Below are positions 1 to 64,000 of a stretch of DNA of 64,000 nucleotides, one piece after another. The notes under the pieces are model-generated. The model was not told where the DNA came from, ran no database searches, and worked only from the letters and a program-made list of their open reading frames with translations. The translations under genes and the position numbers were made by a program. The DNA comes from Vulcanimicrobiaceae bacterium. Lineage in GTDB: Bacteria > Vulcanimicrobiota > Vulcanimicrobiia > Vulcanimicrobiales > Vulcanimicrobiaceae. Position 1 is the stretch's first letter. Each line of letters begins with the position of its first letter. Where the stretch lies: NCBI GenBank assembly GCA_035279385.1, contig DATEHZ010000061.1, positions 4,310-68,309 of the forward strand, written 5' to 3'.

Positions 1-1
1 G

Positions 2-1093
2 GCAAACGCGCTGCGTGCTGCACTCGCGCACGGCGATCCGCCGTTCGAAGCGACCGTCGTCGACTCGTACAAGTACGCGGCTTCGGTCGTTTCGCGCGTC
101 GTGTCCGAAGGCTACCTGCGGATGGTCAAGACGATTCCGCAGATGTACCGTTTTCTGTACAATCGCGCGGAACTCGCAACGGAGGTCGGCCCGTTCCGCG
201 CGTGGGTGCATCAGTTCACGGCTACCAATCTGCGGCCGCTGCTGCAAGAATTGCGCCCGGACGTCGTCATCTGCACGCACGCGTTTCCGTGCGGCGTCAT
301 GGCGGAATATAAAAAGCAGTTCGCCGACGCGCCGCCGGTCATGGGCGTCGTCACCGATTTCGTCGTCCACGCCTTCTGGATTCACAACAACATCGAAGGC
401 TACGCGGTCGCTACGCCGGAGATGCGCGCGACGCTGATCGCGCGCGGCGTTCCGCGCGATCGCATCCTGGTTTCCGGCATTCCCGTTCACGCGGAGTTCT
501 CGCAGCAGCAAAGCGATCGCAATACCCTTCGCGAGCGTCTGGGTTTGCCGCTGGATCGCAGCACCGTGCTGCTGATGGGCGGAGGCCTGGGCATCGGCCC
601 GCTCGAGGCCATGATGCACGCGCTCGACCGCGTTCGAACGCCGCTCTGCGCGCTGGCAATCGTCGGCCGCAGCGCGCGCAGCGAGCAGCGCGTGCTCGAA
701 TACGCGCATCGCGTCGGGTATCCCGTGCGCGTCGTGCGGTTCGTAAACAACGTGCACGATTACATGCACGCGAGCGACCTGCTCATCACCAAGCCCGGCG
801 GTCTTACCTCTGCGGAAGCGCTCGTCGCGCAAGTGCCGATGGTGCTCTTCAAACCGCTTCCGGGCCAAGAGGAACGCAATACGCGCTATTTGGTGCAGCG
901 GCGCGCCGCGCTTCGTGCAAAATCCACGGCCGATTTGACGCGCACCGTCGAATCGCTGCTCGAGTCGGGCGAGAAACGCGACACGATGCGTGCCGCAATG
1001 GCAAAGCTCGGCAAACCCGACGCCGCGGCGCAGGTGGCCGCCGCTATTCGCGCGCTGGCAGCCGGAGGCGCGCAAGGAGAAGAGATCGCATGA
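2..1093 (+). CDS. Glycosyltransferase family 28, MGDG-synthase/UgtP-like (5' end cut by window edge)
   Basis: Frame is open from nt 2. N-terminal MGDG-synthase-like region (RPDVVICTHAFP) and C-terminal GT28 motif ITKPGGLTSAEAL..PGQEERN. Confidence 0.8.
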   Translation, partial: ANALRAALAHGDPPFEATVVDSYKYAASVVSRVVSEGYLRMVKTIPQMYRFLYNRAELATEVGPFRAWVHQFTATNLRPLLQELRPDVVICTHAFPCGVMAEYKKQFADAPPVMGVVTDFVVHAFWIHNNIEGYAVATPEMRATLIARGVPRDRILVSGIPVHAEFSQQQSDRNTLRERLGLPLDRSTVLLMGGGLGIGPLEAMMHALDRVRTPLCALAIVGRSARSEQRVLEYAHRVGYPVRVVRFVNNVHDYMHASDLLITKPGGLTSAEALVAQVPMVLFKPLPGQEERNTRYLVQRRAALRAKSTADLTRTVESLLESGEKRDTMRAAMAKLGKPDAAAQVAAAIRALAAGGAQGEEIA

Positions 1094-1635
1094 GGATGGC
1101 TTCACACTGGACGTACGCGGGATGGTTTACCGTGCTCCGCTTATACGTCGGCGCGTTCTGGCTCTCACACGGCATTCCAAAATTCTTGGACTCCGCCGCC
1201 TATATGCCGCCGTCCGGGTACATGCCGCAAATCGTGCAGAAAGCCGTGATGTCGCAGGCCGGCTTTTATCACGACTTTCTGCTGAACGTCGTCACCCCGA
1301 ACATCAACGTTTTCGCGGAATTGGTGCGCGTGGGCGAAGTGCTCGTCGGGTGCAGTTTAATTTTGGGCGTCTTCACACGCTTCGGCGGTTTGGCCGGATG
1401 CTTCTTGGCTCTCAACTATATGGCGGTGAACGGCGAATTCTCGACTTGGACGACGATCGGATCGCTCGAGGCCGCTGCGTTCGTACTCTCGTTCTCGATG
1501 CTCGCCATTCCGGCCGGACGCGTCGCCGGCGTCGATGCGATGCTGGTGCGGCGCCCGCGCGTTCGTAAAGACCTCGTTATTCCGGAGCTCGTCGAAGAGC
1601 CGCCGACACGACCGGTCGACTCCAGCTCGACCTGA
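1090..1635 (+). CDS. DoxX family membrane protein
   Basis: ATGA overlap with the upstream stop. Four hydrophobic segments with a DoxX-like pattern (LRLYVGAFWLSHGIPKF, AELVRVGEVLVG). Confidence 0.7.
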   Translation: MRMASHWTYAGWFTVLRLYVGAFWLSHGIPKFLDSAAYMPPSGYMPQIVQKAVMSQAGFYHDFLLNVVTPNINVFAELVRVGEVLVGCSLILGVFTRFGGLAGCFLALNYMAVNGEFSTWTTIGSLEAAAFVLSFSMLAIPAGRVAGVDAMLVRRPRVRKDLVIPELVEEPPTRPVDSSST

Positions 1636-1667
1636 GCGGGCCCGCGCAGGCTCCACTTGCGTCGGTG

Positions 1668-1676
1668 TGGTATAGT
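1668..1676 (+). promoter_or_regulatory. Possible extended -10 promoter (TGgTATAGT) for the tRNA-Ser/tRNA-Arg pair
   Basis: TGGTATAGT lies about 16 nt upstream of the tRNA-Ser 5' end. No good -35 element. Confidence 0.3.
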
Positions 1677-1691
1677 GGTCCGGTCCGCCAC

Positions 1692-1782
1692 GGAGAGGTG
1701 GGTGAGTGGCTGAAACCAGTCGTTTGCTAAATGACCGACGGTCAAAAACCGTCCGAGGGTTCGAATCCCTCCCTCTCCGCCA
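1692..1782 (+). tRNA. tRNA-Ser(GCU), CCA encoded
   Basis: Hand-folded: acceptor GGAGAGG/CCTCTCC, anticodon arm GTCGT-TTGCTAA-ATGAC, long variable arm, T-arm GAGGG-TTCGAAT-CCCTC. Confidence 0.9.
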
Positions 1783-1848
1783 CGATAACTAGCGATATTT
1801 ATCGTAGAGGGGAAAAGAAAAAACGCGACGTAGCAGTCGCGGCTGTGT

Positions 1849-1925
1849 GCGGTCGTAGCTCAATTGGATAGAGCAACAGGCTACGAACTTGTAGGTTGGG
1901 GGTTCGAGTCCCTCCGACCGCGCCA
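1849..1925 (+). tRNA. tRNA-Arg(ACG), CCA encoded
   Basis: Acceptor GCGGTCG/CGACCGC, anticodon arm ACAGG-CTACGAA-CTTGT, T-loop TTCGAGT. Confidence 0.9.
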
Positions 1926-1931
1926 TGTGAA

Positions 1932-1966
1932 AAGAGCCCGGCGATCACGCCGGGCTCTTTCGATTT
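1932..1966. terminator. Hairpin terminator shared by the tRNA pair (+) and CDS 1974..2642 (-)
   Basis: Perfect 12-bp stem AAGAGCCCGGCG-atca-CGCCGGGCTCTT followed by tcgattt. Confidence 0.7.
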
Positions 1967-1973
1967 GTACTCC

Positions 1974-2642
1974 TTAGTGCGCGAACGAATCCGTTTGTAA
2001 TTGAACGTCGATCGTACGTTCCACGGTTTGGCTCGTCGAGGGATGCAGCATCGTCTCTTCGTGCAGCGATTTTGGAACGCTCATCGCCGTGTCGTAGACG
2101 ATGGTGCCCTCGGTATGTTCGTTGCCCGAGGCCGCGTCCTGGTCGCGAACCTCGATGTTTTCGGTAATTCTTGCAAGGCCGTTCTGGTTGCTTACGATCG
2201 TGAAGTCCGTCGTTTCTTTCAAACCGCGCTTGCCGCCGGTTTGCAGTTGCCAGTGATTCTTCTGATCCAGATTGCCGGTATCCACGAAATTGCGCCCGAG
2301 TATCCGGAGCAGTTGGTACATTTCCGGATCGATCGATGAGTTTGCCGAGCACTCGACGTGCGTGTTTCCGTACACGGCGCACATGACCGGATCCACGAAA
2401 CGCGCGCGATCCGTGGACGATTTCTCGGAAATGCGAATGACCAGACCGCCGTCGTTCGCAACCGCCACGACGTCCACGGTAATCGTGCCTTTGTCGGTGC
2501 CGGCGCTCCAAGACGTCCCAACGCCCGGCGCACCCGTTCCTATGCCGCCGTAGTGGAATTCGGAATCGCTGCGAACGTTCGACGTGTAGTTGTACACCAA
2601 GTGGCGCAGAGCCGGTGCAGACATCGGAATAGGCATCAACAC
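1974..2642 (-). CDS. Hypothetical protein
   Basis: 222-aa ORF with ordinary composition (not an Arg/Ala shadow). No family recognised. Confidence 0.55.
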   Translation of the reverse strand: MLMPIPMSAPALRHLVYNYTSNVRSDSEFHYGGIGTGAPGVGTSWSAGTDKGTITVDVVAVANDGGLVIRISEKSSTDRARFVDPVMCAVYGNTHVECSANSSIDPEMYQLLRILGRNFVDTGNLDQKNHWQLQTGGKRGLKETTDFTIVSNQNGLARITENIEVRDQDAASGNEHTEGTIVYDTAMSVPKSLHEETMLHPSTSQTVERTIDVQLQTDSFAH

Positions 2643-2716
2643 ACCCCTATCAATATGCGCTCCCCGGTCGCCTAAAGCGGCGGCCGAGCGTGCGGAGGAC
2701 TTTCCGACGGGAACCC

Positions 2717-2746
2717 TTGAAACCTGGTGGCCGGGTTTGCTAGAGT
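2717..2746 (+). promoter_or_regulatory. Possible sigma70-type promoter for tRNA-Met
   Basis: TTGAAA-18 nt-TAGAGT, ending 27 nt upstream of the tRNA. Confidence 0.35.
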
Positions 2747-2772
2747 AGAGCGTCGAACGGCGGACGTCGTAC

Positions 2773-2844
2773 GGCTCGGTAGCTCAGCGGTAGAGCGGGG
2801 GACTCATAAGCCCTAGGTCGTAGGTTCAAATCCTACCCGAGTCA
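2773..2844 (+). tRNA. tRNA with CAU anticodon (elongator Met, or Ile2 if lysidinylated); no encoded CCA
   Basis: Acceptor GGCTCGG/CCGAGTC, anticodon loop CTCATAA, T-arm GTAGG-TTCAAAT-CCTAC. G1-C72 argues against an initiator tRNA. Confidence 0.8.
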
Positions 2845-2850
2845 GATTTC

Positions 2851-2883
2851 GAAGTCCGGAGCGCTTGCAGTGCTCCGGACTTC
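2851..2883 (+). terminator. Hairpin after tRNA-Met
   Basis: 12-bp stem GAAGTCCGGAGC...GCTCCGGACTTC; weak T tract. Confidence 0.55.
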
Positions 2884-2953
2884 TCGATTCATGCCGGATC
2901 GAAACCTGAAGGGAATAGCCGGGGTCCGGTAGGATGAAGGCAGGCCTACGACT

Positions 2954-3190
2954 ATGTCTACAATTCCGTGCGACTTTTGTCCCCATCCCGTCGATCGCAA
3001 TCAGATGGAAGAGATCGAAATCTCCCATTACGTCCCGGACAGCTCCGGAGATGATTTGGCGTACGCCCGGACGTACTTCTTCGGGCATCCGGACTGCGTG
3101 CGGAAATTCTACCGCGGACTGGTCGACCACAAGCTTGATCTGTTCAAGCACATCCCCAGCGCCGGCAATACGCAAGAAGGCCAGCGCTGA
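2954..3190 (+). CDS. Small Cys/His-containing hypothetical protein
   Basis: 78-aa ORF between two tRNAs with coding-like composition. CDFC...HPDC suggests a zinc-binding knuckle. Confidence 0.45.
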   Translation: MSTIPCDFCPHPVDRNQMEEIEISHYVPDSSGDDLAYARTYFFGHPDCVRKFYRGLVDHKLDLFKHIPSAGNTQEGQR

Positions 3191-3197
3191 TCCATAT

Positions 3198-3272
3198 GCG
3201 CTCGTAGCTCAATTGGATAGAGCGCTGCCCTCCGAAGGCAGAGGTCTGCGAGTTCAAATCTCGCCGAGCGCG
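3198..3272 (+). tRNA. tRNA-Arg(CCG), no encoded CCA
   Basis: Acceptor GCGCTCG/CGAGCGC, anticodon arm CTGCC-CTCCGAA-GGCAG, T-loop TTCAAAT. Confidence 0.9.
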
Positions 3273-3293
3273 TGAAAGTGCCATAGGGTTGTC

Positions 3294-3728
3294 ATGGAGC
3301 GACCGTACAGTTGCTCCATGCGACCCTGTTGTGCATGCGGTGTGTTGTACGAACCAAATCGCGATAAAAGTTACCGGTGCCCGAAGTGCAAGAGTGACTA
3401 CAATAGGCAGCACTACGAGGCGAACAAGGCGGCATACGTGGCACGCGCTGCCGCAAGAAAGATGCAAGTTCTTCTTGATTTGAATCTGCGGCTCTGCGAA
3501 TATCTCGATTCGCATCCGTGCGTTGACTGCGGTGAACCGGATCCCGTGGTATTGGAGTTCGACCACGTAGCAGAGAAATCAAACGACATTGCAGGCATGG
3601 TCGGAAGAGGCCATTCTTGGCGCGCGATCTTACGCGAAATCGCAAAGTGCGAAGTTCGTTGCGCGAATTGTCATCGCCGGGTAACGGCGAAACGTGCAAA
3701 CTGGATTCGGTATCGATTGAGTGGATGA
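3294..3728 (+). CDS. HNH (His-Me finger) endonuclease-like protein
   Basis: Cys clusters plus CVDCGE..LEFDHV...CANCHRR, a classic HNH layout. Overlaps the tadA start by 8 nt. Confidence 0.7.
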   Translation: MERPYSCSMRPCCACGVLYEPNRDKSYRCPKCKSDYNRQHYEANKAAYVARAAARKMQVLLDLNLRLCEYLDSHPCVDCGEPDPVVLEFDHVAEKSNDIAGMVGRGHSWRAILREIAKCEVRCANCHRRVTAKRANWIRYRLSG

Positions 3729-4161
3729 ATACTACATCCGCCGCGCCATGGATCTGGCAGCGCGTGCGGAAGAAGCCGGCGACGTTCCCATAGGCGCGGT
3801 GCTCGTAAGCGGTGACGTCCTAGTCGAGGCAAAGAACGAGAAAGAAAGCCGGCCGGACGCGACGGCGCACGCCGAAATGCTGCTGCTGCAGCAGGCGGCG
3901 CGCACGCTGAACGCTTGGCGGCTCTCGGATGCGACGGTGTACGTGACGAAGGAGCCCTGCGTGATGTGTGCCGGTGCGATGGTCGCGGCGCGTATCAAGC
4001 GCCTCGTCTACGGTTGCCCCGACCCGAAGGGCGGCGCCGCGGGCAGCGTCTTGGACGTCGTGCGGCATCCGTCGCTGAATCACCGCATGGAGGTCACCGC
4101 CGGAGTGCTGGCCGCCGAAACGGCCGCGCAGCTCCAAGAGTTCTTTCGGAAGCGCCGCTAG
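3721..4161 (+). CDS. tadA: tRNA adenosine(34) deaminase
   Basis: CDA-fold motifs HAE and PCVMCAG, about 146 aa, GTG start. Confidence 0.9.
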   Translation: MDEYYIRRAMDLAARAEEAGDVPIGAVLVSGDVLVEAKNEKESRPDATAHAEMLLLQQAARTLNAWRLSDATVYVTKEPCVMCAGAMVAARIKRLVYGCPDPKGGAAGSVLDVVRHPSLNHRMEVTAGVLAAETAAQLQEFFRKRR

Positions 4162-4217
4162 CAAGAGTTTTGCTCGCCCGCGCGAATCAGCGGTCTTTTG
4201 TCAGCCGTACTGCGCCT

Positions 4218-4305
4218 GGAGAGGTGGTCGAGTGGTTGAAGGCACCCGCCTCGAAAGCGGGCAGACGTGATGAGCGTCTCGAGAGTTCGAATCTCTCCCT
4301 CTCCG
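4218..4305 (+). tRNA. tRNA-Ser(CGA), no encoded CCA
   Basis: Acceptor GGAGAGG/CCTCTCC, anticodon arm CCCGC-CTCGAAA-GCGGG, long variable arm. Confidence 0.9.
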
Positions 4306-4315
4306 AATGTACGAG

Positions 4316-4346
4316 GAACCCGGCTCTTAGGGCCGGGTTCTTTCTT
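4316..4346 (+). terminator. Rho-independent terminator after tRNA-Ser(CGA)
   Basis: 9-bp stem GAACCCGGC/GCCGGGTTC followed by tttctt. Confidence 0.65.
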
Positions 4347-4458
4347 CATCGCAGCGCGATCTCCGTCGCGTTGTCGAATCCCAGACCGAACAGCACGCCG
4401 ATCGGATACACGTGCGCGCTACACTTCACCATCCCGAGTGCCGGCCGCAGGATCTTCC

Positions 4459-6477
4459 TTAGGATGCCGCCGTGCAATTCGGCATCGAGCGGGATTTGTC
4501 TGGGTCAAGCGGCGATTGCCGCCGTGCGGCCGTAACGTAATACTGCTCGACGTAGTCACGCACCATGCGGCTTGCCGAAAATCTCGGAGCGAGCTGCGAG
4601 AGGCCGGCGCGGATCTTGGCGACCCACGCCGTGGGAATGCCGCGTTCGTCGCGATCGAAAAACGCCGGAACGACGTCGCGCTCCAGTATCTCGTAAAGCC
4701 GCTGCGCGTCGGCTTCGTCGTCCGCCGCATCGGGATCGCGATCGCCGAGCGCCCAGCCGAACTGCGGCGCATAGGCTTCGTCCCACCAGCCGTCCAGCGT
4801 CGAGAGGTTCAAGCCGCCGTTCATCAGCGCTTTCATGCCGCTCGTGCCGCAGGCTTCCCACGGGCGGCGCGGCGTGTTGAGCCAGAGATCCGCACCTTGC
4901 GTGAACGCGGACGCGATGCCGAGATCGTAATCCGGTACGAAGAGCGCTCGGCCCGACACGTCCGGGCGCTGCGTGAATTCAACCCACCGGCGTATCGCCG
5001 CGCGGCCCTGCGTATCGCGCGGATGCGCCTTGCCGGCGATGAGCAGCCGCAGGGGACGCTTGGAATCGTTCAGCAGCAGCGCCAGGCGATCGGGATCGCT
5101 CAGCAACAGCGTGACGCGCTTATATTCCGTAAATCGACGCGAGAGGCACGCGACCATCGCGTTCGCCTCGAAGCCGAAGCGCTGTGTGAGCCCCGCGCGA
5201 AGCCGCTCGCGCGCGCTCCAGAGTTCCGCGTCACTCATCGCCGCGATCTTTGAATCCAGGTCGCCGTCCTCATCGCAGGCGAACGCGCTCCACGACGGCA
5301 CGTGAACGCCGTTCGTTACGTGCGAGATCGCAACGTCCGTAAAGATCGTCCGGCTGACCTGTTCGTGCAGCGCGCTAACGGCGTTGACGGCAGCAGAGCC
5401 TTCGACGGCCAGATACGCCATGTTGAACGGCGCGTTTGCGCCGGCGCCCTCGCGACCGAGCGCGAGCAGATCCCCGATTGTGACGCGCGCCTCACGCGCG
5501 TACTCGCGGAAATACTTCGAGACCAATTGCGGCTCGAAGCGATCGAAGCCCGCCGCCACCGCGGTATGCGTGGTGAAGAGATTGCCCCCGCGCGTCGCGC
5601 GGAGCGCTTCGTCGAACGCGCATCCGGTGAGCGCGGCAAACGCGCGGGCGCGTTCGAGGACGGCGAACGCGGCATGGCCTTCGTTCAAGTGGCACGCGGC
5701 ACATTCGATTCCCAGCCGCTCGATCGCGCGCCAGCCGCCGATGCCCAGGACGATTTCCTGCTGCAGGCGCGTCTCTTGATCGCCGCCATACAGGTCCGCC
5801 GTTATCGCGCGATCTCGCGCGGCGTTACGCGGATCGTTCGTATCGAGCAGATAGAGCGGTACGCGTCCGACTTGCGCCTTCCACACCCGCGCGTGCACGG
5901 TGCGTCCCGGAAACGCAAGCGCGACCGAGAACTGTTCGCCGCCCTCGGTAAGCACGCCGGAGATGGGCAGCGACGCCGGGTCGTTGTACGGATAGCTCTC
6001 GCGCTGCTCGCCGCCCTGGTCGATCGCCTGGCGGAAGTAGCCGCGTTGGTATAACAGACCGACGCCCACAACCGGCACGCCGAGATCGCTCGATGCCTTC
6101 AAGACGTCGCCGGCGAGCACGCCGAGGCCGCCCGCATAGATCGGCAGCGCTTCGCTTGCGCCGAACTCCATGCTGAAATACGCAATCGCACCGGCGATTG
6201 CGCCGGCGTGCGTAACGTCGAACCACGTGCGGCGCTCGAGGTATCCCTCGCGCTCCTGCGCTAAGCGAGCGAGCGTGCGCAGAAATGCCGGATCGGCACC
6301 GAGTTCGCGCAGGCGGCTTTCGGAAGCGCCACATAGGACGCCCCAGCCATTGCGCGTTGCTTCCCATGCGGGTTTGTCGATCGTTTCCCACAATTCGTCT
6401 GCGTCATGACAAGAAAGCCAGCGCAGGTCGAGCGCCAGATCGGTGAGCGAGTGTAATACATCGGGCAGCGTACGCAC
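4459..6477 (-). CDS. glgP: Alpha-glucan (glycogen/maltodextrin) phosphorylase, GT35
   Basis: YFSMEFG..LPIYAGGLGVLAGD, GKAHPRD and TSGMKALMNGGLN (PLP-lysine region). Confidence 0.85.
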   Translation of the reverse strand: MRTLPDVLHSLTDLALDLRWLSCHDADELWETIDKPAWEATRNGWGVLCGASESRLRELGADPAFLRTLARLAQEREGYLERRTWFDVTHAGAIAGAIAYFSMEFGASEALPIYAGGLGVLAGDVLKASSDLGVPVVGVGLLYQRGYFRQAIDQGGEQRESYPYNDPASLPISGVLTEGGEQFSVALAFPGRTVHARVWKAQVGRVPLYLLDTNDPRNAARDRAITADLYGGDQETRLQQEIVLGIGGWRAIERLGIECAACHLNEGHAAFAVLERARAFAALTGCAFDEALRATRGGNLFTTHTAVAAGFDRFEPQLVSKYFREYAREARVTIGDLLALGREGAGANAPFNMAYLAVEGSAAVNAVSALHEQVSRTIFTDVAISHVTNGVHVPSWSAFACDEDGDLDSKIAAMSDAELWSARERLRAGLTQRFGFEANAMVACLSRRFTEYKRVTLLLSDPDRLALLLNDSKRPLRLLIAGKAHPRDTQGRAAIRRWVEFTQRPDVSGRALFVPDYDLGIASAFTQGADLWLNTPRRPWEACGTSGMKALMNGGLNLSTLDGWWDEAYAPQFGWALGDRDPDAADDEADAQRLYEILERDVVPAFFDRDERGIPTAWVAKIRAGLSQLAPRFSASRMVRDYVEQYYVTAARRQSPLDPDKSRSMPNCTAAS

Positions 6478-6534
6478 GCTGCTCGCATTCTCGATGAGCG
6501 CGCATGTCCATGCGTACGCTTTGATCGCGTATCG

Positions 6535-7128
6535 TTAAATGAGCGGGACGTTCGGCGCCGCGGTTTTGGGATAGAGCCCGAGCGTGCGCGGGTCGTCGTG
6601 AATCTCGACTTGCCGTTTGAACGGCGCGAAACCGGAACGAATATAGAACGGCAGCGCGTCCGGATGATCGAGCGTGCAGGTATGCAGCCACAGCCGCCGT
6701 ATCGGCCGCGACCAGGCAGCATCGAGCGCGTAGTTCATGAGTTTGCGGCCGGCGCCCGTTCCGCGCAAACGCTCGCTCACCCCGAACAGGCGCACTTCGC
6801 ATTCTCCCGCTTGGCGAAAGTCGAGATGGAGGATGCCCTCGTCCCGGCCGCCGGTCAAAAGCGCGTAGATCGCAACCTTCGGGTCACGAACCTGCTCCGC
6901 GAATTGTTCGTCGGTTATGAGCAGCGGCGACTGCCACAGATACGGTTCTCCGACGTGTCGCACCAGCGCGCGGTATCGCCGCGCATCCGGCTGCGTGAAC
7001 GCTTCGATCGTCAGCGCAGGCGACACGCGCTCCGGACGCGGATCCGCGCGTTCGCGCATCTCGAGGCACGTGACGACGTTCGCGAGTTTTCCCGGTGGAA
7101 GATCGGTGTAGCCGTCAGCGAGCGACAT
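6535..7128 (-). CDS. GNAT family N-acetyltransferase
   Basis: Acetyl-CoA binding-like motif RLRGTGAGRKLM within a GNAT-sized C-terminal domain. Confidence 0.7.
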   Translation of the reverse strand: MSLADGYTDLPPGKLANVVTCLEMRERADPRPERVSPALTIEAFTQPDARRYRALVRHVGEPYLWQSPLLITDEQFAEQVRDPKVAIYALLTGGRDEGILHLDFRQAGECEVRLFGVSERLRGTGAGRKLMNYALDAAWSRPIRRLWLHTCTLDHPDALPFYIRSGFAPFKRQVEIHDDPRTLGLYPKTAAPNVPLI

Positions 7129-7348
7129 ACCGGTATTGGCCCGGCTGCCACTCGCACACGCTCGCGTCGCGCATGACGAACGACTCGCAGCCGTCGACGT
7201 CGGGATTAAAATCCGCGTTCAGACGCTTTGTCGCGTCCCAGTCGACTGCGGGCTCCTGGCGCGCCGCGCCGCGCGCTTTCACGTACGAGAACTGGGGATT
7301 TTTCGTAAGCGCGTTGAGCGCTTTGGCCAAGCGTTGCGCGTCTGTCAT
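7115..7348 (-). CDS. Hypothetical small protein
   Basis: 77-aa ORF with a 14-nt overlap onto the GNAT start. No family recognised. Confidence 0.4.
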   Translation of the reverse strand: MTDAQRLAKALNALTKNPQFSYVKARGAARQEPAVDWDATKRLNADFNPDVDGCESFVMRDASVCEWQPGQYRYVAR

Positions 7349-7410
7349 GCTTGCCTTGGTTCCTCGCTCCCGAGGGGCTTCCCCTCGCCCATTGAAGAGG
7401 TAGCGGTACT

Positions 7411-8124
7411 ATGGCCCTGTCCCATATCGTCATGCATTTTGCGCTGTGCAACTCGGCCGCGCGCCTCGGCCCGCAGGCCGACTTGCCGGTGCACATCGTC
7501 GTCACCGACAAGATCAATCGCGACGTCGTCGATCAAACCGCGCGCGTTTCGCGCTACGAAGGCAACACGAGCGCTGCAGAGTTCGACGTCGCGTGGGGCA
7601 TCTATCGCGCGACCGTAACGATGCGCGCGGGACACGCCACGTGCAGTGCGGTGCAATACTTTGCGGTGCAGCCGGATCACAATCGCACGTTGACCGTGCA
7701 GCTGCGCGACGGCAATTCGCCCGCGCCGGTTCCGACGCTGATCACCGGAACCGCGCCGTTCGCGTTCTCGTACGTGGAGCCGACGGTACTGGTGTTCACC
7801 GCCGGAAGTACGAAATGTAACGGCCCCGTCGGCAATCCGGTCGACGTGAACATCGATCAAGAGACGGACAACGACGGTTACTACGCGTCGGTGTTTCCGA
7901 GCCCCGCACTTGCGGCGAAAGGTCCGTTCGTGCTCGCCGTGCGTCTGAAAGACTCACAGGGCGGCTATCATTATATTCGCGTTCCGGCCGAGTTTCTCGG
8001 CATGTCGCCGCGCTGGCCGTCCATGGGCCAATTCGACGTAACCGAAGACGTGGTCGACTACGTGCAGGACAAACCCGAAGACACGCTGCTGTGTCCGCGC
8101 CTGTATAAGACGTCCGTGCACTGA
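7411..8124 (+). CDS. Hypothetical protein
   Basis: 237-aa ORF with non-shadow composition. No family recognised. Confidence 0.5.
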   Translation: MALSHIVMHFALCNSAARLGPQADLPVHIVVTDKINRDVVDQTARVSRYEGNTSAAEFDVAWGIYRATVTMRAGHATCSAVQYFAVQPDHNRTLTVQLRDGNSPAPVPTLITGTAPFAFSYVEPTVLVFTAGSTKCNGPVGNPVDVNIDQETDNDGYYASVFPSPALAAKGPFVLAVRLKDSQGGYHYIRVPAEFLGMSPRWPSMGQFDVTEDVVDYVQDKPEDTLLCPRLYKTSVH

Positions 8125-8140
8125 CGTCGAAACGTCCCGG

Positions 8141-9793
8141 ATGGGCAACGGGACATCGGTTTTCCTCGCCGACCTCACCATTGCGCTGGTTGCGGCGAGC
8201 ATACTCGGCTCGCTTGCGCGCGCGCTGCGCATCACGCCGATTCTCGGGTACGTCGTCGCGGGAATCGCCATCGGACCGTTCACGCCGGGCTACCGTACCG
8301 CCGACGCATCGCTGAGCGGTCTGGGTGAACTCGGGCTCATTCTGCTGCTCTTCAGCCTCGGCTTAGGCTTCTCGGTGCGGGAACTGCGGCACGTGGGCAT
8401 CATCCCGAGCATCGGCAACGTCGTGCTGATGGCGGCCTTCGGCGCAGTCACATGGGCGCTCGCGACGCTCGTGCACTTCCCGCATCCGATTACGCTCGCG
8501 CTCGCATTCACGCTCTCCAGCACGGCCATCGGCGTCGCGCTGCTGCAAACCTTCGGACTGCTCGATAAACGTCCCGGACAGGCTGCGGTCGCATTGCTCG
8601 TAATGCAGGATTTGCTCGCCGTGCTCATCCTCGTCGCGACGACGACGCCGCCCGAGCAGCTCACGCCGCTCGGCTCGCTCGTTCCCCTCGTGAAAGCGGC
8701 GATATTCGTGATCGTCGCGCTCGTGCTGGGCGCGACGGTGCTGCACCGAATCGTCATCGGCTTTTTGCGGCGCGCGCCCTCGGAAGCGATGATCGCGTTT
8801 TGCACCGCCGTCGCGCTGGTTGCCGCGTGGCTCGGACACTTGGCGGGTCTTTCGTTCGAGTTCGGCGCGTTCGTCGCCGGTGCGGTGACCTCGGAAGCGG
8901 CGGGAAGCCGCATCGTGCAGTCGATAGTCGCTCCCTTCCGCGAACTCTTCGTCATGCTGTTCTTCGTGTCGATTGGGACGCTCGTCGACGTCGGAGCGCT
9001 GGCCGCGTCGTGGCAAGCAGTCGTCATTATCGGAACGGGCTTGGTCCTCGTGCGCTTCGGCGGATGGTACGCTCTCAGCCGCTTCGTGCATCAGCGCACC
9101 GGAACCGCAATCGCGCTCGGCATCGCGCTCATACCGCTCGGCGAATTCAACGTGGTCCTTGCGAACGACAGCTTTCTCGCGCACCGCTTGAATTCGAACG
9201 AGTACGGCTCGGCGATCGGCGCCACGCTGCTTTCCATCCTGCTCGCCGCACTGGCGGCGCGCATCGTGGCGCCGCGCAGAACCGCGATGGACGGCGCCGC
9301 ACGTGCGCCCTCCGAGACGCACGCGAACGTGCCGCCCGCGATCGTCATTCTCGGATACGGACGCGCGGGGCGCACCGTCGGCGCGCTCTGTCTGCGCGCC
9401 GGCATCGCGTTTTCCGTCGTCGAACTCGACGTCGACGCGCTGCGGCTCGCGCAGCAAGAGGGCGTGGACGCGCACTATGGCGACGGCGCGGATCCCAGCG
9501 CGATCGCGCGCGTGCTCACACCGCAAACGCGGATCGTGCTGAGCACCATTCCCGACTCTGCGATCAACGCCGCAATCGCGCGGCGATTGGCAACGCACGG
9601 CGTGCGCGTTGTGTCGCGCGCGGAACGCCTGCGCGACGTGCCGATGGTGCGCAAAGCCGGTGCGAAGGACGTGCTCGTTCCCGAAGCGGAAGGCGCGTTC
9701 GGTTTTGCGCAAGCGGTCCTCGCGGAGCTCGGCTTAACGGAGGATCATATCGATGCGCTGATCCGCGAGCAGCGCGCGGCCCTGGCTTACTGA
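8141..9793 (+). CDS. Cation:proton antiporter (CPA2/Kef-type) with C-terminal TrkA-N/RCK domain
   Basis: Na_H exchanger-like N-terminus (ILGYVVAGIAIGPFTPG), about 12 TM segments, Rossmann motif ILGYGRAGR. Confidence 0.85.
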   Translation: MGNGTSVFLADLTIALVAASILGSLARALRITPILGYVVAGIAIGPFTPGYRTADASLSGLGELGLILLLFSLGLGFSVRELRHVGIIPSIGNVVLMAAFGAVTWALATLVHFPHPITLALAFTLSSTAIGVALLQTFGLLDKRPGQAAVALLVMQDLLAVLILVATTTPPEQLTPLGSLVPLVKAAIFVIVALVLGATVLHRIVIGFLRRAPSEAMIAFCTAVALVAAWLGHLAGLSFEFGAFVAGAVTSEAAGSRIVQSIVAPFRELFVMLFFVSIGTLVDVGALAASWQAVVIIGTGLVLVRFGGWYALSRFVHQRTGTAIALGIALIPLGEFNVVLANDSFLAHRLNSNEYGSAIGATLLSILLAALAARIVAPRRTAMDGAARAPSETHANVPPAIVILGYGRAGRTVGALCLRAGIAFSVVELDVDALRLAQQEGVDAHYGDGADPSAIARVLTPQTRIVLSTIPDSAINAAIARRLATHGVRVVSRAERLRDVPMVRKAGAKDVLVPEAEGAFGFAQAVLAELGLTEDHIDALIREQRAALAY

Positions 9794-10527
9794 GGCGCGG
9801 TGGTCGGCGCCGGCGTTCCCGCGAGGCGCGCGTCGGGCGGCTGCGCCGGAAACGTCATATCCGAATACGTCGTGTCGGAGGTCACGGTGAAATTCATCGG
9901 ACCGAAGTGCTGCGGCGCCGTGTAACGGGCGTGCGTGATGACCCAGTGGCCCTGCAGCGTTTGATAATCGAGCGCGATAATCGTCGGATCGCCCACGAAA
10001 CGGATCTCGATGTGCGAGGGCAGCTGCGTTTGCGGATCCTCGACGATGTCGGCGGGATAGAGATCGCCGCTGGGCAGCGCGGGCGTGGGAGCGACCTGCA
10101 GATGCAGATGCGAGGCAGTGCTGTCGGGCGCATACGCGGGCGCCCAAAAACTGATGAACGGAACGACGGCGTTGACGCCGGGATCGGCCGGGGGAATCGG
10201 CCAGAGCGTCGGCGAGACGCGTTTGACGTTGATGTCGACGCGCTTGAGATTCGCGAACCAGCTGTAACTGAACCCCGCAAGCGGATCGAAATACGGGATG
10301 ATTGGGAACGCCTGCCCGATACGCTGCGCGCCCTGGGGCAGGTCTTGCATCACGGCGTAATCGTCGGCTTGGCGGACCGCGACGTACCGGTTGATGTCCT
10401 GCATTCTGCCCACGCTCGCGGCCACGTGCGTGAACTCGCGATAGGTAATATACGCCGGCGGGTTTGCAGCGTAGGCGGTGGCCGTACGGTTGATGAGTTG
10501 GACGAGCGCGAGGTCCGGCGGGAGCAT
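9787..10527 (-). CDS. Hypothetical protein, paralogous to 36574..37308
   Basis: Motif ANPPAYITYREF resembles AAHPPYVTYSERI of the other copy; similar length and layout. Confidence 0.55.
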   Translation of the reverse strand: MLPPDLALVQLINRTATAYAANPPAYITYREFTHVAASVGRMQDINRYVAVRQADDYAVMQDLPQGAQRIGQAFPIIPYFDPLAGFSYSWFANLKRVDINVKRVSPTLWPIPPADPGVNAVVPFISFWAPAYAPDSTASHLHLQVAPTPALPSGDLYPADIVEDPQTQLPSHIEIRFVGDPTIIALDYQTLQGHWVITHARYTAPQHFGPMNFTVTSDTTYSDMTFPAQPPDARLAGTPAPTTAPQ

Positions 10528-10582
10528 GTGCCGCTTTTTTCGCAGAAAGGTGCGCCGTTACTGCCGGAAAAAAGGCGCCTGC

Positions 10583-11764
10583 ATGACCGTCATCGTTCCT
10601 ACGGACCAGGTGCGCGAGCGCGTGGTCGAACTGCGCCGCACCATCCACCGCCATCCCGAGCTCGGGTTCGAAGAACTGCAAACGCAGGCGCTCGTGGAGC
10701 GCGAACTCGATTCGCTCGGCGTCGAGCATCGCCGCGTCGCCAAGACGGGGGTCGTCGGCATCGTACGCGGCGCAAAACCCGGACGCGTCGTCGGCCTGCG
10801 CGCGGACATGGATGCGCTGCCGATCACCGAAAAATCGGGCGAGCCGTTTTCGTCCGAAGTTGCGGGCAAGATGCACGCGTGCGGTCACGACGCGCACACC
10901 GCGATGCTGCTCGGCGCGGCGCGCGTGCTGCAGGGGATGCGCGGGGATCTGCACGGCACGATCGTCCTGCTCTTTCAGCCTGCGGAAGAAGGGCCGGGCG
11001 GCGCGGAACCGATGATCGAGGAAGGCGCGCTCGACGATCCCAAAGTCGAAGCGGTTGCCATGCTGCACGTCGATCACCGTTTGAACGCGGGAACGATCGG
11101 CGTCACACCGGGACCGGTGAACGCCTCCGCCGACGAATTCTACATCACCGTGCAAGGTCGCGGCGGCCACGGTGCGTATCCGCACACTGCAGCAGACGCG
11201 ATTCCCGCGGCGGCAGCGATGGTAAGCGCGCTGCAAACGATCGCGTCGCGCGAGACCGACCCGCTCAAAAGCGTCGTCGTAACCGTCGGGACGATAAGCG
11301 GCGGCTATCGCAACAACGTGATTGCGGACGAAGTGAAGATGAGCGGCACGCTGCGCGCGCACGACCCCGAGATTCGCAACGCGCTCGAATCGCGCGTGCG
11401 GCGCATTCTGGACGGCGTGGCGGCTGCGTACGGCGTGAACGTGCAGGTGCAGGTCAATTACGGCTATCCGCCCGTGGTCAACAACGTGACGCTCGCCGAG
11501 AATTTTTCGAGATACATGAAAACGCACTCGAAGTTGGACGTGCATCGGCCGGCGCCGACGATGGGTGCGGAAGATTTCGCGTACTTTGCGCAGCGCGTTC
11601 CCGGCGTGCATATTCGTCTGGGCATTCGCAACGAGAAAACCGGTGCGGTGCATTCCGGACACAGTCCGGAATTCCGAATCGACGAAGCGGCGCTTCCGGT
11701 CGGCGTGCAAACGCTCGTCGCATTTGCTACCGGCGTTTCGTCGGGTGAAGTTGCGACGGAGTAG
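10583..11764 (+). CDS. M20 family amidohydrolase (N-acyl-amino-acid/hippurate hydrolase type)
   Basis: LRRTIHRHPELGFEE, ADMDALP and HACGHD motifs. Start moved to the internal ATG at 10583. Confidence 0.85.
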   Translation: MTVIVPTDQVRERVVELRRTIHRHPELGFEELQTQALVERELDSLGVEHRRVAKTGVVGIVRGAKPGRVVGLRADMDALPITEKSGEPFSSEVAGKMHACGHDAHTAMLLGAARVLQGMRGDLHGTIVLLFQPAEEGPGGAEPMIEEGALDDPKVEAVAMLHVDHRLNAGTIGVTPGPVNASADEFYITVQGRGGHGAYPHTAADAIPAAAAMVSALQTIASRETDPLKSVVVTVGTISGGYRNNVIADEVKMSGTLRAHDPEIRNALESRVRRILDGVAAAYGVNVQVQVNYGYPPVVNNVTLAENFSRYMKTHSKLDVHRPAPTMGAEDFAYFAQRVPGVHIRLGIRNEKTGAVHSGHSPEFRIDEAALPVGVQTLVAFATGVSSGEVATE

Positions 11765-11838
11765 ACGAGCAGGCGCTGCTACCGCTTGTGGGTAACCGGT
11801 GAAGAGGCACTATATGTTGTGGTGCCGAACCCTCGCCC

Positions 11839-12366
11839 ATGGCAATATTGCGTCCTTCGAACGCCCCTACCGGCGTCGTTGCTCGCCCCGGGACGCGGCT
11901 GCTGAGCGCATCGGTCGACGTCCAGGCCGCCGCGGAAGCAGCATTCGAACTCCTCTGCGCGGTTGAAAAATGGCCGGTCTGGCTCTCTTTCCTGCGCAGC
12001 GCCGAAGTGCGTCAGGCGGGCGAGCCGCTCGGCATCGGAAGCGAGATCGTTCTTCGCTCCGCAATTCCGGGACACGACGAGCAGCTCTTCGAGGTCGATC
12101 ACTTCATCACGAGCCATCAGCTCTCGCTGGTCGGCGCGTACTCGATCCGCCGCCGCTTGGATTTTCGCATCGAACGCAAGACGACGCGCTGCCGCGTGCA
12201 CGCGCGGCTCGAGTACCCCGCGTACGGCGGGAAGCTCGGCACCCTCTACGACGCGCTGCGCTCCGGCCGCAAGCTCGCTACGCAGCTCGACGAGTCGCTG
12301 CTGCACTTCAAGCATCTGGCCGAATACGACCCCGCTCCGAAGGACGATTTGCTCGCGGACTTCTAG
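11839..12366 (+). CDS. SRPBCC (START/polyketide cyclase-like) family protein
   Basis: Size and the pattern ...FELLCAVEKWPVWLSFL... are typical of SRPBCC proteins. Confidence 0.65.
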   Translation: MAILRPSNAPTGVVARPGTRLLSASVDVQAAAEAAFELLCAVEKWPVWLSFLRSAEVRQAGEPLGIGSEIVLRSAIPGHDEQLFEVDHFITSHQLSLVGAYSIRRRLDFRIERKTTRCRVHARLEYPAYGGKLGTLYDALRSGRKLATQLDESLLHFKHLAEYDPAPKDDLLADF

Positions 12367-12379
12367 CGTTTAGCAGTCG

Positions 12380-12409
12380 TTGACGCCGATTGCTAGAGCC
12401 CGGTATACT
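12380..12409 (+). promoter_or_regulatory. Sigma70-like promoter placing the TSS on the ATG of the FmdB-like gene (leaderless)
   Basis: TTGACG-18 nt-TATACT. The -10 ends 7 nt before A of the ATG at 12416, with no SD in between. Confidence 0.45.
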
Positions 12410-12415
12410 TGCCTC

Positions 12416-12643
12416 ATGCCGCTGTACGATTATCAGTGTTCCAAGTGCCAGCACGTCGTCGAAGTCCGTCACGGCTTTAACGACACGTATACCGAAGCGT
12501 GTCCCGCCTGCGGCGGCGAGCTGAAACGCATCATCAGTCCGGCGCCGGTCATCTTCAAAGGCTCCGGCTTCTACGTCACGGACTCCCGCAAACCGTCCTC
12601 GAGCGAGGGCTCCTCGTCCTCGTCGAAAGAGTCCGCGGCCTAG
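12416..12643 (+). CDS. FmdB family zinc-ribbon protein
   Basis: MPLYDYQCSKCQH...CPACGG and a Ser-rich tail, the CxxC_CxxC_SSSS signature. Confidence 0.8.
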   Translation: MPLYDYQCSKCQHVVEVRHGFNDTYTEACPACGGELKRIISPAPVIFKGSGFYVTDSRKPSSSEGSSSSSKESAA

Positions 12644-12649
12644 CGCGCC

Positions 12650-12985
12650 ATGAGCGCCTGGACGTGGGTACTCATCGGGCTGTGCGCCGCCGGCGTGCTG
12701 CTTGCGATCGCGTCGTGCGTTCCGGTCATACGGTTGGTCTTGCGGCTGCGCTCGCGCGTCCAGAACTTGCAGAACGCGCGCCTCTTCACGTCGGCGCAGG
12801 CGCTGCAACTGCAGGGTAACCGGCTCGAGCACATCGCCGGAAAAGCGGCGCCCGAGGCGGCACGCGCGAAGGCTGCGGTCGAAACCATTCGGGCCGGCGC
12901 TGCGACCGCCGGCGTTCCCGAAATCAGCGATGCGCTGAGCGCCGCCGGCGCGCAGATATCGCAGCTGATCGCGACGCTGCGCTAA
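12650..12985 (+). CDS. Membrane-anchored hypothetical protein
   Basis: N-terminal TM (WVLIGLCAAGVLLAIASCV) followed by Ala-rich helices. Confidence 0.5.
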   Translation: MSAWTWVLIGLCAAGVLLAIASCVPVIRLVLRLRSRVQNLQNARLFTSAQALQLQGNRLEHIAGKAAPEAARAKAAVETIRAGAATAGVPEISDALSAAGAQISQLIATLR

Positions 12986-12988
12986 ACG

Positions 12989-14140
12989 CTATTCAGGATT
13001 CCCGCTCTCCTCGTCTTCGGGCGGCTCCCAGTGCCAGCCCGTCGGTCCGGGCATTCCCGGCGGTCCGGGAATCGGCGGAAGACCGAAGGGTGAGGCGGCG
13101 TCCGCCGGCGCTTGCACACCCGGCACCGCAAACGGCGCGCCGAACGGCATACCGGTTTCCATCGGGGCCGGAGGCGGCGGTGCGGCCGCGCCTATTCCGA
13201 ACGGGCTCGCGGGCGGCGGCGCCGCAGGCTGCGCGGTCGCGGGCTTCGGCGTCTCGGGCGTCCACGTCGACCAGTTCAGGCTCGGCATCGGCGGGGGCGC
13301 CGCGGCAGCGCGCATGGGCTCGACGATCGGCGGCTCGGGGACCGGCTCGCGGCTTTGCGCGGCTTTTGCGACTTCGGGTGTCGGCGTGGGTTCTTCGCGC
13401 GGCGTGAAGATCGGCTGGCGCAAATCGCCGACGGCCGCGCCCATCAGCACGTAGCGCGGCGGCGGCAGAATCATCGTATCGGTTCGCCGCGCAAGCGCGC
13501 GCAATTCCTCGAGATCGGTGCGCGGCGCGTCCTCGACTTCCATCGTGTCGAGCAGCAACTCGATCGTATCGCGCAAGTACTCCAGCGGCGGAATCTTTGC
13601 AAACGCGAAGACGTGCTGCGAGATGTCCGCCTTCACCGCTTGCAGCAGTTTGCGCCAATATTCCAGCGGCTGGTAATATTCGAACTGTCCGAGTTCGCGC
13701 TTGGCCTGCGAATACAGGCGGGCAATGCGCTTACCGATCGGATCCGCCGGCGGCCCGGGCTCCACGACGGCGACGCGCTGTGCGACGCGCGAGAGCTCGG
13801 AAACGATCTGCGCGTGGAAGAACGGATCCTGTTCGTGCAGATAATGAAACGCCACGGCCAGATCGAACGTATCCGCCTTCGCCGGAATAACCGACGTGCT
13901 GCCGCGCAGCAGCGCCGCCCCGATGTTTTGAAATTTGTGGAACACCTGCTCGCGATGCTCGATGACGCTGACGTCGGCACCCGCTTCCATCGCGCGGTGA
14001 ATCCATCGCGCATCCTCACCGTATCCGCAGAACAGCACGCGCGTGCCCGGCTCGATGACGAGCGCGTCCCAGATGAGATTGTCGATGTACCGCGATTCGC
14101 GTTCGAACTCGTCGGCTGAATAGCGGGGCGTTTGGTTCAC
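12989..14140 (-). CDS. Hypothetical protein with a Pro-rich C-terminal tail (N-domain possibly methyltransferase-like)
   Basis: 383 aa, GTG start overlapping the aroA stop (GTGA). VLFCGYGED resembles a degenerate SAM motif I. About 130 aa of low-complexity P/A-rich tail. Confidence 0.55.
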   Translation of the reverse strand: MNQTPRYSADEFERESRYIDNLIWDALVIEPGTRVLFCGYGEDARWIHRAMEAGADVSVIEHREQVFHKFQNIGAALLRGSTSVIPAKADTFDLAVAFHYLHEQDPFFHAQIVSELSRVAQRVAVVEPGPPADPIGKRIARLYSQAKRELGQFEYYQPLEYWRKLLQAVKADISQHVFAFAKIPPLEYLRDTIELLLDTMEVEDAPRTDLEELRALARRTDTMILPPPRYVLMGAAVGDLRQPIFTPREEPTPTPEVAKAAQSREPVPEPPIVEPMRAAAAPPPMPSLNWSTWTPETPKPATAQPAAPPPASPFGIGAAAPPPPAPMETGMPFGAPFAVPGVQAPADAASPFGLPPIPGPPGMPGPTGWHWEPPEDEESGNPE

Positions 14141-15411
14141 TCTTGCGCCTTCCGAAGTGTCGGCAGAAAGTCGGGGAAGCTGACCTCGATGCTGGATTCG
14201 TCGTTGATGCGCAGCCCTCCGGCGCCCGCAGCCAGCGCCGCAGCAGCCATTGCGGTGCGGTGATCGCCGTGCGTCTCAACCAGCGCGCCCTCGCACCGAG
14301 GCTCCCCGCCGTGAATCGCAAGACCGTTCGGCAGCGGTTCCACCGGCACGCCCGCAGCGCGCATCAGGCGCAGGATCGCGGCAAGCCGATCCGATTCTTT
14401 GGTGCGCAGCTCCTGTACGCCCGTAATCCGCGTTTCGCCGCGTGCGAACGCGGCGGCGACGGCAAGCACGAGCAGCTCGTCTATAGCGCGCAGCGCGAGA
14501 TCCTGGCCGACGGATATGCCGTGCAGCTGCGCGGACCGCACCGTGATGTCCGCGATCGGTTCGCCGCAGCGCTCCCGCGGATTCTCGATCTCGATGCGGG
14601 CGCCCATTTGCACGAGCGCGTCGAGCAAACCCGTGCGCGACGGATTTACGCCCACGTCGGTCAAGGTGATCGCGCTGCCTTGCGCCACCGTGGCGGCGAC
14701 GATGAAGAAGGCCGCCGCCGAAAAATCGCCCGCGACGTCGACGTCCGCAAAGCGCGTGGGCATCGATCGCAAGTCGACCGTCGAGCGATCGAAGGTGACG
14801 TCGCTCCCGAAATACCGCAGCAAACGCTCCGTATGATCGCGCGAGCCTTTGTCGCCGAGTGTTGCGACGGGCGTACCGGAGAACACGCCGGCGAGCAGCA
14901 GCGCGGTCTTTATCTGCGCGGACGCCGAGACGAGGATGAAGCGGCGCGTCTGCGGCGCGCCGCGTCCCTCGAGAAGCGCGGGCAGCGTACCGTTCGCGGT
15001 CGTGATATGCGCGCCGAACGCCCGCAGCTGCGCTGCGACCGGTTCCATCGGGCGGCGGCGCAGCGAATCGTCCCCGTCAAACTGCGCGCGCAGGTTTGCG
15101 CCCGTGCAGACGCCGAGCATCATGCGCGCCGTCGATCCGGAGTTCATACAATCGATGCGGTGCTGCGGCTCGTGCAGCACCGCGCCGCGCACCCGCGCCG
15201 TCGTACCGTCGAGTTCGATCTCGGCGCCGATCGCCTGCAATGCTTGCACGGTGGCGCGCACGTCCCGGCCGGGATTGAGGTTGCGCACGGTTACGGCGTC
15301 CGGGCTTTTTGCCGCGAGCATCAGGGCCCGGTGCGAAATCGATTTATCACCGGGGACCGCGATCGCGCCGTGCAGCGGACCCGGGTAGAGGCTTACGTCG
15401 GTAGTAGACAT
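14137..15411 (-). CDS. aroA: 3-phosphoshikimate 1-carboxyvinyltransferase (EPSP synthase)
   Basis: GDKSISHRALMLAA near the N-terminus, 424 aa, EPSPS-like throughout. Confidence 0.9.
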   Translation of the reverse strand: MSTTDVSLYPGPLHGAIAVPGDKSISHRALMLAAKSPDAVTVRNLNPGRDVRATVQALQAIGAEIELDGTTARVRGAVLHEPQHRIDCMNSGSTARMMLGVCTGANLRAQFDGDDSLRRRPMEPVAAQLRAFGAHITTANGTLPALLEGRGAPQTRRFILVSASAQIKTALLLAGVFSGTPVATLGDKGSRDHTERLLRYFGSDVTFDRSTVDLRSMPTRFADVDVAGDFSAAAFFIVAATVAQGSAITLTDVGVNPSRTGLLDALVQMGARIEIENPRERCGEPIADITVRSAQLHGISVGQDLALRAIDELLVLAVAAAFARGETRITGVQELRTKESDRLAAILRLMRAAGVPVEPLPNGLAIHGGEPRCEGALVETHGDHRTAMAAAALAAGAGGLRINDESSIEVSFPDFLPTLRKAQE

Positions 15412-15502
15412 GGGACTTTAGGCTTATTTCCGCCGCATTATCGCAAGTTCTTCCTGATTTTGTGCGAAATTCGCAGTCCTACGGAAGTCGAGGAATAGGG
15501 CA

Positions 15503-16594
15503 ATGGAGGCTTGGCGAACGCGCGAAGGAACCGCGCTGCTGGTGTATTACGGCGCGCTCATTGCCCTTATCTTTGCCGCGATACCCTACGCCGGGAAACC
15601 CGCGCATCTCTTCGCCGGCGTGCCGTTTTGGCTTCGCTTCGCCCCGGTCGCTGCTGCGGTCACGCTGGTCGCGGCGGTTTATGCGGTGCCGCCGCTGCGC
15701 GCCCACGCGTACCGGCTGCAACTTTTCAACGTTTCCGTGTTCCTCTTGGCCGTCGTCGCCGTCTGCGCGCATAGGGGCGGCCCGGGCGCGACGCTGGCAA
15801 TGGCGCTCTGCATGTTCGGCGTGCAATACGCGTTCATGCGCTGGGAAGACCTCGTCGCCGCGTACGCGCTTTCCATCGGGCTGTACGAAGCGCTCGCCGC
15901 AGCATCCGGCGTCCTGCTCTCCGCGCAAAGCTTCTATACGGCCGAGATTCTCGCAGCAGTTGCGCTCGTCTGCATCGCACTCGGCTCGCTTCGCTTGCGC
16001 AGCACGTATGCGGCCGCGTCGGAACGATTCGCGCTCGAACAGCAGACCGCGGAGCTTCGGCGGCAAACCGAACGCAACGCGCGCATGGCCCGTACGGACC
16101 AGCTCACCGGACTGCTCAATCGCGCGGGAATGAACGATCTCATCGATCGCGCGCTCGTGCTCGCAAAGAACAACGGCACGCAGACGGCGCTGCTCTATCT
16201 GGATCTGGACGGCTTCAAAAAGATCAACGACGCATGCGGCCACGACGCGGGCGACCTCGCGCTCGTCGAAGCGGCACTGCGCCTGCAGTACCATCTGCGC
16301 TTCGGGGAAACCGCAGGACGAATCGGCGGCGACGAATTCGTGATCGTGCTGCCGTGGGTGAACGGAATCGAAGAAGCGCAAGCGCTTGCACGCCGTATCG
16401 AAGAAGCGCTCGCGGAGCCGTTCCAATCGGGAGGGCACCTGTTCCCGCTCTCTGCGAGCATCGGCATCGCGCTGGGCGCGTGCGGCGATACGCGCCTGGA
16501 CTTGCTCAGCGCCGCGGATAATGCGATGTACGAGGTCAAACGCCGGCGCAAAGGGCAGAACCTGCTTGCGGTGGCCGACGCGCGCGGCGTGTAA
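15503..16594 (+). CDS. Membrane-bound diguanylate cyclase (GGDEF)
   Basis: N-terminal TM region, then DQLTGLLNR...DLDGFKKIND..GRIGGDEF. Confidence 0.85.
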   Translation: MEAWRTREGTALLVYYGALIALIFAAIPYAGKPAHLFAGVPFWLRFAPVAAAVTLVAAVYAVPPLRAHAYRLQLFNVSVFLLAVVAVCAHRGGPGATLAMALCMFGVQYAFMRWEDLVAAYALSIGLYEALAAASGVLLSAQSFYTAEILAAVALVCIALGSLRLRSTYAAASERFALEQQTAELRRQTERNARMARTDQLTGLLNRAGMNDLIDRALVLAKNNGTQTALLYLDLDGFKKINDACGHDAGDLALVEAALRLQYHLRFGETAGRIGGDEFVIVLPWVNGIEEAQALARRIEEALAEPFQSGGHLFPLSASIGIALGACGDTRLDLLSAADNAMYEVKRRRKGQNLLAVADARGV

Positions 16595-16608
16595 GCGCGA
16601 ACGTATTC

Positions 16609-16691
16609 TGGGGAAAGAGAGACTCGAACTCTCATGGGCGTTAGCCCGGCCGCTTTTGAGGCGGCTGCGTCTACCGTTCCGCCATTTCCCC
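16609..16691 (-). tRNA. tRNA-Leu(CAA), no encoded CCA
   Basis: Reverse complement folds: acceptor GGGGAAA/TTTCCCC, TGGCGGAA D region, anticodon arm GCCGC-CTCAAAA-GCGGC, long variable arm. Confidence 0.9.
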
Positions 16692-16723
16692 GGAAGGCCT
16701 ACGGCCGATTCGCTGAGTGCCGC

Positions 16724-19700
16724 TTAGCGGCCTGCGAGAGCCCGCACGTCGTAGCGAACCGCACGAGCGCCGCCTGGCGCGTAGGTGAGCGTGACGAGCG
16801 CGTCCGTGTCGTGACGCTGGATATCCGCGCCTTGCACGCCGCCGCGCTCCCACGTTATCGAGAGCACGCGGTGATGCGCGGGTTCGACGAAGTCGATGCC
16901 GTCGCTGCGCCGCAGGATTCGCGTCGTGCGGTCGATCGCGATGGACGAAAGTTCTTGCGCGCGCTGCGATGTCGAATCCGCAAATGCCGCGCGGAGCGTG
17001 ACGGTAAATCCGCCATCTCGCATGGCGATCGTTTTTCGAAACGTCGCGCCGTGCGGCGGCGCATCCGGGGCCGAGTACGTAAACGTCGCGCTGCGGCCGT
17101 CACTATGCACATCTTCGGCGTAGCAGCGGTTGAACGTGCCCGCCGGAATCGGATGCGTGTACTTCGCGATATAATCGCGCGCCGACGGCGGACTCTCCCG
17201 CATCCACGCATCTCGCAGCCCGCCGACCGTCGTGAACAAATTGTCCGAGCGGGCGGTATCTTCGAACACGAGCGCGCGCGCGCCGGCGCACGGTGAGACG
17301 ATAAGGCGCAGCGCCGCACTCTCGAACACGACGGCGGGATAACCGTCGCTATAGACGTCGGCTTTATAGGCGACCGGACGATCGACAAACGCCCGGAGCG
17401 CCGCGGTTGCTATCCAGCTGCCCGCGCGCAGCGGCACGGCGTTGCGGTGCGGTGCAGAAGGAGCGGGAGCGGACGCGACCGTTTCGGGCGCGTTCGCCGC
17501 CGCGGCGAGCGGAACGAGCAGCGCATCGCGCGCCGGAACCGTTTGCGCCGGAACGTTCGCCGAGAATGCACCTGAATGCACGTGCGCGGCGCGCGTCCGT
17601 AGCGTCGTGCGGCCGTAGTTGACGATATCGAGGAACGCAAACCGTCCGTTCGCCGACACGAGCAGCGCCGCATTCGAAATGCCGCCCGCAGCGGGTGAAG
17701 CGACACGTGCAGCGCGAGCGCTGCCGATCGTGCGTCCGCCCTGGGCGCGGTACGCGCGAAGTTTGCGCTGCACCGCCGGAACGTAGGGCGTCGCTGCGCC
17801 GTTCGGCGGCAAAATCAAGACCGGATATCGCTGCAGATCGTTCGCGGATATGTAACGCAAATCGACGAGCGAGCAGGTGATGCGCATGATGCGGCAGCCG
17901 CGCTGCGCGTCCATCGTCGCCTGCGCGATCTGCGCCACGCGATCGTTCGTCATGCGGGACGCATCGTATGCGCTCGTCAGATACGCGATTGCCGCGTCCG
18001 CCGCGCGGTGCGTTTGCGCGAGCAGCGCGCCGTAGCGCGCAACGAGGCGCCCGAAGCGCGCCGTCGGCGACCAGCGCGCCTGCCGCGTCGTTTGTACGGA
18101 GAGCGCCGCATCCCAGGAGTAAAACGCGTTGGTCCACGGCGCTTCCCACCCGGCGGGGTAGAGCGTATCCTGCACCGGGAAATTTACGATGCCGTGCGCG
18201 CCCATCTGCAGCAGCGTGTGCAGCGCGAGCGTGGTGTTCGCCGGGTCCGCCGGGCGCGGCACGGGTTGATCCGCGCCCTGCAGCCACCCGGCTTGAAACT
18301 CGCCGATCATGACCGGCCGTTGGGGCTGCGTCGCCAGCAATCCCGTCGAAAATTCGAGCTGGGTACGATCGTGCTCGCCGATGCTGTACGCGTCGCTTTG
18401 ATACCAGTCGCCCCACGCCCACGCGGGCGCCGACGCCGTGACCTTCATGTCGAACGTGTTGATGAAGAGCGGAGCATCGGGCGCAGCACCGCGCACGACC
18501 GACGCGAGATACGAAATGTACCGGTGAAAATGCGGCCCCGGCCACGTGTCGTTATCCAGGTACGCGCCTTGATCGTCGTCGAGCGCGATGCCGATGAGGT
18601 CGTGTTGCCACGGCGCGAGCGTACGCAGCACGGTCTTCAGCCAACGAACGGCGTAGCGCATGTGCACGGGGTTGTTCATCCATTCTTGCGCCGCCGCATC
18701 GGAATGCGCGTTCTGCAGCGTTGCCGTCGCCGGGTAGCGTCCTTCCAGAACGTCACGCAGCGGCATGCGGTATTGCGGACGCTCCAGCAGCCACGCCGGG
18801 TAACCGCCGTTGCGCCACTCGTTGCGTATCACGGGGCCCGGCCGCAGCACCACTTTAAATCCGTCGTCGTGAATGAGTTTGAAAAGCCCCACGAGATCGC
18901 GCCGCGGATTCGTGCGGCCGGTGAAGTCGAAATCGCCGTCGCGCAGTTCGTGCCAGTTCCAGATCGCGTACACGTCGATCGTGTTGATGCCCATCGCCTT
19001 GTAGCGTTCGAGGTCGTTTTGCCACTCTTCGCGCGGGATGCGTTCGTAGAAGAAGGCCGCGCCGTACATGAAAAACGGCTGCTGCGTCTGCGCGCGCGCC
19101 GGAGCCGCTGCGAACGCAATTGTCGCGAGCGCGAACAGGCCTGCCGTAACGCGCGCCGCGAAGGGCCACGCGCGCTGCGCTCGCGCAAGGCCGAGGTAGG
19201 CGATGACGCCCACGGCAAGCCAGGCCACACCAAGTGCGATGGGCCGGGGCCCCGTGCTGACGAACGCGTAGCACCAGCCGGCAAGCGCGATCAGCGCGGG
19301 AAGCGGATAGAGCCACATGCGGAACGGCGCGCGTTCGCCGCGGATGCGCAGTGCGAAGAGCGCGCCGATTTGTGCGATGTTTCCGGTCAGTATTGCGGCT
19401 GCGCTGAGCAGCGCGATGACGTCCACCAAGTTGAAGAAGCATCCCGCAATGGAGACCGCCCCGATCCCGAGCAGCGCAACGTGCGGAAACTGCTTGGACG
19501 GATGCAGCTTCGCGAACCAGGGGAGAAACGCGCCGTCGCGCGCTGCGGCGAACGGCACGCGCGCGGCGCCGGCGAGATTGCCGTACAGCGAGGCGAAAGC
19601 CGTCAGCAAGATGAGCGCCGTTACGGCGACTGCCGCTTGCCAGCCCCATGCGTTCTGCACCACGGTCGCGCCGACGAACTGCGATTGCGGCGTCGGATGA

Positions 19701-20494
19701 CCGTTTGCGTCGAGCAGCGACTGCCACGGCACACCCGAGAGCACGCCGATCTGCAAGAAGACGTACAGTGCCAGAACGATGAGAATTGCCCACACGATCG
19801 CGAGCGGCAGCGTGCGCTGCGGCTGCTGCACCTCTTCCCCGACGAGCGCGATTTGCGCGTAGCCGGCGTAGTCGTACAGCGTGATGAAGAGCGCGCTTCC
19901 CAAGCCCGTGACGAATCCCCAGCCCAGCGAGAGTGGCGCCGCAGCGGAAAACGCGCGGTGCACGTCGCCGTGTGAGAATCCCGCTATGCCGACGATGAGC
20001 AGCGTCGCAACGGCGGCCACGCCCAGGTACGCCGCAAGATTCGCAACGGCGGTGATGCGGCGATACACGAATGCGATGCTGACCAAACCGATGCCGACGG
20101 CAATTGCATGCGTGACGTTCGGATCGTTCGCCGCCGGCGGAAAGACGTACCCTGCGTACTGCGCGAAGCCGATGTAGCCGGTTGCAATCGTCAGCCCGCT
20201 GCTTAGAAAAAACTGCCAATTGAAGAGAAAGGCGAACAGGCGTCCCCAACTATTGGCGCCGAAGACGTCGCGCAGATAGGCGTACGTGCCGCCCGCACCG
20301 GGATAGCGCGAGCCCAATTCCGCCCATACCAGCCCGTCGCACAGCGCGACCAGCGCGCCCGCAATCCAGCCGGTAAGTGCGAGGGGACCGGCGAGCTGCG
20401 CGAGCACCAGCGGAATCGTGATGAGCGGTCCGATGCCGATCATCGTGATGACGTTGAGCGCAATGGCGCCGCGCAGGTTGATGCCGCGGATCAT
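16724..20494 (-). CDS. Fusion ORF: APC-family amino-acid permease (about aa 1-470) + GH35 beta-galactosidase-like domain and C-terminal beta-rich region
   Basis: N-terminal IGIGPLITIP.. with multiple TMs. After ..AAPARAQTQQ comes MGINTIDVYAIWNWHE..DFDFTG..VVLRPGPVIRNEWRNGGYPAWL, the GH35 signature. Single uninterrupted 1256-aa frame. Confidence 0.7.
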   Translation of the reverse strand: MIRGINLRGAIALNVITMIGIGPLITIPLVLAQLAGPLALTGWIAGALVALCDGLVWAELGSRYPGAGGTYAYLRDVFGANSWGRLFAFLFNWQFFLSSGLTIATGYIGFAQYAGYVFPPAANDPNVTHAIAVGIGLVSIAFVYRRITAVANLAAYLGVAAVATLLIVGIAGFSHGDVHRAFSAAAPLSLGWGFVTGLGSALFITLYDYAGYAQIALVGEEVQQPQRTLPLAIVWAILIVLALYVFLQIGVLSGVPWQSLLDANGHPTPQSQFVGATVVQNAWGWQAAVAVTALILLTAFASLYGNLAGAARVPFAAARDGAFLPWFAKLHPSKQFPHVALLGIGAVSIAGCFFNLVDVIALLSAAAILTGNIAQIGALFALRIRGERAPFRMWLYPLPALIALAGWCYAFVSTGPRPIALGVAWLAVGVIAYLGLARAQRAWPFAARVTAGLFALATIAFAAAPARAQTQQPFFMYGAAFFYERIPREEWQNDLERYKAMGINTIDVYAIWNWHELRDGDFDFTGRTNPRRDLVGLFKLIHDDGFKVVLRPGPVIRNEWRNGGYPAWLLERPQYRMPLRDVLEGRYPATATLQNAHSDAAAQEWMNNPVHMRYAVRWLKTVLRTLAPWQHDLIGIALDDDQGAYLDNDTWPGPHFHRYISYLASVVRGAAPDAPLFINTFDMKVTASAPAWAWGDWYQSDAYSIGEHDRTQLEFSTGLLATQPQRPVMIGEFQAGWLQGADQPVPRPADPANTTLALHTLLQMGAHGIVNFPVQDTLYPAGWEAPWTNAFYSWDAALSVQTTRQARWSPTARFGRLVARYGALLAQTHRAADAAIAYLTSAYDASRMTNDRVAQIAQATMDAQRGCRIMRITCSLVDLRYISANDLQRYPVLILPPNGAATPYVPAVQRKLRAYRAQGGRTIGSARAARVASPAAGGISNAALLVSANGRFAFLDIVNYGRTTLRTRAAHVHSGAFSANVPAQTVPARDALLVPLAAAANAPETVASAPAPSAPHRNAVPLRAGSWIATAALRAFVDRPVAYKADVYSDGYPAVVFESAALRLIVSPCAGARALVFEDTARSDNLFTTVGGLRDAWMRESPPSARDYIAKYTHPIPAGTFNRCYAEDVHSDGRSATFTYSAPDAPPHGATFRKTIAMRDGGFTVTLRAAFADSTSQRAQELSSIAIDRTTRILRRSDGIDFVEPAHHRVLSITWERGGVQGADIQRHDTDALVTLTYAPGGARAVRYDVRALAGR

Positions 20495-20547
20495 GCTCGC
20501 GCCGTTCTCTGTAGTGGCCTGCGACCCTGGCGGCGAAGAGCGCGTCC

Positions 20548-21591
20548 ATGACGGACAAGCGCACCACGCTCGCGCGCCTCATGCGATTGCAAGGCGACGT
20601 GCGCGTCGATTTCATCACCAGTCCCGCGCTGCAGGGCAATGCGCTCGGCGATCCGGCGGAGCGGCCCGTAGCGGTGTACCTGCCGCCGCATTACGATCCC
20701 GAAGGTTCGAAGCGGTATCCGGTGCTGTATTGCCTGCACGGATACACGGGCGACGTCGCGGCATTGCTCGGCGCCCGTCCGTGGGAGTGGAACGTCGTGC
20801 AGCGTATCGATCGCCTCATCGCGGGTTTGCAGATGGAACCGGCGCTGCTCGTGGTCGTCGACGGTTTCACGCGCCTGGGCGGTTCGCAATACGTCGATTC
20901 GATTCATAACGGCGATTACGCGACCTACGTTACGCGCGACGTGATCGGCCACGTGGACCGCACTTATCGAACCGTCGCGTCGGAGGGCGGCCGCGCCGTG
21001 CTCGGCAAGTCGTCCGGGGGCTTTGGTTCGCTGCATCTCTGCATGAACTATCCCGGGTTCTTCGCCGCGTTCGCCTCGCACAGCGGCGACTCGTATTTTC
21101 GTTACGCGGATCCGCCGCTGTTCGTGCAAGCACAGCGCACGCTGGAGAAGCACGGCTGGAACGTCGGCAAATTCGTGGAGCATTTCGAGGAGGCGAACAA
21201 ACGTCCGCAGAGCGATTACTCCACGATGGAATTTCTCGGCTATGCGTCTGCGTATTCACCGCGCAGTGCGAACGCGTTCGACATCGAGTTGCCGTTCGAC
21301 CGGAATACCGGCGAGCTGCGTGAGGACGTGTGGGCGCGGTGGCTTGCGTTCGACCCGGTAGAGATTTGCCGGGACAAGCAAGCGGAACTGGCGCGCCTAC
21401 GCTTGCGTTACTTGGACTGCGGCCGGCGCGACGAATACGCGCTGGACGTCGGGGCGCGCATCCTCGCAGCCCGCATGCGGGAGATGGGCCTGGAGGTGCG
21501 CCACGAAGAGTTCGACGACGATCATCGAAACGTCGGATACCGCTACGATGTGTCGCTGCCGGCATTGGCCGGCGTCTTGGAGAGAGCATGA
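20548..21591 (+). CDS. Esterase family protein (enterochelin-esterase/esterase D-like alpha/beta hydrolase)
   Basis: YLPPHYDP..RYPVLYCLHGYTGD and GKSSGGFGSL (GxSxG). Confidence 0.75.
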   Translation: MTDKRTTLARLMRLQGDVRVDFITSPALQGNALGDPAERPVAVYLPPHYDPEGSKRYPVLYCLHGYTGDVAALLGARPWEWNVVQRIDRLIAGLQMEPALLVVVDGFTRLGGSQYVDSIHNGDYATYVTRDVIGHVDRTYRTVASEGGRAVLGKSSGGFGSLHLCMNYPGFFAAFASHSGDSYFRYADPPLFVQAQRTLEKHGWNVGKFVEHFEEANKRPQSDYSTMEFLGYASAYSPRSANAFDIELPFDRNTGELREDVWARWLAFDPVEICRDKQAELARLRLRYLDCGRRDEYALDVGARILAARMREMGLEVRHEEFDDDHRNVGYRYDVSLPALAGVLERA

Positions 21592-22160
21592 ACCGGTTCG
21601 TTCTGGCCCTGGTCCTGTGTGGGCCGGCGGCCGCTGCCGTGCCCGCCGCCGCGCAACAAGCGCCGCAGCAGGCCTACGCCGCGCCCACGCCGGCGCCGAA
21701 TCAGTTCACCGATCCGGCGATGTCGTTCATAGCGCCCGCAGGCTATTACAAAGCGAACATTCCCGCGCACGATCCCACCGATTTCGATCAGCCGACCGTC
21801 GTTGCCGCATTCGCGAATCGCGGTGCGACGCGCGTCATCTCCATCCAAATGGAGACCTTCACCGGCTCGCTCAGCGGTTTCGAGATGGTGACGGAAAACG
21901 AAATGCGCAACGCGACCGACGGCGTGTTCTTCAAAAAGAAAGAGCAGACGACGCTCTCCAACGGCATGCCGGCCTATTGGCAAGAGATCACCGTCGGCAG
22001 CGGCTTCCAGACGGCCAAGCGTTTTCAGTACGCGTGGATCGACGGCGTGCGGGGCGTCGTGCTTTCGATCACCGGGCGGTACGGCGAGATTACGGAAGAC
22101 GAAGCCAAGAAAGCGCTGGCGAACGCGAGCGCCGTCGCCTATCCGCGCAACCGCTACTAG
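21588..22160 (+). CDS. Secreted hypothetical protein
   Basis: ATGA overlap with the esterase stop. Signal peptide MNRFVLALVLCGPAAAAVPAAA. Confidence 0.6.
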   Translation: MNRFVLALVLCGPAAAAVPAAAQQAPQQAYAAPTPAPNQFTDPAMSFIAPAGYYKANIPAHDPTDFDQPTVVAAFANRGATRVISIQMETFTGSLSGFEMVTENEMRNATDGVFFKKKEQTTLSNGMPAYWQEITVGSGFQTAKRFQYAWIDGVRGVVLSITGRYGEITEDEAKKALANASAVAYPRNRY

Positions 22161-22251
22161 CGCGCCGTCGCGGCTTTACTAGCCGCCCAGACACATGCCA
22201 TGTCCCATCCGGCATCCCCCAAACGTGTATGGTGGCAAAGGAGGAACACTC

Positions 22252-22593
22252 ATGAGTCAATTCGTGTATCTCTATCGCGGCGGCCGCAGCCCCGAATCCC
22301 CCGCCGAAGGCGAGCAGGTGATGCAGCGCTGGATGACTTGGCTTGGGGACTTGGCAGCCAAGGGCCACGTCAAAGATCAGGGCCAACCGCTCGAAGGCGA
22401 AGGCAAAGTCGTGCGGCGTAACGGTAAGGGCCAAGCGATCACCGACGGGCCGTACCCCGAATCGAAAGACATTGTCGGCGGTTACACGCTCATCGAAGCC
22501 AAAGATCTGGCGGAAGCAGCCGATCTCGCCGGCGGATGTCCGATCCTCGATCGCGATGGTCTGGTTGAAGTGCGGCCGGTTCTTTTGATGTAG
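22252..22593 (+). CDS. YciI-like (DGPF) family protein
   Basis: Strong SD AAAGGAGGA 7 nt upstream. ..ITDGPYPESKD.VGGY..IEA motif. Typically partners the downstream sigma factor. Confidence 0.8.
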   Translation: MSQFVYLYRGGRSPESPAEGEQVMQRWMTWLGDLAAKGHVKDQGQPLEGEGKVVRRNGKGQAITDGPYPESKDIVGGYTLIEAKDLAEAADLAGGCPILDRDGLVEVRPVLLM

Positions 22594-23873
22594 TGGAACC
22601 GGACGAACATCTCTTCCGGCGCGAGTTCGGACGGATAGTCAGCGCGCTGGTCCGCATCTTCGGTTTCGGTCAGCTCGCGCTCGCAGAAGACGTCGCACAG
22701 GACGTCTTCTGCCGCGCGCTCGAGACCTGGAAGCTGCGCGGTGTTCCGGAGAATCCGTCGTCGTGGCTGATGAAAGCCGCGCGGAACCGTGCGATCGACA
22801 TCTTGCGCCGCGAGCGCACCGCAGCGAACGCCGTACCGCAATTGCACCGCCTGGTGCAAAGTGAATGGACGCTGGTTCCGGCGATCGACGGTGTCTTCAG
22901 CGTCGAGACGATCAAGGACGATCAGTTGCGCATGATGTTTTCGTGCTGCGATCCGGCTCTTTCGGAAGAGACGCAAGTGACGCTGATCCTGGCGCTTCTG
23001 GGCGGTTTCACCGCTCATGAAATTGCCGCAGCCTTTTTAAGTAAGCGCGATGCGGTCGCAAAACGCATCGAGCGCGGCAAAAAAGTTTTGGCCGCCTCAC
23101 AGACGTTATTCGAATTGACCGACGCCGATTTGCCCGCGCGCTTGTCGGCCGTGCAGCGCGCGCTGTACCTGCTTTTCAACGAGGGGTATCACGGCGCGTC
23201 TGCGCACGGTGCGGTTCGTCCGGAGCTCTGCCGCGAAGCCATGCGCCTGGCCGGACTCTTGCTCGACAATCCGCTTGCGTCGACGACGAGAACGTACGCC
23301 TTGTGCGCCCTCATGTGGCTCAACGCGGCCCGCCTGCCGGCTCGCGTCGACGCCGACGGGGATCTCATCGCGCTCTACGATCAAGATCGCGCCCTTTGGG
23401 ACGGCAGCCTCGTCACGCAAGGGAACGCATTTCTGAATCTCGCCGCGAGCGGAGACGATCTGAGCGAGTATCACGTCGAAGCGGCGATTGCCTGGGTGCA
23501 CAGCAGCGCGAGGCGCATCGAGGATACCGATTGGGAGCGCATTCTCTGGCTGTACGACACGCTCTTCGCGATTCGGCCCTCACCGGTGATCGCGCTGAAT
23601 CGTGCGATAGCGCTGGCGCAAACGGACGGGCCGCAGGCGGGCATCGACGCGATCTCCGCGATTCCCGAGTCGCAGCGCCTGCGGTCGTATCCGTTCTTCC
23701 ATGCGGCGCTTGCCGAATTGGAATTACGCGCCGGACGTCCGGAGTGCGCGAGTGCGCATTTCGAACAAGCGCTCGCGCTCGCGCGCAATCCGACGGAACG
23801 CCGGTTTTTAACTACACGCGCGTTACGCTCTCGCGCGCCGAACGCTCCAACGCCTGTTTCAAGTCCCCGATAA
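22593..23873 (+). CDS. ECF-type sigma-70 factor with a long C-terminal extension
   Basis: Region 2 (DVAQDVF..A) and region 4 (LGGFTAHEIAAAFL) followed by about 230 aa (LYLLFNEGY...). GTG overlaps the upstream TAG. Confidence 0.8.
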   Translation: MEPDEHLFRREFGRIVSALVRIFGFGQLALAEDVAQDVFCRALETWKLRGVPENPSSWLMKAARNRAIDILRRERTAANAVPQLHRLVQSEWTLVPAIDGVFSVETIKDDQLRMMFSCCDPALSEETQVTLILALLGGFTAHEIAAAFLSKRDAVAKRIERGKKVLAASQTLFELTDADLPARLSAVQRALYLLFNEGYHGASAHGAVRPELCREAMRLAGLLLDNPLASTTRTYALCALMWLNAARLPARVDADGDLIALYDQDRALWDGSLVTQGNAFLNLAASGDDLSEYHVEAAIAWVHSSARRIEDTDWERILWLYDTLFAIRPSPVIALNRAIALAQTDGPQAGIDAISAIPESQRLRSYPFFHAALAELELRAGRPECASAHFEQALALARNPTERRFLTTRALRSRAPNAPTPVSSPR

Positions 23874-24987
23874 GATCTTCGATATCTTCGATCCCCACGG
23901 ATAGACGCAGCAAGCCGTCGGTCACGCCGCGCTTTTCGCGCTCTTGCTTCGGAATCGAACCGTGCGTCATGCGCGCGGGATGGCAAATCAGCGATTCCAC
24001 GCCGCCCAGGCTCTCCGCGAGACTGAAATAGTGCATGCGGTTCGCGAAGTCGATCGCGCGCTGCTCCGGGCCTTTGAGCGTGAACGAGACCATGCCGCCG
24101 AAGCCGCTCATCTGACGTTTCGCGAGTTCGTGCTGCGGATGCGAGGCGAGGCCCGGATAGTACACGCGGTCGATCTCCGAATGACTTTCCAAAAACTCCG
24201 CCACCGCCTGGGCGTTCTTGGCGTGTTCGCGCATGCGAAGTGCGAGCGTCTTTGCGCCGCGCATCGTCAGCCACGCGTCGTTCGGTCCCGGAATCCCGCC
24301 GACCGCGTTTTGATGAAACTTGATGACCTCGTAGAAGTCTTTGTTGCTCGTGAGCGCCGCGCCGCCCACGACGTCGCTATGGCCGCCGATGTACTTGGTC
24401 GTGGAGTGCACGACGACGTCCGCGCCGAGCGCAAGCGGCTGCTGAAAGTACGGCGATGCGAACGTGTTGTCGACGACCACGATGACGTGCCGCGCCTCGT
24501 CATGGTGAGCCAGTCGAACCATCGCGCGAATATCGATGAGTTTGAGCAGCGGATTCGTCGGCGTCTCGACCCAGAACATCTTGGTGTTCGGTTTGACGGC
24601 CGCGCGGACGGCATCGATATCCGCCATGTCGACGTAGGTGAATTCCAAACCGTAGCGCGTGAGGACGCGCGAGAAGAGCCGGTACGTTCCGCCGTAGAGA
24701 TCGTCCGTGACCACGACGTGGTCGCCGGCGGAAAGCAGATTCAGCACCGCGGACGTTGCCGCCATGCCGCTCGCGAACGCGCTGCCGTACTCTGCGTTCT
24801 CGAGCGCCGCGAGCTGCGCTTCGAGCGCCACGCGCGTCGGATTCACCGTGCGGCTGTAATCGAAGCCTTTATGAACGCCGACGGCTTCCTGCGTATACGT
24901 CGAGGTTTGATAAATCGGAACGATGGTCGCGCCGGTCGCAGGGTCGGCGCCCTGGCCGACGTGGATCGCTTTGGTCGAGAATTTCAC
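23812..24987 (-). CDS. Cys/Met-metabolism PLP enzyme (cystathionine gamma-lyase/synthase family)
   Basis: GFDYSRTVNPT, SGMAA and HSTTKYIGGHSD (PLP lysine). Sits directly downstream of CBS. Confidence 0.85.
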   Translation of the reverse strand: MKFSTKAIHVGQGADPATGATIVPIYQTSTYTQEAVGVHKGFDYSRTVNPTRVALEAQLAALENAEYGSAFASGMAATSAVLNLLSAGDHVVVTDDLYGGTYRLFSRVLTRYGLEFTYVDMADIDAVRAAVKPNTKMFWVETPTNPLLKLIDIRAMVRLAHHDEARHVIVVVDNTFASPYFQQPLALGADVVVHSTTKYIGGHSDVVGGAALTSNKDFYEVIKFHQNAVGGIPGPNDAWLTMRGAKTLALRMREHAKNAQAVAEFLESHSEIDRVYYPGLASHPQHELAKRQMSGFGGMVSFTLKGPEQRAIDFANRMHYFSLAESLGGVESLICHPARMTHGSIPKQEREKRGVTDGLLRLSVGIEDIEDLIGDLKQALERSARESVTRV

Positions 24988-24988
24988 G

Positions 24989-26359
24989 CTACTGCCGCAC
25001 CTTCGAGTCGCTTGCGGTGGAGAGATAACTGATGATGTCTTGCCGCGTCAGCACGCCGATCGGCTCGTCCTCGTCGGTGACGACGACCGCGTGATTCGCG
25101 AGCGTAAGCAGCTTATACGCGCGTTCGATCTCCTCGCTCTGATCGAGCACGGGGAAGGGACGCCCCATCACCTCGCTGACCGGTTTGTGAATGATGTCGG
25201 CTTGATCGAAGACCGCCTGCATCACGGCGACGTCGTTGATGCTGCCGATCTGCTCGGTGCCGCGCATGACGGGAATCTGAGAAATCTCGTACTGCCGCAG
25301 CAAGTCCAGCGCGGATTGCACGACGTCGGTATCCTTCACGGTGATGAGCGGCGGCAGCGGACGTTTGCTGCGGAGCACGTCGCCGACGGTTGCGCGGCGT
25401 TTGCCCTCGGAGAGAAACCCATTGGCGATCATCCATTCGTCGTTGAAGATCTTCGACATGTAGCCGCGTCCGGAATCGGGGAAGAGCACGACGAGCACGG
25501 CGTCGGCCGGAAGCGTTTTCGCGAGTTTCATCGCGGCGACCGCCGCGGTGCCGGACGAGCCGCCGACGAGCAGCCCTTCTTCGCGCGTGATGCGCCGCGC
25601 CGTCAGGAACGACTCGCGATCCGAGACACGCACCATTTCGTCGATGACTTTCAAGTCGACGGTTTCGGGCAGATACGACATGCCGATACCTTCAACCGCG
25701 TACGACTTGGGCGTGTCGCCGGAGTAGATCGAGCCTTCCGGGTCGGCCCCGACGACGTGAATCTTCGGATTCTGCTCTTTCAGAAAGCGCGCGGTGCCGG
25801 AGATCGTTCCGCCCGTGCCGATGCCGGCGACGAAATGCGTGATGCGGCCCGCGGTTTGCCGCCAAATCTCGGGGCCGGTCGTGTGGTAGTGGGCTTCCGG
25901 ATTATGATGATTGTGAAACTGGTTCGGCTGAAACGCGCCGGGAATCTCCGATGCCAGCCGGTTTGCGACGCCGTAGTAGGATTCGGGCGAATCGTTCGGC
26001 ACGTTCGTCGGCGTCACGACCACTTCGGCCCCGTACGCACGCAGCAGATCGACTTTTTCTTTCGCCATCTTGTCCGGCATGACCAGAATGCAGCGGTATC
26101 CGCGAATCGCCGCCGCCATGGCGAGACCCGACCCCGTATTGCCGCTGGTGGGCTCGACGATCGTGCCGCCGGGCTTGAGCAGCTCCGCCTTCTCGGCGGC
26201 GTCGAGCATTGCGACGGCAGGACGATCTTTCACGCTGCCGCCGGGGTTCATGTACTCGACCTTCGCCAGAACCAAACACTCGGCGCCGTCCGTTACTTTG
26301 TTGAGCCGAACGAGTGGGGTGTTGCCGATGGCTTCGAGCGCATCGTTGAAATATTGCAT
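24989..26359 (-). CDS. Cystathionine beta-synthase (PLP domain + tandem CBS domains)
   Basis: Start reset to MQYFNDALEAIGNTPLV. NPGGSVKDR and TSGNTG motifs. C-terminal CBS pair. Confidence 0.85.
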   Translation of the reverse strand: MQYFNDALEAIGNTPLVRLNKVTDGAECLVLAKVEYMNPGGSVKDRPAVAMLDAAEKAELLKPGGTIVEPTSGNTGSGLAMAAAIRGYRCILVMPDKMAKEKVDLLRAYGAEVVVTPTNVPNDSPESYYGVANRLASEIPGAFQPNQFHNHHNPEAHYHTTGPEIWRQTAGRITHFVAGIGTGGTISGTARFLKEQNPKIHVVGADPEGSIYSGDTPKSYAVEGIGMSYLPETVDLKVIDEMVRVSDRESFLTARRITREEGLLVGGSSGTAAVAAMKLAKTLPADAVLVVLFPDSGRGYMSKIFNDEWMIANGFLSEGKRRATVGDVLRSKRPLPPLITVKDTDVVQSALDLLRQYEISQIPVMRGTEQIGSINDVAVMQAVFDQADIIHKPVSEVMGRPFPVLDQSEEIERAYKLLTLANHAVVVTDEDEPIGVLTRQDIISYLSTASDSKVRQ

Positions 26360-26515
26360 GCCGGTACGCGTGTCCGACGCCGTGGTCGTCAAGGTCTTGG
26401 CCTCCGGAAAAGGTATTGGGAACCTCTTCGCCTTCCGCGCTCCTTCGGTACGGCCCTTCGGCGCTCGGTCACATTGCCCGGTCCGGGTATGATGTACGGA
26501 GAAGAGGGAGGCATC

Positions 26516-26860
26516 ATGAAACGCGCACGAGCCCTTGGGCTGCTCCTCGCATTCGCGGGAATTTTTGCATTGGCCGCGTGTGATGACTCCGCGCTGCCGC
26601 CGGGCGGAACGTACCAGAGCGTCGCCGGCGTGGTACTCGACGCCGCAACGAACCGGCCGATTTCGGGGGCGACCGTTACGGTGGACACCGTCCTGACGAC
26701 GACGACGGATGCGGCGGGAAAGTTCTCGTTTGCAAAAGTTCCGGTCGGCGACATCGACTATCAGGTCACCACGCCGGAGGGTTCCTACAAAGCGTACACG
26801 AGCAGCGCGCATTTGGCGCCCGATAAACCATTGGCACTGACGATAACGCTCTCACACTGA
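26516..26860 (+). CDS. Lipoprotein with carboxypeptidase-regulatory-like (Ig-like) domain
   Basis: SD GAGGGAGG. Lipobox FALAAC. GVVLDAATNRPISGATVTV pattern. Confidence 0.6.
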   Translation: MKRARALGLLLAFAGIFALAACDDSALPPGGTYQSVAGVVLDAATNRPISGATVTVDTVLTTTTDAAGKFSFAKVPVGDIDYQVTTPEGSYKAYTSSAHLAPDKPLALTITLSH

Positions 26861-26871
26861 CCACCGCGCGC

Positions 26872-27951
26872 ATGCGGGTCGTCATCGCTCCCGACAAGTT
26901 CAAGGGAAGACTCACCGCCGCACAAGCGGCGGATGCGATCGAAAGAGGCATGCGCGCGGTGCTGCACGACGCGGAGTTCGTTGTCACGCCGATGGCGGAC
27001 GGCGGTGAAGGTACCGTCGATGCATTCGTGCGTGCCGGCGCGCAGCGTCGCACGGTGCGCGTCCGAGGACCGTTAGGCGATCCGGTCGACGCCCCGTTTG
27101 CGCTGCTCGATTCGACTGCGATTATCGAAATGGCGGCGGCTTCCGGCTTGGAACTGCTAACGCGCGATCGCCGCAACATCTTGCATTCCGATACGTACGG
27201 CGTCGGTGAGCTCTTGCTGGCGAGCGCTGCTGCCGGCGCGCAGCGTATCATCGTCGGCGTCGGCGGGAGCGCAACCAACGACGCGGGAACCGGCATGCTG
27301 CGCGCGCTGGGCGTACGTTTCATCGACGAAACCGGCGAAACGCTGGACCGTGCGATTCTGCGCTACGCATGCTTGGACGACATCGATCGCAGTGGTTTGA
27401 ACGAGCGCGTGGCGCGCGTGCCCATCGTTATCGCAAGCGACGTCGACAATCCGCTCTGCGGCGCGAACGGCGCGGCACGAACCTATGCCGCGCAGAAAGG
27501 CGCCAACGCGGCGCAAATCGCGCTGCTCGACGACACCCTCGAACATATTGCGGACGTCGCCGCGAGCACGATGGGCAAAGACGAGCGGCGGACACCCGGC
27601 GCGGGCGCTGCGGGCGGTCTGGGCTATGGCTTGCTGCAATTCCTGAACGCGCGGATGGAGCGGGGCGTGAAGGTTATCGCGGATGAATTGCAGTTGCGCA
27701 GCGCCCTCCACGGTGCTGCGCTGTGCGTCACCGGCGAGGGGAAGATCGACGATCAAACGCTCCACGGCAAAGCCGTGAGCGGCGTTGCCGCGCTGGCGCA
27801 AGCGGAACATGTACCGGTGGTGGCATTTGCCGGAATCGTCGAGGAGCACGCAAAGCAAGAACTCGAGGAGCGCGGCATCACGGTGCGTGAAGCCGACTCC
27901 ACCGTTTTGGAACGAGCTGCGCGCGATTACGCCGGCGAGTTTGCCGGGTGA
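26872..27951 (+). CDS. glxK: Glycerate kinase
   Basis: MRVVIAPDKFKG...MADGGEGT, the typical glycerate kinase N-terminus. Confidence 0.9.
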   Translation: MRVVIAPDKFKGRLTAAQAADAIERGMRAVLHDAEFVVTPMADGGEGTVDAFVRAGAQRRTVRVRGPLGDPVDAPFALLDSTAIIEMAAASGLELLTRDRRNILHSDTYGVGELLLASAAAGAQRIIVGVGGSATNDAGTGMLRALGVRFIDETGETLDRAILRYACLDDIDRSGLNERVARVPIVIASDVDNPLCGANGAARTYAAQKGANAAQIALLDDTLEHIADVAASTMGKDERRTPGAGAAGGLGYGLLQFLNARMERGVKVIADELQLRSALHGAALCVTGEGKIDDQTLHGKAVSGVAALAQAEHVPVVAFAGIVEEHAKQELEERGITVREADSTVLERAARDYAGEFAG

Positions 27952-28313
27952 AGGGCTGCTTGCCCGCCGGTCTCGTGGATCGCGCTCGGTACGGTTATCG
28001 TGCCCTGCATGCCGGGGTGATACGTACAGACGTACGGGTACACGCCGGACTTCGTGAACGTGTACTTCCAGGATTTACCGCCGGCGATGTCGCCGGACTT
28101 GAACGCATCCGCCGTGACGTTATGCGTCACGTCGTCGTCGTTCTGGAAGACGACGGTATCCCCGGGCTGCACCGTCAGCATCTGCGGCTTGAACGCGTAA
28201 TCGCTCATATGAACGACGGTTTGCGGCTGCGCCGGCCGTGCCGTTTGCGCGCCCAGCCCGAGCATGCAGAGCCCGATTCCAAGTGCGGAAAGAAACTTCG
28301 CCATGCGCTTCAC
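27927..28313 (-). CDS. Cupredoxin (plastocyanin/amicyanin-like blue copper protein)
   Basis: Signal peptide, then copper ligands H..(THNV)...CTYHPGM. Confidence 0.8.
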   Translation of the reverse strand: MKRMAKFLSALGIGLCMLGLGAQTARPAQPQTVVHMSDYAFKPQMLTVQPGDTVVFQNDDDVTHNVTADAFKSGDIAGGKSWKYTFTKSGVYPYVCTYHPGMQGTITVPSAIHETGGQAALHPANSPA

Positions 28314-28474
28314 CCTACGAAAGAACGATGAAGGAAGCCTGAACCGGCAGAACGTTCAGACTTTTTTCATGCGCCGAGGCTAGCGTGGAGTTGCTCCATA
28401 TGGTGCAGCACGAGTTGGGTTGGCGATCAGGCTCCGTTCGCCAACCCTCTTTCATGCTGCCGGCCAGCCGGCAA

Positions 28475-29821
28475 TCAAGCAGGCGAGTTCGATCGCTGTT
28501 CGTACACTTCCGCGGGACGCATGTAGGACGCGCGCTGCGCGATGGCGCGGTCGAGGACGCCGAGCACCACTTGCGCGAGCTTCTCAGGATCGTGACGCAC
28601 GGTTACCGTTTCGCTGATTACCTGCGCCTGCACCGGCGTGAGGCCCAGTTCCCGAATGCGTTCGGCGTCCGGCGCGACCGGAATCTGGCCTTCCTCGGCG
28701 TACACCTCGAGCAGTTTGCTGGGCGGTTCATCGTTGACGATGACGTAATCGCAGACGCGTTTGCCCGCGTTTTCGAGCAGCGCTTCCACGTGATCCGCGG
28801 CGGTCATCGCATCCGTTTCGCCCGGCTGCGTCATGACGTTGCAGACGTACATCTTTACGGCTGAGGACGCCGCCACTTCGCGCGCTATCCGGTCGACCAG
28901 GAAATTCGGCAGAATCGACGTGAACAAACTGCCCGGCCCCAGCACGATGGCGTCCGCTTCGCGAATGGCGTTGATCGTCTCGCCGAGCGGCGCCGCGTAC
29001 GGCGGATCGAAGAAGACCTGCTTGATGCGCTTGTGCGATTTCGAGATGTTCGTCTCGCCTTCGATGACGGTGCCGTCTTCCAAACGCGCGCACAGGTGCG
29101 CGATGCCCAGCGTCGCCGGGAGCACGCGGCCTTTGATGTTGAGCACGCGGCTCGATTCTTTGATCGCGCGATCGAAGTTGCCGGTAATGCCGGTCATCGC
29201 GGCGAGGAAAAGATTGCCGAACGAGTGTCCCGTCAGCCCTTCGCCTTCGTTGAAACGATAGCGGAAGAGATCGGTGACCATCGCTTCGTCGTCGGCAAGC
29301 GCGACCAGGCAGTTGCGCACGTCGCCCGGCGGCAGAACGCCGAGTTCTTTTTGCAAGCGTCCCGAACTGCCGCCGTCGTCGCTGACCGTGACGATGGCGG
29401 TGAGATTTGCCGTTTTGCTCTTGAGGCCGCGCAGCAGCGTCGAGAGCCCGGTGCCGCCGCCGATCGCGACGATCTTATAGCCGTTGCGCAAGCGCATCGA
29501 ATAGAGCGTGTCGAGAATGTGCTCGTGCCCGCCCATCGCGCTCGCGCGCAGAATTGCCAGCAGCCACTGCCGGATGCCCAGAAAAATCAGCGCGACGCCG
29601 ATGATGATGAAGATCCACGCGAGATAGCCCGGCGGAAAATAATCGGTGACGAAGCTGTCGACCAGTTCGTTTGCGTGCAGGTCGAACCCGATTGCCACCA
29701 GATAGCGATCGATGCCGTTGACGAGCAGCAAAATGCCGGCGATGGCGACGACGAGCCAGCGTTTGATGCCCAGGCCCGGATACGCCCAGCGAAGCACCGG
29801 AGGAACGCGGCTCAGCGTCAT
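28475..29821 (-). CDS. yvcK: YvcK/CofD-like gluconeogenesis factor with N-terminal TM segments
   Basis: IVAIGGGTGLSTLLRGLK...VSDDGGSSG. ATGA overlap with rapZ. Confidence 0.85.
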   Translation of the reverse strand: MTLSRVPPVLRWAYPGLGIKRWLVVAIAGILLLVNGIDRYLVAIGFDLHANELVDSFVTDYFPPGYLAWIFIIIGVALIFLGIRQWLLAILRASAMGGHEHILDTLYSMRLRNGYKIVAIGGGTGLSTLLRGLKSKTANLTAIVTVSDDGGSSGRLQKELGVLPPGDVRNCLVALADDEAMVTDLFRYRFNEGEGLTGHSFGNLFLAAMTGITGNFDRAIKESSRVLNIKGRVLPATLGIAHLCARLEDGTVIEGETNISKSHKRIKQVFFDPPYAAPLGETINAIREADAIVLGPGSLFTSILPNFLVDRIAREVAASSAVKMYVCNVMTQPGETDAMTAADHVEALLENAGKRVCDYVIVNDEPPSKLLEVYAEEGQIPVAPDAERIRELGLTPVQAQVISETVTVRHDPEKLAQVVLGVLDRAIAQRASYMRPAEVYEQRSNSPA

Positions 29822-30678
29822 CGGTCTTCGTCCCTCGAATCTAGAAATACGTCGGCGAGCCCTTGGCGCTGCAAATGATCGTTCAGCCGGCGCGCAACGT
29901 ATACCGAGCGGTGACGGCCGCCCGTGCAGCCGATACCGATCGTCAGCTGCGATTTGCCTTCAGCCAGATAGCGGGGCATCAAGAAATCCATCATGTCGAA
30001 CAGTCGTTGTAAGAACGGCGCCGCAGCCGGGTCCGTTTCGATGTATTCGGCGACCGCCGGGTCGGCGCCCGTAAGCGGCCGCAGGCTCTCTACGTAGTTC
30101 GGATTGTGTAGAAACCGTACGTCGAACAGCATATCCAAATCCAGCGGTATGCCGTACTTGAAGCCGAACGCGACGACGCTGACCGAAAGCGCGCGCTCGG
30201 TATGCAGGGGCGAAAATGCCGCCGCGATGCGCTCCTTGAGTTCCGCATGCGTGAGGTCCGTCGTATCGATGACGTGCGTCGCCAGCGCGCGCAGCGGCGC
30301 GAGCTCTTCGCGCTCCACCGCGATTGCGTCTCGCAGCGAGCCCACCGTGGCAAACGGATGCCGGCGACGCGTTTCACTGTATCGTCGGACGAGCACGTCG
30401 TTGCGCGCGTCCAGGAACAGCAGCTGCGGGCGCACGCCGTCGGCGGAGAACTGCTGCATGAGCGGCAGCGCGTCGCCCAGCGTTCCTCCGCTGCGCACGT
30501 CCAGCGCCAAAGCGACCTCGCGCACCCGTGCGTCCTCCAGGAGCGAGAGGGTTTGTGAAACCAGCTTCGGAGGAAGGTTATCTACACAGTAAAAGCCCAA
30601 GTCTTCAAGCGTCTTCATCGCCTGACTCTTACCGGCTCCCGAAAGCCCCGTCACGAAGACGAGTCGTTCTAGAGCCAC
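29818..30678 (-). CDS. rapZ: RNase adapter/nucleotide-binding protein RapZ (YvcJ)
   Basis: GTG start chosen to give MALERLVFVTGLSGAGKS (P-loop at the N-terminus). C-terminal IGCTGGRHRSV. The alternative GTG at 30687 is possible. Confidence 0.8.
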   Translation of the reverse strand: MALERLVFVTGLSGAGKSQAMKTLEDLGFYCVDNLPPKLVSQTLSLLEDARVREVALALDVRSGGTLGDALPLMQQFSADGVRPQLLFLDARNDVLVRRYSETRRRHPFATVGSLRDAIAVEREELAPLRALATHVIDTTDLTHAELKERIAAAFSPLHTERALSVSVVAFGFKYGIPLDLDMLFDVRFLHNPNYVESLRPLTGADPAVAEYIETDPAAAPFLQRLFDMMDFLMPRYLAEGKSQLTIGIGCTGGRHRSVYVARRLNDHLQRQGLADVFLDSRDEDR

Positions 30679-30705
30679 TCGGCGCACCCGGAGCGTGCAA
30701 ACGTC

Positions 30706-31104
30706 ATGAAACTGTTTTCGCCCGAAAAGGCCAACGCCCTCATCCCGAAGGTGGCTCCGCTGGTTGAGGAGCTCTGGACGAAGCGCCGTGACCTCGCGAT
30801 TCGGTTGCTGGAGACCGACCCGGTGCTGCGCGGCACCGAGCCGACGCCCCATTCGCGCATGGCCACCCCCCGCTCACCCTTCACGCCCGGGCGCTTCAGC
30901 GAGCAAAAAGCGGAGATCGTCCGCATCATCAATCGCATCGAGGCATACGGCTGCATCGTGAAGGACATCGACCTCGGCCTGATCGATTTTCCGTCGATGC
31001 ACGAGGGTCGCGCGGTGTATCTGTGCTGGAAAGCCGGGGAAGAGCGCATCACGCACTGGCACGGTATGGACGAGGGCTTCTCCGAACGCCGGATGCTCCA
31101 ATGA
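30706..31104 (+). CDS. DUF2203 domain protein
   Basis: MKLFSPEKANALIP...GCIVKDIDLGLIDFPS...YLCWKAGEE.I.HWH pattern. Confidence 0.65.
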   Translation: MKLFSPEKANALIPKVAPLVEELWTKRRDLAIRLLETDPVLRGTEPTPHSRMATPRSPFTPGRFSEQKAEIVRIINRIEAYGCIVKDIDLGLIDFPSMHEGRAVYLCWKAGEERITHWHGMDEGFSERRMLQ

Positions 31105-31105
31105 G

Positions 31106-31134
31106 AAGACCCGGCGATTGCCGGGTCTTGTTTC
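31106..31134. terminator. Bidirectional hairpin between convergent genes
   Basis: 10-bp stem AAGACCCGGC-gatt-GCCGGGTCTT followed by gtttc. Confidence 0.7.
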
Positions 31135-31155
31135 AAACGGTCGGCGGGGCAGCCG

Positions 31156-31566
31156 CTACGGCGTCGTAACGGTCGCCTCGACCGGAATAAAATCTTCCGC
31201 CAATCCCTGCAGGCGCACCTCGCCGAACTCGGCGGTGTACGCGCCGGCCTCGGCGCTCTTGATCTCACCGATCTCCGGAACGCCGGCGAGCTGCGGAATC
31301 TTCGAGCGGATCTCGTCGGGAATGCGAACCTTATCGCCGACCGAGAGTTTGCCTTGGTCCCACAGGGCGTTGAGGCCCTCGAGCAACATGGGCAGCGGAA
31401 TCCCGTAATCCTCGCTGATTGCGCCGATGGTGTGCGACTCGCTAATCGCGCAGTTGGAACAGCCGCCCAGATGAAAGCGGGCGAACACGCGGCGCGCGCC
31501 CGCGTGAAGTTTGAACGCCTGGTCGACGGTCATTTCCGGGGTGAAACGTTGCTCGGTCATACTCAT
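31156..31566 (-). CDS. DUF1858-like domain protein
   Basis: N-terminal MTVDQAFKLH.GARRVFARFHLGGCSNCAISE resembles the DUF1858/hybrid-cluster-associated redox domain. Confidence 0.55.
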   Translation of the reverse strand: MSMTEQRFTPEMTVDQAFKLHAGARRVFARFHLGGCSNCAISESHTIGAISEDYGIPLPMLLEGLNALWDQGKLSVGDKVRIPDEIRSKIPQLAGVPEIGEIKSAEAGAYTAEFGEVRLQGLAEDFIPVEATVTTP

Positions 31567-31575
31567 ATCCTTCGC

Positions 31576-33270
31576 CTAGAACGCCGGTTGGCCCCCGCCG
31601 GTTGCAGTGAGCTGCGCCAGCCGGCGGCGCAGGTCGCGAACCTCGATGCCGTCCGCGGCGTACCCGACCGCGGCAGCAAGGGAGGCAAGCGCGTCCTCCT
31701 CGTCGGGGGCATACGTATCGTCGTCGAGTTTCTGCCCGCATACGAGTATGCCCAGGAGTTCGCCGCGCACGATCATCGGAAACGCGCGCACGCCGGGCAG
31801 CGCCGATCCGCAGTCGCGCACGTGCACGTTCACGTGCCGTGCGCGCATCGAAACCAGGGCGGGGTCGTTTTCGTCGACTGCCGGGGCTATCGCGAACGTG
31901 CCGGCACGCGCGGTGTAGATGCCGGCATCGTCGGCAAGCCATACGCCGGAGCCGAGCGTCTTGGCGTGATGCTCCACGATCTGGACGCAGCGCGTGAGCA
32001 GCACGTCGAGATCCGTGATGTATGAAGCGTCGTGCGCGAACGTGCGTATCGCCGCTTCGGCGAGATGCCGCTCGCGAAAGAGCACGTTGTCGACGAAGCG
32101 ATCGACGCGCGCATGCACGTATCGAATTGAGAATCCCAGTGCGAGCGCAACGGCGAGCTGCACGGCCGTACTCGTAACGTGGCTCGTACTTTCGACGTAT
32201 TTCGCGAGCAGCGTTTCGACCATGACGAATACGCCGACGACTATAACGGAGACCGCGGTGTAGACCACGGCGCGATTGAGTACGAACCCGACGTCGATGA
32301 CGCGGTGACGCAAAATGACGTACGCGAGTCCGAACGGCGTTGCCGCGACGAACGGAAGCGTCGCCAAATCGACGATGAAATTGTATCCGCCCAGCGCGAT
32401 GAAAGCGAGATCCGCACCGATCGCACCGAGTGCGATTGCCAGGAAGAAGAAGACCCACTTACGCCGCTGCCGTTCCGCGAACTCGCCGTGAAGATACGCG
32501 ACGATCAACGTCACGACGACGAATAAGGCAATAATCGCCATCGCGCAAAGAAGAAAAAAATTCAGCAGCGACGTGTTGGCGGCGGAATTCGCAAGCCATA
32601 ACGAAGACACGGCCACGATGGAACTCGCGACGGCGATCCAGACGGCGATGCGCGCCAGTAAATGCGGCAACGGTTTTGCGGTGCCCGAAGGAAACGTAGC
32701 CGCGAACACCGCCGCGAAGCCCGCTCCGAGCAGCAGCAGCACAGAGGAACCGATCTGTTCGACGACGAGCGTAAGCGCCGGCGTGGGAAGCACCGTGTTG
32801 CGCATGCCGATCGTCAATCCGAAGCACCAGAGGAACGCTGCGAGCGAACGCGATGCCGCGTCGTCAAAACGCCGCCACGCGAGCAAGCCGGCGACAACGA
32901 GAAACGCAAGTCGAATGGCGAACGGAAGCCACAGCGAGGGGTCGTGATATGCGGGCGGTGCGGTGAGGATCGCGGTACGCGATCCGTTTACGACGACCGG
33001 CACGCGTGAACCGGGAGGCGCGTATAAGACGCGGGCTCGCTCCATCTGCGTATCGCCGAACGTGACCCGGTCCCCCGGTCTGATTCCCGCGCGCGCCGCG
33101 GACGAATGCGCGCGGACCGCTACGATGCGAACGACGCCCGGCGACTTTGGATCGACGCGCGAAACGGCGCCGTAGTCCGCCGCCATCGGCAGCATCATCT
33201 GATACGCCGCAAATGCGAGGGCCAGCGCTATGCATATCAGCGCCGGTGTGCGCCAAGTTGCGGCCTTCAT
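31576..33270 (-). CDS. Membrane sensor protein: N-terminal PDZ-like domain, multi-TM core, C-terminal GAF-like domain
   Basis: GVVRIVAVRAHSSAARAGIRPGDRV (PDZ-like), about 8 TMs. C-terminal region with a PMIVRGELLGILV pattern typical of GAF. Confidence 0.6.
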   Translation of the reverse strand: MKAATWRTPALICIALALAFAAYQMMLPMAADYGAVSRVDPKSPGVVRIVAVRAHSSAARAGIRPGDRVTFGDTQMERARVLYAPPGSRVPVVVNGSRTAILTAPPAYHDPSLWLPFAIRLAFLVVAGLLAWRRFDDAASRSLAAFLWCFGLTIGMRNTVLPTPALTLVVEQIGSSVLLLLGAGFAAVFAATFPSGTAKPLPHLLARIAVWIAVASSIVAVSSLWLANSAANTSLLNFFLLCAMAIIALFVVVTLIVAYLHGEFAERQRRKWVFFFLAIALGAIGADLAFIALGGYNFIVDLATLPFVAATPFGLAYVILRHRVIDVGFVLNRAVVYTAVSVIVVGVFVMVETLLAKYVESTSHVTSTAVQLAVALALGFSIRYVHARVDRFVDNVLFRERHLAEAAIRTFAHDASYITDLDVLLTRCVQIVEHHAKTLGSGVWLADDAGIYTARAGTFAIAPAVDENDPALVSMRARHVNVHVRDCGSALPGVRAFPMIVRGELLGILVCGQKLDDDTYAPDEEDALASLAAAVGYAADGIEVRDLRRRLAQLTATGGGQPAF

Positions 33271-33287
33271 GGCGCCAGAATTAACGA

Positions 33288-33648
33288 AATCGCGGAGTAC
33301 GCCTGTAAGCCGGATTCTGTTCCCCTCGCAAAGCTCGGGGCGGCGGCCATCTCTCTGGGACGCGCGTTGCCGTGCGTCTCGATGCGACTTTGCTCGTTCG
33401 GACGGGCAGTCCGGCCTCTTACGAGGCGTATCGAGCGGTCTTGCTTCAGGTGGGGTTTACCCGAGCGCACGTCACCGTGCGGCTCCGTGAGCTCTTACCT
33501 CACGATTTCACCCTTGCCTTGCGGCGGTATGTTTCTGTGGCACTTTCCTTCGGGTCGCCCCGACAGGACGTTATCCTGCACCCTGCCCTGTGAAGCCCGG
33601 ACTTTCCTCAAGCACGTTGCCTGCGGCCGTCCGGCGTACTCCGCGGTC
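33288..33648 (-). ncRNA. rnpB: RNase P RNA, bacterial type A
   Basis: The reverse complement contains GAGGAAAGTCCGGGCTTCACAGGGCAGGGTGC, AAGGGTGAAA, GGTAAGAGCTCAC, GGTAAACCCCACC and ACAGAATCCGGCTTA. 13-bp P1 between 33291-33303 and 33633-33645. Confidence 0.85.
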
Positions 33649-33670
33649 GTTTAGTGTATCACATCAAAGA

Positions 33671-33704
33671 AACGGCCGCGTGCGAAACGCGGCCGTTCGT
33701 TTTT
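33671..33704. terminator. Hairpin terminator, probably the original terminator of tRNA-Ala(GGC)
   Basis: 10-bp stem AACGGCCGCG-tgcgaaa-CGCGGCCGTT with T tracts on both strands. Confidence 0.65.
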
Positions 33705-33710
33705 AAATTC

Positions 33711-33730
33711 TGGAGGCAAGGAGACTCGAA
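33711..33730 (-). repeat. Displaced 20-nt copy of the tRNA-Ala(GGC) 3' end (att-like direct repeat, distal copy)
   Basis: TGGAGGCAAGGAGACTCGAA is identical to 36250-36269 inside the tRNA. Confidence 0.75.
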
Positions 33731-33863
33731 AACGTCTCGGTGCAGTCCTCGCGGGTTTTTAGCGGTCGCTGGCGCGGTTGCCTTCCGGTAAAGCGGCCGT
33801 CGAAGGCCAGGGACGGACGCGATGAGCCAGATCGAATGTCCTCGAATAGCCCGCTAAGAATCG

Positions 33864-34922
33864 CTACAGCGAATTGAAGATGAAGGTGGTCCGACGTAGG
33901 TGGTTCAGCGCCAGCATCGGTACTTTGTCCTCGGCGAGTTCGAGGAACTCGCGAACGAGAAAGTATTCAACGGTGCGCTCCCGCTGCATCTCGATCCAAT
34001 AGTCTGGTGAATATCGTGCGGCGACGCTGATCGCGTACATGACCGCGAGGTAGATAGCGTATTCGCTAATCGCCGTCTGTTTTATTGTTGGAAGAAAGAA
34101 CCGGCGGCCGTCGTGAACGATCGTGGTTGCGAGAAGCTCGTCTTCCGGTGAGCGGACAGACCCGTTGACCGAAGCTCGATCCCACGTAATGCGGTTATCG
34201 ACGAAGATGGCGTCGGAACCGCCTTGCTCGATCAGGTACGCCCCAACGGCGATATTGTCGCGGATCCAACCGGGCCCGCTTGGCACGTGATCTTGGATGT
34301 CGACCTCGATGTTTGGAAACGAACGCAGGGCCTCGTCGAGATAATCGTCGCCCGGAACGTCGCCGGTCCAAACGGCCTCAATCACTCGGGGCCGTAGGCG
34401 CGCGTGCGGAAGTGAATGACGGAGTTCAGGGATTGCTTCGAGGAAGTCGCGCACCTGGAATGTTTGTCCCGAGAGGGACGCACCCCCGAACGCGGCGTTG
34501 ATTGTACCGAAGGCTTGTGTACCTCGCCCCGTGTTAATCCGCGCCTCTAAGAGCGGCGAACTGCTGCGGAATTCAAAGGCAACTTCAAGACCATGCGCGG
34601 CCTCGCGCTTCGAAAGTTGCTCGCCGCTCAGCGTAGTGAAGGCGACCGCGTTGCCAAGCCACAGCGTTCCATAGTACAGGAGAACCGCGGCCGTAAAATC
34701 GTCATCGACGTCCTCCCACGCCTTCACGTTGTCGTCGGCCAGCGTGACGGCGTTGAGGAACGGTTTCAAAAACTTCGCATCGGCGTGTGGCTCGCGAAAC
34801 AATACCTCGGCGGCGTCGCGGCCCGCGAAGCGGGAGAGTTCGTGCCAAAGCGCGGAATGCGGCGCGCGACTGCGACGCTCATCGAGCGGCCAAACTTCAC
34901 GTAACCGATTGAGACTGTTCAT
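33864..34922 (-). CDS. YaaC-like family protein (uncertain)
   Basis: 352 aa. N-terminal LLYYGTLWLGNAV and C-terminal EYAIYLAVMYAISVAARYSPDYWIEM resemble my recollection of B. subtilis YaaC (LLFYGMVQLMKA.. / HYLLLYNLSMISRYETEWWNEL). Confidence 0.5.
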   Translation of the reverse strand: MNSLNRLREVWPLDERRSRAPHSALWHELSRFAGRDAAEVLFREPHADAKFLKPFLNAVTLADDNVKAWEDVDDDFTAAVLLYYGTLWLGNAVAFTTLSGEQLSKREAAHGLEVAFEFRSSSPLLEARINTGRGTQAFGTINAAFGGASLSGQTFQVRDFLEAIPELRHSLPHARLRPRVIEAVWTGDVPGDDYLDEALRSFPNIEVDIQDHVPSGPGWIRDNIAVGAYLIEQGGSDAIFVDNRITWDRASVNGSVRSPEDELLATTIVHDGRRFFLPTIKQTAISEYAIYLAVMYAISVAARYSPDYWIEMQRERTVEYFLVREFLELAEDKVPMLALNHLRRTTFIFNSL

Positions 34923-34985
34923 GTTCTGCGTCTCCAGCGGTCAGGCGCGATACAGAGCGGCCCTCCCCGATTAGGCGTGATTTGG

Positions 34986-36089
34986 TTATCTCGTTCTTGC
35001 ACTTGCTGATACAATGCCAAACCCGGTTCGTAATGACATGATTATGCCCATCACGAGACAAGTGCCCAGCAATATGAGCATTAACATTCCGCTTGGCGCT
35101 GATAGTAGCCGAAACGTAAGGATCAGGATTATTAGGCGAACCAGGTCTCGGTGCCAATCTGCAGAGTAATGGGTCAGCACTTTCTGGACCTCGACTTGTC
35201 GCCCGTACTCACGGTGAATGGATTCAAGCGACGTTTGTATGTGGCGCCCCGATTTGAGGATTTCAGCGCTCTCCGAATGCACCCGTTCCTGGGCCGCTTT
35301 TACCTTTGCAATAATCTCGTCTTTTGCGTGCCGCCGAGGCGACTCGGACGAGGACTCGTCGCTGTCAAGCTTTGCTATCGCCTCAACAAACGCAACGGCC
35401 GTGGCGCGCGTTGCTCGCTTGCGTTTCGAGGGCGATAACCGCTCATAATCAGCGAGGACTTCATTCGCGGCTTCGATGATCTCACGGCGCTTGGTCATGT
35501 CCGCTGTTTGTGCGCTGAACTGGTTTACGGCGGCGTCAAGATCGCGGTTTAGCGTTTGCTGCTCACTCGCAATGACTGGTTGCAGCCAATTGCGATACAC
35601 GGACAGGGAAACGCTTATCACAAGCAGGATCGTTGCAAAATATGCTACGGCTTTCGCCGGCAGGCCGGGAATGAGGAGCATCAGGCTGCCAAGCATAGTA
35701 GTTTGAAAGCAAACGGCGATCATTTCCGAGTTTGCCAGCAGCCAGTATAGCGAGCGCGACGAGAAATAAGCCCCGAAGGAGATGCCTTCAACTGGTGGGC
35801 CTGCTAGCGACAGCATCCCGGCGCTTAAGGTTAACACGGCAAAAACTATGACCCATAGCGTTGCTGAGACCGTCGCAAGCGATATTAATAGATCGTGTAT
35901 TAGTGCGGCGTCTATGACGCCGGACTTTGTTGTGAATCCGGAAAGGAACGAAAAAACCGCGGTATGCGGTATCGTCGTGTAGTGCGTAATAACGAGCGGA
36001 ACCACCCAAAACGCTAGAAGCCAGATTAGCGGCCACGGTACCGAGATCGGTTCTTTAACGTCCGTCGACGCTTCGTCCCTGACGCTCAT
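34986..36089 (-). CDS. Multi-pass membrane protein with a central coiled-coil domain
   Basis: About 5-6 N-terminal TMs, about 130 aa of charged helical region (NRDLDAAVNQF...KVKAAQERV), two C-terminal TMs. Low GC. Confidence 0.6.
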   Translation of the reverse strand: MSVRDEASTDVKEPISVPWPLIWLLAFWVVPLVITHYTTIPHTAVFSFLSGFTTKSGVIDAALIHDLLISLATVSATLWVIVFAVLTLSAGMLSLAGPPVEGISFGAYFSSRSLYWLLANSEMIAVCFQTTMLGSLMLLIPGLPAKAVAYFATILLVISVSLSVYRNWLQPVIASEQQTLNRDLDAAVNQFSAQTADMTKRREIIEAANEVLADYERLSPSKRKRATRATAVAFVEAIAKLDSDESSSESPRRHAKDEIIAKVKAAQERVHSESAEILKSGRHIQTSLESIHREYGRQVEVQKVLTHYSADWHRDLVRLIILILTFRLLSAPSGMLMLILLGTCLVMGIIMSLRTGFGIVSASARTR

Positions 36090-36246
36090 GCTTTACATTC
36101 CGGCAGTACGAACACCTTAGTGGCGCTCTTTCTTCCAGACACATAGCGTGCCCTAGCATGGCGGCTCAGCGGCTCCCCGCCGTTGCCTGCGGCAACGAAA
36201 TGGCAAACGATCCCCCGGGGAAGACCGAGGGATCGTGCTTGGAAAC

Positions 36247-36322
36247 TGGTGGAGGCAAGGAGACTCGAACTCCTGACCCTTACGCTGCCAGCGTAATGCT
36301 CTACCAACTGAGCTATGCCCCC
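36247..36322 (-). tRNA. tRNA-Ala(GGC), CCA encoded
   Basis: Reverse complement GGGGGCATAGCTCAGTTGGTAGAGC..TTACG-CTGGCAG-CGTAA.., G3:U70, ends ..TGCCTCCACCA. Confidence 0.9.
36250..36269 (-). repeat. Proximal copy of the 20-bp att-like repeat (inside tRNA-Ala)
   Basis: Identical to 33711-33730. Confidence 0.75.
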
Positions 36323-36362
36323 GAAGCGACCCGCAAAGATTCCCGGCGGGTCGTGAACATCC

Positions 36363-36435
36363 TGGAGATGAGGAGGCTCGAACTCCTGGCCCCCTGCTTG
36401 CAAAGCAGGTGCTCTACCAACTGAGCTACATCCCC
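36363..36435 (-). tRNA. tRNA-Ala(UGC), no encoded CCA
   Basis: Reverse complement GGGGATGTAGCTCAGTTGGTAGAGC.CCTGC-TTTGCAA-GCAGG.., G3:U70. Confidence 0.9.
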
Positions 36436-36573
36436 GCGTTTTATGGCGACCGGCGCACGTTCGCAAAGGGCGGCCGACTCACCTCCCCGGCCGGTAGTCC
36501 TAGTTTCAGATTCCTTTCATCACTTTGCGATACCCACTACGTAGATGGATACTGAAGATCGGAGGCGAGGACG

Positions 36574-37308
36574 ATGATCCACGCACTGCTCTTGGCCGCC
36601 ATCGGAGCAATGCCGCCGTGTTGGGATCTCTTCGATTCTGCACTTCGCCACAGCGCGAATGCCGCGCATCCGCCGTACGTAACCTACAGCGAGCGCATTG
36701 CGGTTTCGGAAGACGGCAACCCGGTCTTACGCAGCACCGCGCACGTCGATTATCGCGACGACGGTATCGCGCGCGTTTCGGACGAACGGTTCAACTTCGA
36801 GCCGTTCGTCACGCACCACGCCGAACCGGGTCCGCCCGAGCTTGGCCCGTACGGCAAGGGACGCGCCATGTGGTTGCCCGATTCGGACGCTTTGCCGATC
36901 ATCGCCCAAGTGCGCACGCTTGGCGCAATCACCTGCACGGTCGAAGATGAAGAACCGTACAAGGCGCACGACACCTATCATCTCGTCTTCACCGGCGCGT
37001 CCAATGAACGTCCGACGCTCAAAGACTTGTGGATCGATACGCGATCGCACGAGATTTGGAAACTGATCGTTACGGGTCCGGTTGCGTTTTGGGACGATAC
37101 GCAAGGGAACCGCGCGCTGGCGGAATTTCAAGTAGAACTGGGCTACAGCGGGCCGTATCTTGTGGTGAACCACGTCGTGTGGTCGTACGACCGCCGCGAA
37201 TTCTCGCAGCAGGTGCACTATTTCGGCGAGTACACCTTCACCGGATATGCGTTTCCCTCGGAACTGCCCGCCTCGTATTTCGGAGACGCCGCGGCCGCAC
37301 TGAAATAA
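36574..37308 (+). CDS. Hypothetical protein, paralog of 9787..10527
   Basis: SD GGAGG upstream, N-terminal signal-like segment, shared motifs with the other copy. Confidence 0.6.
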   Translation: MIHALLLAAIGAMPPCWDLFDSALRHSANAAHPPYVTYSERIAVSEDGNPVLRSTAHVDYRDDGIARVSDERFNFEPFVTHHAEPGPPELGPYGKGRAMWLPDSDALPIIAQVRTLGAITCTVEDEEPYKAHDTYHLVFTGASNERPTLKDLWIDTRSHEIWKLIVTGPVAFWDDTQGNRALAEFQVELGYSGPYLVVNHVVWSYDRREFSQQVHYFGEYTFTGYAFPSELPASYFGDAAAALK

Positions 37309-37338
37309 AAGAAGGACGCGAGGCGCGTCCTTCCGACA

Positions 37339-37415
37339 TGGTGGGCCATCCAAGGCTCGAACTTGGGACCTCATGCTTATCAAGCATGCGCTCTAACCAA
37401 CTGAGCTAATGGCCC
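37339..37415 (-). tRNA. tRNA-Ile(GAU), CCA encoded
   Basis: Reverse complement GGGCCATTAGCTCAGTTGGTTAGAGC.CATGC-TTGATAA-GCATG...GATGGCCCACCA. Confidence 0.9.
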
Positions 37416-37531
37416 GAACCAAGACCTAATGTTACCACACCGCGCAAGCCCCCCCTGCCGAACTTGTCTGGGCTAGAAGTCAGGCCGCCTGCCGCCCGAT
37501 GCGCCTCGGACGCGGCCGCGGCGATTTTCGG

Positions 37532-37822
37532 TTAGATCATCGCAATGTATTTTTTAAGGGCGGCATCGTCTTCTTTGAGCTGCTCGAGCATCATGTCGCG
37601 CAGCACGTTTGCTTCGCGCTCCAGCTCCGAACGCTCTTCCATTTCTTCATCGAATTGCGACTGCTGCGCCGTAACGGCATCGCTCTTCGGCGTCTTGGCA
37701 GCGCGCGTCGTCCCACGCGCTGCCACGGCTGCACGATCGATCACTCGGTGATCGACTCGATGAACTTCTTGGTGATTTGATTGTCGGCTTTGCGCTGCCA
37801 CAAAGCAAGGCAGGATAACCAC
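37532..37822 (-). CDS. Small hypothetical protein (start uncertain; possibly GTG at 37744)
   Basis: The C-terminal 60-70 aa are clean and helical (..EEMEERSELEREANVLRDMMLEQLKEDDAALKKYIAMI). The N-terminal third looks non-coding. Confidence 0.4.
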   Translation of the reverse strand: MVILPCFVAAQSRQSNHQEVHRVDHRVIDRAAVAARGTTRAAKTPKSDAVTAQQSQFDEEMEERSELEREANVLRDMMLEQLKEDDAALKKYIAMI

Positions 37823-37847
37823 AACATTATCGGTAACTTGCTCAACA

Positions 37848-39266
37848 ATGGCCGATAAATGTTGGCTTTACCTCGTTGTATCATCCGAAGCGCAGGAAGA
37901 CACGCTGGACGCGCAACGACGATGGGGGTTCGAGGAGGCCGCCCGTATCGGTGTGCGCGTTGATCCGGACGGCGTCTTTGAAGGAGTCGCCTCCGGCAAG
38001 CACGGCGCCCGAACGATCTTACTCGACCTGATCGCGAGGTTGCGCGCGCTCCCGAAGTCTGAGCGCCCGGCGCGTGTGCTGATGAATCGCCTGGACCGGA
38101 CGGGTCGCATGCCGCTAGACGCGATTTCTGCGCTGAACGACATTCGCAAACTCGGAGTCACAATCCGCGATCGGATTAACGGTGATTATACGTTTCAGCG
38201 CGTGATCGACCAAGTTGGGCCTATCTTCCAGCTGCTGCAGGCAGGGTTCGAAAACGAAGTTCGTTCCGATCGGTCGAGAGCCGGCCACAAACGCCGTCGC
38301 GACGAGGGAAAATTGATTCCGAGTAAACCGCCGTACGGCGTGAAGCGTGATGAACGCGGCAAAGCGATTCCGGATCCGAAATGCGCACGCGTTGTTCGAA
38401 AAGTCTTTGAGCGTTGGGCTGACGGCGATTCGCCTGCGGCGATCCTGCGATGGCTGCGCGAAAAGGCTCCGCCGCGCATCGGTCGCGGTGGCAAAGAGTA
38501 CCACATTCGGTGGAGCCTGTCCCATGTCTACAAAATGGTCGTGCTGGGCACTTACCGCGGCGTGGTAATCGACGAAGATCTCTGGCAGCGCGCTCAAAGT
38601 AGAAAGCGCAAGTACAGCCGTCCCGGGCCAGGCGGATACGTTTATCCATTTTCTGGCATTAAATGCACGTGCGGGCACACGCTGCGGGCCCGAACGAACG
38701 TATCGGCGTCACGCTATCGCCGAAGGGACGGCTCGGAAGTCATCTACACCCGCAGTCCAATCGTGTGGTACGTCTGCGGATCGCTGAAGCACGACGGCGT
38801 GAGGTATCTCTCTTTTCGTGAGGAGCGCATCGAAGAGCAGTGGCTAAAGATGCTGCGAATACTTTCATTGAAAAATGCTCCGTGGCCGACTTCGCAGCGT
38901 GCAACGAACCTGGGTCCGCGCATTGAAATGCTGACGCGCAGGCTCGATGTGCTCTTGGCACGACGTGATCGCGTCCATGCGGCTTTTGAAGATGGTACCT
39001 ACGATACGAAAACTATGCAGCGCCGACTCGCGGCCATCGACGAAGAGGAACGCAAACTGGAGGCCGACATCGCGGCGATACAGGCGCAGTATGAACGTGA
39101 ACGACAACGGCTCATTGATCGCGATCGCGCCGTGGCGTTGATAAAAAACGCTGCGAAGACGTACGCGAAGGCCACTCGCGAGGAACGTGCCCGGCTAAAC
39201 GCGGCTCTGTTCGCAGCGCTCGGACATCCCGTCATCACTGACGCATATCGCTTGACGCTGCCCTAA
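37848..39266 (+). CDS. Large serine recombinase (integrase)
   Basis: Resolvase catalytic domain (YLVVSSEAQ..LDRTGR), recombinase domain, Cys-rich zinc ribbon, C-terminal coiled coil. 472 aa. Confidence 0.85.
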   Translation: MADKCWLYLVVSSEAQEDTLDAQRRWGFEEAARIGVRVDPDGVFEGVASGKHGARTILLDLIARLRALPKSERPARVLMNRLDRTGRMPLDAISALNDIRKLGVTIRDRINGDYTFQRVIDQVGPIFQLLQAGFENEVRSDRSRAGHKRRRDEGKLIPSKPPYGVKRDERGKAIPDPKCARVVRKVFERWADGDSPAAILRWLREKAPPRIGRGGKEYHIRWSLSHVYKMVVLGTYRGVVIDEDLWQRAQSRKRKYSRPGPGGYVYPFSGIKCTCGHTLRARTNVSASRYRRRDGSEVIYTRSPIVWYVCGSLKHDGVRYLSFREERIEEQWLKMLRILSLKNAPWPTSQRATNLGPRIEMLTRRLDVLLARRDRVHAAFEDGTYDTKTMQRRLAAIDEEERKLEADIAAIQAQYERERQRLIDRDRAVALIKNAAKTYAKATREERARLNAALFAALGHPVITDAYRLTLP

Positions 39267-39275
39267 AGAGCAGAT

Positions 39276-39683
39276 TTAGAGGCTACGCTCCTCCGTCACG
39301 TTGATTGCGCGACCGTTGAGCGGTAAGTCCGATGCGGCGATGTACACGTTAAAGCGCTTGAAATACTGGAAGAATTCGCGGATTCCAATTTCAAAATGGA
39401 TGGCGCGGACCGGCGCCGGGTGGTGTGTGTTAAGAAAGTCTTTGGCTTGCTCATAGTTCGCGACCGGGATGACGTAGGCCGTGACTGACGCTGACGTTAC
39501 CGGTTCATCGAAGCGGCCGTTCTCGCCGTTGAACATACTGATTCCGATCAGAGACTCATCGTCTCGCAGGGCCCGCTTGTCGCGAAGATAGCGCTCGATC
39601 GATGGCAGCGGATGGTCGATGTTATCCGCTTCGACGGACCCTACCCACTCGCCGTACTGCACGCTGGCAACGAATTTCTTCAT
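39276..39683 (-). CDS. Hypothetical protein
   Basis: 135-aa ORF with lower GC, convergent with the recombinase. No family recognised. Confidence 0.5.
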   Translation of the reverse strand: MKKFVASVQYGEWVGSVEADNIDHPLPSIERYLRDKRALRDDESLIGISMFNGENGRFDEPVTSASVTAYVIPVANYEQAKDFLNTHHPAPVRAIHFEIGIREFFQYFKRFNVYIAASDLPLNGRAINVTEERSL

Positions 39684-39814
39684 GGTGCGGCCGTTATGCG
39701 GTTGGGTAAGCCGATTCCCGCCTCCATCGCGCGAAGCCGGATTCGGCGTAAGAATAGCGCTTTTCTAAACGCGATGCGGACTACGGCATAAGTATTAAGG
39801 TTTCGCGATTATCA

Positions 39815-39899
39815 AACGTATGTTTCATGCAGCGAAGGATCGAACGTATGTATCAGAGAGAATTTCGTTTGTTTAGCCAATCTATTGCGACAACGTATG
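39815..39899. promoter_or_regulatory. Three direct repeats AACGTATG(T/C) in the divergent control region
   Basis: AACGTATGTTTCA (39815), AACGTATGTATCA (39843) and AACGTATGCTCGA (39892) inside a 380-nt AT-richer intergenic region. Confidence 0.35.
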
Positions 39900-40063
39900 C
39901 TCGACAGCAAGCCGCCTGCGGATGTCATCGAACTTCCCGTGAGTCCCGAAACCACCAGGGTCGTACAGATCCTCGATGAGATCGAGCGTCGTTGTGCCGC
40001 GGAATCGTGCAATACACCAGAGGCTGCGTGACTGACGGCAACGCTGCCCAGCGGGAATCCCGA

Positions 40064-40813
40064 ATGGGCAATTACCGTGAGGTCGAGGTCACCGAGACAC
40101 CAGCAGCGCGCGCCGCTCGCCTCTCGAAGACCGCTGAAAATGTTGCGCCCATCAATGAAGAGATCGGAGTTGATGCGCGCCTAATCCAAGAACGAGGCGG
40201 CGCCGACCCGGAGGAGCGTGCCGACGAATCCGCGACGCAAGCGATGCGCGGTCCGACGCGCGGTAAAGGGGGAAGATCTCGCACCGGTCGACATCCTAAG
40301 CAGAAAAGAGGAACATGGACCTGCCCGGCATGCCACGTTGAATACTGCACGCATCGTCCGGTTGATGCGGGCAGGCCCTCAATCTATGACGAGCCGATGG
40401 CTCCAAATCCGTTCAAACCACGCATATTTAAGACGGAGGCGGAGTACTTTCGCTCTTCGGTAGACGTGACACTACTGTTGCGCGACGTTGTCAACATCAT
40501 GCGCGCTTACTTCGAACGCAACGGGATCGATCCCATTAAAGAGTTGCGTGAACGCGCACTGGAGCATTACCGCGGCGGCGGTCCAGCAACGATTGACGTG
40601 GAAATGCGCGTGGAAATTGCCGAGCGATGGCCCAAAGCGCTGCTCGAATGGTGGCGCAGCACGCGCACCGCGATCGGCGTCAATGATGCTGTGTTGTGCC
40701 GGGAACTAGTCGCAGATTTTTCGTGGCTGGCGCTCACGGATCCCGCGGTTTCAGAGCGCGCGCTTCGCGCCCTGGAGGATGCGGCGGAGAAGTTGCGTCG
40801 GATTACTGCTTGA
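40064..40813 (+). CDS. Hypothetical protein with CxxC..C..H knuckle
   Basis: Internal ATG chosen (MGNYREVEV..). WTCPACHVEYCTH. No family recognised. Confidence 0.5.
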   Translation: MGNYREVEVTETPAARAARLSKTAENVAPINEEIGVDARLIQERGGADPEERADESATQAMRGPTRGKGGRSRTGRHPKQKRGTWTCPACHVEYCTHRPVDAGRPSIYDEPMAPNPFKPRIFKTEAEYFRSSVDVTLLLRDVVNIMRAYFERNGIDPIKELRERALEHYRGGGPATIDVEMRVEIAERWPKALLEWWRSTRTAIGVNDAVLCRELVADFSWLALTDPAVSERALRALEDAAEKLRRITA

Positions 40814-40847
40814 TTTTGCAATACCAATAATGCTATATTCGCAAGAC

Positions 40848-40877
40848 GACGCCGCTGACAAACGGCGTCTTATTTTT
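40848..40877 (+). terminator. Rho-independent terminator
   Basis: Stem GACGCCG/CGGCGTC followed by ttattttt. Confidence 0.6.
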
Positions 40878-40902
40878 GTTGCGCAGTTGGGGAAGTTAAA
40901 GG

Positions 40903-41097
40903 ATGACGGACAACAACCGAATTCGCGCGGTGCGCGAGCGCCGCGGCCTGACGCAAAGCCAACTCGGCGAACTTATTGGAAAGTCGCAGCCTGAGGTGTC
41001 AAGGCTCGAGATTCCGTCCGTCGCGCCGCGGCCAAAGACGCTCCGCAAAATTGCTGCAGCGCTGGACGTAAGCCCGCACGACCTACTCGTCGCCTAA
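40903..41097 (+). CDS. XRE/Cro-CI family HTH regulator
   Basis: IRAVRERRGLTQSQLGELIGKSQPEVSRLE, a canonical HTH_XRE. 64 aa. Confidence 0.8.
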   Translation: MTDNNRIRAVRERRGLTQSQLGELIGKSQPEVSRLEIPSVAPRPKTLRKIAAALDVSPHDLLVA

Positions 41098-41117
41098 CGC
41101 GTAGATAAAAAAAACGA

Positions 41118-41145
41118 GCGCCGGCGGCAACCGGCGCGATTTCTT
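41118..41145. terminator. Hairpin with flanking A and T tracts
   Basis: aaaaaaaa-cga-GCGCCGG-cggcaa-CCGGCGC-gatttctt. Confidence 0.5.
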
Positions 41146-41156
41146 GAGGCATTTCG

Positions 41157-41996
41157 ATGGTATCAGAAGACGACGCGTCACGCAACATCGCGGAGCGCGA
41201 CGAACGAAGGTGGTACGAAAAATCCCAAGCGGCGCTTCCCATTCTCGCCGGTTTACCAGCCTGCGCGTACGCTGTGTTTTATTGCATCCTCGGCCACGTT
41301 AAACCGGGCACCAACACGTGGTCAATGTCATACGCCGAGGTTGAGCGTGAGACGAAGATATCGCGAAGCAGCGTTGTTCGAGGCGTGCGTGAGCTCCGGC
41401 AGTCCATGCTTCTGCACACGGCTCAGCAGAAGCGTGAGCGCACCATTTTCACCTTGCATATTCCCGAACCGGTGTCAGGATTGACTGGTGTCGGGGTTGA
41501 GCATGATTACGGTGTCAGTGTTGAGCACGGTTCCGGTGTCAGGGTTGACGCATCACTGGTGTCAGCGCACGAAGAGCCTCCCAGCACACCCGATCCCAAT
41601 TCCCAACACGTCCCAGCAGCAGCCGCGCGCGTAAGTGAATCGGACCTAAAAGAAGCGTGGTCCAAGGAATCACCTTCGGCATATCCGGGCGTACGCACGT
41701 GGTCCGCATTCGTCGCGAAGAAAATTGAAAAAGGCGAAATGCCGGCGAAACGTTCAAATGACTCCCACGCAGTTTTATCGGGCACATGTGAGTGTTGCGG
41801 TAACCGAAAAACGGGGCGGCGCGTAGAGCCGTCGTTCGAGGATCTGATGCAGAGAGGCGACGTACTGCCCTGTGATCGGCCGTTCTTTTGCTTCGGCTGC
41901 TTAGAATTGTCGCAGCACGAACGGGACCGCCTGACACGCGAAAGGCGCGAGAAAGAGCAACAATGCGAATGGCAGACGGAGGACTATGCGGCATGA
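41157..41996 (+). CDS. Winged-helix DNA-binding, replication-initiator-like protein (uncertain)
   Basis: ISRSSVVRGVRELRQSMLL resembles the wHTH of phage/plasmid Rep/O-type proteins. Iteron-like repeats lie inside the gene. C-terminal Cys cluster. Confidence 0.45.
   Translation: MVSEDDASRNIAERDERRWYEKSQAALPILAGLPACAYAVFYCILGHVKPGTNTWSMSYAEVERETKISRSSVVRGVRELRQSMLLHTAQQKRERTIFTLHIPEPVSGLTGVGVEHDYGVSVEHGSGVRVDASLVSAHEEPPSTPDPNSQHVPAAAARVSESDLKEAWSKESPSAYPGVRTWSAFVAKKIEKGEMPAKRSNDSHAVLSGTCECCGNRKTGRRVEPSFEDLMQRGDVLPCDRPFFCFGCLELSQHERDRLTRERREKEQQCEWQTEDYAA
41471..41565 (+). repeat. Five iteron-like direct repeats GGTGTCRGKGTTGAS
   Basis: Copies start at 41471, 41487, 41511, 41535 and 41558 (the last is partial). 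Confidence 0.6.
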
Positions 41997-42181
41997 CAAT
42001 GGACGGACTGGCTGCAGCAGCACGTCGTCACGGCGCGGCGTTCAAATATCGCGAGGACGGCACTATCGTCACGATCGGGCTCGAGCGGCTCCCCGCCGAT
42101 TTGCGCCAGCAGGTCCTTCTTCGGATCGACGACGTGCGGCGCAGCGTCGCGCGGAGTCGAGAGGCACACGTAGCAAAATGA
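41993..42181 (+). CDS. Hypothetical small protein
   Basis: ATGA overlap with the upstream stop. 62 aa. Confidence 0.45.
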   Translation: MTMDGLAAAARRHGAAFKYREDGTIVTIGLERLPADLRQQVLLRIDDVRRSVARSREAHVAK

Positions 42182-42705
42182 GCACTCCAATAGCCCCAAA
42201 TGGCGGAAAAACGGCAGTTCGTTTTCGCGGCTCACGCGCAGAAAAGCCCGATGATACGGACGATCCCGAGGGTTCGTTTTTCCAAAACGACCGCGGGCAC
42301 CATAACGAGAAGTCCAGAACCCGTGCCGATGTGGCGCTCACGTCCGCTGAAGCGGTCTCAATGCTTGCGGGTGAAGTTGGCTTCGACGCGGAGATGGCCA
42401 AGCTGCAAGAGATGATGCGCCAGTCGACGCGCAAAATGCTCGATGAGGCGCGTTCAACGCGCGCGAAAACCGATGTGCTGACGTACTGTTTGGCGCTTCG
42501 TACCGCACTTGCGTTCGGCCAGGGCTTCTGTGCTCGCGAACTCGATGAGGACGAGACAGAGCGGATACATGAGCGATTAACGCTGAGGGCGGCGCGTGCC
42601 GTGCTGGCCAACGTCGAAAAGGCGGTTGAGCGCCAGATGTGGTTCACCGCGTACGATGCCTTGAACGCGTTTTTGATATCGGCGCTATCGTCTGGAGGGC
42701 GATGA
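42178..42705 (+). CDS. Hypothetical protein
   Basis: ATGA overlap with the upstream stop. 175 aa. Confidence 0.5.
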   Translation: MSTPIAPNGGKTAVRFRGSRAEKPDDTDDPEGSFFQNDRGHHNEKSRTRADVALTSAEAVSMLAGEVGFDAEMAKLQEMMRQSTRKMLDEARSTRAKTDVLTYCLALRTALAFGQGFCARELDEDETERIHERLTLRAARAVLANVEKAVERQMWFTAYDALNAFLISALSSGGR

Positions 42706-43607
42706 TGGGCGAGGTTATTGCGCTCGGCGAGCGCTGTCGAGGCGGACCGCGAACGGACGCTGGTAAGCGCCGATCCAGCCGCAACGCGATGAAGACCGGG
42801 GTGTTCGCTGAGGCCATCGTCATTCGTGGCGTCGAATCGCAAGACGCGTTTGATACCTTGGTCAAGTCCGTCGTCGGTTTTCATGACATCGAAGATCCCG
42901 TGACGCTGCTCGCTGCTGAAAGGTTTATTGCGATCGCATGGCGCCTGCGCCGCGTGCGTCGTATTGAAACTGAGAAACTGACGGAAAAGGGCCGGCAGTA
43001 CGTGGCCGCCTCTGAGGATTTGCAAGCACGACATCGATTTCTTGAAATACTCAATGGTTACCGGCGAGCCGTCTCGGACGTCTCATCGGTCGGTACACTG
43101 GAAATCGAAACGATCGACAATGCTGTCAACGGCGTGCAGTACGTCCTGCATTACGTTCTCGGGCTAATCGACTGGAAAGCGAACTGCGTTGAAGGACAAG
43201 TTTGCTTCGAGGCGCCCCGGCTAGAGCGTATCTTAGATCGCGGGAAGCGGGTCCGCGGGAAAACCGCCCGTGCGGCTTTTGACGATGCGCGCCTGCTCCT
43301 CCCCGACGTGTTCGACAAGCAGAAAAATGTCGAAGAATTCCTGTGGAGGATGTACCGCGCACTCGATGAGATAGTCGACGCGCAGCGCTCAGAAATAGAC
43401 GAACACGAACGCAAAGCTCTTCGCGCGTTCGTCGATGCGATGGAACTTGACTGGCAGGACGAGCGGTCGCTAAGCAACGCAGAGCGACGCCTGGACGCGC
43501 AATTCAGTCGCGCGCTGGCAGACTTTCACGCCGCCCGCCGAGCCGTCGCCGAAGACGCGGCTGATGTGCATGCGAAACGACGCGGCGCTCAGGTGGCGAA
43601 TCAGTAA
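42702..43607 (+). CDS. Hypothetical protein
   Basis: ATGA overlap with the upstream stop. 301 aa, helical. Confidence 0.5.
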   Translation: MMGEVIALGERCRGGPRTDAGKRRSSRNAMKTGVFAEAIVIRGVESQDAFDTLVKSVVGFHDIEDPVTLLAAERFIAIAWRLRRVRRIETEKLTEKGRQYVAASEDLQARHRFLEILNGYRRAVSDVSSVGTLEIETIDNAVNGVQYVLHYVLGLIDWKANCVEGQVCFEAPRLERILDRGKRVRGKTARAAFDDARLLLPDVFDKQKNVEEFLWRMYRALDEIVDAQRSEIDEHERKALRAFVDAMELDWQDERSLSNAERRLDAQFSRALADFHAARRAVAEDAADVHAKRRGAQVANQ

Positions 43608-43624
43608 GAACGGAGGTGTTTTCA

Positions 43625-43792
43625 GTGGGACAACTCGTCAAAGGGCTTCGTCCGGGAACCATGATTCACACGACCGCGGGAACCTTCCGCAACGGCAGCG
43701 AGCCGACGAAAGAGCAAGCCGACGCGCTGAAAAAGCAAGGTTACACGCTGGAGGAGAGCCCCGAAACGCTCGCTCCCGCTTGGGGTCGCTGA
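43625..43792 (+). CDS. Hypothetical small protein (below the ORF-track cutoff)
   Basis: GTG start 8 nt after GGAGGT. 55 aa, MGQLVKGLRPGTMIHTTAG... Confidence 0.4.
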   Translation: MGQLVKGLRPGTMIHTTAGTFRNGSEPTKEQADALKKQGYTLEESPETLAPAWGR

Positions 43793-43822
43793 CCCGGTTT
43801 TTACCTGAGCGAAGAACGATTC

Positions 43823-43856
43823 GCCGACGCATCTTGCGCCGGCAATTTTTATTTTA
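43823..43856 (+). terminator. Intra-operon terminator/attenuator
   Basis: Stem GCCGACGC/GCGCCGGC (one mismatch) followed by aatttttatttt. Confidence 0.5.
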
Positions 43857-43869
43857 CGAAAGAGGTGCC

Positions 43870-44061
43870 ATGTCAAACGAATTGAGCGATGCGCTCGACG
43901 ACATCACGCGTCGCCACTCCGCAGCCGAACACAGCGTTGTGCCCGCGGCCGCATATGGTGAGCGTCGCGATTCTGCCGTATCGCCGGACCATTACAAAAC
44001 CGGAGTCGAGACGGATGGGACATCCGAAGGTGCCGCAGCCCCGGAAGAAGGCGCCCAATGA
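43870..44061 (+). CDS. Hypothetical small protein
   Basis: SD AGAGG upstream. 63 aa. Its stop overlaps the next ATG. Confidence 0.4.
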   Translation: MSNELSDALDDITRRHSAAEHSVVPAAAYGERRDSAVSPDHYKTGVETDGTSEGAAAPEEGAQ

Positions 44062-44621
44062 AGAAAACCGCCGAAAGAGACCTGACAGCCGCGGATGTGC
44101 GCGCGCGTTTGGACGATGCCCGCGGCGAACTTGCCCAAGCGCGGGAGGATCTACCGAAGGCGCAGCGCGCAGCGGCGCGAGCGTATCTCATGCGCCAGCC
44201 GTACGATGATGCTGTGTCTGCGCGTTTCAACATCGCGCGCCTCGAAGACATAATTACCGGTTTGCAGTTGCTGCTACCGGTTGCGGAGCATCGCGATCGT
44301 TGCGTGGAGATCACCGAGTTGGAGCGTGAGAAATCGGCGTTGCAGCCGCGCATCGACACGCTCGACCGTCGTTATCGCGAGCTCATCGCCCAAACCCGCG
44401 ACCTGCCCGATCCAATGGCATCGTTTCTGGGTTCGCCGGCGCCGCACCCAAAGGTCGTGGAAAAAAATCGGGTCGGAGCGGAGCTGCGTTCACTCGAAAG
44501 CAGCCGCGATGGTATCGACTTCAGCATCGCGGCCGCAAAACAGCGCTGTGCGGATCTGGAGCGTGCCCATCCGGACGCGATCACGGAGGGCTGCGACGGC
44601 TCGAAGCGCGCAGCCGCCTAA
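44058..44621 (+). CDS. Coiled-coil hypothetical protein
   Basis: 187 aa with heptad-like charged helices. Confidence 0.5.
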   Translation: MKKTAERDLTAADVRARLDDARGELAQAREDLPKAQRAAARAYLMRQPYDDAVSARFNIARLEDIITGLQLLLPVAEHRDRCVEITELEREKSALQPRIDTLDRRYRELIAQTRDLPDPMASFLGSPAPHPKVVEKNRVGAELRSLESSRDGIDFSIAAAKQRCADLERAHPDAITEGCDGSKRAAA

Positions 44622-44766
44622 AACCTATCGCGGCAGCACTCCGCCGCGTGCGTGGTCACGTCTGCTACGGCGGGCGGACCACGAATCGTGGCCGGCGGGC
44701 TTGAATCACCCGCTGGTCCGTCCGGCCGTCGCTTTGGGGTCCATGCGGCGGCCGGGCACTTCATTA

Positions 44767-44787
44767 CCGGTAACTCTCGATTATCGA
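44767..44787. promoter_or_regulatory. Operator-like palindrome CCGGTAA-N7-TTATCGA
   Basis: Matches the 48070 and 51402 sites. Lies 28 nt upstream of the J-domain gene start. Confidence 0.4.
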
Positions 44788-44814
44788 CAATGCTCCGTTA
44801 GTGGAGGTGACACC

Positions 44815-45465
44815 TTGAGTGCTGCGCCGCAAGCATTTCCGCTTCAGTGGCCTGCCGGCAAACCGCGAACGCCGGCGCAGAAGCGCGAGCGCGCAAAATT
44901 CGGCAAGAAGGGCCGCGGCTGGACATCGGATCCCATCACCGGCGGCAATCGGTACGAGGGCGCAAAGTCACTGACGGTCGCCGATGCGGTCGCGCGCGTG
45001 CAGGGAGAACTCAGGCGCTTAGGCGCAACGCACCCCGTCATTTCGACGAACATCGAACTGCGGCGTGATGGTCTGCCGTACTCGAAGCAGCCGCGACTCG
45101 ACGACGATCCTGGCGCCGCGGTGTACTTTCAGCTCAAGGGCAAGCCGATCGTGCTCGCCTGCGACCACTACGACCGCGTCGCGGACAACGCCGCTGCGAT
45201 CGCTGCGCACGTCGACGCGATGCGTGCGATTGAACGGCACGGCGTCGGCTCGCTTGAGCAAATGTTCGCCGGGTTCGCTGCGCTACCGCCGATATCGCCA
45301 GATGATTGGCGCGAGCCGCTCGGGCATCCGTCCACGCTGGACGAGGCAGAGCGTAATTATCGAGAGCGCATGAAGTACGCGCATCCAGACGTGGGCGGTA
45401 ACGAAGCCGTCGCCGCGAGACTTAACGCAGCAATCGCGAAAGCGCGCGAAGAGCTCGCTGCATAA
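44815..45465 (+). CDS. J-domain (DnaJ-like) phage-type protein
   Basis: TTG start 6 nt after GGAGGTG. C-terminal J domain ..YRERMKYAHPDVGG.. (HPD motif). Confidence 0.7.
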   Translation: MSAAPQAFPLQWPAGKPRTPAQKRERAKFGKKGRGWTSDPITGGNRYEGAKSLTVADAVARVQGELRRLGATHPVISTNIELRRDGLPYSKQPRLDDDPGAAVYFQLKGKPIVLACDHYDRVADNAAAIAAHVDAMRAIERHGVGSLEQMFAGFAALPPISPDDWREPLGHPSTLDEAERNYRERMKYAHPDVGGNEAVAARLNAAIAKAREELAA

Positions 45466-45510
45466 TCATGCTACCGACTCAAAGTATGGTGCTACGGAGA
45501 TTGATAAGTA

Positions 45511-45750
45511 TTACAGCGATGCGTGGTGCTTTGGTACTGCAGAGAGACGCCAGATGATAGGCTTAGCGGTGCTATGCGTGTGGTGGTCTTGTGGTGGCAG
45601 TGAACGGTCCTTTTCGCACGCCGCTTCCCACCCACAGTTGATGCACCGGTAGATCCCGGGCTCCGGCGGTTTTTTACCAGGTGTATACGTCTTGTCGAAC
45701 GCCGCATGGGTCTTCTGCGTGAATTCGGCCTGTCGCTGATAGTACGGCAT
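45511..45750 (-). CDS. Small zinc-ribbon protein
   Basis: 79 aa, GIYRCINCGWEAAC. Confidence 0.5.
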   Translation of the reverse strand: MPYYQRQAEFTQKTHAAFDKTYTPGKKPPEPGIYRCINCGWEAACEKDRSLPPQDHHTHSTAKPIIWRLSAVPKHHASL

Positions 45751-45903
45751 ATTACGCCCCCGGCTGCGTTAAGAAAAAAAGGGATCTTCCACATTCAAAT
45801 CCGCTTCTTACAGCTCCCGCGTTGCCCGATGGTTCTTTAGTTTTATTTGATGCGTTGACACCAGAGCACCTTATACGACGTGCTTTTGTTTTTGGAAGGA
45901 AAA

Positions 45904-46122
45904 ATGATAAAAATCGTTTTTGCGGCAGCCTCCCTGCTTTCTGTCCTTATCACCGGGGCCGACCGCTGCGCGCCGGGCTCTTCCGCTAAGCCAGGCATAG
46001 TTTGCGTGGTCGGCGCTCTAAAAAAAGGCGGCGATATTCGAAATGTGTACGCTTCCGATGGTGCGCAACTGATCGTAGAGCAAACTGATGCTGCGTGCAT
46101 TCGGGATACGCACGCCAAATGA
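45904..46122 (+). CDS. Small secreted protein
   Basis: Internal ATG after GAAGGA. Signal-like MIKIVFAAASLLSVLITGA. Confidence 0.45.
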   Translation: MIKIVFAAASLLSVLITGADRCAPGSSAKPGIVCVVGALKKGGDIRNVYASDGAQLIVEQTDAACIRDTHAK

Positions 46123-46955
46123 GAAATGCAATTTTACGCGTCGCACTGGCAATTGCTGCTTTCGCGCTGCTTGGTGCATTCGCGAGCAATCAGCTGATGT
46201 CTAGAAACGACGTTTATGCTCAGATCGGCACCGCGTTCTCGTGGGCCGGCACGGCGCAAGCGTCATGGAACGGCGATCACACCATGGTGAACTGCTCCGA
46301 CTTCTTCACGTACATTAAGTCGGACGGTTCCAGTTGCACGACGTTGTACGGAACGAACGGCGCTCATCAGATCATGAATTGGTCGCAGATGCAGCAGCAC
46401 GCGGTCAACTCTACACCGGTTTCGCATACCCCGATCTTGTCGAACAATACCTTTGCCGGGGCCGTCTTCAGCCCGTGGACCGCCGACGGGTCGGCAACCT
46501 GTTCCGCGAACTTCGCCGCCTCGACGACCGATCAGGAAGGCACCGACGGCGGCAGTGCGACGGGCAATTCAAGCAACGGAACGTGCACCATTGGGATGAG
46601 CCAGACGTTCAACGTTACCGCTGCTCCGACGAGCCAATCGCTTTCGTTTTACTATGAGACTCCCAATGTATCCGCCGGCGACGGAATCAACTGCACGGCG
46701 GGAACGGGATCGGCAACAATCACGATCAAGCTCAACGGTACGACGATCTCTACCATTACCAACCCCACCTACGATTCGTCCTGGCACCCGGTGAGCACGC
46801 CCATCAGCGCCATGGTATCTGGAAGCAACACGCTGGATATTACGGTATCGCTCACGGCCGCTTCCGGAACGACCGGAAGCCCAGCGTGCACTACACATCA
46901 ATACGCCCAACAACACGTGTACATCGACAACGTTCAATTAACCGCGACGTACTAG
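46119..46955 (+). CDS. Secreted Ser/Thr/Asn-rich protein
   Basis: ATGA overlap. Signal peptide MRNAILRVALAIAAFALLGAFA. About 11 N-x-S/T sequons. Confidence 0.55.
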   Translation: MRNAILRVALAIAAFALLGAFASNQLMSRNDVYAQIGTAFSWAGTAQASWNGDHTMVNCSDFFTYIKSDGSSCTTLYGTNGAHQIMNWSQMQQHAVNSTPVSHTPILSNNTFAGAVFSPWTADGSATCSANFAASTTDQEGTDGGSATGNSSNGTCTIGMSQTFNVTAAPTSQSLSFYYETPNVSAGDGINCTAGTGSATITIKLNGTTISTITNPTYDSSWHPVSTPISAMVSGSNTLDITVSLTAASGTTGSPACTTHQYAQQHVYIDNVQLTATY

Positions 46956-47046
46956 CCTCGTGCGGCGCAATTTATACCTTTCGAATTTGCGAAAAATGGA
47001 AAAGGGACCGACTGCATCGATCCCCTTCGTCAGGTCACGGACGTGG

Positions 47047-47973
47047 CTAGTATGTAAATGCGCCGGCGGACGCGAGCATGTAACCGGCAAAGATGTCCTG
47101 GTTCGGATCGCTTGCCCCGAAGATCGCCCACTTGCCGATACGTCCATCATGCGTTTTGAAGCAGTACGTGTTCGGGCTCGATCCGTTGAACGTCGAGATA
47201 CTCACGCTGGTCGCAGCGCTGGGAATGGCTCCGCAGGCGCTCGTGGTCGTGACATTCATCAGCGCGTTGTAGCCGGCCGCGACCGCGCCATACGGAAAGA
47301 CGACTTGCGAAGGGCTGGTTGACGCATCGAGATAGACATCGGTATCCGCCTGCGTGTCGGCCTGCTCGCTCACGCCGTTCGCGTCGAACATCGCGCCCGT
47401 CAGGAAGTGGAACAAGTCCGTCGTGTCGAGCGACGATCGCAGCCCCATCCCGCGGTAGGTCAGTAGCGAGAGTTTTTGGGTGGTACCCAGTGACGTCATC
47501 GTGATCGTCGTTTGACCCGAGGTCGTCGGCAAGCCGACGACCTCGGCATTGAATACCTGCTGACAACTGCAGTTATTCAGCGGCCACGTCGGATACGTGG
47601 TCGGAATCGGCGCGGGGTTGCCGGTTTGACTCCATGTGACCGAGGGCAACGGGCTCGGGATCGCCGATCCGTCCGTCGTGTCGAGCACTGCCTGAGCCTC
47701 AACGCCGATCGTGTTCGGCGCGCCGCTGATATATGCGTCCGGAACGGCAAGTTGCTGTGTCGGGATGATTTGCCCGACGACGGTCGCCATCGGCGACGTC
47801 ATTACAGAGCGAAACAGGCTTTGCGGCGTTGAGCCGGAGGATCCGAACGTCGCGAGCACCTTGGCGGCTTTCGGTTGCATTGTCGGCAGTACGCTGGGCG
47901 AACCGCTGCCTCCGCCGCATCCGGCAAGCGCACAGGCGGAAACGGCGACGACGATGAGCGTGAAACGAATCAT
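47047..47973 (-). CDS. Lipoprotein, hypothetical
   Basis: Lipobox ALAGC followed by a Gly/Ser linker. 308 aa, Ser/Thr rich. Confidence 0.6.
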   Translation of the reverse strand: MIRFTLIVVAVSACALAGCGGGSGSPSVLPTMQPKAAKVLATFGSSGSTPQSLFRSVMTSPMATVVGQIIPTQQLAVPDAYISGAPNTIGVEAQAVLDTTDGSAIPSPLPSVTWSQTGNPAPIPTTYPTWPLNNCSCQQVFNAEVVGLPTTSGQTTITMTSLGTTQKLSLLTYRGMGLRSSLDTTDLFHFLTGAMFDANGVSEQADTQADTDVYLDASTSPSQVVFPYGAVAAGYNALMNVTTTSACGAIPSAATSVSISTFNGSSPNTYCFKTHDGRIGKWAIFGASDPNQDIFAGYMLASAGAFTY

Positions 47974-48069
47974 GTTGTGATTTATACCTCCGCGCCAATC
48001 TTACCAAAGGCGCTCGGCGGCCGCGTTGCCGATAACAATTCCACGCACAAAATTGCGCCGCACGCGCTA

Positions 48070-48090
48070 CCGATAATCAAACCTTATCGG
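48070..48090. promoter_or_regulatory. Perfect palindrome CCGATAA-N7-TTATCGG (operator-like)
   Basis: Intergenic, 44 nt upstream of ORF 48134. An extra half-site CCGATAA lies at 48029. Confidence 0.5.
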
Positions 48091-48133
48091 AACCAGCGAT
48101 GCGCAAAGTCAAGATAGCCGGGGGTTACGGAAG

Positions 48134-48550
48134 ATGACTGCTCACGTCGCGCGAGACAGCGCGCTGGTGGATGAGTCGATGCAAATGCAGACCGCCAGCA
48201 TTCATGCGGCAGAGCTGGCGAAATCGGCCTTTGAGGCCGCCAAGTATAGGGCGCTTGCGTTGACGTGGGCGCACACTATAGACCTGCTGGACACGTATCT
48301 TGCACCAGCGAACAGTCTTGAAGAGCTCCGCCGCGACATGCCGCTCCTCATCTGGGCGATACACACGTTGTGTAGCGCGATGCTGGACCAGACGCCCTCG
48401 CCTGAGCCGGTTGGAACGCATCCCGCGTTTGCCCGCATATCGAGGCGTGACGCGACGCGGATCCTGCGCGAGATGCGCGACGGCATCGTCGATGAGCGCT
48501 ATGAAAAACTGCGGCGCCGCTGCGCCAATCTACTTCCGGAGGTCGCGTAA
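48134..48550 (+). CDS. Hypothetical protein abutting the tape-measure-like gene
   Basis: 138 aa. Its TAA is immediately followed by the ATG of the next gene. Confidence 0.5.
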   Translation: MTAHVARDSALVDESMQMQTASIHAAELAKSAFEAAKYRALALTWAHTIDLLDTYLAPANSLEELRRDMPLLIWAIHTLCSAMLDQTPSPEPVGTHPAFARISRRDATRILREMRDGIVDERYEKLRRRCANLLPEVA

Positions 48551-50935
48551 ATGGCTGGTACCGATCCATATAGACTCTGGGTTGAATTTCGGGTCAAGGA
48601 TTACACGTCCGAGAACCTGGCCAACATCAGCAAATCCGTCCGCGCGACGAAAGAGCAAACCGCGGCCCTCAAAAAAGAGCTCGCCGGTATCCGCGCGCAG
48701 TCAATGATCCCGACGTCGGCTCTTCAAGCACGGCAGCAGATGCTGCGGATTGCTCGAGAGGAAGCCGTCGTCGGCGAGCGGCTCGCAACGACCTCCACCC
48801 GTAAGGAGCGGCAAGCGCTCTCGACGCGTCTGCAAGCTCTGCGGATCGCGCAGCGAGACATGTCGGTCACGCGTCAGACGCTGGCGTTCAAGGAACAGCA
48901 AGGGGCGGCGGAAGAGAAAGTCGCTGCCGCGAACGCGCAAGTCCTCGCCGTGGCGAGGGACCTCTCCGAAATCCGCGCGCGCGGACTCGGTCAGGCGACG
49001 GATCTCACCGAACTGCGCCGCGAGCAGCTGGAACTCGCCCGAGAAGAAGCGGCGATCCGCGAGCAACTCGCGACGACGGTCGATCTCGCCGAACGCGCAG
49101 CGCTGCAAAGCCGATTGGAAGCCGTGGGTCTGGCGGAGCGGGAGCTGCAGATCCGCCGGCAGACGCTGGGCGTCGACAAGGCCGATCGCAAAGCCCGTCT
49201 TGAAGCCTTAGCGCAGGTCGGTCACGGCGTGAATCACGTCGGCACCAATCTGATGTTCACCGGCGGCGGTATCTTCGCAGGTCTGGCCTATGCCACGCAA
49301 AAGGCGATGGTGTTCGACCAAACGGCGCTGGAAACGGACATGGCGCTCGGCGGGTACACCCGTTCCGCGGCGCAGCGGCAGTCCGACATTCGCGCGCTTC
49401 AAAAAGCGGCGATGATCGGCTCCGAGGCGACGGGATTCTTCAGCGCCCAGGACATTCTCGAAGGCTTGAAGATGGCCGCGAGCTCCGGTTCGCGTCCGCT
49501 CGTCGAGAAGATGGGCATGGGGGTCTTCACGCAGATCGCTCCCTCGCTCAGCCAGTTCATGGACGTGCTCGGCCGGCTCAAGGGCGAGTCCGCCGGGCAA
49601 GCCGCGAAGGAAGCGATTCAGACCGCGCACATGTTCGGCGCCTACAAGCCGGCCGATATCGCGCGCGTGCTGAACGCGCAGGCCGCGCTCACGCTGTTGA
49701 TGCCGGACAAAATGTCCACCGCGGTCAATACGCTTGCGTACGCCGCTCCGGCGGGCGTGCAGCTCGCTGGGATCCCGCAAGAAGCCATCCTCGCGCTCTT
49801 GGCGACGGCAGACCAATCCGGTCTGGGTCACGGCCGCGCCGGCGCGCGCCTGAAAAACTACATCGAAGCGGTCGCTCTGCACCAATCAGCGCCACGGGAG
49901 CGCGCGAAGGCCGCGCTGGGTATCCACAACGCCGTCAATCCGGACGGCAGCGTCGACCTGATGCGTTCGTTCGAGATCCTCATGGCGGATCGCAAACGCA
50001 TGGGTGCACAGGCATTCCGCGATGCGGCCACTACTGCATTTGGTCAGCAAGGCGTCATCGTCGCCGCGATGTTCGGCGACGAGAGCAAGCAGAGCATGTT
50101 CAACGCCAATCGCGCGGTTATCGAACAGGCGATCCAGCACGGCGATCTGAGCACGATCCAAAACCTGATGAAGGGCACGGCGCTTGGAAAAGAAGCGCAG
50201 GCCATGGCTCGTCTGAACAACGACCTCATCGAATTCGGCCGCTCTGGGATTCCGATCGCGACGAAGTTCTTCGACACGATCAACCCGAAGCTCAAACAGT
50301 TCGGTGACTGGATGCAAGCGCATCCGAAAGCCACGGATCGCCTCTTCAACGACCTGGTTGACGTTGGTGGCGGAATGCTTGCGTTCGGAGCGGCCTTCAA
50401 GGTATTCGGAACCGCACTGGCCGTACCGCTGGGCATCTTCAAGACGCTGCAGGCGCTGAAGATGGCGAAGGATCTGGGCACGATCGCGAAGGCGGTAAAG
50501 ACGCTGGGGCTCGTGGAATCCGCAGCGGCGCCCGAGGCGGAAGCCCTGGCCGGCATCGGCACCATCAGCGCGGGAACGGTCGCGGCGGTGACCGGTGCTG
50601 TCGCTGCCGTCGCCGGTCTGCTCTACGGCGTCGTCTACGATGAGAAGCACCCGACGCCATCATTCACGGGTCTTGGCCCCGCTGCGGACGCGACGGCGGC
50701 AAACTACGGTTTGCTCGGAACGCAAACGGCATACACTCCTCTCGGTCCCGGCAAGACGACAGCCGATCTTTCCGCGCTCAAAGCGAAAGTCGAATTCGAA
50801 CTGCCAAAAAATATGCCGCGCGGCACGCGCGTGACGGTTCACGCGCACCTGCAAAGCATCATGGGCACGAATCCGCGGTCAGTCGCGCTACCGAAGCCGG
50901 TGACGGTCGGCGGGATGTCCTTCGGGACGCCTTAA
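48551..50935 (+). CDS. Phage tail tape-measure-like protein (TP901-type core)
   Basis: N-terminal repeated coiled coil. Core ..AAMIGSEATGFFSAQDILEGLKMAASSG.. and ..GLGHGRAGARLKNY... Gly/Ala-rich hydrophobic C-terminal part. 794 aa. Confidence 0.7.
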   Translation: MAGTDPYRLWVEFRVKDYTSENLANISKSVRATKEQTAALKKELAGIRAQSMIPTSALQARQQMLRIAREEAVVGERLATTSTRKERQALSTRLQALRIAQRDMSVTRQTLAFKEQQGAAEEKVAAANAQVLAVARDLSEIRARGLGQATDLTELRREQLELAREEAAIREQLATTVDLAERAALQSRLEAVGLAERELQIRRQTLGVDKADRKARLEALAQVGHGVNHVGTNLMFTGGGIFAGLAYATQKAMVFDQTALETDMALGGYTRSAAQRQSDIRALQKAAMIGSEATGFFSAQDILEGLKMAASSGSRPLVEKMGMGVFTQIAPSLSQFMDVLGRLKGESAGQAAKEAIQTAHMFGAYKPADIARVLNAQAALTLLMPDKMSTAVNTLAYAAPAGVQLAGIPQEAILALLATADQSGLGHGRAGARLKNYIEAVALHQSAPRERAKAALGIHNAVNPDGSVDLMRSFEILMADRKRMGAQAFRDAATTAFGQQGVIVAAMFGDESKQSMFNANRAVIEQAIQHGDLSTIQNLMKGTALGKEAQAMARLNNDLIEFGRSGIPIATKFFDTINPKLKQFGDWMQAHPKATDRLFNDLVDVGGGMLAFGAAFKVFGTALAVPLGIFKTLQALKMAKDLGTIAKAVKTLGLVESAAAPEAEALAGIGTISAGTVAAVTGAVAAVAGLLYGVVYDEKHPTPSFTGLGPAADATAANYGLLGTQTAYTPLGPGKTTADLSALKAKVEFELPKNMPRGTRVTVHAHLQSIMGTNPRSVALPKPVTVGGMSFGTP

Positions 50936-51375
50936 TGCTGCCACGGCAACGCGCCGCACTTCGAAAGAAGAACCAGCACAATAACTAGCAGCGCAATCCA
51001 CAATAGCGCATAGATGACCTGCAAGGCGGCCTGCACGATGAGTGCGAGGTCGAGCAGCAATCCGCCGAGGCCGGCGAACAGCATGCGCCACGCTTGTCGC
51101 TTAGATAGTCTCGCCTGAGGCGGCGTCGTAATCACAGGCGCCCTGCGCGGTTCGAAAGCTGTGGGTTCCGGGTCGTGGATGCGAGCGCAAAACGGCGCGC
51201 TTTCATCCTCGGCTGCGCGGTTGGAGCGTGCGGCAAATTCGGACTCGATGTCCCAGGTATTGGGATCGGTATCACGGTCGGTTTCGGCTTGGTCCGCATC
51301 CTCGTCGTCTTCGTTATCGACGAACGGGGCGGCCCAGCCGCTGACCCCGCGCTTGCGGTTCATAGCTGAAAGCAT
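50932..51375 (-). CDS. Acidic protein with a C-terminal TM anchor, hypothetical
   Basis: 147 aa. D/E-rich N-terminus and a hydrophobic C-terminus. Confidence 0.4.
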   Translation of the reverse strand: MLSAMNRKRGVSGWAAPFVDNEDDEDADQAETDRDTDPNTWDIESEFAARSNRAAEDESAPFCARIHDPEPTAFEPRRAPVITTPPQARLSKRQAWRMLFAGLGGLLLDLALIVQAALQVIYALLWIALLVIVLVLLSKCGALPWQH

Positions 51376-51401
51376 AGTTCAGCCGAGTAGATGCCACACT
51401 G

Positions 51402-51422
51402 CCGATAACCGCAAATTATCGA
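51402..51422. promoter_or_regulatory. Palindrome CCGATAA-N7-TTATCGA (operator-like)
   Basis: Lies in the divergent intergenic region between 51375 (-) and 51627 (+). Confidence 0.45.
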
Positions 51423-51626
51423 GCGCCTCAATTCGCGGGTGCGGCAAAGGTTAATATTCTGTGATTTTCACCACGACCGACGGCGACGCAGTCATCAGCG
51501 GAGGAGGACGTACGGCTTTGGGGCGGAAGCGCGCTTCATGTCCGCTGCGCATAGAGGTGGGGCGCTTCCCCTTTTTTCCGAAACCCGGGCTTCGTCGTGC
51601 TCGTTATCGGGTAAGGAGATAGCAGA

Positions 51627-51887
51627 GTGACCATTATGTACGCACCGAGCCGGCGGGCCTTCAACCGTGACCGTCGTCCGGACAGCCCGCAGAAGATCGT
51701 CAACGATGCGGTGCGCAGCCTCCACGTGCGCTGCCTTGGCGTTGATGGAACACTTCTCATTTTTCAGCGCACAAACCGAGCTTCGCACGATCTCAACGCT
51801 CTAACGCAACAGATCGCCCAGCGGCTTCTTCAGAACGAAGATCTGCGTGAAGCGCTGAGCGGGATTACCGGCATAAGATTGCTGTAG
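51627..51887 (+). CDS. Hypothetical protein
   Basis: GTG start 9 nt after AAGGAG. 86 aa. Confidence 0.45.
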   Translation: MTIMYAPSRRAFNRDRRPDSPQKIVNDAVRSLHVRCLGVDGTLLIFQRTNRASHDLNALTQQIAQRLLQNEDLREALSGITGIRLL

Positions 51888-51912
51888 GCCGGCGCTGCGC
51901 GCCGTCGGGTGG

Positions 51913-52695
51913 GTGTGGTTCCTCGCGCTGGGGATTCCGGCCGTCGCTATCGGATTTGTGTCATGGCTATATGTCCACCAATGGTTGGCGCTTGCACATG
52001 GCTCAAGCGTAATACAGTGCGCGTTCGGCAATCCAGTTTGTAGCGTTGCGGTAGCGACATGGGCCTTGGTGCTGTTCACGATTTTTGCGTTTGCCGCTGC
52101 GGCGTCTGCGGCGATTTTCGCGAAGTGGGCGTTCAATAACGAGATCGAGCCGAGGCTAGGCGAGGATGCCTGCACGAATCGCCGTTGCACGCGACGCGAT
52201 CGCGTCTGGTACCTTTCTTCGGACATCGAATTTCTGCCTAAACGTCCGCTGGGCAGCACAGAGAAGCAGTATCGAAAAGTGCATCACGCTTTTACGAACC
52301 TAGGGCGCAACGCCCTGGGGAACGTCGTGGTCAAGGTCTGTTTTCTGGATAAGGACGGCTTTCCGTCCCCCGAATTTGACATGCCACTTGGAAACCTCGG
52401 TGTAGCGGACCTGCACCGCGAACGGCACGTCGAAATTCGTATCCACGAGGATCTTTACGACGATGGCGACGTCTTCATTCGATTTAATTCGGCGTCAGCC
52501 GACGGCAAAAAGATCAAGGCGTTCTTGAAGGTCGATCCCGAAGTGCCAACGGCGCAGAATCTGTTCATCCTGCCAAACTCCCAGCTATCCATGGGAGAGC
52601 TAATGCGCGAAGTGCGCCGAACCGAATTGAAACCTGGTCGTTCGAATCGCCGACGCGAAGCCGAGGCCGGACACGTGCAGGAAGACGACGAGTGA
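51913..52695 (+). CDS. Membrane protein with a cytoplasmic C-terminal domain, hypothetical
   Basis: 2-3 N-terminal TMs followed by a soluble domain of about 170 aa. Confidence 0.5.
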   Translation: MWFLALGIPAVAIGFVSWLYVHQWLALAHGSSVIQCAFGNPVCSVAVATWALVLFTIFAFAAAASAAIFAKWAFNNEIEPRLGEDACTNRRCTRRDRVWYLSSDIEFLPKRPLGSTEKQYRKVHHAFTNLGRNALGNVVVKVCFLDKDGFPSPEFDMPLGNLGVADLHRERHVEIRIHEDLYDDGDVFIRFNSASADGKKIKAFLKVDPEVPTAQNLFILPNSQLSMGELMREVRRTELKPGRSNRRREAEAGHVQEDDE

Positions 52696-52718
52696 TGCTC
52701 TTCCGCGATTAGCTGGCG

Positions 52719-52932
52719 CTATCGCGTCTCAAGTCGTCCGGTCACTCTGACTTTATCCCAGCGAAACGTCAAACACTGGACTTCACCGGGCGGGAACGCA
52801 CCGTCTCGGATCGTTACGGTGCCCGCTGCCATTGCCGACGAATCGCGCCGTCGCCGCCGCGTGGTGGATCTAACGCACTGTAGTCAATACTTGCGCCACG
52901 CGGCGAGATCCGCCGATCGCAAAGGCGGTCAT
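52719..52932 (-). pseudogene. Frameshifted paralog of the 68-aa gene at 54353..54559
   Basis: MTAFAIGGSRRV.. stops after 20 codons. Another frame continues ..GTVTIRDGAFPPGEVQCLTFRWDKVRV, matching ..TVTIETVCFPPGEFQRLTFRCDDVTL. Confidence 0.45.
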
Positions 52933-52948
52933 GCTCCTAGAAATTCCA

Positions 52949-53368
52949 TCATTCGCCGGACGGTTGAACATCTGGATCGAGGCGCAGCCAATCACCCTGT
53001 AATAAAATTGCTGCCGGACCGTGGTTTTCGTTCAACGATCCAAGCATGGCCGCCACATGCATATCGTGTATGTCGCGCAGCTGTGGCGCGTACTTCTTCG
53101 GACCACTAAATGACATTTCGAACACGGCCCATTCGTCAGTGCCGGGAAGGGGCCACACCGCGGTTCGTTCATGGAACTTGCGCAAATGCGCCAGTGGAAC
53201 GCTTTCGGTGTCGAGATAAACTTGTTTGTCCCTGCTCCGCCGCAATCGCTGCGCGAGATCGGCCGATTCCGGGTGAAGGCGGAAGCGAATTGCAGACCGG
53301 TACGTGATGCGGTCGTTTGCAAGCGTGATTTGCGGGTCAAGACTTGGTTTACTGTTCATCTCATTCAC
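52949..53368 (-). CDS. Hypothetical protein
   Basis: 139-aa ORF. No family recognised. Confidence 0.45.
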   Translation of the reverse strand: MNEMNSKPSLDPQITLANDRITYRSAIRFRLHPESADLAQRLRRSRDKQVYLDTESVPLAHLRKFHERTAVWPLPGTDEWAVFEMSFSGPKKYAPQLRDIHDMHVAAMLGSLNENHGPAAILLQGDWLRLDPDVQPSGE

Positions 53369-53405
53369 CGCGCCTTTGCCGTGCGCGCCATGCGTCGGCG
53401 CGTCA

Positions 53406-53780
53406 TTAGACGTCCGGCTTTTCTACGAATAGGTGACCGTTCGCGTCCACGTTGATCCGCGCGTAAACACGCTTTGATGCTGCCGCGATAACCTGGGGAA
53501 GACCGCGGTGCGCGTCCAGGCGCTGTAGCTCAAAGTCGCCATCGTCCGCACCAAGGCGGTGGATGGCCAGATCGCTCGCGAAAACCTGCACCGCCTCTGT
53601 CCCGAATCCCTCATCTGCGCGCGTGTTTAATCCCCGAACGGGCTCAACGTCAAATTTCGTTCCGCGGACGCTCCGCTCGACGTACGCCTTAAACCGTTGC
53701 TCACCGCGCTCCATTTGCGGGCCGCCCGACGTGCTTCCCATAGTGAGGCGTACGGCGCCACAGCCTTCAACGTCCTGCAA
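53406..53780 (-). CDS. Hypothetical protein (start uncertain)
   Basis: 124-aa ORF. No family recognised. Confidence 0.4.
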   Translation of the reverse strand: MQDVEGCGAVRLTMGSTSGGPQMERGEQRFKAYVERSVRGTKFDVEPVRGLNTRADEGFGTEAVQVFASDLAIHRLGADDGDFELQRLDAHRGLPQVIAAASKRVYARINVDANGHLFVEKPDV

Positions 53781-53802
53781 AGCTGGCGATAAGCGGCTGT
53801 TA

Positions 53803-54219
53803 TCAGTAGGTAACGTACGCGTCCCCCGGCGGTAAATCGAGGCAGTCTAGTAGAAGGCTCGCGAGCGTTTCGAGCGCTGCTCGAAGATCCTTTGCGTTGT
53901 TCTGGAGCCAACACCATTTTTGGTTTTTCGTCGCGCGTTCTATCTGGGTCGCGTATCGCATGATTTGTGTCGCCCCGACGCAGCGGGCACCCTCGCGAAG
54001 CTTATCGCACAGATAGAGCACCGAGGTCCAATCGCGATCCGCGATCGCGCCCGCTATGCGCGCCGAGGTTTGCGTTGCATCGGGCAACCAGATTTTGCGA
54101 ACGAATTCGAACGCTGCGTCGACATCGCAATCGAAGAATTCGGCGACTCGTGCCAGGTCATCGGGATTGAGGCACATCGCCTCCAAATCCGCATCGCGCA
54201 TCACGTCCACCCTTTCCAT
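53803..54219 (-). CDS. Four-helix, HPt-like protein lacking the phospho-accepting His (speculative)
   Basis: WTSVLYLCDKLREGARCVGATQIMRYATQIE resembles the HPt pattern ..H.LKGSA..LGA..L...LE with His replaced. Confidence 0.35.
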   Translation of the reverse strand: MERVDVMRDADLEAMCLNPDDLARVAEFFDCDVDAAFEFVRKIWLPDATQTSARIAGAIADRDWTSVLYLCDKLREGARCVGATQIMRYATQIERATKNQKWCWLQNNAKDLRAALETLASLLLDCLDLPPGDAYVTY

Positions 54220-54352
54220 GACGACGCGCCGCTGGCTAAAGGCCGACGCCGCGCATATCGGTGTGCCCCCTTGCTTTATAGGACTATCGGCCCATAGTTG
54301 GGGACGAGAAACGTCGCAGTTCTTTGTAAAGAGCGCGCAAAGCGAATGCGGG

Positions 54353-54559
54353 TTACGCCCGGGATTTAGTGAGCGTTACATCGTCGCACCGGAACGTCAG
54401 ACGCTGAAATTCGCCCGGCGGGAAGCACACCGTCTCTATGGTCACGGTATTGCGTGTCATCGCTACAACGGTGCCGTCACCGCCGCGTTGCGGGTCCATC
54501 TGGCTATACTCGCGCTTGCGCCACGAGACACGATCGCCAATTTTAAATTCGGTCATCAT
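54353..54559 (-). CDS. Small (68 aa) hypothetical protein, intact copy of the duplicated gene
   Basis: MMTEFKIGDRVSWRK...; paralogous remnant at 52719..52932. Confidence 0.5.
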   Translation of the reverse strand: MMTEFKIGDRVSWRKREYSQMDPQRGGDGTVVAMTRNTVTIETVCFPPGEFQRLTFRCDDVTLTKSRA

Positions 54560-54797
54560 GTTGCGCCTATAACACGGCGGCCCGCGTGCGGTCAAACGCC
54601 GGCGGGCTAATCGCATAAAAAACAGGAAGGCCCGCTGAAAGCGAGCCTCTCTGTCGTCGCGTACGCGGTTCCCCGCGTACCGGGTGTGGGCGACGATTGA
54701 GCGCGATTCGGCCAACATCAAGATTGACCTTCGCTAGTCCCGAAGGTGCGCTACATGTGAATCTCTTCGGTTGTGTTCCGCGCCGAATTGCTCGCCA

Positions 54798-55142
54798 TTA
54801 CTTTCCCTCCGCATTGCCGCGGCGCCGCTCACTATTTTGCTGTGCCTGGTCAAGCGCGTGCAGCACGGCCATTGCGTCGTCGCTGTCGTTAAGCCAGATC
54901 GTTTCAGTGGGGCCACCGAAGGGCGGTTTGCACGATGGCGCCGACTGAACCGTGATGCCTAAGCGTCGGCACCGACGTTCTTTCGCCGCAGTAACGCACT
55001 TATCGCACGTCGCGCGGTCAGATTCCGTTTCCGAAGTACCGCACATGATGCAAAGGCCGGCTGCGCGCAGGCGCTGTAGGCGCCGGCGCCGAGTGGCGCG
55101 AGCCCTGGCCTTTGCGTCGCTGTGTATTTTACGTCGCGGCAT
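54798..55142 (-). CDS. Basic zinc-ribbon protein, hypothetical
   Basis: Arg-rich N-terminus and GLCIMCG...CDKC. Confidence 0.5.
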   Translation of the reverse strand: MPRRKIHSDAKARARATRRRRLQRLRAAGLCIMCGTSETESDRATCDKCVTAAKERRCRRLGITVQSAPSCKPPFGGPTETIWLNDSDDAMAVLHALDQAQQNSERRRGNAEGK

Positions 55143-55155
55143 ATGACTGAAGCGG

Positions 55156-55320
55156 CTATTCCATCAAGGGTTTGCGTAATTCCGCCGCGATCGCCGAGAT
55201 TCTTGTGTCTAGTACATCAGCCATGCGTGGTGCAACGCGTGCGACCACCTCGGCGAGGGTGCCGACGAAGCCTCCTACAGCCATTTCGAGCGTCGGATAT
55301 GTTACAGTGATTTCTGCCAT
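55156..55320 (-). CDS. Possible 54-aa ORF downstream of the tyrosine recombinase
   Basis: MAEITVTYPTLEMAVGGFVGTLAEVV...; weak SD. Below the ORF-track cutoff. Confidence 0.3.
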   Translation of the reverse strand: MAEITVTYPTLEMAVGGFVGTLAEVVARVAPRMADVLDTRISAIAAELRKPLME

Positions 55321-55418
55321 GATGAAGACCCTTTCGTTATGGCGCGGTCGGGCGGTCGTGGCTGCGATCGCTCGACCTTCAGTGATGTTCGGGTTCTCTG
55401 TTACGCTGGTGAAGTCGC

Positions 55419-56399
55419 TTACCGGACGATGCTGGCGAGCGCGGGATCTTTGAACAGATCGGCCCTTCTGATATAGCCGCTCAGAACCGCCATACTCTTG
55501 TGCCGCGTCGTTCTGCTGATATTATCGAGCGTCGCGCCGGCCTCCGCGGCGCTCGTCACGAATCCGGCGCGCAGGGAATGCCCGCTGAAGTCGCCCTCGA
55601 GCCGCGCGCGGTCCGCAACCGTCTTCACGAGGTTCGCGACGTCGCGCCCGTCGATGCGCCGCTCCGTGAGCTGGCCGCGCAGCGTGAACGAGCGGAATGC
55701 CGGACCCGCAGTGAGGGCGGCAGCCTCCAGCCACGCCCGCACGGCCGTCGCCGCGCACAGTGCACGGTTCGCGACGTATGGCACGGCAATCTCGCACCCT
55801 TCGCCGATCTGGTCGGTTTTTGAACGACGAATCGTGACGAGAAGTCCCTGCTTTGCGAAGTGCAGATCCACAACGTCCAGCGCGGCTATCTCACTGCGGC
55901 GCAGCGCGGCTGCAAAGCCAAGCAGCAGAATCGCGCGATCGCGCAGCGCCTTCACACCGTCGCCGTTCACCGCGAGCAAAGCCTGCCGCAGAACATCGAG
56001 CGTAATGGCGGTTTTCTTCGCCTGCGATGCTCCCAGCGTGCGCGCGATGCCTTGGAGTATCCGGCGCACCATATCGTGCCTTGTCGGCGATTCCAGGCCG
56101 CGCTCGCGGTGCGCCTGCGAAATCGCGACCATGCGCCGGCGGATCGTCGCAAGCTTTACGCGCTGCGCGAGATCTGAGGCGTACAGCGCGACGGTCTGCG
56201 GATCGGCGGGAAGCGCCGGCGCTCCGTGGCGGCGGCAGAACGCTTCGAAGTCGCGCAGGTCGCTGCCGTACGCGCGGCGCGTCGACGACGACTTCGCGGC
56301 TTCAGCGAACGCACGTGCACGGTTGACGGCGGCCGGCTCGATGTGCGCCCGATAAGTCTTGCTTACCGGTAACGTGGGAGTGTCTTGCAGCGCGAGCAT
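55419..56399 (-). CDS. Tyrosine recombinase/integrase
   Basis: SAM-like N-domain (RRAYGSDLRDFEAFC). Catalytic region ALRRSE..., HSLRAGF, RHKS...YIR. Start set to the ATG 1 nt after the upstream stop. Confidence 0.85.
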   Translation of the reverse strand: MLALQDTPTLPVSKTYRAHIEPAAVNRARAFAEAAKSSSTRRAYGSDLRDFEAFCRRHGAPALPADPQTVALYASDLAQRVKLATIRRRMVAISQAHRERGLESPTRHDMVRRILQGIARTLGASQAKKTAITLDVLRQALLAVNGDGVKALRDRAILLLGFAAALRRSEIAALDVVDLHFAKQGLLVTIRRSKTDQIGEGCEIAVPYVANRALCAATAVRAWLEAAALTAGPAFRSFTLRGQLTERRIDGRDVANLVKTVADRARLEGDFSGHSLRAGFVTSAAEAGATLDNISRTTRHKSMAVLSGYIRRADLFKDPALASIVR

Positions 56400-56400
56400 G

Positions 56401-56649
56401 TTAGCGCACCTTCGCGCGCGGCGAAACCGCTTCGTGCTCAATCGAGCCGTTGGGGTGGAAGTGCGAGATACCCAGACTATCGCGCACGGTGATGGTGCCG
56501 TTCATCTTCGGCCGATCGGCATCGTATGCAGCGGCGAGTTCGTTGAAGAAGTCCCGCGCCTCATCGGCTGAGAGTTCGCGTCCGGCGAGCATGGGGTTCA
56601 CTTTCGAGAAACGTTCTTTGACGTAGGCGACGGCGTTAGGCGACGGCAT
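56401..56649 (-). CDS. Hypothetical protein
   Basis: 82 aa, tightly packed between neighbouring genes. Confidence 0.45.
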   Translation of the reverse strand: MPSPNAVAYVKERFSKVNPMLAGRELSADEARDFFNELAAAYDADRPKMNGTITVRDSLGISHFHPNGSIEHEAVSPRAKVR

Positions 56650-56651
56650 CG

Positions 56652-57179
56652 TTAGGCGACCTCCCGTGTCGCGATCGCTGCGCAGTAGTCGTGCGCGGCG
56701 CGGAAGAACGCGAACTCACCCGCAGCCGGCAGATCGATGCGGTCGACGCGCTCGTCGAAGCGATAGACGGCCATCGAGTCGCCGGAGCGCTCAAAGCGCA
56801 GATCTCCGATGACGAGCGTAAACACCTCGCGCGCCGGAGCGGGGCGCCTCGAAAGGCGCACAATGCCTGGACCGGTGATCGTGAAGACGTCGCAGCCGGG
56901 ATGCTTCGCGAGTTTCGAGCGTAGTACGCGGATAGCGCTCCACGCGTTGCTGTAGTCCGCGGCGAGCGCGCGCAGCGAATCGAGCGCCTTGGCGAGGTCA
57001 CCGCCGCTTACATGGTGCGCGTGGCGCAGAAGGCGCGTCGTGCTGAGGTGGTTGTTCTTGGGCGAGTGGATGGCCCAGCGGTTATCGGCGCTAGCGCGCT
57101 TCGGGGCCGTGTGCGATACTGGATGCGTCATCGGTGAGGTCCTTTCTCCCGGTGGCACGGCCTCGGCGGTCTCATTCAC
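56652..57179 (-). CDS. Hypothetical protein
   Basis: 175 aa. No family recognised. Confidence 0.45.
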   Translation of the reverse strand: MNETAEAVPPGERTSPMTHPVSHTAPKRASADNRWAIHSPKNNHLSTTRLLRHAHHVSGGDLAKALDSLRALAADYSNAWSAIRVLRSKLAKHPGCDVFTITGPGIVRLSRRPAPAREVFTLVIGDLRFERSGDSMAVYRFDERVDRIDLPAAGEFAFFRAAHDYCAAIATREVA

Positions 57180-57210
57180 TGCCGGGGCCTCTTGCTTTGT
57201 GGTTATCAGT

Positions 57211-57471
57211 CTAGCAGTTATGCTGCGCCATCTGCACGTCGCGCAGCGTATTGACTTCGCGCATTTGCTCCGACTTCTCGTCCATCATCTCGTCGAACGC
57301 TTGCGACTGCAGTTGCATCTGTTCCTGATGATGGATTTGCTGCGCGTACATGCCGAGTTGAAAGAGCTCGTCGCCGTTGTTCATGCCGTTCAGCGCGAGG
57401 TTCGATCCGATGTTCGTCGCGCCGCTGAGCAGCGTCGAGCCGATGCTCAGTAAGGTCGGAAGATATGACAT
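57211..57471 (-). CDS. Small protein: Gly/Ser/Leu-rich N-terminus and Gln/Glu-rich helical C-terminus
   Basis: ATG 7 nt after AAAGGAG. MSYLPTLLSIGSTLLSGATNIGSNLALNG.. 86 aa. Confidence 0.5.
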   Translation of the reverse strand: MSYLPTLLSIGSTLLSGATNIGSNLALNGMNNGDELFQLGMYAQQIHHQEQMQLQSQAFDEMMDEKSEQMREVNTLRDVQMAQHNC

Positions 57472-57484
57472 GGTGAGCGCTCCT

Positions 57485-57763
57485 TTATGCGGCGATGGAT
57501 TCCGGATCGACGAGCGATGCAAAATCCGCATGCGCTTTCGCGAACGACGAGAGCGCGTTGACGTTGTGCTGCTCGAGCGGGTTTTCCGCAGCGAGCTGTG
57601 CGAGAAGCGGCGACTGCGCCGATGCGCCGGCGTTCGACGCGCCGCTATCGGAAAAGCACGTTATGGCTCCGGCGCCGGCCGCGATAACGGGGTTGCCGGT
57701 TTCCGCCAGCGTTTCCAGGCCCGTCGTGATGCCTTTCACGATGCCTCCAAGACTCAAGTGCAT
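57485..57763 (-). CDS. Small Gly/Ala/Ser-rich protein
   Basis: ATG 8 nt after AAAGGAG. MHLSLGGIVKGITTGLETLAETGNPVIAAGAGA.. 92 aa. Confidence 0.5.
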   Translation of the reverse strand: MHLSLGGIVKGITTGLETLAETGNPVIAAGAGAITCFSDSGASNAGASAQSPLLAQLAAENPLEQHNVNALSSFAKAHADFASLVDPESIAA

Positions 57764-57812
57764 GGCAATTGCTCCTTTGAAAGATGTCGCTGCACTATCA
57801 CGCGCGGCAACG

Positions 57813-58451
57813 TTAGCTGCTAGAGTCCTCGCCCGAAAAGATGATGGAGCCGAAGTCGACGGCGCAGTCCTGCGGCCGGTGGTGCGTCGACTGCGGCGCC
57901 GGCGGCGGCTGCATCGAGGCAAAAGAGAAGAGCGCGTTGACGCTGCGCCGTTCGCTCGGGCTTTCCGCGGATGCATCCTCGGTAAGGGCTTGCTGCGTCG
58001 TGCAGGCGAGATTCGCGTAGTGCCGCAGCACGGAATCCGCGTAGCCCAGGCGCGCGCCGTCCGTCCATTGCGTGACGGTGCCCGTTGCACGCGGGCTGCC
58101 TGCGTTGTACGCCGAGAGCGCTTCGTGCACGTCGCCGCCGTACCGCTTGAGCAAACCCGCGATCATGCCGGCAGCATAGTCGGCATTCGCCCGCGGCTGC
58201 ATCGCCGCCGCGCTGTTTGCAAATGCGTGAAAGCGATCGTCGATTTGAAAGACGCCGTGCCCGTGACCGCCGTCGCCCACGATGTTGCGTCCCGCGTTGC
58301 TTCCGGGGCCGCCCGTCTCTTGCGCCGCAACCGCTGCAAGCAGTCGCGGATCGAGTCCGTACTTAGCGGCAGCCGCGGCAATGTCGGGCGCAAATGCGAC
58401 GCCCGCTTGCGAGAGCGCGCGAGCGCTCTGCGTGATGCTCGAGATACTCAT
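57813..58451 (-). CDS. Lytic transglycosylase (SLT domain)
   Basis: LLAAVAAQETGG (catalytic Glu), GVFQID and AYNAG motifs. Confidence 0.8.
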   Translation of the reverse strand: MSISSITQSARALSQAGVAFAPDIAAAAAKYGLDPRLLAAVAAQETGGPGSNAGRNIVGDGGHGHGVFQIDDRFHAFANSAAAMQPRANADYAAGMIAGLLKRYGGDVHEALSAYNAGSPRATGTVTQWTDGARLGYADSVLRHYANLACTTQQALTEDASAESPSERRSVNALFSFASMQPPPAPQSTHHRPQDCAVDFGSIIFSGEDSSS

Positions 58452-58494
58452 GCGTACCCATCACGCCGGACGCCGCGAGCGGCAACGGCGTAGC

Positions 58495-59835
58495 TTAGGA
58501 GCAGCCGTTTGAGGTGAGCAGGACGTAGCCGTCGCTCGAGGCGATGCTCAGCGGGTTCGTGACGCTGCGCCCGTCGATGTCGGCGTACGAATGACCCGAA
58601 GGCAGCGCCGCATTCACCGCAGTTGCCGGCAGCGAGCCGGAATTGAGCACGACCAGGCCGCCCGAGAACTTGCGATAGTATATGTACGGACCGCCCGAAT
58701 ACGGGCCGCACGGCGTCCCGATCTTTGCGTCGTACTCCGGGTAGTTGTGCTCCTGTCCGCCGGTCGAGGGCGACATGTACATGTACGCGCGGCCTTCGTT
58801 CGCCATGAAGTACGCGGCGACGGCGTATTCGCGCTGCGAAATGCTCGTCGACGCTACGCCGCCGAACGAGTCGATGACGTACACCGCAAGCCCGCGCTGT
58901 TGCGCGGCGATCAGATAATCGGTCGTGAATCTGAAGAGATTCGCGTCGCCGGGCGAGGTGTAGCGGCCGCCGCGCGTGTAGCCGTTCTCGTCGAGAATGC
59001 CGTCGGTGTTTTGCAGCAGCGCCTGTTCGTTCGGATCCGAAGGATTTCCGAGCGGATGATTGATGATGATTTTCAGATGATAGGGCGCGAGCGTCGCATC
59101 GTTCTGCACGATATGCCGCGCCGCTTTGACGAACGCCACCATGTCGGCCGTCCATGCGGGGTCGTGAACGCCGCTGTACCGGCGGACGAACGTCCCGCTG
59201 CGCCAGATACCGCAGGCGAATTCGCCGGGTTTGACGCTTTGCCCGAAATTGGGATTGCCGCCGACCATCGCATCGACGAAGACGATTTGGTCGATCGCCA
59301 GCGCGTTGTGACCGTTGGCAATCGCGCTCGCACCGTTGAGCTGCCGAACTTGGTAATCGATGACGTCCGGATTATGGAAATCGAGCGGCACGTCCGCGCG
59401 GTCGACGCCGCCCCAGCACGCGAGGTCGTGCGTCGGGTTGCCGCTTGCGTCGCACGCGTACAGAATCCAGTCGGGATGGTTGCTCTGCCACCACGCCAGA
59501 TCGTGCCCCGAAAGAAGCGAGCGGTCTTCCTGCGGGATGAAATAGCGGGAGACCAGCATCCCAGGGTGTACGCTCAGCCACGGCTCGGCCTGGACGGCGC
59601 CCCATACGCCGTCGTAGCGAGCGGCGTCGTTTCGGATCTGCGCGGGCGTCATGAAGCGGTCGAACTCTTGAAAGAGCCCCACCCGGCCGGTCGTGTCGAT
59701 GAAAGAAGCGGGCGCCTGGGGGCCGGGCGCAGAGGTGGGGGGCGGCTGCACGCTTCCTGCGCCTGCGCCGCCGGCACCGCCTCCACCGCAGGCAGCCAGC
59801 AAGATAGCGATAAGAAGGATGGGCAGGCGCTTCAT
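58495..59835 (-). CDS. Lipoprotein, possibly glycoside-hydrolase-like
   Basis: Lipobox LLAAC + Gly linker. 446 aa. Family not firmly recognised. Confidence 0.55.
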   Translation of the reverse strand: MKRLPILLIAILLAACGGGGAGGAGAGSVQPPPTSAPGPQAPASFIDTTGRVGLFQEFDRFMTPAQIRNDAARYDGVWGAVQAEPWLSVHPGMLVSRYFIPQEDRSLLSGHDLAWWQSNHPDWILYACDASGNPTHDLACWGGVDRADVPLDFHNPDVIDYQVRQLNGASAIANGHNALAIDQIVFVDAMVGGNPNFGQSVKPGEFACGIWRSGTFVRRYSGVHDPAWTADMVAFVKAARHIVQNDATLAPYHLKIIINHPLGNPSDPNEQALLQNTDGILDENGYTRGGRYTSPGDANLFRFTTDYLIAAQQRGLAVYVIDSFGGVASTSISQREYAVAAYFMANEGRAYMYMSPSTGGQEHNYPEYDAKIGTPCGPYSGGPYIYYRKFSGGLVVLNSGSLPATAVNAALPSGHSYADIDGRSVTNPLSIASSDGYVLLTSNGCS

Positions 59836-59866
59836 CCTGATCGCATTGTTCCCCCGACCACGGCGT

Positions 59867-59896
59867 TTGACAAGCCGCTCCTGCGGGGTCTACAAT
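59867..59896 (+). promoter_or_regulatory. Sigma70-type promoter of the yceD-rpmF-fab operon
   Basis: TTGACA-18 nt-TACAAT, about 49 nt upstream of the yceD ATG. Confidence 0.5.
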
Positions 59897-59944
59897 GTCT
59901 CGAGTTTAGAAGGCCCCCAAAAACGGGCGGCCTTCCTCTATGTT

Positions 59945-60412
59945 ATGGGTTCTTCGCACAAGGTCGATATCGGCGCCCTGCTCGCGGGCGGACGGCAGCG
60001 TTTGTCGGTAGAGCAGCAGGTGGCTCTGGAGCCGTTCGAGGGGGTAACCTTCCCCGAGCCGGCGCGCGTGCATCTGGAGGTGTATTCGTCCGGAGACACG
60101 CTCGAGATCGCCGGCACGATCGACGTGGAGATCCATGGCGAGTGCGACAGATGTTTGGGTGAAGTCGATCGTGACCTGCACCTCGACGTCGACGAACAGT
60201 TCGCGGTGGACGGTGAAGCGCAAGCGGATCCGTTCGGCGAGAGCAACGTGCTGACGGGTGACCGTCTGGACGTCAACGATCTGACAACGCAGCTCGTGTG
60301 CAGCGCGGTCCCGCTCGGACTGCTCTGCTCGCAAGACTGCAAGGGCATCTGCCCGACCTGCGGCGAGAACAAAAATACGGGCGCGTGTAACTGCGAGCCC
60401 ACGGAGCAATAG
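59945..60412 (+). CDS. yceD: YceD/DUF177 family protein
   Basis: C-terminal CSQDCKGICPTCGENKN..C.C. Conserved position upstream of rpmF. Confidence 0.8.
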   Translation: MGSSHKVDIGALLAGGRQRLSVEQQVALEPFEGVTFPEPARVHLEVYSSGDTLEIAGTIDVEIHGECDRCLGEVDRDLHLDVDEQFAVDGEAQADPFGESNVLTGDRLDVNDLTTQLVCSAVPLGLLCSQDCKGICPTCGENKNTGACNCEPTEQ

Positions 60413-60416
60413 AACA

Positions 60417-60623
60417 GTGGCGAACCTGAAGTGGAAAACTCCGCGCAGCAAGACGCGCAGCCGTCGCGCGGCAAACTGGAAATTGAACGCGGTGACGACC
60501 GTCGAGTGTCCGCAGTGTCACGCGCCCAAGCGCCCGCATTTCGTATGCGAGCATTGCGGCACGTACGGCGGCCGCCAGGTCATCGAAGTTAAGGACGAAC
60601 ACGCCGGGCACACGCACGGCTAA
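60417..60623 (+). CDS. rpmF: 50S ribosomal protein L32
   Basis: GTG start. KTPRSKTRSRRA.. and CPQC...CEHCG zinc ribbon. Confidence 0.9.
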   Translation: MANLKWKTPRSKTRSRRAANWKLNAVTTVECPQCHAPKRPHFVCEHCGTYGGRQVIEVKDEHAGHTHG

Positions 60624-60626
60624 ACG

Positions 60627-61616
60627 TTGACTTCAAGCGGCGTACGGATCCTCGCGGTGGGGCATCATGCGCCATCGGCGATTCTTTCGAACGAGGATCT
60701 CGAGAAGGTACTCGATACTTCGGACGAGTGGATCACCACACGTACGGGGATGAAGCGCCGTCACGTCTCCGCCCCGGAAGAAGCGACGAGCGACCTCGCT
60801 ATCGCGGCGGCGCGCATGGCGCTGGGGCGCGCCGGCCTCCAGCCCGGCGACATGGATTGCTACATCGTGGCGACCGTCACGCCGGACTTTCCGTTTCCGG
60901 CGACGGCATGCATCGTTGCCTCGAAGCTGGGCGCCTCGGACAAAGCGGCGTTCGACATCGAAATCGCGTGCAGCGGATTCATCTACGGCCTCACGGTCGC
61001 GTCGAGTTTGATCCGCTCTGGCGTGTACAAACGGGTCATGCTCATCGGCGCGGAAACGCTCACGAAGATCGTCAGCCGCCGCGACCGGTCCACCGCGGTG
61101 CTCTTCGGTGACGGTGCGGGCGCCGTCATTCTCGAAGCGGCAAAAACCGATTCATTTCTCTCGAGCGAACTGGGCTCCGACGGCAGCCGTCCCGAAGTGC
61201 TGCGCGTGCCCGCGGGCGGTTCCCGCACGCCGCTCAGCGCCGCGCTGCTCGATGCCGGCCAGCAATACATCTACATGGAAGGCCGTGAAGTCTTCAAGTT
61301 CGCGGTCACCAAGATGATCGAAGCCACGGACAGCGCGCTCAAAAAAGCGCATCTCGAAAAGAGCGACGTCGACTGGCTCATTCCGCATCAGGCGAATAAG
61401 CGCATCATCGATTCGGCGGCAAAATATCTGCAGATGCCCGAAGATAAAGTGATCGTGAACATTCACGAATACGGAAATACGTCGGCTGCATCGATTCCAA
61501 TTGCGCTTTCGGAAGCCGTGCAGTCCGGAAAGATCAAAAACGGCGACGTGATCGTATTCGTCGGTTTCGGCGGCGGTCTGTCGTGGGGCGCGGTGACATG
61601 GAGGTGGGCGGCATGA
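60627..61616 (+). CDS. fabH: Beta-ketoacyl-ACP synthase III
   Basis: TSDEWITTRTGMKRR, ACSGFIYGL (active-site Cys), HQAN and GNTSAASIP. Confidence 0.9.
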   Translation: MTSSGVRILAVGHHAPSAILSNEDLEKVLDTSDEWITTRTGMKRRHVSAPEEATSDLAIAAARMALGRAGLQPGDMDCYIVATVTPDFPFPATACIVASKLGASDKAAFDIEIACSGFIYGLTVASSLIRSGVYKRVMLIGAETLTKIVSRRDRSTAVLFGDGAGAVILEAAKTDSFLSSELGSDGSRPEVLRVPAGGSRTPLSAALLDAGQQYIYMEGREVFKFAVTKMIEATDSALKKAHLEKSDVDWLIPHQANKRIIDSAAKYLQMPEDKVIVNIHEYGNTSAASIPIALSEAVQSGKIKNGDVIVFVGFGGGLSWGAVTWRWAA

Positions 61617-62557
61617 TGCGAGTGGCGGCAATTTTCCCTGGGCAAGGTTCGCAACTCGTCGGTATGGGCGTCGACGCTGCGAAGAATGCACCGGCTGCCG
61701 CAGACGTGTTCTCGCGCGCGAGCGAGATCCTGGGATACGATCTGCTCGAACTGCAGCGCAGCGGTCCGGAAGAGAAGCTGCGTGAGACCGAATACAGCCA
61801 GCCGGCGATTTTCGCGACCAACGTCGCGCTGTATTACGCGGTCGGCGAGATGCTGCGCCCGGTGGTGAGCGCGGGGCATTCGTTCGGCGAATTCTGCAGT
61901 CTGACCATTTCCAATGCGCTCTCGTTCGATGAAGCGCTTCGTATCGTCGACGAGCGGGGCAAGGCGATGCAGTACGCGGCCGAACAGGCTCGCGGAGGAA
62001 TGTCTGCGGTGCTCGGCATGCCGGCGGAGAAAATTCGCGAAGTCGTCGAGCGCGTGAAGAGCGAGACCGGCAAGCGCGTCCAGCTCGCGAACTTCAATTC
62101 ACCGGCGCAAATCGTGATCAGCGGCGATCTCTCCGCGGTCCAAAGCGCCGGAGACGCACTGCTGGAAGCCGGGGCGAAACGCGTCGTGCCGCTCAATGTT
62201 TCGGGCGCGTGGCACAGCGAGCTCATGAGTCCCGCCGTACCGCGCTTCGAAGCTGCGGTGAGCGCCGGGCACTTCCGCACTCCGGAGTTCGACGTCGTTT
62301 CGAACGTCGACGCGCAGGTCTATCGCGACGTCGGCGTCATCAAACGCAACCTCGTAAAATCCATCACCGATGAAGTGCGCTGGCACGATTGCGCGCTCAG
62401 GTTGCTGACGTACGATTTGGAATTGGTCGTGGAGTTCGGCGCATCGCCGGTGCTCGCACCGATGTTCAAACGTTTGCCCAACGCGCCGCAAGTGATGAAC
62501 GTCACCGATTTCGGCGGTATCGAAAAATTGCGAGGCGTGTTGTATGTCAATGCTTGA
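61613..62557 (+). CDS. fabD: Malonyl CoA-ACP transacylase
   Basis: FPGQGSQ..GMG and GHSFGEF (active-site Ser). ATGATG overlaps the fabH stop. Confidence 0.9.
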   Translation: MMRVAAIFPGQGSQLVGMGVDAAKNAPAAADVFSRASEILGYDLLELQRSGPEEKLRETEYSQPAIFATNVALYYAVGEMLRPVVSAGHSFGEFCSLTISNALSFDEALRIVDERGKAMQYAAEQARGGMSAVLGMPAEKIREVVERVKSETGKRVQLANFNSPAQIVISGDLSAVQSAGDALLEAGAKRVVPLNVSGAWHSELMSPAVPRFEAAVSAGHFRTPEFDVVSNVDAQVYRDVGVIKRNLVKSITDEVRWHDCALRLLTYDLELVVEFGASPVLAPMFKRLPNAPQVMNVTDFGGIEKLRGVLYVNA

Positions 62558-63290
62558 CGGGAAGAGCGCGCTCGTGACGGGTGCGAGCCGGGGCATCGGC
62601 CGCGCCATCGCCGTCGATCTCGTCAAGCACGGCGCCGACGTTGCGCTCGCCGGACGCGATCGCAGTGCGCTGGAAGAAACCGTTGCCGCCTGCACGGCTG
62701 CGCGCGCAGATGCGAAGTGCCTGGTTCTCACGGGCGACGTCGCGGAGCAGCCGGCGGTGGACGGCTTCGTCGCCCAGACGCTCGCGGCATTCGGACGCGT
62801 CGACTTCGCGGTCGCGAACGCGGGCCAGTCCGTCGACTCTCTCTTGCTGCGGCTCAAGCCCGACGCGATCGACCATATGCTTTCGGTCAATTTGAAGTCG
62901 GCGTTCTATCTCTGCGGCGCCGTGGCGAAGCCCATGATGAAGCAGCGAAGCGGTTCCATCGTCCTCATGTCGAGCATCGTCGGCATCATGGGGAACCCCG
63001 GGCAGGCGGCCTATGCCGCGGCCAAGGCAGGCCTGCTTGGTCTGACCAAGTCCTTAGCAAAGGAATTGGGGTCACGGAACATAAGAGTCAACGCCGTCGC
63101 GCCGGGCCTTATCGAAACGGCGATGACCGAAAAGATGCCGGACGAGGCACGCGAGTATCTCCTCAAACAGGCGGCGCTCGGGCGCCCCGGTAAACCGGAA
63201 GACGTCAGCGGAGTAGTTACTTTTCTTTGTTCGGAAGCGGCCGGGTACATCACGGGACAAACGCTCGTGGTAGACGGCGGCGTTTTATGA
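62544..63290 (+). CDS. fabG: 3-oxoacyl-ACP reductase
   Basis: TGASRGIGRAIA, YAAAKAG and an SDR fold. 248 aa. Confidence 0.9.
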   Translation: MSMLDGKSALVTGASRGIGRAIAVDLVKHGADVALAGRDRSALEETVAACTAARADAKCLVLTGDVAEQPAVDGFVAQTLAAFGRVDFAVANAGQSVDSLLLRLKPDAIDHMLSVNLKSAFYLCGAVAKPMMKQRSGSIVLMSSIVGIMGNPGQAAYAAAKAGLLGLTKSLAKELGSRNIRVNAVAPGLIETAMTEKMPDEAREYLLKQAALGRPGKPEDVSGVVTFLCSEAAGYITGQTLVVDGGVL

Positions 63291-63362
63291 GGCACGGAGT
63301 GCCTCTTTGTAACACTAGGGGTCCCCAACGCGCCCCGCGGGTTGGGGTAGTAAAGGAGCACC

Positions 63363-63605
63363 ATGTCCACCACGTTCGATAAAGTCAAGAAGATCATCGT
63401 CGAACAGCTCGGCGTTGATGAGTCGGAAGTGACGCCCGAGGCTTCGATTACCGACGATCTCGGCGCAGACTCACTCGACCAGGTCGAGCTCGTGATGGCC
63501 TTCGAGACGGAGTTCAACATCGATATTCCGGACGAAGAGGCGGAAAAGATCAAGACCGTCGGCGACGCCGTCAAGCGCGTCGAAGAGGCGACTGCCAAGG
63601 AGTAA
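63363..63605 (+). CDS. acpP: Acyl carrier protein
   Basis: [23 protein letters not shown] phosphopantetheine site. Confidence 0.95.
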
Positions 63606-63617
63606 TATCCCAGACCC

Positions 63618-64000
63618 GTGTTCGATCAACTTTCCGACCGGTTAAACGCGATTTTCTCGCGTTTGACCGGCCGAGGCCGTTTAAGCGAGAGCGACGTCAA
63701 CGACGTGATGCGCGAAGTGCGCATCGCTTTGCTTGAGGCCGACGTTTCGCTGCCCGCGGCCAAAGAATTCGTCAACCGGGTCAAAGAGAAGGCCGTCGGC
63801 GCCGACGTCATGGCGTCGCTCTCGCCCGCGCAGACGATCGTCAAGATCGTTCACGACGAACTGGTCGAATTGCTGGGCGGCGCGCAGGCGAGACTGCAGT
63901 TTTCCGACGCTCCGCCTTCAGTCATCATGCTCGTCGGCTTGCAAGGCTCCGGTAAAACCACGCACGCCGGCAAACTTGCGCTGCGTCTGAAAGAACAGGG
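63618..64000 (+). CDS. ffh: Signal recognition particle protein Ffh (3' end beyond window)
   Basis: GTG start. FDQLSDRLNAIFSRL.G.G.L.E.DV...REVR.ALLEADV and LVGLQGSGKTT. Frame open to the window end. Confidence 0.9.
   Translation, partial: MFDQLSDRLNAIFSRLTGRGRLSESDVNDVMREVRIALLEADVSLPAAKEFVNRVKEKAVGADVMASLSPAQTIVKIVHDELVELLGGAQARLQFSDAPPSVIMLVGLQGSGKTTHAGKLALRLKEQ

Follow-up and report, generated by a model that had tools for sequence, protein, structure and literature searches.

In eukaryotic heteromeric amino acid transporters (HATs), an SLC7 LAT light chain and an SLC3 heavy chain are separate polypeptides linked by a disulfide, with a conserved helix-helix interface and a GH13-like heavy chain. 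A different arrangement occurs in the Bradyrhizobiaceae, where the cytochrome b-c1 fusion FbcH places a polytopic inner-membrane protein and then a periplasmic protein in one ORF, joined via an internal signal-peptide-like segment, and the precursor is reportedly cleaved at that internal signal sequence, according to the work of Thöny-Meyer. Fused cytochrome b/c1 genes are documented in PMC4986455. Among glycosidases, the GlmA exo-β-glucosaminidases carry an Asp-Glu motif in which the Asp (Asp178) binds the C2-NH3+ group and the Glu acts as acid/base (PMC6566704).

The locus described here resembles each of these systems in part. It lies in a window of 64,000 nucleotides (the whole stretch of DNA that was analyzed) from a Vulcanimicrobiaceae bacterium, in which 16724..20494 on the minus strand is one uninterrupted ORF of 1256 aa plus stop with an ATG start. 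A sequence-only reading had proposed that this ORF fuses an APC permease to a GH35-like enzyme; Pfam matches to both halves bear this out, and the strings it cited (..FAAAPARA/QTQQP, GINTIDVYAIWNWHE, DFDFTG and LRPGPVIRNEWRNGGYPAWL) were all found in the translation. The ORF and the adjoining gene are laid out as follows, each with the evidence used.

16724..20494, minus strand: whole fused ORF, 1256 aa, stop codon at 16724-16726 (full-length homologues).
19160..20494, minus strand: APC-superfamily permease, residues 1-445 (Pfam, structure alignment, AF2, free orthologues).
19091..19159, minus strand: putative internal signal peptide, residues 446-468, AARVTAGLFALATIAFAAAPARA (column statistics, free orthologues, AF2).
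19091-19093 (A468) and 19088-19090 (Q469), minus strand: predicted signal peptidase I cut between these residues (c-region P465-A466-R467-A468 after the h-region).
17996..19090, minus strand: GH35-like (β/α)8 catalytic barrel, residues 469-833 (Pfam, AF2, Foldseek).
18569..18580, minus strand: D639-D640-D641-Q642 at the end of strand β4 (invariant in 107 homologues; HMMER alignment).
18299..18301, minus strand: E732, candidate catalytic nucleophile, in (S/G)EFQAGW at the end of strand β7 (invariant).
17705..17995, minus strand: α/β domain, residues ~834-930, with the invariant pair C867/C874 (AF2, conservation).
16727..17704, minus strand: β domains, residues ~931-1256 (AF2, conservation).
20548..21591, plus strand: CE1-like (feruloyl/carbohydrate esterase-like) esterase, divergently oriented (Pfam PF00756, PDB matches).

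The fusion is real and old, and its conservation extends over dozens of genera within a single family of uncultured soil bacteria. The same unbroken frame was present in more than 100 protein clusters, with full-length homologues 49-81% identical, and the fused architecture occupied 80 of the 80 best loci of named genomes (45-75% identity) and, among the ~148 family genomes with listed matches, was present in roughly 115. All fused homologues belong to Eremiobacterota (Vulcanimicrobiaceae/"Baltobacteraceae") except for a few probably mis-binned MAGs. The phylum is abundant in soil and peat and almost uncultured. The sequence-only reading had allowed for two genes joined by a lost stop codon or an assembly indel, and some relatives do carry damaged copies, with an in-frame TGA in G073 and a permease half truncated at its 5' end in G253/L016. 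An artefact of this kind, in which neighboring genes were joined in this genome alone through an indel in sequencing or assembly or through recent loss of a stop codon, is nevertheless close to inconceivable. The junction is in frame in more than 100 independent assemblies from different groups and technologies, complete long-read single-contig chromosomes among them, a recurrence far above chance, and both halves are under purifying selection at an overall identity of 45-83%. Moreover, the free permease stops right after WPF, while in the fused form WPF runs straight into the h-region with no intergenic remnant. Two separate genes, the enzyme with its own signal peptide, were indeed found in some relatives, the pattern that this reading had named as refuting it; this indicates that the two forms are interconvertible rather than that the fusion is an artefact. 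No published description of an APC and GH35 fusion was found in the literature, in keeping with the earlier impression that the architecture was undescribed.

The permease half matched Pfam AA_permease_2 (PF13520) over residues 9-413 with 128 bits (cut-off 27) and PF00324 with 75 bits; the NCBIfam subfamily models TIGR00909 (122 bits against 557) and TIGR00911 (L-type, 105 against 702) remained below cut-off. The family profile aligned end-to-end over residues 1-437 with the structures of xCT, LAT1 and BasC, and AF2 gave 12 confident permease helices (pLDDT ~90) and one weak helix. This half is a 12-helix LAT/SLC7-like APC permease with the 5+5 inverted-repeat core, and the 12-14 transmembrane segments expected earlier resolve into 13 hydrophobic segments, of which 12 belong to the APC fold and one is a short extra. 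APC transporters carry amines, and both permease termini are cytoplasmic, the orientation being that of the solved homologues. The TM1 G-x-G motif (M18-G20-I21-G22-P23) and the TM6 aromatic/Gly motif (Y207-D208-x-x-G211-Y212) are invariant in homologues, and both binding motifs are identical between fused and free permeases. The conserved cytoplasmic tail is R-x-WPF (…ARAQRAWPF in the window protein), and free-standing orthologues end a few residues past WPF.

The exported enzyme part comprises 788 residues. Its Pfam Glyco_hydro_35 (PF01301) match (residues 471-577, 112 bits, cut-off 27) covers model positions 6-108 of 319 only, so the GH35 assignment stands by profile for the first third of the model and by fold alone for the remaining barrel. 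With the AF2 enzyme model (pLDDT 90), all of the top 19 Foldseek matches were GH35 proteins with E values of 1e-24 to 1e-16, led by the GlmA exo-β-glucosaminidases 8oug, 6jow, 5gsm and 5gsl, followed by the GH35 β-1,2-glucosyltransferase 7vkw, with the Desulfurococcus β-galactosidase also among them. GlmA is the best match in both sequence and fold, has a similar chain length (~780 aa) and the same order of TIM barrel, α/β domain and β domain, and shares an Asp before the acid/base position, in GlmA the Asp178 that binds the C2 amino group. However, identity over the structure is only about 14%, and nothing beyond the first ~100-170 residues is similar in sequence. Asp641 stands at the acid/base position in place of the Glu of GlmA, Arg557 replaces a pocket Cys (RNEW versus CGEW), and the fusion enzyme is exported whereas GlmA is cytoplasmic. 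The NF041127 model (GlmA-type exo-β-D-glucosaminidase) scored 116 bits against a cut-off of 1500, over residues 473-572 only. A total of 153 cluster representatives of the enzyme were found at E ≤ 1e-30 among 1.8 billion. The segment following the barrel, described earlier as ~450 aa of β-rich domains, is β-rich over ~931-1256 and is not purely β, as it begins with the α/β domain of ~834-930, which corresponds to domain II of GlmA and GH42. A Pfam search with the β domains gave no match; the last β-sandwich has a strongly conserved block, RDYIxKYTHPxxxGTFNRxY.

The GH35 hallmark Asn-Glu at the end of strand 4 is absent, and an invariant Asp640-Asp641 occupies its place in the 107 homologues. 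By sequence alignment only, D640-D641 pair with the Asn-Glu of GH35 β-galactosidases and with Asp178-Glu179 of GlmA, HMMER pairing ...ialDDD with ...vtIDDE of 5gsl. The candidate nucleophile E732 lies on the strand formed by residues 728-733 in the AF2 model, in a motif that we take to resemble the GH35 motif SEFYTGW around E268 of human GLB1. The GLB1 catalytic residues and the roles of the GlmA residues are named in PMC6566704, which also warns that sequence-based nucleophile assignment is unreliable in the GlmA group. These residues mark a predicted GH35-related subfamily with Asp-Asp for the clan's Asn-Glu and an Arg in the -1 pocket, whose specificity could be new. The enzyme is probably catalytically active; it has Asp-Asp at the Asn-Glu or Asp-Glu position and the invariant candidate nucleophile Glu732. 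Since an acid/base Asp is uncommon in clan GH-A, activity is not assured. The exported domain might instead be a binding, sensing or transglycosylating module, a question independent of cleavage. D640-D641-Q642 in place of N-E-Y, with Asp rather than the clan GH-A acid/base Glu, would fit this alternative, as would a GH35 transglycosylase, the Ignavibacterium β-1,2-glucosyltransferase, ranking second among the structural relatives; the HAT heavy chain 4F2hc has an inactive glycosidase fold. We consider a non-hydrolase unlikely, as pocket residues including R557, N558, E559, W560, D640, D641 and E732 are invariant family-wide, the candidate nucleophile Glu is retained in its canonical motif, and Asp serves as general acid/base in other glycosidase families.

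The segment that joins the two halves has the features of a Sec signal peptide: a basic n-region, an h-region, a helix-breaker and small residues at -3 and -1. The n-region draws its basic residues from the permease tail (R438, R441 and R448, the first two conserved). The h-region of such peptides spans about 7-15 residues; the uncharged stretch at the junction spans 10-17 residues in the 107 homologues, with a median of 13. Residue counts per column of the aligned homologues, on which the analysis of the -3/-1 site was based, showed that 80% have Pro at -4, 82% a small or aliphatic residue (Ala/Leu/Val/Thr/Ser) at -3, and 93% Ala at -1 (A/S/G in 97%); the -2 column is hypervariable, and adjacent Ala-rich columns are only about 50-60% Ala. 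A minority of homologues have a poor -3 residue or a Pro at -2 and would need an alternative nearby site. Free-standing orthologues with readable N-termini begin with signal peptides, for example MRLVVLALALAVFAPCAARA/SD and MRRLIALALLVIAMASAPLAARA/ET (slash, cut), so that what is N-terminal in these proteins follows 445 permease residues in the fused form. The earlier suggestion that the last hydrophobic segment is a former signal-peptidase site is thus upheld, the free orthologues at the syntenic locus having a Sec signal peptide exactly there. In both position and character, the putative signal peptide in the linker is a homologue of the N-terminal one of the free orthologues, and the predicted signal-peptidase site at the junction is kept under selection. 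The enzyme half is exported, with the outward orientation that had been proposed; this follows from the 12-TM alignment of residues 1-437, the 12+1 AF2 helices, the basic loop ahead of segment 13, the N-terminal signal peptides of free orthologues and the invariant Cys pair of the enzyme.

On this basis, we moderately favor the view that the old conserved fusion is a polyprotein that signal peptidase I would cut after Ala468 into two proteins. The complete 12-helix permease would be translated first, and its positively charged cytoplasmic tail would serve as the n-region that, together with the short hydrophobic h-region and the P-A-x-A c-region, forms an internal Sec-type signal peptide. This would thread the 788-residue enzyme over the inner membrane into the periplasm, and the predicted cut would leave a 13th helix at the C-terminus of the permease and set free a soluble periplasmic glycosidase of three parts, GH35-type barrel, α/β domain and β domains, related to archaeal exo-β-glucosaminidases. 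A cultured relative of this family is a diderm, and the source genome has three SPase I genes. Because the enzyme's own export signal forms the junction, the product is probably cut into two ordinary proteins and not a coupled machine. Cleavage of a signal peptide behind 12 helices is a probable outcome predicted without certainty. We infer that the fusion provides co-expression and co-targeting rather than a mechanistic coupling of hydrolysis to transport. FbcH is a precedent in layout, but its halves are subunits of one complex, and those of the APC-GH35 protein show no sign of joint work. Long retention in most genera counts against the cleaved-precursor view, and the covalent link itself could be useful.

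Comparison with unfused relatives shows how the two forms are related. In these relatives, the cultured Vulcanimicrobium alpinus among them, the enzyme stands alone at the same locus, starts with an ordinary signal peptide at its N-terminus and is 46-57% identical to the fused enzyme half. In V. alpinus WC8-2 (G011), the secreted GH35-like gene lies at ~1.918-1.920 Mb and the APC permease at ~2.450 Mb. Within the genus, the upstream regions of a fused (G099) and this free form are 82% identical up to the start codon, and the difference between them is about 1.4 kb of permease coding sequence. The V. alpinus-type orthologues thus share the locus, the divergent esterase, the start-codon region and the kind and position of the signal peptide, but lack the roughly 1.3-1.4 kb permease segment, their permease being a separate gene ending after WPF. 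The permease was either fused or free, never both, in every genome checked: a free copy was absent from 14 of 14 fused genomes and present elsewhere in the genome in 8 of 11 unfused ones, where hundreds of kb separate permease and enzyme genes. In one genus the enzyme occurs without an orthologous permease, and the free secreted enzyme occurs in about 30 genomes among the matches listed. In the enzyme tree, fused and free forms are interleaved and require 10 changes, a single split being rejected by the AU test (p = 0.0003). The permease tree groups every fused copy in a single clade (99% support), which shows that the fused permease lineage arose once. The topologies of the two trees conflict, and either differential paralogue loss or transfer of the free permease would account for this. 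Together, the data point to a single ancient fusion, after which the permease half was lost about 8-10 times with the enzyme kept, and show that this half was repeatedly lost by deletion from the shared start codon to the signal peptide.

If the chain were not cleaved, segment 13 would act as a signal-anchor and the glycosidase would be held covalently above the permease, feeding it a product such as an amine-bearing sugar or modulating it, as a single-chain analogue of the HATs. The best solved relatives of the permease are SLC7 LAT/xCT light chains and BasC, and the topology of a HAT heavy chain is matched, with an inside start, one helix and a TIM-barrel ectodomain outside. The fusion's retention in most of the family genomes listed would also fit, as would the h-stretch of 16 residues in the window protein, at the long end of the range, and D640 at the GlmA Asp178 position that binds the glucosamine C2-ammonium, given that amines are carried by APC transporters. 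We nevertheless regard a tethered enzyme, the main rival reading and in essence the idea of the sequence-only reading, as rather unlikely. An anchor would have no need of conserved Pro(-4), Ala(-3) and Ala(-1), and the median of 13 uncharged residues is short for a stable membrane-spanning helix. Model confidence is lowest in the segment and linker, with pLDDT of 65/59/42 across residues 441-470; these low linker values (42-65) and a whole-chain pTM of 0.65, versus 0.89 for the enzyme alone, mean that no fixed interface is predicted. The free, secreted enzymes, the genus without an orthologous permease, the unlinked genes of unfused genomes and the unspecialized binding motifs of the permease also argue against it. 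The ectodomain is GH35-type and not homologous to the GH13-like heavy chain, and the linker looks cleavable (segment-13 helix pLDDT ~60), making the HAT resemblance an analogy at most, not membership. Still more doubtful is the specific case of an un- or partly cleaved single-chain HAT counterpart whose Asp-Asp/Arg pocket releases or captures an amine-bearing sugar for import by the APC permease; no APC transporter before it would have been devoted to an amino sugar while in physical coupling with its substrate-producing enzyme.

The coupled hydrolysis and uptake by a tethered glycosidase that the sequence-only reading suggested found no support. The putative signal-peptidase site under selection, the repeated dropping of the permease half with the enzyme retained, the genus that has the enzyme only, the distance between the unfused genes and the shared binding motifs of fused and free permeases leave obligate coupling unsupported. 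That a fusion conserved this long need not mean functional coupling is a caution for "Rosetta-stone" inference. The locus is also a natural experiment in membrane-protein biogenesis, with one signal peptide placed N-terminally or behind twelve transmembrane helices, and about ten independent reversions offer a clean setting in which to study when cleavage of an internal signal peptide takes place, for which the cultured V. alpinus WC8-2, with the unfused form, could serve as host. Public records label these 1250-1300-residue proteins simply "amino acid permease", and this naming makes the exported glycosidase of most Vulcanimicrobiaceae invisible to carbohydrate-enzyme surveys.

Finally, of 80 fused loci, 71 have the esterase gene next to the enzyme gene, as do all 8 additional loci, namely 7 unfused ones and that of the fused G099; the esterase gene was not found beside the free permease within flanks of ~1.5 kb. 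It is a conserved partner of the enzyme gene, fused or not, lacks a signal peptide, and has its PDB matches among esterases and ferulic acid esterases.

The open reading frame at 16724..20494 on the minus strand, the longest frame of the region, encodes 1256 residues without an internal stop, and its G+C content is even along its length (0.62-0.70). All strings quoted in the sequence-only reading were found in its translation. Pfam identified an amino-acid permease domain at residues 9-413 and a GH35 domain at residues 471-577, the latter covering only positions 6-108 of 319 in the model. A search of 5.8 billion protein clusters identified more than 100 full-length homologues of 1230-1390 residues with both Pfam domains and 49-81% identity, drawn from NCBI, JGI, ENA and Logan assemblies. 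Where named, these are annotated solely as 'amino acid permease', a label that the fusion corrects. A scan with one genome per species found 253 relatives and showed the fused layout in all of the best 80, which belong to Eremiobacterota/Vulcanimicrobiota aside from two bins labelled Binatia and Verrucomicrobiia that are probably mis-binned. The single-ORF architecture of an APC permease and a GH35-like enzyme noted earlier is thus recurrent among relatives in both the cluster search and the genome scan. The lost stop codon or assembly indel at the junction that had been considered alongside it is rejected on comparative data, which form the entire argument here, as the fused ORF is intact in more than 100 homologues, several of them from complete chromosomes or contigs of megabase size. 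The literature yielded no account of an APC-GH35 fusion. The main features are as follows.

Residues 446-468: linker, AARVTAGLFALATIAFAAAPARA, followed by QTQQPFF, the first strand of the enzyme
Residues ~476-833: (β/α)8 barrel (AF2 model)
Residues ~834-930: α/β domain (AF2 model)
After residue ~930: small β domain, then C-terminal β-sandwich (AF2 model)
Residues ~1008-1256, window 16727-17470, minus strand: C-terminal β-sandwich, no Pfam match
Window 20548-21591, plus strand: CE1-like esterase (PF00756), with PDB matches to esterases and ferulic acid esterases

Within a phylum sample, 205 of 301 genomes gave a match, and 202 of these fall in the window's own family, Vulcanimicrobiaceae ('Baltobacteraceae' being a synonym per NCBI). 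The other three belong to the same class and harbor only a free permease. Two loci may represent decay of the fusion: a fused copy with an in-frame TGA (G073:C3:1107245-1110967) and locus L016 (G253:C1:2649798-2652998), in which the permease half aligns only from residue 187 on.

The enzyme part occurs alone in about 30 of ~148 genomes among the matches listed, in open frames of 780-1000 residues. For the 26 enzyme-only loci that were fetched, the N-terminus was readable in 11, and these genes begin with an ordinary N-terminal signal peptide, for example MRLVVLALALAVFAPCAARA/SD, MRRLIALALLVIAMASAPLAARA/ET and MPIRRLIRALLALALLLFPLHARA/AS. No permease homologue was present within 5 kb of the free enzyme in the six loci with long flanks. 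The free enzyme is found at the locus of the fused gene, with the same divergent CE1-like esterase and a cystathionine lyase beyond.

The sole cultured member of the phylum is Vulcanimicrobium alpinus WC8-2, a diderm (PMC9758169). Its genome is unfused, with a free APC permease lying about 0.53 Mb from a secreted GH35-like gene (locus L127, G011:C1:1915500-1922500), and the gene is fused in a second Vulcanimicrobium species (G099). Between these two genomes the DNA is 82% identical over the esterase and the intergenic region through the start codon, and the match resumes in the enzyme; the place filled in G099 by about 1.4 kb of permease-coding DNA holds 85 nt of signal peptide in V. alpinus. 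A pattern search of the free enzymes for a relic of the permease N-terminus (MIRGIxLRGA) yielded only two lookalikes, MSAFRGLRGA in V. alpinus and MLRGMLLR in the relative G202, and was otherwise negative; no weight is placed on the relic, but the DNA comparison shows the point directly. In both Vulcanimicrobium genomes, the GH35-like frame crosses a same-strand tRNA-Leu(CAA) (4879-4961, plus strand, of L127; 2035-2117, minus strand, of locus L126) before its first stop, and the two proteins share an identical 28-residue tail (GEVAKRYTQSPQKRPSESSCGFESHLPQ) that is mostly encoded by tRNA DNA. The alternatives are a 3' coding end that overlaps the tRNA gene and an unusual true stop or terminus.

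For the enzyme domain, a maximum-likelihood tree of 105 rows, built after two contig-end fragments and one long branch had been removed, showed fused and free forms interleaved, with 10 changes by parsimony, and the AU test rejected a tree splitting fused from free enzymes (delta lnL 1040, p = 0.0003). With the free permeases of a sister family as root, the permease tree placed all 83 fused copies, together with one free copy, in a single clade with 99% support, and the remaining free permeases formed a basal grade. Independent, repeated fusions are ruled out because all fused permeases fall in this one clade. A free permease copy is absent from 14/14 fused genomes and present in 8/11 unfused genomes, where it lies hundreds of kilobases from the enzyme gene; one unfused genus is without this permease. 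Long coexistence of free and fused paralogues would reconcile both trees, but not one of the 25 genomes examined contains the two together. The data are most simply explained by a single ancient fusion, after which lineages with a free permease, either retained or gained by transfer, repeatedly deleted the permease half.

Both halves come from known families, the permease being APC/LAT-like and the enzyme belonging to a GH35-related group near the archaeal exo-β-glucosaminidase GlmA. Hydropathy analysis of the fused protein showed 13 hydrophobic segments. Residues 1-437 of the family profile align end to end with the 12-helix LAT-type transporters xCT, LAT1 and y+LAT1 and with bacterial BasC, and the permease helices have a pLDDT of ~90 in an AF2 model of the near-whole chain, which omits the last 56 residues. 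The fusion point is placed directly after WPF (residue 445), since free permease orthologues end a few residues past the conserved R-x-W-P-F. Only 14 class-specific positions, each a conservative difference, distinguish fused from free permeases, and the TM1 and TM6 motifs are common to both. The window's own genome contains two more APC permease homologues (G000:C61:82924-84150, locus L002, and G000:C104:3974-5269) in unusually long open frames of 739 and 755 aa that might hold extra domains.

The loop ahead of the linker is basic, with R438 and R441 conserved, and the uncharged stretch of the linker spans 10-17 residues (median 13, n = 107 homologues). An A-x-A near the end of the h-region occurs in 93/107 homologues, which is weak evidence in such Ala-rich sequence, and per-column statistics were therefore preferred. 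Across the 107 homologues, Pro occupies -4 in 80%, Ala/Leu/Val/Thr/Ser occupies -3 in 82% and Ala occupies -1 in 93%, with a hypervariable -2 (Arg, His, Pro, Gln) and only about 50-60% Ala in the flanking Ala-rich columns. As a sequence pattern, this is typical of signal peptidase I substrates. The linker helix has the lowest AF2 confidence of the chain (pLDDT 65/59/42 over residues 441-470), pTM is 0.65 for the near-whole chain versus 0.89 for the enzyme part alone, and AF2 predicted no defined interface between the halves.

The APC fold has both termini inside. There is good support for export of the enzyme half from this topology, the basic loop, the N-terminal signal peptides of the free orthologues and an invariant Cys867/Cys874 pair. 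Signal peptidase I would then probably cut after Ala468, on the basis of the short h-region, the selectively maintained -4/-3/-1 pattern, the interchangeability of fused and free forms, the absence of a predicted interface and the presence of three signal peptidase I genes in the genome (TIGR02227, in tandem within 1.9 kb at G000:C59:7804-9687, outside the window). The main rival is a permanent tether, possibly with substrate channelling, by analogy to eukaryotic LAT/heavy-chain transporters; retention of the fusion by most genera argues for it, and we consider it rather unlikely. The coupled hydrolysis and uptake suggested from the sequence alone finds no support in the comparative evidence. 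A single precursor in which an internal signal peptide joins a polytopic membrane protein to a periplasmic one has a known example, the cytochrome b-c1 fusion (FbcH) of Bradyrhizobiaceae, whose precursor is processed at its internal signal peptide. The fused cytochrome b-c1 is documented in these bacteria (PMC4986455). The present locus is a neat natural case in which to study how internal signal peptides are processed.

Of the neighboring genes, the CE1-like esterase alone accompanies the enzyme. It is cytoplasmic, without a signal peptide, diverges from the fusion gene at a distance of 53 nt and adjoins the GH35-like gene in 71/80 fused loci and in 8/8 further loci (seven unfused and the fused G099); it was not found beside the free permease within flanks of ~1.5 kb. 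The esterase and the GH35-like gene may form a co-regulated pair whose products act on an esterified glycoside. The genes for aroA, GGDEF and the cystathionine lyase look like chromosomal backbone, and a search of the neighborhood for a substrate clue found no sugar kinase, deacetylase or chitosanase near the fusion gene.

The model of the enzyme half (residues 439-1256, pLDDT 90.1) has four parts, and neither the α/β nor the β domains matched Pfam even at E = 1. The best Foldseek matches in the PDB were four archaeal GlmA enzymes, followed by an Ignavibacterium GH35 β-1,2-glucosyltransferase and further members of GH35 and GH42. Where β-galactosidases have Asn-Glu, GlmA has Asp178-Glu179; Asp178 binds the C2-ammonium of glucosamine, Glu179 serves as the acid/base and Glu347 as the nucleophile (PMC6566704). 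HMMER aligned the family's invariant ...ALDDDQGAY with ...TIDDE of GlmA, which places Asp640-Asp641 at the Asp178-Glu179 positions; with Asp-Asp, the window enzyme lacks the Asn/Asp-Glu pair of the GH35/GlmA group. The E732 of EFQAGW, where strand 7 ends, is invariant, as is R557-N558-E559-W560, for which the GlmA counterpart is C-G-E-W. The acidic pocket is only a hint of a cationic sugar substrate. The enzyme half represents a distinct, uncharacterised GH35-related subfamily near GlmA; out of 1.8 billion cluster representatives, 153 match it at E <= 1e-30.

Few parts of the protein are as conserved as a block in the β-sandwich (SPCAGARA ... GGLRDAW ... RDYIxKYTHPxxxGTFNRxY), with R1094, D1095, D1107, T1113, H1114 and Y1125 invariant, and this degree of conservation suggests a functional site and not a passive domain. 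The window's own genome also holds a second, more distant free-standing GH35-like gene (G000:C20:22047-22412, locus L003) in a 721-aa open frame; over the first 130 domain residues its identity is about 39%. More distant relatives of the enzyme (proteins P0163-P0229, 34-43% identity, 1100-1360 residues) have an N-terminal GH35-like barrel and long C-terminal extensions, and in P0173 (1538 residues) the barrel lies at 389-855, so the subfamily also occurs in other architectures.

Follow-up and report, generated by a model that had tools for sequence, protein, structure and literature searches.

Two described classes of element come close to the locus considered here. The tDNA genomic islands catalogued in Islander (PMC4383910) are integrated by tyrosine integrases; the tRNA gene is split and regenerated by the island, the displaced 3' fragment forms a direct repeat at the far end, the composition is foreign, empty sites occur in relatives, and the integrase gene lies inside the island, usually beside the tRNA. 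CIMEs are decayed derivatives of ICEs or IMEs in which attL and attR persist while the genes for integration and transfer are gone (PMC5704250; ICEberg 2.0, PMC6323972), and those described so far are mostly from Firmicutes.

The 64-kb window analyzed here (the whole stretch of DNA under study) contains an islet of 2,519 bp enclosed by two copies of the 3' end of tRNA-Ala(GGC) (Table 1). This islet is probably what decay has left of an integrative, mobilizable-type element: a CIME-like remnant, now without its integrase, of an IME/ICE-type element. Like the Islander islands, it runs from an intact tRNA to a direct repeat formed by the displaced 3' fragment, differs in composition from its host, and has empty sites in relatives. 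Unlike them, it lacks an integrase gene, is very small (2.5 kb, two genes), and belongs to an uncultured Eremiobacterota (Baltobacteraceae) lineage, a host that also sets it apart from most CIMEs. As in CIMEs, integrase and mobilization genes are missing and both att cores bound the element, same-site relatives with integrase and relaxase exist (L138), and intermediates with integrase fragments are found. It differs from CIMEs in that its right arm has lost a tandem motif, so that attR may be nonfunctional, and in that it shows no accretion partner and no observed excision. The islet is an ordinary case of a class already described, from a phylum that has been little studied.

Table 1. Features of the tRNA-Ala(GGC) locus and its surroundings, in window positions
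Feature	Position	Strand	Evidence or remark
rnpB, RNase P RNA (bacterial type A), host neighbor	33290..33642	-	Rfam RNaseP_bact_a, 249 bits
Extended -10-like box TGATACACT of rnpB, undamaged by the insertion	33653..33661	-	Conserved box
Native terminator hairpin of tRNA-Ala(GGC)	33670..33698	-	Homologous hairpin 3' of intact tRNA in L052, L134, L062
attR core, displaced native tRNA 3' end, then GAA	33711..33730	-	Host sequence contiguous, as in relatives' empty sites
Right arm of the island	33731..33863	-	No tandem TTGCC motif; one inverted GGCAA lies about 50 nt from core
Cargo gene 2, 352-aa YaaC-family protein (PF14175)	33864..34922	-	Pfam E = 1e-20
Cargo gene 1, 367-aa predicted membrane/coiled-coil protein, matching no known family	34986..36089	-	
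TTGCCATTTCGTTGCC (TTGCC-N6-TTGCC), candidate integrase arm-type site pair (P' arm)	36191..36206	-	
Island-borne hairpin directly 3' of rebuilt tRNA, replacement terminator, left-end module	36207..36236	-	Inverted repeat I12
tRNA-Ala(GGC), intact, encoded CCA	36247..36322	-	ARAGORN, Rfam
attL core, proximal 20-bp direct repeat, T-loop to discriminator	36250..36269	-	Repeat search; ARAGORN placement
Predicted attB junction			GGGTCAGGAG-TTCGAGTCTCCTTGCCTCCA-GAATTTAAAAACGAACGG
Predicted attP junction			CACCGAGACGTT-TTCGAGTCTCCTTGCCTCCA-CCAGTTTCCAAGCACG
Separate insertion, 19.4 kb, holding both recombinases	37799-57221		Own imperfect inverted ends
Large serine recombinase	37848-39266		1.5 kb from islet
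Xer-like tyrosine recombinase	55419-56441		19 kb from islet

Two exact copies of the repeat, TGGAGGCAAGGAGACTCGAA, are present in the window; no third match appears even when 3 mismatches are allowed, and 100 shuffles give an expectation of 0. Identity between the copies extends over exactly 20 bp, with differing bases on both sides. The copies lie 2,539 bp apart, the distal one downstream and adjoining the hairpin and rnpB, and it is followed by GAA in place of the CCA of the tRNA copy. The initial annotation had described a perfect 20-bp duplication of the tRNA-Ala(GGC) 3' end, with CCA only on the intact gene, and had proposed a genome-wide count of the 20-mer; both copies are exact, the GAA/CCA difference is as described, and the count in the window yields nothing further. 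The 73-nt tRNA body is identical to that of three related loci (L062, L052 and L134), and the last 20 nt and the CCA of the present tRNA would derive from the island.

The unoccupied form of the site can be seen in relatives. A genome-contig search with the neighboring GAF protein gave no relatives, and a DNA scan with the 20-mer was used instead; it provided 119 related loci, dominated by Eremiobacterota, as 8-kb tiles. In about 15 of these the tRNA lies 33-180 nt from rnpB, and the empty site in related Eremiobacterota reads, in order, tRNA (intact), homologous hairpin, putative rnpB promoter and rnpB. When the tRNA body of the window is joined to the distal 20-mer and its flank, the product aligns with the intact tRNA-hairpin-rnpB loci of L062 and L132, where the same flanks are joined as an unoccupied attB. 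L052 and L134, which with L062 are the closest relatives, likewise have an intact tRNA followed directly by a homologous hairpin. The distal hairpin has a folding energy of -22.3 kcal/mol (z = -3.9). A TGnTAyAnT box conserved among relatives 8-12 nt upstream of rnpB is the putative rnpB promoter. The intact tRNA of four loci (L052, L134, L132 and L079) has no encoded CCA, while every island-type left end has one. These comparisons bear out the earlier proposals of site-specific integration at the tRNA 3' end, of the distal hairpin as the original tRNA terminator and of a CCA supplied by the incoming DNA, and the empty junction that was to be sought in related genomes is present.

The host genes on either side are also syntenic with these relatives, with 71-76% identity for orf244 and a conserved GAF protein. 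The relatives with empty sites belong to other species or genera and not to the population of the window. The island was met in seven independent metagenome assemblies, each of them colinear with the occupied state. Contigs from other runs in Logan either are colinear with the island or break inside tRNAs or rnpB, and are uninformative on empty alleles; the same applies to a scan of JGI metagenomes, in which no conspecific DNA was found and the host-side junction had 0 matches.

Composition and content set the enclosed DNA apart. Its GC content is 56.8%, compared with 64.3% in the host part, and its tetranucleotide distance lies about 6 SD above that of 2.5-kb host windows, making it the most deviant 2.5 kb in the window; the AT-richness noted at the outset is borne out, as is a foreign composition. 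It encodes two long minus-strand ORFs, neither with a recombinase domain, in agreement with the original description of two proteins and no recombinase, and a six-frame translation of the island gives no signal against an HMM of the cognate integrase family. A transposon, insertion sequence or MITE was considered and rejected: the 20-bp repeat is a tRNA end, and the island has neither terminal inverted repeats nor a transposase.

Directly 3' of the rebuilt tRNA, the island supplies a left-end module consisting of its own hairpin (-24.4 kcal/mol, z = -2.6), which aligns with same-position hairpins in 13 other loci, and TTGCCATTTCGTTGCC, whose exact sequence occurs nowhere else in the 64 kb. The hairpin and TTGCC-N6-TTGCC follow tRNA-Ala(GGC) in 13 other genomes, with the motif 49-53 nt after the tRNA. 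Across 874 kb of loci there are 26 exact motifs, 20 of them within 260 nt of a core. The motif is probably an integrase arm-binding site, because it is also found beside displaced tRNA fragments, 73-158 nt upstream in seven of eight cases; the attR arm of the window lacks it. This reading draws on motif position and spacing. The integrase ORFs of L138 and L061 extend across the motif, and coding could explain part of the conservation. The possibility that the motif and the sequence beyond it are a remnant of the integrase C-terminus was also considered. The integrase-family HMM finds nothing in the island and the motif occurs in right arms as well, and the arm-site reading is therefore preferred.

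In lambda-type attP sites, arm-type integrase sites flank the core on both sides. The elements related to the islet are similar in carrying a short direct-repeat motif, with 11-bp spacing, in both arms, a candidate counterpart of such sites, and the N-terminal region of their integrase has a weak Arm-DNA-binding match, in addition to Phage_integrase and SAM_3 domains. Unlike lambda, this element family has nothing phage-like: the 20-mer has 0 matches in IMG/VR, and a relaxase or DUF3987 is carried instead.

The left-end module adjoins full-length tyrosine integrases in four loci (L138, L061, L077 and L106) and integrase fragments in four others (L066, L136, L050 and L122). Together with the integrase-free islet, these amount to a decay series. 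The L138 element also encodes a MobA/VirD2 relaxase and Doc, and the L077 element Mrr_cat and DUF3987. The island of L066, 5.6 kb long and located at the same site, shares the 20-bp repeats and the GACGTT junction and carries an integrase fragment. An intact parent that combines both cargo genes with this integrase family at tRNA-Ala(GGC) was not found.

In the proposed history, a tyrosine integrase would have recombined the attP core of the element, which matches the terminal 20 nt of tRNA-Ala(GGC) exactly, with the chromosomal tRNA gene. The outcome is visible in the locus: the element copy has rebuilt the tRNA and has brought with it a CCA encoded in the gene, a hairpin that serves as new terminator, and the candidate TTGCC-N6-TTGCC arm sites. 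The native 3' end now lies 2.5 kb downstream, still joined to the native terminator and the putative rnpB promoter, so that both the tRNA and rnpB stay intact. Later deletions would have taken the integrase, any mobilization genes and the far-arm sites, leaving the membrane-protein gene and the YaaC-family gene. The islet is most likely immobile now; at best, a cognate integrase encoded at another place in the genome could excise it.

Whether such an integrase might still act on the islet separates the decayed remnant from a minimal cassette moved in trans, two options that the initial annotation had left side by side. An active, functional CIME-like cassette would have usable attL and attR sites and be moved by a cognate integrase of the L138/L106 type encoded elsewhere in the genome or on an adjacent incoming element. 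CIMEs are a documented class (PMC5704250), the left arm retains its hairpin and TTGCC-N6-TTGCC, and versions of the element with no integrase or only a fragment are common at this site, which gives chances for mobilization in trans or in cis. The perfect 20/20 cores count against decay and could still be a recombination substrate. However, the tandem motif, present in seven of eight other right arms, is missing from this one, no cognate (L138-type) integrase is present in the 64-kb window, the seven assemblies mentioned above all show the occupied state, and no empty-junction contig appears in the JGI metagenomes, where the scan found no conspecific DNA. The active cassette is accordingly unlikely and ranks below a decayed island, which is favored by the lack of any integrase trace and by the far arm without the motif. 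Coverage of this genome here is 64 kb, and a cognate integrase could lie elsewhere.

It is far less probable that the neighboring serine or Xer-like tyrosine recombinase inserted the islet or is able to move it. Both are present and close, as first noted, but a role for them in mobilizing the island is not upheld: they sit inside a separate insertion, which interrupts a small host gene and which L062, L052, L134 and L132 lack, and it is this insertion, not the 2.5-kb islet, that fits the description of a large-serine-recombinase element. Large serine recombinases act through a 2-bp crossover, leaving no 20-bp tRNA duplication. Neither enzyme resembles the att-linked integrase family (tblastn E > 1 for the Xer-like protein), and none of the 119 related loci with the same att core encodes a homologue of either one. 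Equally remote is a history with no site-specific insertion at all, in which the 2.5 kb would be ancestral and the second 20-mer a chance match, a dispersed repeat, the target duplication of a transposon or a relic of local tRNA duplication. L088 does have a partial tRNA duplication of another type here (about 55 nt, with copies 206 nt apart), but the absence of expected chance matches, of terminal inverted repeats and of a transposase, the empty sites in many lineages, the foreign composition, and the left-end module shared with integrase-bearing islands have already largely refuted this account.

The 367-aa cargo protein has only two homologues among 5.8 billion proteins; the closer, at 66% identity, is in L140, next to an L138-family tyrosine integrase that shares 48% identity with the L138 enzyme, a link that supports the remnant reading. 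Homologues of the YaaC-family protein occupy mobile or defense-like contexts. Its AF2 model has a pLDDT of 80.5, and comparison with the PDB by sequence and fold gave nothing significant (best Foldseek match E = 0.8), with weak matches to four-helix bundles at a probability of at most 0.5. Neither cargo protein has a match in PADLOC, PHROGs or NCBIfam, and a literature search on YaaC returned nothing relevant. In L140, the partner of the membrane-protein homologue is Vpar_1526, which is unrelated to YaaC (hhalign probability 0.1%); a conserved two-gene module was therefore rejected. It is improbable that the islet is a still-functional integrase-less cassette, dependent in trans or in cis on an undescribed tRNA-Ala(GGC)-specific IME integrase family of Eremiobacterota, whose cargo is a new two-gene anti-phage or abortive-infection module beside attL.

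Read as a decayed remnant, the islet does not challenge current understanding. It provides a clean, fully bounded example of decay among tRNA-targeting islands, from a phylum whose mobile elements are almost undescribed, and completes a series in which an element with an integrase is followed by forms with integrase fragments and then by an islet with none. The work further defines an integration hot spot for Eremiobacterota at tRNA-Ala(GGC), beside rnpB or purN, along with a 20-bp core, a candidate arm-site motif and an integrase family, all of which are useful for annotating islands in MAGs of this phylum. The variable genes beside attL are candidates for defense functions; in relatives, the cargo slot next to attL holds genes for an Mrr-type nuclease, Doc and DUF6414.

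The 20-mer TGGAGGCAAGGAGACTCGAA, which reads TTCGAGTCTCCTTGCCTCCA in the orientation of tRNA-Ala(GGC) and spans that gene from T-loop to discriminator, is present in exactly two copies in the 64-kb window, one (attL) within the intact tRNA and the other (attR) beside rnpB. No third match occurs in the window even with three mismatches allowed, and none is expected from shuffled sequences. The initial annotation had described a perfect duplication of the tRNA 3' end, and identity between the copies does extend over exactly 20 bp; the next triplet is CCA at the proximal copy and GAA at the distal one. The repeats enclose 2,519 bp, which hold two genes on the minus strand; neither encodes a recombinase. 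The remaining factual points of the initial annotation are likewise confirmed. The window lies on ENA contig ERZ27257066:k141_1299827 (88.6 kb), whose proteins carry the NCBI name 'Candidatus Baltobacteraceae bacterium' (Eremiobacterota). The minus-strand gene order is tRNA-Ile(GAT), orf244, tRNA-Ala(TGC), tRNA-Ala(GGC), island, 20-mer, hairpin, rnpB and a GAF-domain membrane protein.

Features of the tRNA-Ala(GGC) locus and of the neighbouring insertion (window coordinates)
Feature	Position	Strand	Remarks
tRNA-Ala(GGC)	36247-36322	minus	ARAGORN and Rfam
20-mer, proximal copy (attL)	36250-36269
Island hairpin	36207-36236		directly 3' of the rebuilt tRNA
TTGCCATTTCGTTGCC (TTGCC-N6-TTGCC)	36191-36206		only exact TTGCC-N6-TTGCC in the window
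20-mer, distal copy (attR)	33711-33730
Hairpin 3' of the distal copy	33670-33698		stable: -22.3 kcal/mol, z = -3.9
Extended -10-like box	33653-33661		upstream of rnpB
rnpB	33290-33642	minus	249 bits; starts ~28 nt past the distal hairpin
19.4-kb insertion	37799-57221
Split host gene, C-terminal part	37533-37798
Split host gene, N-terminal part	57222-57384
Large serine recombinase	37848-39266		left end of the 19.4-kb insertion
Tape-measure-like protein	48551-50935		794 aa; in the 19.4-kb insertion
Xer-like tyrosine recombinase	55419-56441		near the right end of the 19.4-kb insertion

A scan for the 20-mer with one genome per species returned 119 loci, mainly from Eremiobacterota (Vulcanimicrobiota) MAGs. 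When rnpB was mapped onto these loci, its adjacency to tRNA-Ala(GGC) proved widespread and widely conserved in the phylum, with a gap of 33-180 nt in about 15-17 loci and of 0.8-5.7 kb in others. Judged by orf244 identity, the nearest relatives are L134 (76%), L052 (73%) and L062 (71%). The empty junction expected under the initial annotation is found in L062 and L132: downstream of the intact tRNA come a hairpin, a TGnTAyACT box and rnpB. When an empty site is rebuilt by fusing the tRNA body of the window with the distal copy of the 20-mer and the sequence adjoining it, the result aligns over its full length with both loci, and blastn matches window 33730-33623 to L062 (121 nt, 73% identity). 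The core of the distal hairpin, A[AT]GGCCGCG...CGCGGCC[AG]T, has its homologue in the hairpin directly 3' of the intact tRNA in L052 and L134 (66 nt, ~80% identity). The distal 20-mer and the strong terminator behind it are thus the tRNA's original end, pushed 2.5 kb away by an insertion. The intact tRNA of L052, L134, L132 and L079 lacks an encoded CCA, in agreement with the GAA that follows the distal 20-mer in the window, and this implies that the present CCA came with the inserted DNA. Both proposals had been made in the initial annotation, and the relatives bear them out.

Composition agrees with the insertion reading. The island is AT-richer than the host, as had been noted by eye (56.8% against 64.3% GC); GC3 is 0.59 and 0.69 in its two genes and 0.72-0.80 in host genes, and it lies at a tetranucleotide distance of 0.032 from the host profile, compared with 0.017 +/- 0.0025 (maximum 0.022) for 2.5-kb host windows. 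Together with the aligned empty sites, these values support site-specific integration at the tRNA 3' end.

The island hairpin and the TTGCC-N6-TTGCC motif form a module that recurs 49-53 nt past tRNA-Ala(GGC) in 13 related loci, with the sequence beyond it varying by locus. The motif also occurs, in the same orientation, 73-158 nt upstream of seven of eight partial displaced 20-mer copies (L049, L066, L076, L078, L087, L103 and L112), and 20 of its 26 exact occurrences in 874 kb of loci lie within 260 nt of a core. Arm-type integrase binding sites are laid out in this way, in tandem at 11-bp spacing on each arm of the att site, and the TTGCC pairs are thus candidate arm-type sites. The window's right arm (33731-33863) has a single inverted GGCAA and no tandem TTGCC motif.

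One tyrosine integrase family adjoins motif-bearing left ends; it has Phage_integrase and SAM_3 domains and matches Arm-DNA-binding weakly. Full-length copies are found in L138 (403 aa), L061, L077 and L106 (394 aa), and the open reading frame extends through the motif in L138 and L061; C-terminal or internal fragments are found in L066, L136, L050, L122, L124 and L107, and no copy is present at the motif-bearing left ends of L035, L037, L069 and L130. The elements that carry this family resemble integrative elements of the mobilizable or conjugative kind (IMEs or ICEs): L138 encodes a MobA/VirD2 relaxase along with a Doc/Fic protein, and L077 a DUF3987 protein along with an Mrr-type nuclease protein. 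The 20-mer has zero matches among IMG/VR viral contigs. A complete Eremiobacterota chromosome (OY970243.1; L066, 1063-6764) carries an island of 5.6 kb at this tRNA-Ala(GGC)/rnpB site. The L066 island has the same exact 20-bp repeats, rnpB 60 nt beyond the distal copy, the island-side GACGTT junction also seen in the window, and TTGCC-N6-TTGCC on both arms, and it retains only an integrase fragment (residues 217-378) beside a DUF1254/DUF1214 protein and a sulfatase.

Gene 1 of the window island encodes a 367-aa membrane/coiled-coil protein to which searching assigned no family; just two homologues of it turned up in a search of 5.8 billion proteins. The closer of the two, in locus L140, shares 66% identity with it, and 2.9 kb away is an integrase with 48% identity to the L138 enzyme (E = 3e-100), which ties this cargo to the same element family. 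Its partner in L140, a Vpar_1526 protein, is unrelated to the YaaC-family partner in the window, so the two genes do not form a conserved module.

The initial annotation had left two options for the island, a decayed element or a minimal cassette mobilised in trans, and had pointed to a serine and a tyrosine recombinase nearby. Both enzymes are present, but as movers of the 2.5-kb islet they are poor candidates, since they lie in a separate insertion and have no homologues in the 119 loci sharing the att core. Synteny with L062, L052, L134 and L132 breaks off at window 37798 and resumes at 57222, which marks another insertion, independent of the islet and 19.4 kb long, that splits a small host gene and ends in imperfect inverted repeats (CACAAAGCAAG / GATAACCAC). 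It also encodes an HTH protein and many ORFans, and probably represents a prophage-like element that is small or defective.

Within the island itself, an integrase-family HMM had no match in the six-frame translation of 33651-36330, tblastn with the family integrases returned nothing meaningful across the whole window, and the island has no terminal inverted repeats. With perfect cores and a retained left arm, it would thus have lost its integrase, any mobilisation genes and its right-arm sites. An active cassette mobilised in trans is an improbable account of this structure. The best explanation, and quite probably the correct one, is that an element of IME/ICE type targeting tRNA-Ala(GGC) has decayed here to a remnant without an integrase; the gene 1 homologue beside a family integrase and the succession of integrase fragments found at this site in other genomes support such a remnant, resembling a cis-mobilizable element (CIME). 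The incoming element's copy of the 20-mer rebuilt the tRNA and brought with it the CCA and a new hairpin, and the native 3' end was displaced by 2.5 kb; integrase, any mobilisation genes and right-arm sites would have been lost later. The general logic matches that of Islander-type tRNA-gene islands (PMC4383910).

The product of gene 2 belongs to the YaaC family (PF14175, E = 1e-20). Its AlphaFold model is confident (pLDDT 80.5) and has no significant match in the PDB. Homologues adjoin an MmeI-type restriction-modification gene (L017), lie close to a MauJ protein and an nSTAND NTPase that neighbour prophage genes (L020), or are surrounded by small unknown ORFs. Relatives carry Mrr, Doc and DUF6414 genes in the cargo slot adjoining attL, and this context makes a role of the cargo in defence or abortive infection plausible as a hypothesis. 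This slot, between attL and the integrase, is variable: an Mrr_cat nuclease protein in L077 (132-1814), a DUF6414-like protein in L106 (308-1177) and a Doc/Fic toxin in L138 (1565-1951; offsets downstream of the tRNA).

Several further observations concern the same locus. The island is found at 100% identity, colinear with the window, on contigs of seven other sequencing runs. Two contigs of one Logan run (SRR26838002; L145 and L011) end at window 36251 and 33735, 1-5 nt from the two cores; this is at odds with a simple k = 31 branch model and could reflect coincidence, low coverage or junction heterogeneity. The extended -10-like box (TGnTAyAnT) is conserved 8-12 nt upstream of rnpB in the window and ~40 loci across Eremiobacterota. 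In several lineages (L052, 2748-3796; also L134, L093, L111, L128, L084 and L023), among them the closest Baltobacteraceae relative, a gene for a ~300-aa secreted (lipoprotein-like) protein, absent from the window, lies between the tRNA terminator and rnpB without a tRNA repeat. In L076, L078, L112, L050, L054 and L137, purN (a GNAT-formyltransferase fusion) and purM, not rnpB, follow tRNA-Ala(GGC) or a displaced fragment; the presence there of incomplete tRNA copies ahead of the native terminator suggests islands that are larger or arranged in tandem. In L088 (1237-1515), a truncated second tRNA copy (~55 nt, D-arm missing) lies 150 nt past tRNA-Ala(GGC) and is followed by the native terminator and rnpB, a scar of another type at this locus, with a longer repeat. 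Elsewhere in the window, five tRNA genes (Ser-GCT, Arg-ACG, Met, Arg-CCG and Ser-CGA) are clustered within 2.6 kb (1692-4306), in a region of reduced GC.

Follow-up and report, generated by a model that had tools for sequence, protein, structure and literature searches.

A tRNA islet flanked by att copies but lacking an integrase, from an uncultured Eremiobacterota genome, and the differing neighbourhoods of its two cargo gene families

Described systems of two kinds are among the closest to the locus reported here. Kiwa consists of a membrane protein (KwaA) and a partner (KwaB), and to our knowledge Kiwa-type pairs are always found together. Two-gene systems of the OLD family include Gabija (GajA/GajB), PARIS (AriA/AriB) and AbiL. 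At the level of the mobile element itself, cis-mobilizable elements (CIMEs) are defined as elements that have kept their att sites while their integration and transfer genes are absent (PMC5704250). Here we describe an islet at a tRNA gene in an uncultured Eremiobacterota genome (Ca. Baltobacteraceae), contained in a window (the whole stretch of DNA that was analysed) of 64,000 nucleotides. The two genes of the islet, a membrane protein gene (gene 1) and a YaaC-like gene (gene 2), had been taken in an earlier note for a candidate two-gene system. By examining the islet, both protein families and the surroundings of their relatives, we come to favour, with moderate confidence, a different explanation: the islet would be a decayed, integrase-less remnant at a tRNA gene, and its two genes independent passengers rather than a co-evolved pair.

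The features of the islet and its flanks are as follows (window coordinates; strand where one applies).

33290..33642, minus strand: RNase P RNA (class A), host flank at the far side of the islet (Rfam RF00010, 249 bits)
33670..33698: bidirectional hairpin terminator (terminator scan, both strands; inverted repeat I11)
33711..33730: distal att core (attR-like), TGGAGGCAAGGAGACTCGAA, after which the original host sequence resumes
33731..36249, minus strand: islet between the two att cores, 2,519 bp, integrase and transfer genes absent, CIME-like remnant
33864..34922, minus strand: gene 2, 352 aa, predicted soluble protein, YaaC family (PF14175)
34923..34985, minus strand: spacer between genes 1 and 2, 63 nt, with a GGAG ribosome-binding site 11-14 nt ahead of the gene 2 ATG
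34986..36089, minus strand: gene 1, 367 aa, predicted integral membrane protein with 4+2 transmembrane (TM) helices, ultra-rare orphan family
36247..36322, minus strand: tRNA-Ala(GGC), the integration target, still intact after insertion (ARAGORN; Rfam tRNA, 67.9 bits)
36250..36269: att core at the tRNA side (attL-like), TGGAGGCAAGGAGACTCGAA, identical to the 3' end of tRNA-Ala(GGC) (repeat family D4)

The islet is bounded by the two copies of a perfect 20-nt direct repeat (33711-33730 and 36250-36269); such a repeat would be expected by chance within 4.3 kb at a frequency of about 1e-5, by our own estimate. Past the islet the host sequence reads ...gaatttaaaaacgaacggccgcg, and the empty site would equal the 3' end of tRNA-Ala joined to ...gaatttaaaaacgaacggccgcg. 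Third-position GC content (GC3) is 0.59 and 0.69 in the islet genes as against 0.73-0.80 in flanking host genes, and overall GC is lower too. Besides genes 1 and 2 the islet holds no further credible gene; neither of the two matches a recombinase or transfer family, and the neighbouring open reading frames (ORFs) of the window that were scanned include no tyrosine integrase. The earlier description of a tiny tRNA-targeted cassette with the pair as its sole cargo is thereby borne out. Because a perfect 20-nt duplication is combined with the lack of an integrase, the islet resembles a CIME. An element would once have inserted itself at the 3' end of tRNA-Ala(GGC), later losing its recombination genes while keeping both att copies.

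Gene 1, gene 2 and tRNA-Ala share one orientation, and terminator-like sites were found neither between the tRNA and gene 1 nor, by terminator scan, in the 63-nt spacer. Since the genes are co-oriented with the tRNA and no terminator intervenes before gene 1, they are probably transcribed together, by read-through from the tRNA or from an unrecognised promoter. The hairpin at 33670-33698 probably served the tRNA-Ala operon as its original terminator; displaced 2.5 kb by the islet, it now follows gene 2, and transcription of the pair would end there.

Gene 2 is a real gene and a genuine member of the YaaC family, as had been proposed: it matches Pfam PF14175 (E 1.1e-20; 74.7 bits, cut-off 27; profile positions 57-307 of 307), and the two motifs quoted in support, LLYYG..WLG and ARYxPxxWI, are invariant throughout its subfamily, as is the N-terminus MNSLN. 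The subfamily is rare (nine proteins, the eight homologues being 34-64% identical to gene 2), and all nine match PF14175. Both YaaC signatures, (L/F)YYG in helix 2 and ARYxPxxW at the break of helix 3, are present in gene 2 and recur in YaaC proteins of Streptomyces, Pseudarthrobacter and enterobacterial plasmids. In the AlphaFold2 (AF2) model (pLDDT 80.6, pTM 0.85), helices 49-97 and 287-342 form a bundle into which a variable alpha/beta segment of about 185 aa is inserted; the bundle is conserved in the family, while the insert varies, down to 23% identity. A fold search against the PDB and BFVD gave no match with E < 1 for gene 2, and a profile search of PDB sequences gave no match. The YaaC family is without a known function, so that membership explains nothing about mechanism; in the literature searched, YaaC-like, PF14175, LPO_1073 and PF28206 were not mentioned in a functional context. 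We also considered YaaC as a hidden recombinase that would account for the absent integrase, and set this aside: no recombinase came up in the fold search, and members of the family are also present well away from any att site.

Gene 1, likewise a real gene, belongs to a family of four known members, with only three relatives among 1.84 billion representative proteins (66% identity, E 1e-150; 44%, E 1e-84; and 27%). From hydropathy and the AF2 model, its N-terminal TM helices lie at 19-39, 61-93, 105-139 and 145-165, accompanied by a short amphipathic helix; then come an insert of about 145 aa (about 166-307) of long charged helices, predicted to be cytoplasmic, and two C-terminal TM helices (311-327 and 334-366). 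The topology proposed earlier stands as to the multiple TM helices, the charged helical middle and the two C-terminal TM helices; the N-terminal TM helices number four, not five to six. The earlier note had placed gene 1 at 34986..36089 and gene 2 at 33864..34922, 63 nt away, and both placements are exact. In the family the TM blocks are better conserved than the insert. Gene 1 has no significant family or fold match. A hit to DUF6594 (E 0.005; 17.3 bits, gathering threshold 30) is below threshold and found in one of the four members, and is therefore treated as chance. The top matches of the fold search were engineered GPCR-BRIL fusions (TM-score about 0.2, rmsd > 20 A), a resemblance of trivial topology, in that an inserted helical bundle stands between TM helices.

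The relatives of gene 1 keep other company. The closest (P0010, 66% identical) lies in a 9,041-bp island, L006, which is flanked by tRNA repeats and contains a tyrosine integrase; an LPO_1073/Vpar_1526 gene overlaps it by 4 nt upstream, an unrelated 429-aa protein is encoded downstream, and there is no YaaC gene. A hidden YaaC relative was not found among these neighbours by hhalign with a YaaC profile (probabilities < 0.2%), nor did tblastn detect a Vpar_1526-like or 429-aa-like remnant in the window. The 44% identical relative has no upstream partner within 289 nt, and the 27% identical one stands alone; a YaaC gene is present in none (0/3) of these family contexts, and sequence similarity among loci ends at the ORF boundaries.

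Close YaaC homologues were compared at six other distinct loci; six further samples have an identical gene 2, which is the same locus at 100% identity and therefore provides no independent context. Samples with this locus are DRR832409-11, SRR5195131, SRR28085346 and ERZ27257066. The six have six unrelated genes upstream, and none (0/6) has a gene 1 homologue or a comparable multi-TM protein. The upstream genes encode a 76-aa protein, with a type IIG restriction-modification gene adjoining; a soluble protein with a length of 144 aa or more; a 173-aa protein whose element also encodes a primase-helicase; a beta-lactamase-fold protein of 784 aa, with terminase, ParB and nSTAND genes in the same region; an ATPase-TOPRIM protein of OLD/GajA/AriA type (543 aa) whose gene lies 41 nt upstream (locus L005, YaaC 34% identical to gene 2); and a 158-aa protein with integrase genes adjoining, where YaaC is a pseudogene. 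An all-against-all BLASTP of 42 neighbouring proteins revealed no family common to different loci. Two of the six directly adjoin an OLD-type nuclease or a type IIG restriction-modification gene, and most of the others sit in mobile-element contexts, a sample far too small for statistics. Where YaaC is intact and the upstream DNA readable (the window and five others), a co-oriented gene ends no more than 82 nt upstream in 6/6 loci (gaps of -4, 15, 41, 63, 71 and 82 nt), and in all six YaaC is the final gene of the unit, a pattern of last place and close spacing that is more than we would expect of a fully autonomous gene. Distant YaaC genes occur at the ends of Streptomyces linear plasmids with helicases adjoining, on a Pseudarthrobacter plasmid where a recombinase and IS256 adjoin, and, on enterobacterial plasmids, as the passenger of a Tn3 transposon, in each case without a TM partner; one plasmid locus adjoins an ABC-three-component system.

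The claim that the pair forms a two-gene system thus fails the co-occurrence test set beforehand, from the side of gene 2 (no gene 1 relative in six YaaC loci) as from that of gene 1 (no YaaC in any of three other family contexts). A search through 5.8 billion clustered and 1.84 billion representative proteins, together with their contexts, yielded no second instance of the pairing; neither gene had a relative in JGI metagenome contigs or IMG/VR, and tblastn gave no match to either window protein in plasmid and phage collections. Neither gene 1 nor gene 2 nor any of the nine YaaC-like proteins matched a PADLOC-DB v2 model at E <= 1, and neither single-protein model had a significant fold match. 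The remark that the pairing matches no described system holds, as there was no PADLOC match for the pair. Because the pair is never adjacent elsewhere, it is unlikely that genes 1 and 2 make up a dedicated two-gene defence system. The sample behind this is small (six other YaaC contexts, two or three informative for gene 1, and homologues 27-66% identical), and at such distances partner turnover inside a real modular system could have occurred. What survives is that both families are accessory genes of mobile elements, sometimes beside defence-type genes.

The explanation that we favour takes each family to move among mobile elements as a single-gene unit, with neighbours that differ elsewhere; the adjacency of gene 1 and gene 2 would have come about incidentally, as the island decayed or by accretion. 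As to function, our best guess, taken from the neighbourhoods, is that each acts separately in inter-element conflict or element maintenance, for example in exclusion or defence.

An alternative which we think unlikely is that the pair is a working module of abortive-infection or toxin-antitoxin type, in which YaaC is the constant last component and the upstream effectors are interchangeable: YaaC would serve as sensor, regulator or antitoxin, gene 1 would depolarise or permeabilise the cell, and elsewhere the effector's part would fall to an OLD-type nuclease or some different protein. That YaaC ends the transcription unit close behind a co-oriented gene in 6/6 loci is as this would have it, but a promoterless gene riding operon ends would yield the identical pattern, and a role for YaaC as such a promiscuous last gene of short operons is itself unlikely. 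One partner is an OLD/GajA/AriA-type ATPase-TOPRIM protein and another locus lies by a type IIG restriction-modification gene; the upstream partners are nevertheless mutually unrelated, and the beta-lactamase-fold and tiny soluble proteins are unlike effectors. That both proteins combine a conserved core with a variable insert agrees with a recognition surface borne by a constant core, whereas the conserved YaaC N-terminal peptide points to a partner that is constant rather than variable. Sole surviving cargo, co-oriented and 63 nt apart, with a ribosome-binding site ahead of gene 2, also speaks for a module, and an addiction or defence module would leave just such a remnant, two intact genes as the only cargo of a decayed island; against this stand the missing second instance of the pairing and the PADLOC result. 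Broader, and rather improbable in our judgement, is the proposal that YaaC is the constant last part of a new class of modular mobile-element conflict systems with swappable effectors, of which the window pair would be one working instance. Here the variable alpha/beta insert would be the sensor, the conserved N-terminal peptide would dock on a constant host or effector surface, and the upstream effectors would comprise the OLD-type nuclease, the membrane protein (gene 1, as a pore-forming or depolarising 6-TM effector), the beta-lactamase-fold protein and the small proteins.

Two further readings leave the pairing aside. Gene 2 might be a stand-alone abortive-infection nuclease of the HEPN type, to which gene 1 is irrelevant. 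HEPN domains bear inserts and an Rx4-6H motif at corresponding positions (PMC3710099), and the AF2 model, with two helical hairpins (49-97 and 287-342), an insert between them and a fitting order of secondary structure, places the conserved R303 at the C-terminus of helix 3, the point at which a proline interrupts that helix. The sole compact Foldseek matches are four-helix bundles, 2rld and 2gsc (probability 0.35-0.57, target-normalised TM-score 0.42-0.56), but their E-values exceed 1 and there is no Foldseek match at E < 1. The histidine of Rx4-6H is absent, moreover, the invariant R-x5-W being R303-Y-x-P-x-x-W309; Pfam HEPN families match 0/9 members even at E <= 10; and the survey of HEPN proteins (PMC3710099) leaves YaaC unmentioned and has 60 aa as its longest insert, about one third of the roughly 185 aa in gene 2. 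We regard a HEPN nuclease as improbable. Yet harder to credit, and in our view very improbable, is an ordinary cellular role (envelope or housekeeping) with an accidental tRNA adjacency. Bacillus subtilis yaaC, the namesake of the family, does lie in a conserved chromosomal region near guaB, which counts in its favour; but att repeats bound genes 1 and 2, their GC3 is atypical, both families are extremely rare and patchy, and all other contexts found are a mobile element, plasmid or variable region.

If the pair were after all a real system, it would be a new membrane-effector defence module and would give a first functional handle on the widespread, uncharacterised YaaC family. Under the favoured account of a decayed island with passenger genes, the locus is a clean case, from an uncultured member of the Eremiobacterota, of a tRNA islet that has att copies on both sides and no integrase, and carries the lesson that adjacency in a tiny islet is insufficient for calling a system. 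YaaC-family genes appear typically to be mobile-element passengers that end short operons with variable partners.

Set beside known systems, the islet is like a CIME in retaining attL and attR as perfect 20-nt copies, 2.5 kb apart, with no integration or transfer gene inside; CIMEs were defined in Firmicutes, and an islet from Eremiobacterota is likened to them by anatomy alone. Island L006, with its cluster of LPO_1073/Vpar_1526 gene, TM protein gene and 429-aa gene, holds the closest relative of gene 1 and is likewise located at a tRNA 3' end; it differs in its tyrosine integrase, its other partners and its other target tRNA. The likeness to Kiwa is superficial, in that the gene for a multi-TM protein precedes one for a soluble protein within a mobile element, whereas no PADLOC model matches gene 1 or gene 2 and the window pair is not conserved. 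With the OLD-family systems the link runs through L005, where YaaC holds the second-gene position at a spacing of 41 nt; the window is without an OLD-type gene, and the GajB, AriB and AbiLii models do not match the YaaC-like proteins. Gene 2 agrees with Pfam PF14175 and the NCBI 'YaaC family protein' in score, signatures, solubility and typical length, and stands apart from PF14175 at large in belonging to a divergent nine-protein subfamily with an invariant MNSLN, for which tblastn finds no plasmid or phage relative.

Gene 1 and gene 2 are two co-oriented minus-strand ORFs whose coordinates match exactly those claimed in the earlier note. They are 63 nt apart, with a GGAG 11-14 nt ahead of the gene 2 ATG, and are set among the following features.

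36363-36435, minus strand: tRNA-Ala(TGC), upstream of the islet genes
36247-36322, minus strand: tRNA-Ala(GGC), upstream of the islet genes
36250-36269 and 33711-33730: perfect 20-nt direct repeat, TGGAGGCAAGGAGACTCGAA
34986..36089, minus strand: gene 1, ORF of 367 aa
33864..34922, minus strand: gene 2, ORF of 352 aa
33731-36249: islet, 2,519 bp, between tRNA-Ala(GGC) and the hairpin terminator
33670-33698: strong bidirectional hairpin terminator (terminator on both strands by score)
33290-33642: class A RNase P RNA, downstream of the islet genes

The repeat copy at 36250-36269 corresponds to the 3' end of tRNA-Ala(GGC), covering acceptor and T-arm, and the chance expectation of such a 20-nt repeat in 4.3 kb is estimated at ~1e-5. 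The hairpin lies within 12 nt of the distal copy, and we infer that the tRNA operon originally ended in it; the repeat copies and this presumed native terminator therefore place the islet at 33731-36249, inserted between the tRNA and the tRNA's terminator. Gene 1 and gene 2 are its only credible genes, no recombinase is found within its bounds, and their GC3 (0.59 and 0.69, respectively) compares with 0.73-0.80 in flanking host genes. The stretch from the tRNA to gene 1 yielded neither a terminator-like nor a sigma-70-like site, and the two genes could plausibly be co-transcribed by read-through from the tRNA operon, stopping at the displaced terminator. The tRNA and the hairpin are now 2.5 kb apart owing to the insertion, and the minus-strand islet genes now use, or could use, the hairpin as their terminator. 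A metagenome-assembled genome of Candidatus Baltobacteraceae (Eremiobacterota) is on record with identical proteins for both genes. Six further metagenomic samples also contain the identical gene 2 protein, but with locus identity of 99.97-100% these are the same locus and so provide no independent contexts.

The tRNA-Ile(GAT) and tRNA-Ala(TGC) genes form a pair that usually occupies the spacer between 16S and 23S rRNA. The window has no rRNA match from 28000 to 45000, and the pair (36363-37415) is interrupted by an opposite-strand ORF of 244 aa (36574-37308). This ORF, which has no Pfam match, shows weak similarity (E 0.004) to the LolA-like C-terminal part of a 784-aa protein encoded upstream of the YaaC gene at another locus, L004. 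The region at 37339-39266 and beyond is probably another integrated element or prophage, distinct from the islet. It encodes, ~430 nt from tRNA-Ile(GAT), a large serine recombinase of 472 aa with Resolvase and Recombinase domains, after which come an HTH (Cro/CI-like) gene and numerous ORFs without Pfam match.

The YaaC likeness claimed for gene 2 is borne out: by sequence it is unambiguously assigned to Pfam PF14175 (YaaC-like; E 1.1e-20, 74.7 bits against a cut-off of 27). Its own subfamily is small, with only 8 homologues (34-64% identity) in a 5.8-billion-cluster collection, profile search included. Shared across the subfamily are an invariant N-terminal MNSLN, then LLYYG..WLG, HGL, IN..GG, RD and ARYxPxxWI. 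MNSLN forms the first five residues without variation in gene 2 and in L001, L003, L004, L005, L009 and L010, although its codons differ synonymously and the start codon is ATG, GTG or TTG; no such conservation extends into the DNA ahead of the start codon in the compared homologues, so selection acts on the peptide. This suggests a functional N-terminal element, for instance a degron or docking motif. In an AF2 model of good quality (pLDDT 80.6, pTM 0.85), residues 1-21 are predicted to be disordered, and a helical bundle (helices 49-97 and 287-342) is split by an alpha/beta insert of ~185 aa. Against the closest homologue, identity is 79% in the H1-H2 block, 68% in the H3-H4 block and 54% in the insert, which falls to 23% in the most distant homologue, the bundle being far better conserved. 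A Foldseek search of PDB and BFVD returned nothing at E < 1, and the sole compact matches were the small four-helix-bundle proteins 2rld and 2gsc.

Neighbours of close gene 2 homologues (percentages are identities to gene 2)
L001/L002: P0002, 64%; upstream 76-aa soluble protein, 4-nt overlap; type IIG restriction-modification enzyme alongside
L009: P0003, 61%; upstream soluble protein of at least 144 aa, 15 nt away
L003: P0004, 53%; upstream 173-aa protein; element with primase-helicase
L004/L011: P0007, 46%; upstream 784-aa beta-lactamase-fold protein; near terminase, ParB, methylase and nSTAND genes
L005: P0008, 34%; upstream 543-aa OLD/GajA/AriA-type ATPase-TOPRIM protein, 41 nt away
L012: YaaC pseudogene; upstream 158-aa ORF; 3' of integrase and serine-recombinase genes

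No upstream protein in this list is similar to gene 1 or itself qualifies as a comparable multi-TM protein, one of them having two hydrophobic segments, and an all-against-all BLASTP of 42 neighbouring proteins revealed no family shared between loci. The L005 pair (1-2690 of JGI 3300086414) may be an undescribed OLD-family two-gene arrangement; its YaaC partner matches no PADLOC model. L012 (6001-6600) belongs to the Vulcanimicrobiota MAG palsa_1529, a second Eremiobacterota-related genome, and its YaaC-like gene, which follows genes for a tyrosine integrase and a small serine recombinase, is a frameshifted or truncated pseudogene; the YaaC-like family therefore decays as well as spreads.

More distant YaaC proteins, found via a Streptomyces homologue, likewise have no TM partner beside them in the Streptomyces, Pseudarthrobacter and enterobacterial loci. 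Among the Streptomyces plasmid matches inspected or listed (including linear plasmids L024-L026), YaaC-family genes mostly lie within ~20 kb of linear-plasmid ends, and large HA-domain or DEAD/DEAH helicases adjoin them in all four inspected loci (L024-L026 and the contig L013); that of S. venezuelae also adjoins an 'ABC-three component system'. A uracil-DNA glycosylase is encoded nearby in one Streptomyces locus and in the Pseudarthrobacter plasmid locus, where the YaaC gene adjoins a recombinase and IS256. On enterobacterial IncF plasmids a 506-aa YaaC protein is a passenger of a Tn3-family transposon; in Enterobacter hormaechei pC45_002 (L028, 3584-5104) and related IncF plasmids this hypothetical protein directly follows the resolvase and carries YaaC signature motifs (LYYGA..., LSILVRYRPSIW) and an extra N-terminal domain.

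Gene 1 is an orphan, matching no Pfam, NCBIfam, PHROG or PADLOC family. It has four N-terminal TM helices, long charged helices (about 166-307) and two C-terminal TM helices (structural model pLDDT 70.6). Among 1.84 billion representative proteins, scanned exhaustively with HMMER, the only matches are P0010 (67% identity; 66% by BLASTP), P0011 (44%) and the marginal P0013 (27%, E 7.5e-5), which has the ATLWV and CFQT membrane motifs in common with the family. Membrane blocks are 73-82% identical to P0010 and 49-55% to P0011, against 55% and 28% for the cytoplasmic insert. DUF6594 was rejected, falling below threshold and matching only one of four family members, as were Foldseek matches to GPCR-BRIL fusion constructs (TM-score about 0.2), a trivial topological look-alike.

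P0010 resides in a complete 9,041-bp island (L006, 1-9073 of a Logan SRR19971020 contig), at whose ends 25 nt from the 3' end of a tRNA are directly repeated (6-30 and 9047-9071). The target tRNA differs from that of the islet, and the island contains a tyrosine integrase and a CHAT-like protein. Upstream, with a 4-nt overlap, is an LPO_1073/Vpar_1526-family gene (NCBIfam NF045477, E 1e-15), and downstream an unrelated 429-aa gene; profile comparison with the YaaC alignment indicated no relationship of these neighbours to YaaC (probabilities <0.2%). Another repeat, of 20 nt (TGCAACCGTTTTGCAACCGT), lies inward of each att copy by ~75-110 nt and may represent integrase arm sites. No co-oriented gene occurs in the 289 nt upstream of P0011, and P0013 stands on its own amid integrase and transposase fragments. 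Nucleotide similarity between the window and all these homologue loci ends at the ORF ends.

The earlier note had proposed the pair as a candidate undescribed two-gene system, with the architecture of several anti-phage or abortive-infection systems. Gene 1 or a relative and a YaaC gene co-occur in no other context retrieved, an outcome which that note had named beforehand as refuting. We consider it probable, with some reserve, that a tRNA-Ala island has decayed in the window and that its two remaining genes are independent passengers of mobile elements. It is rather unlikely that short conflict operons end in YaaC as a promiscuous module, with gene 1 as its effector here: wherever the YaaC gene is intact and the DNA upstream of it readable (six loci), it closes the unit and is preceded by a co-oriented gene ending at most 82 nt upstream, and both islet proteins combine a conserved core with a fast-evolving insert, but a promoterless gene carried at operon ends would yield the identical pattern, and six loci are too small a sample to decide between the two. 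A modular family of conflict systems in which YaaC would be the constant component seems unlikely, and a housekeeping role is extremely improbable.

Set against known systems, the pairing matches no described defence system, as the earlier note held (PADLOC defence models match neither gene 1, gene 2 nor the YaaC-like homologues), while nothing demonstrates that it is a system at all. It is quite doubtful that gene 2 is a stand-alone HEPN-like nuclease: HEPN domains carry Rx4-6H at the C-terminal end of the third bundle helix and accept inserts between helices 2 and 3 (PMC3710099), and gene 2 has R303-x5-W309 at that position, but the histidine is missing and no HEPN family matches the subfamily, leaving these features a lead rather than a classification. 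The islet is an ordinary kind of element remnant, albeit a clean one from a phylum that has been little studied; with gene 2, a known family whose function is unknown gains a new and divergent member.
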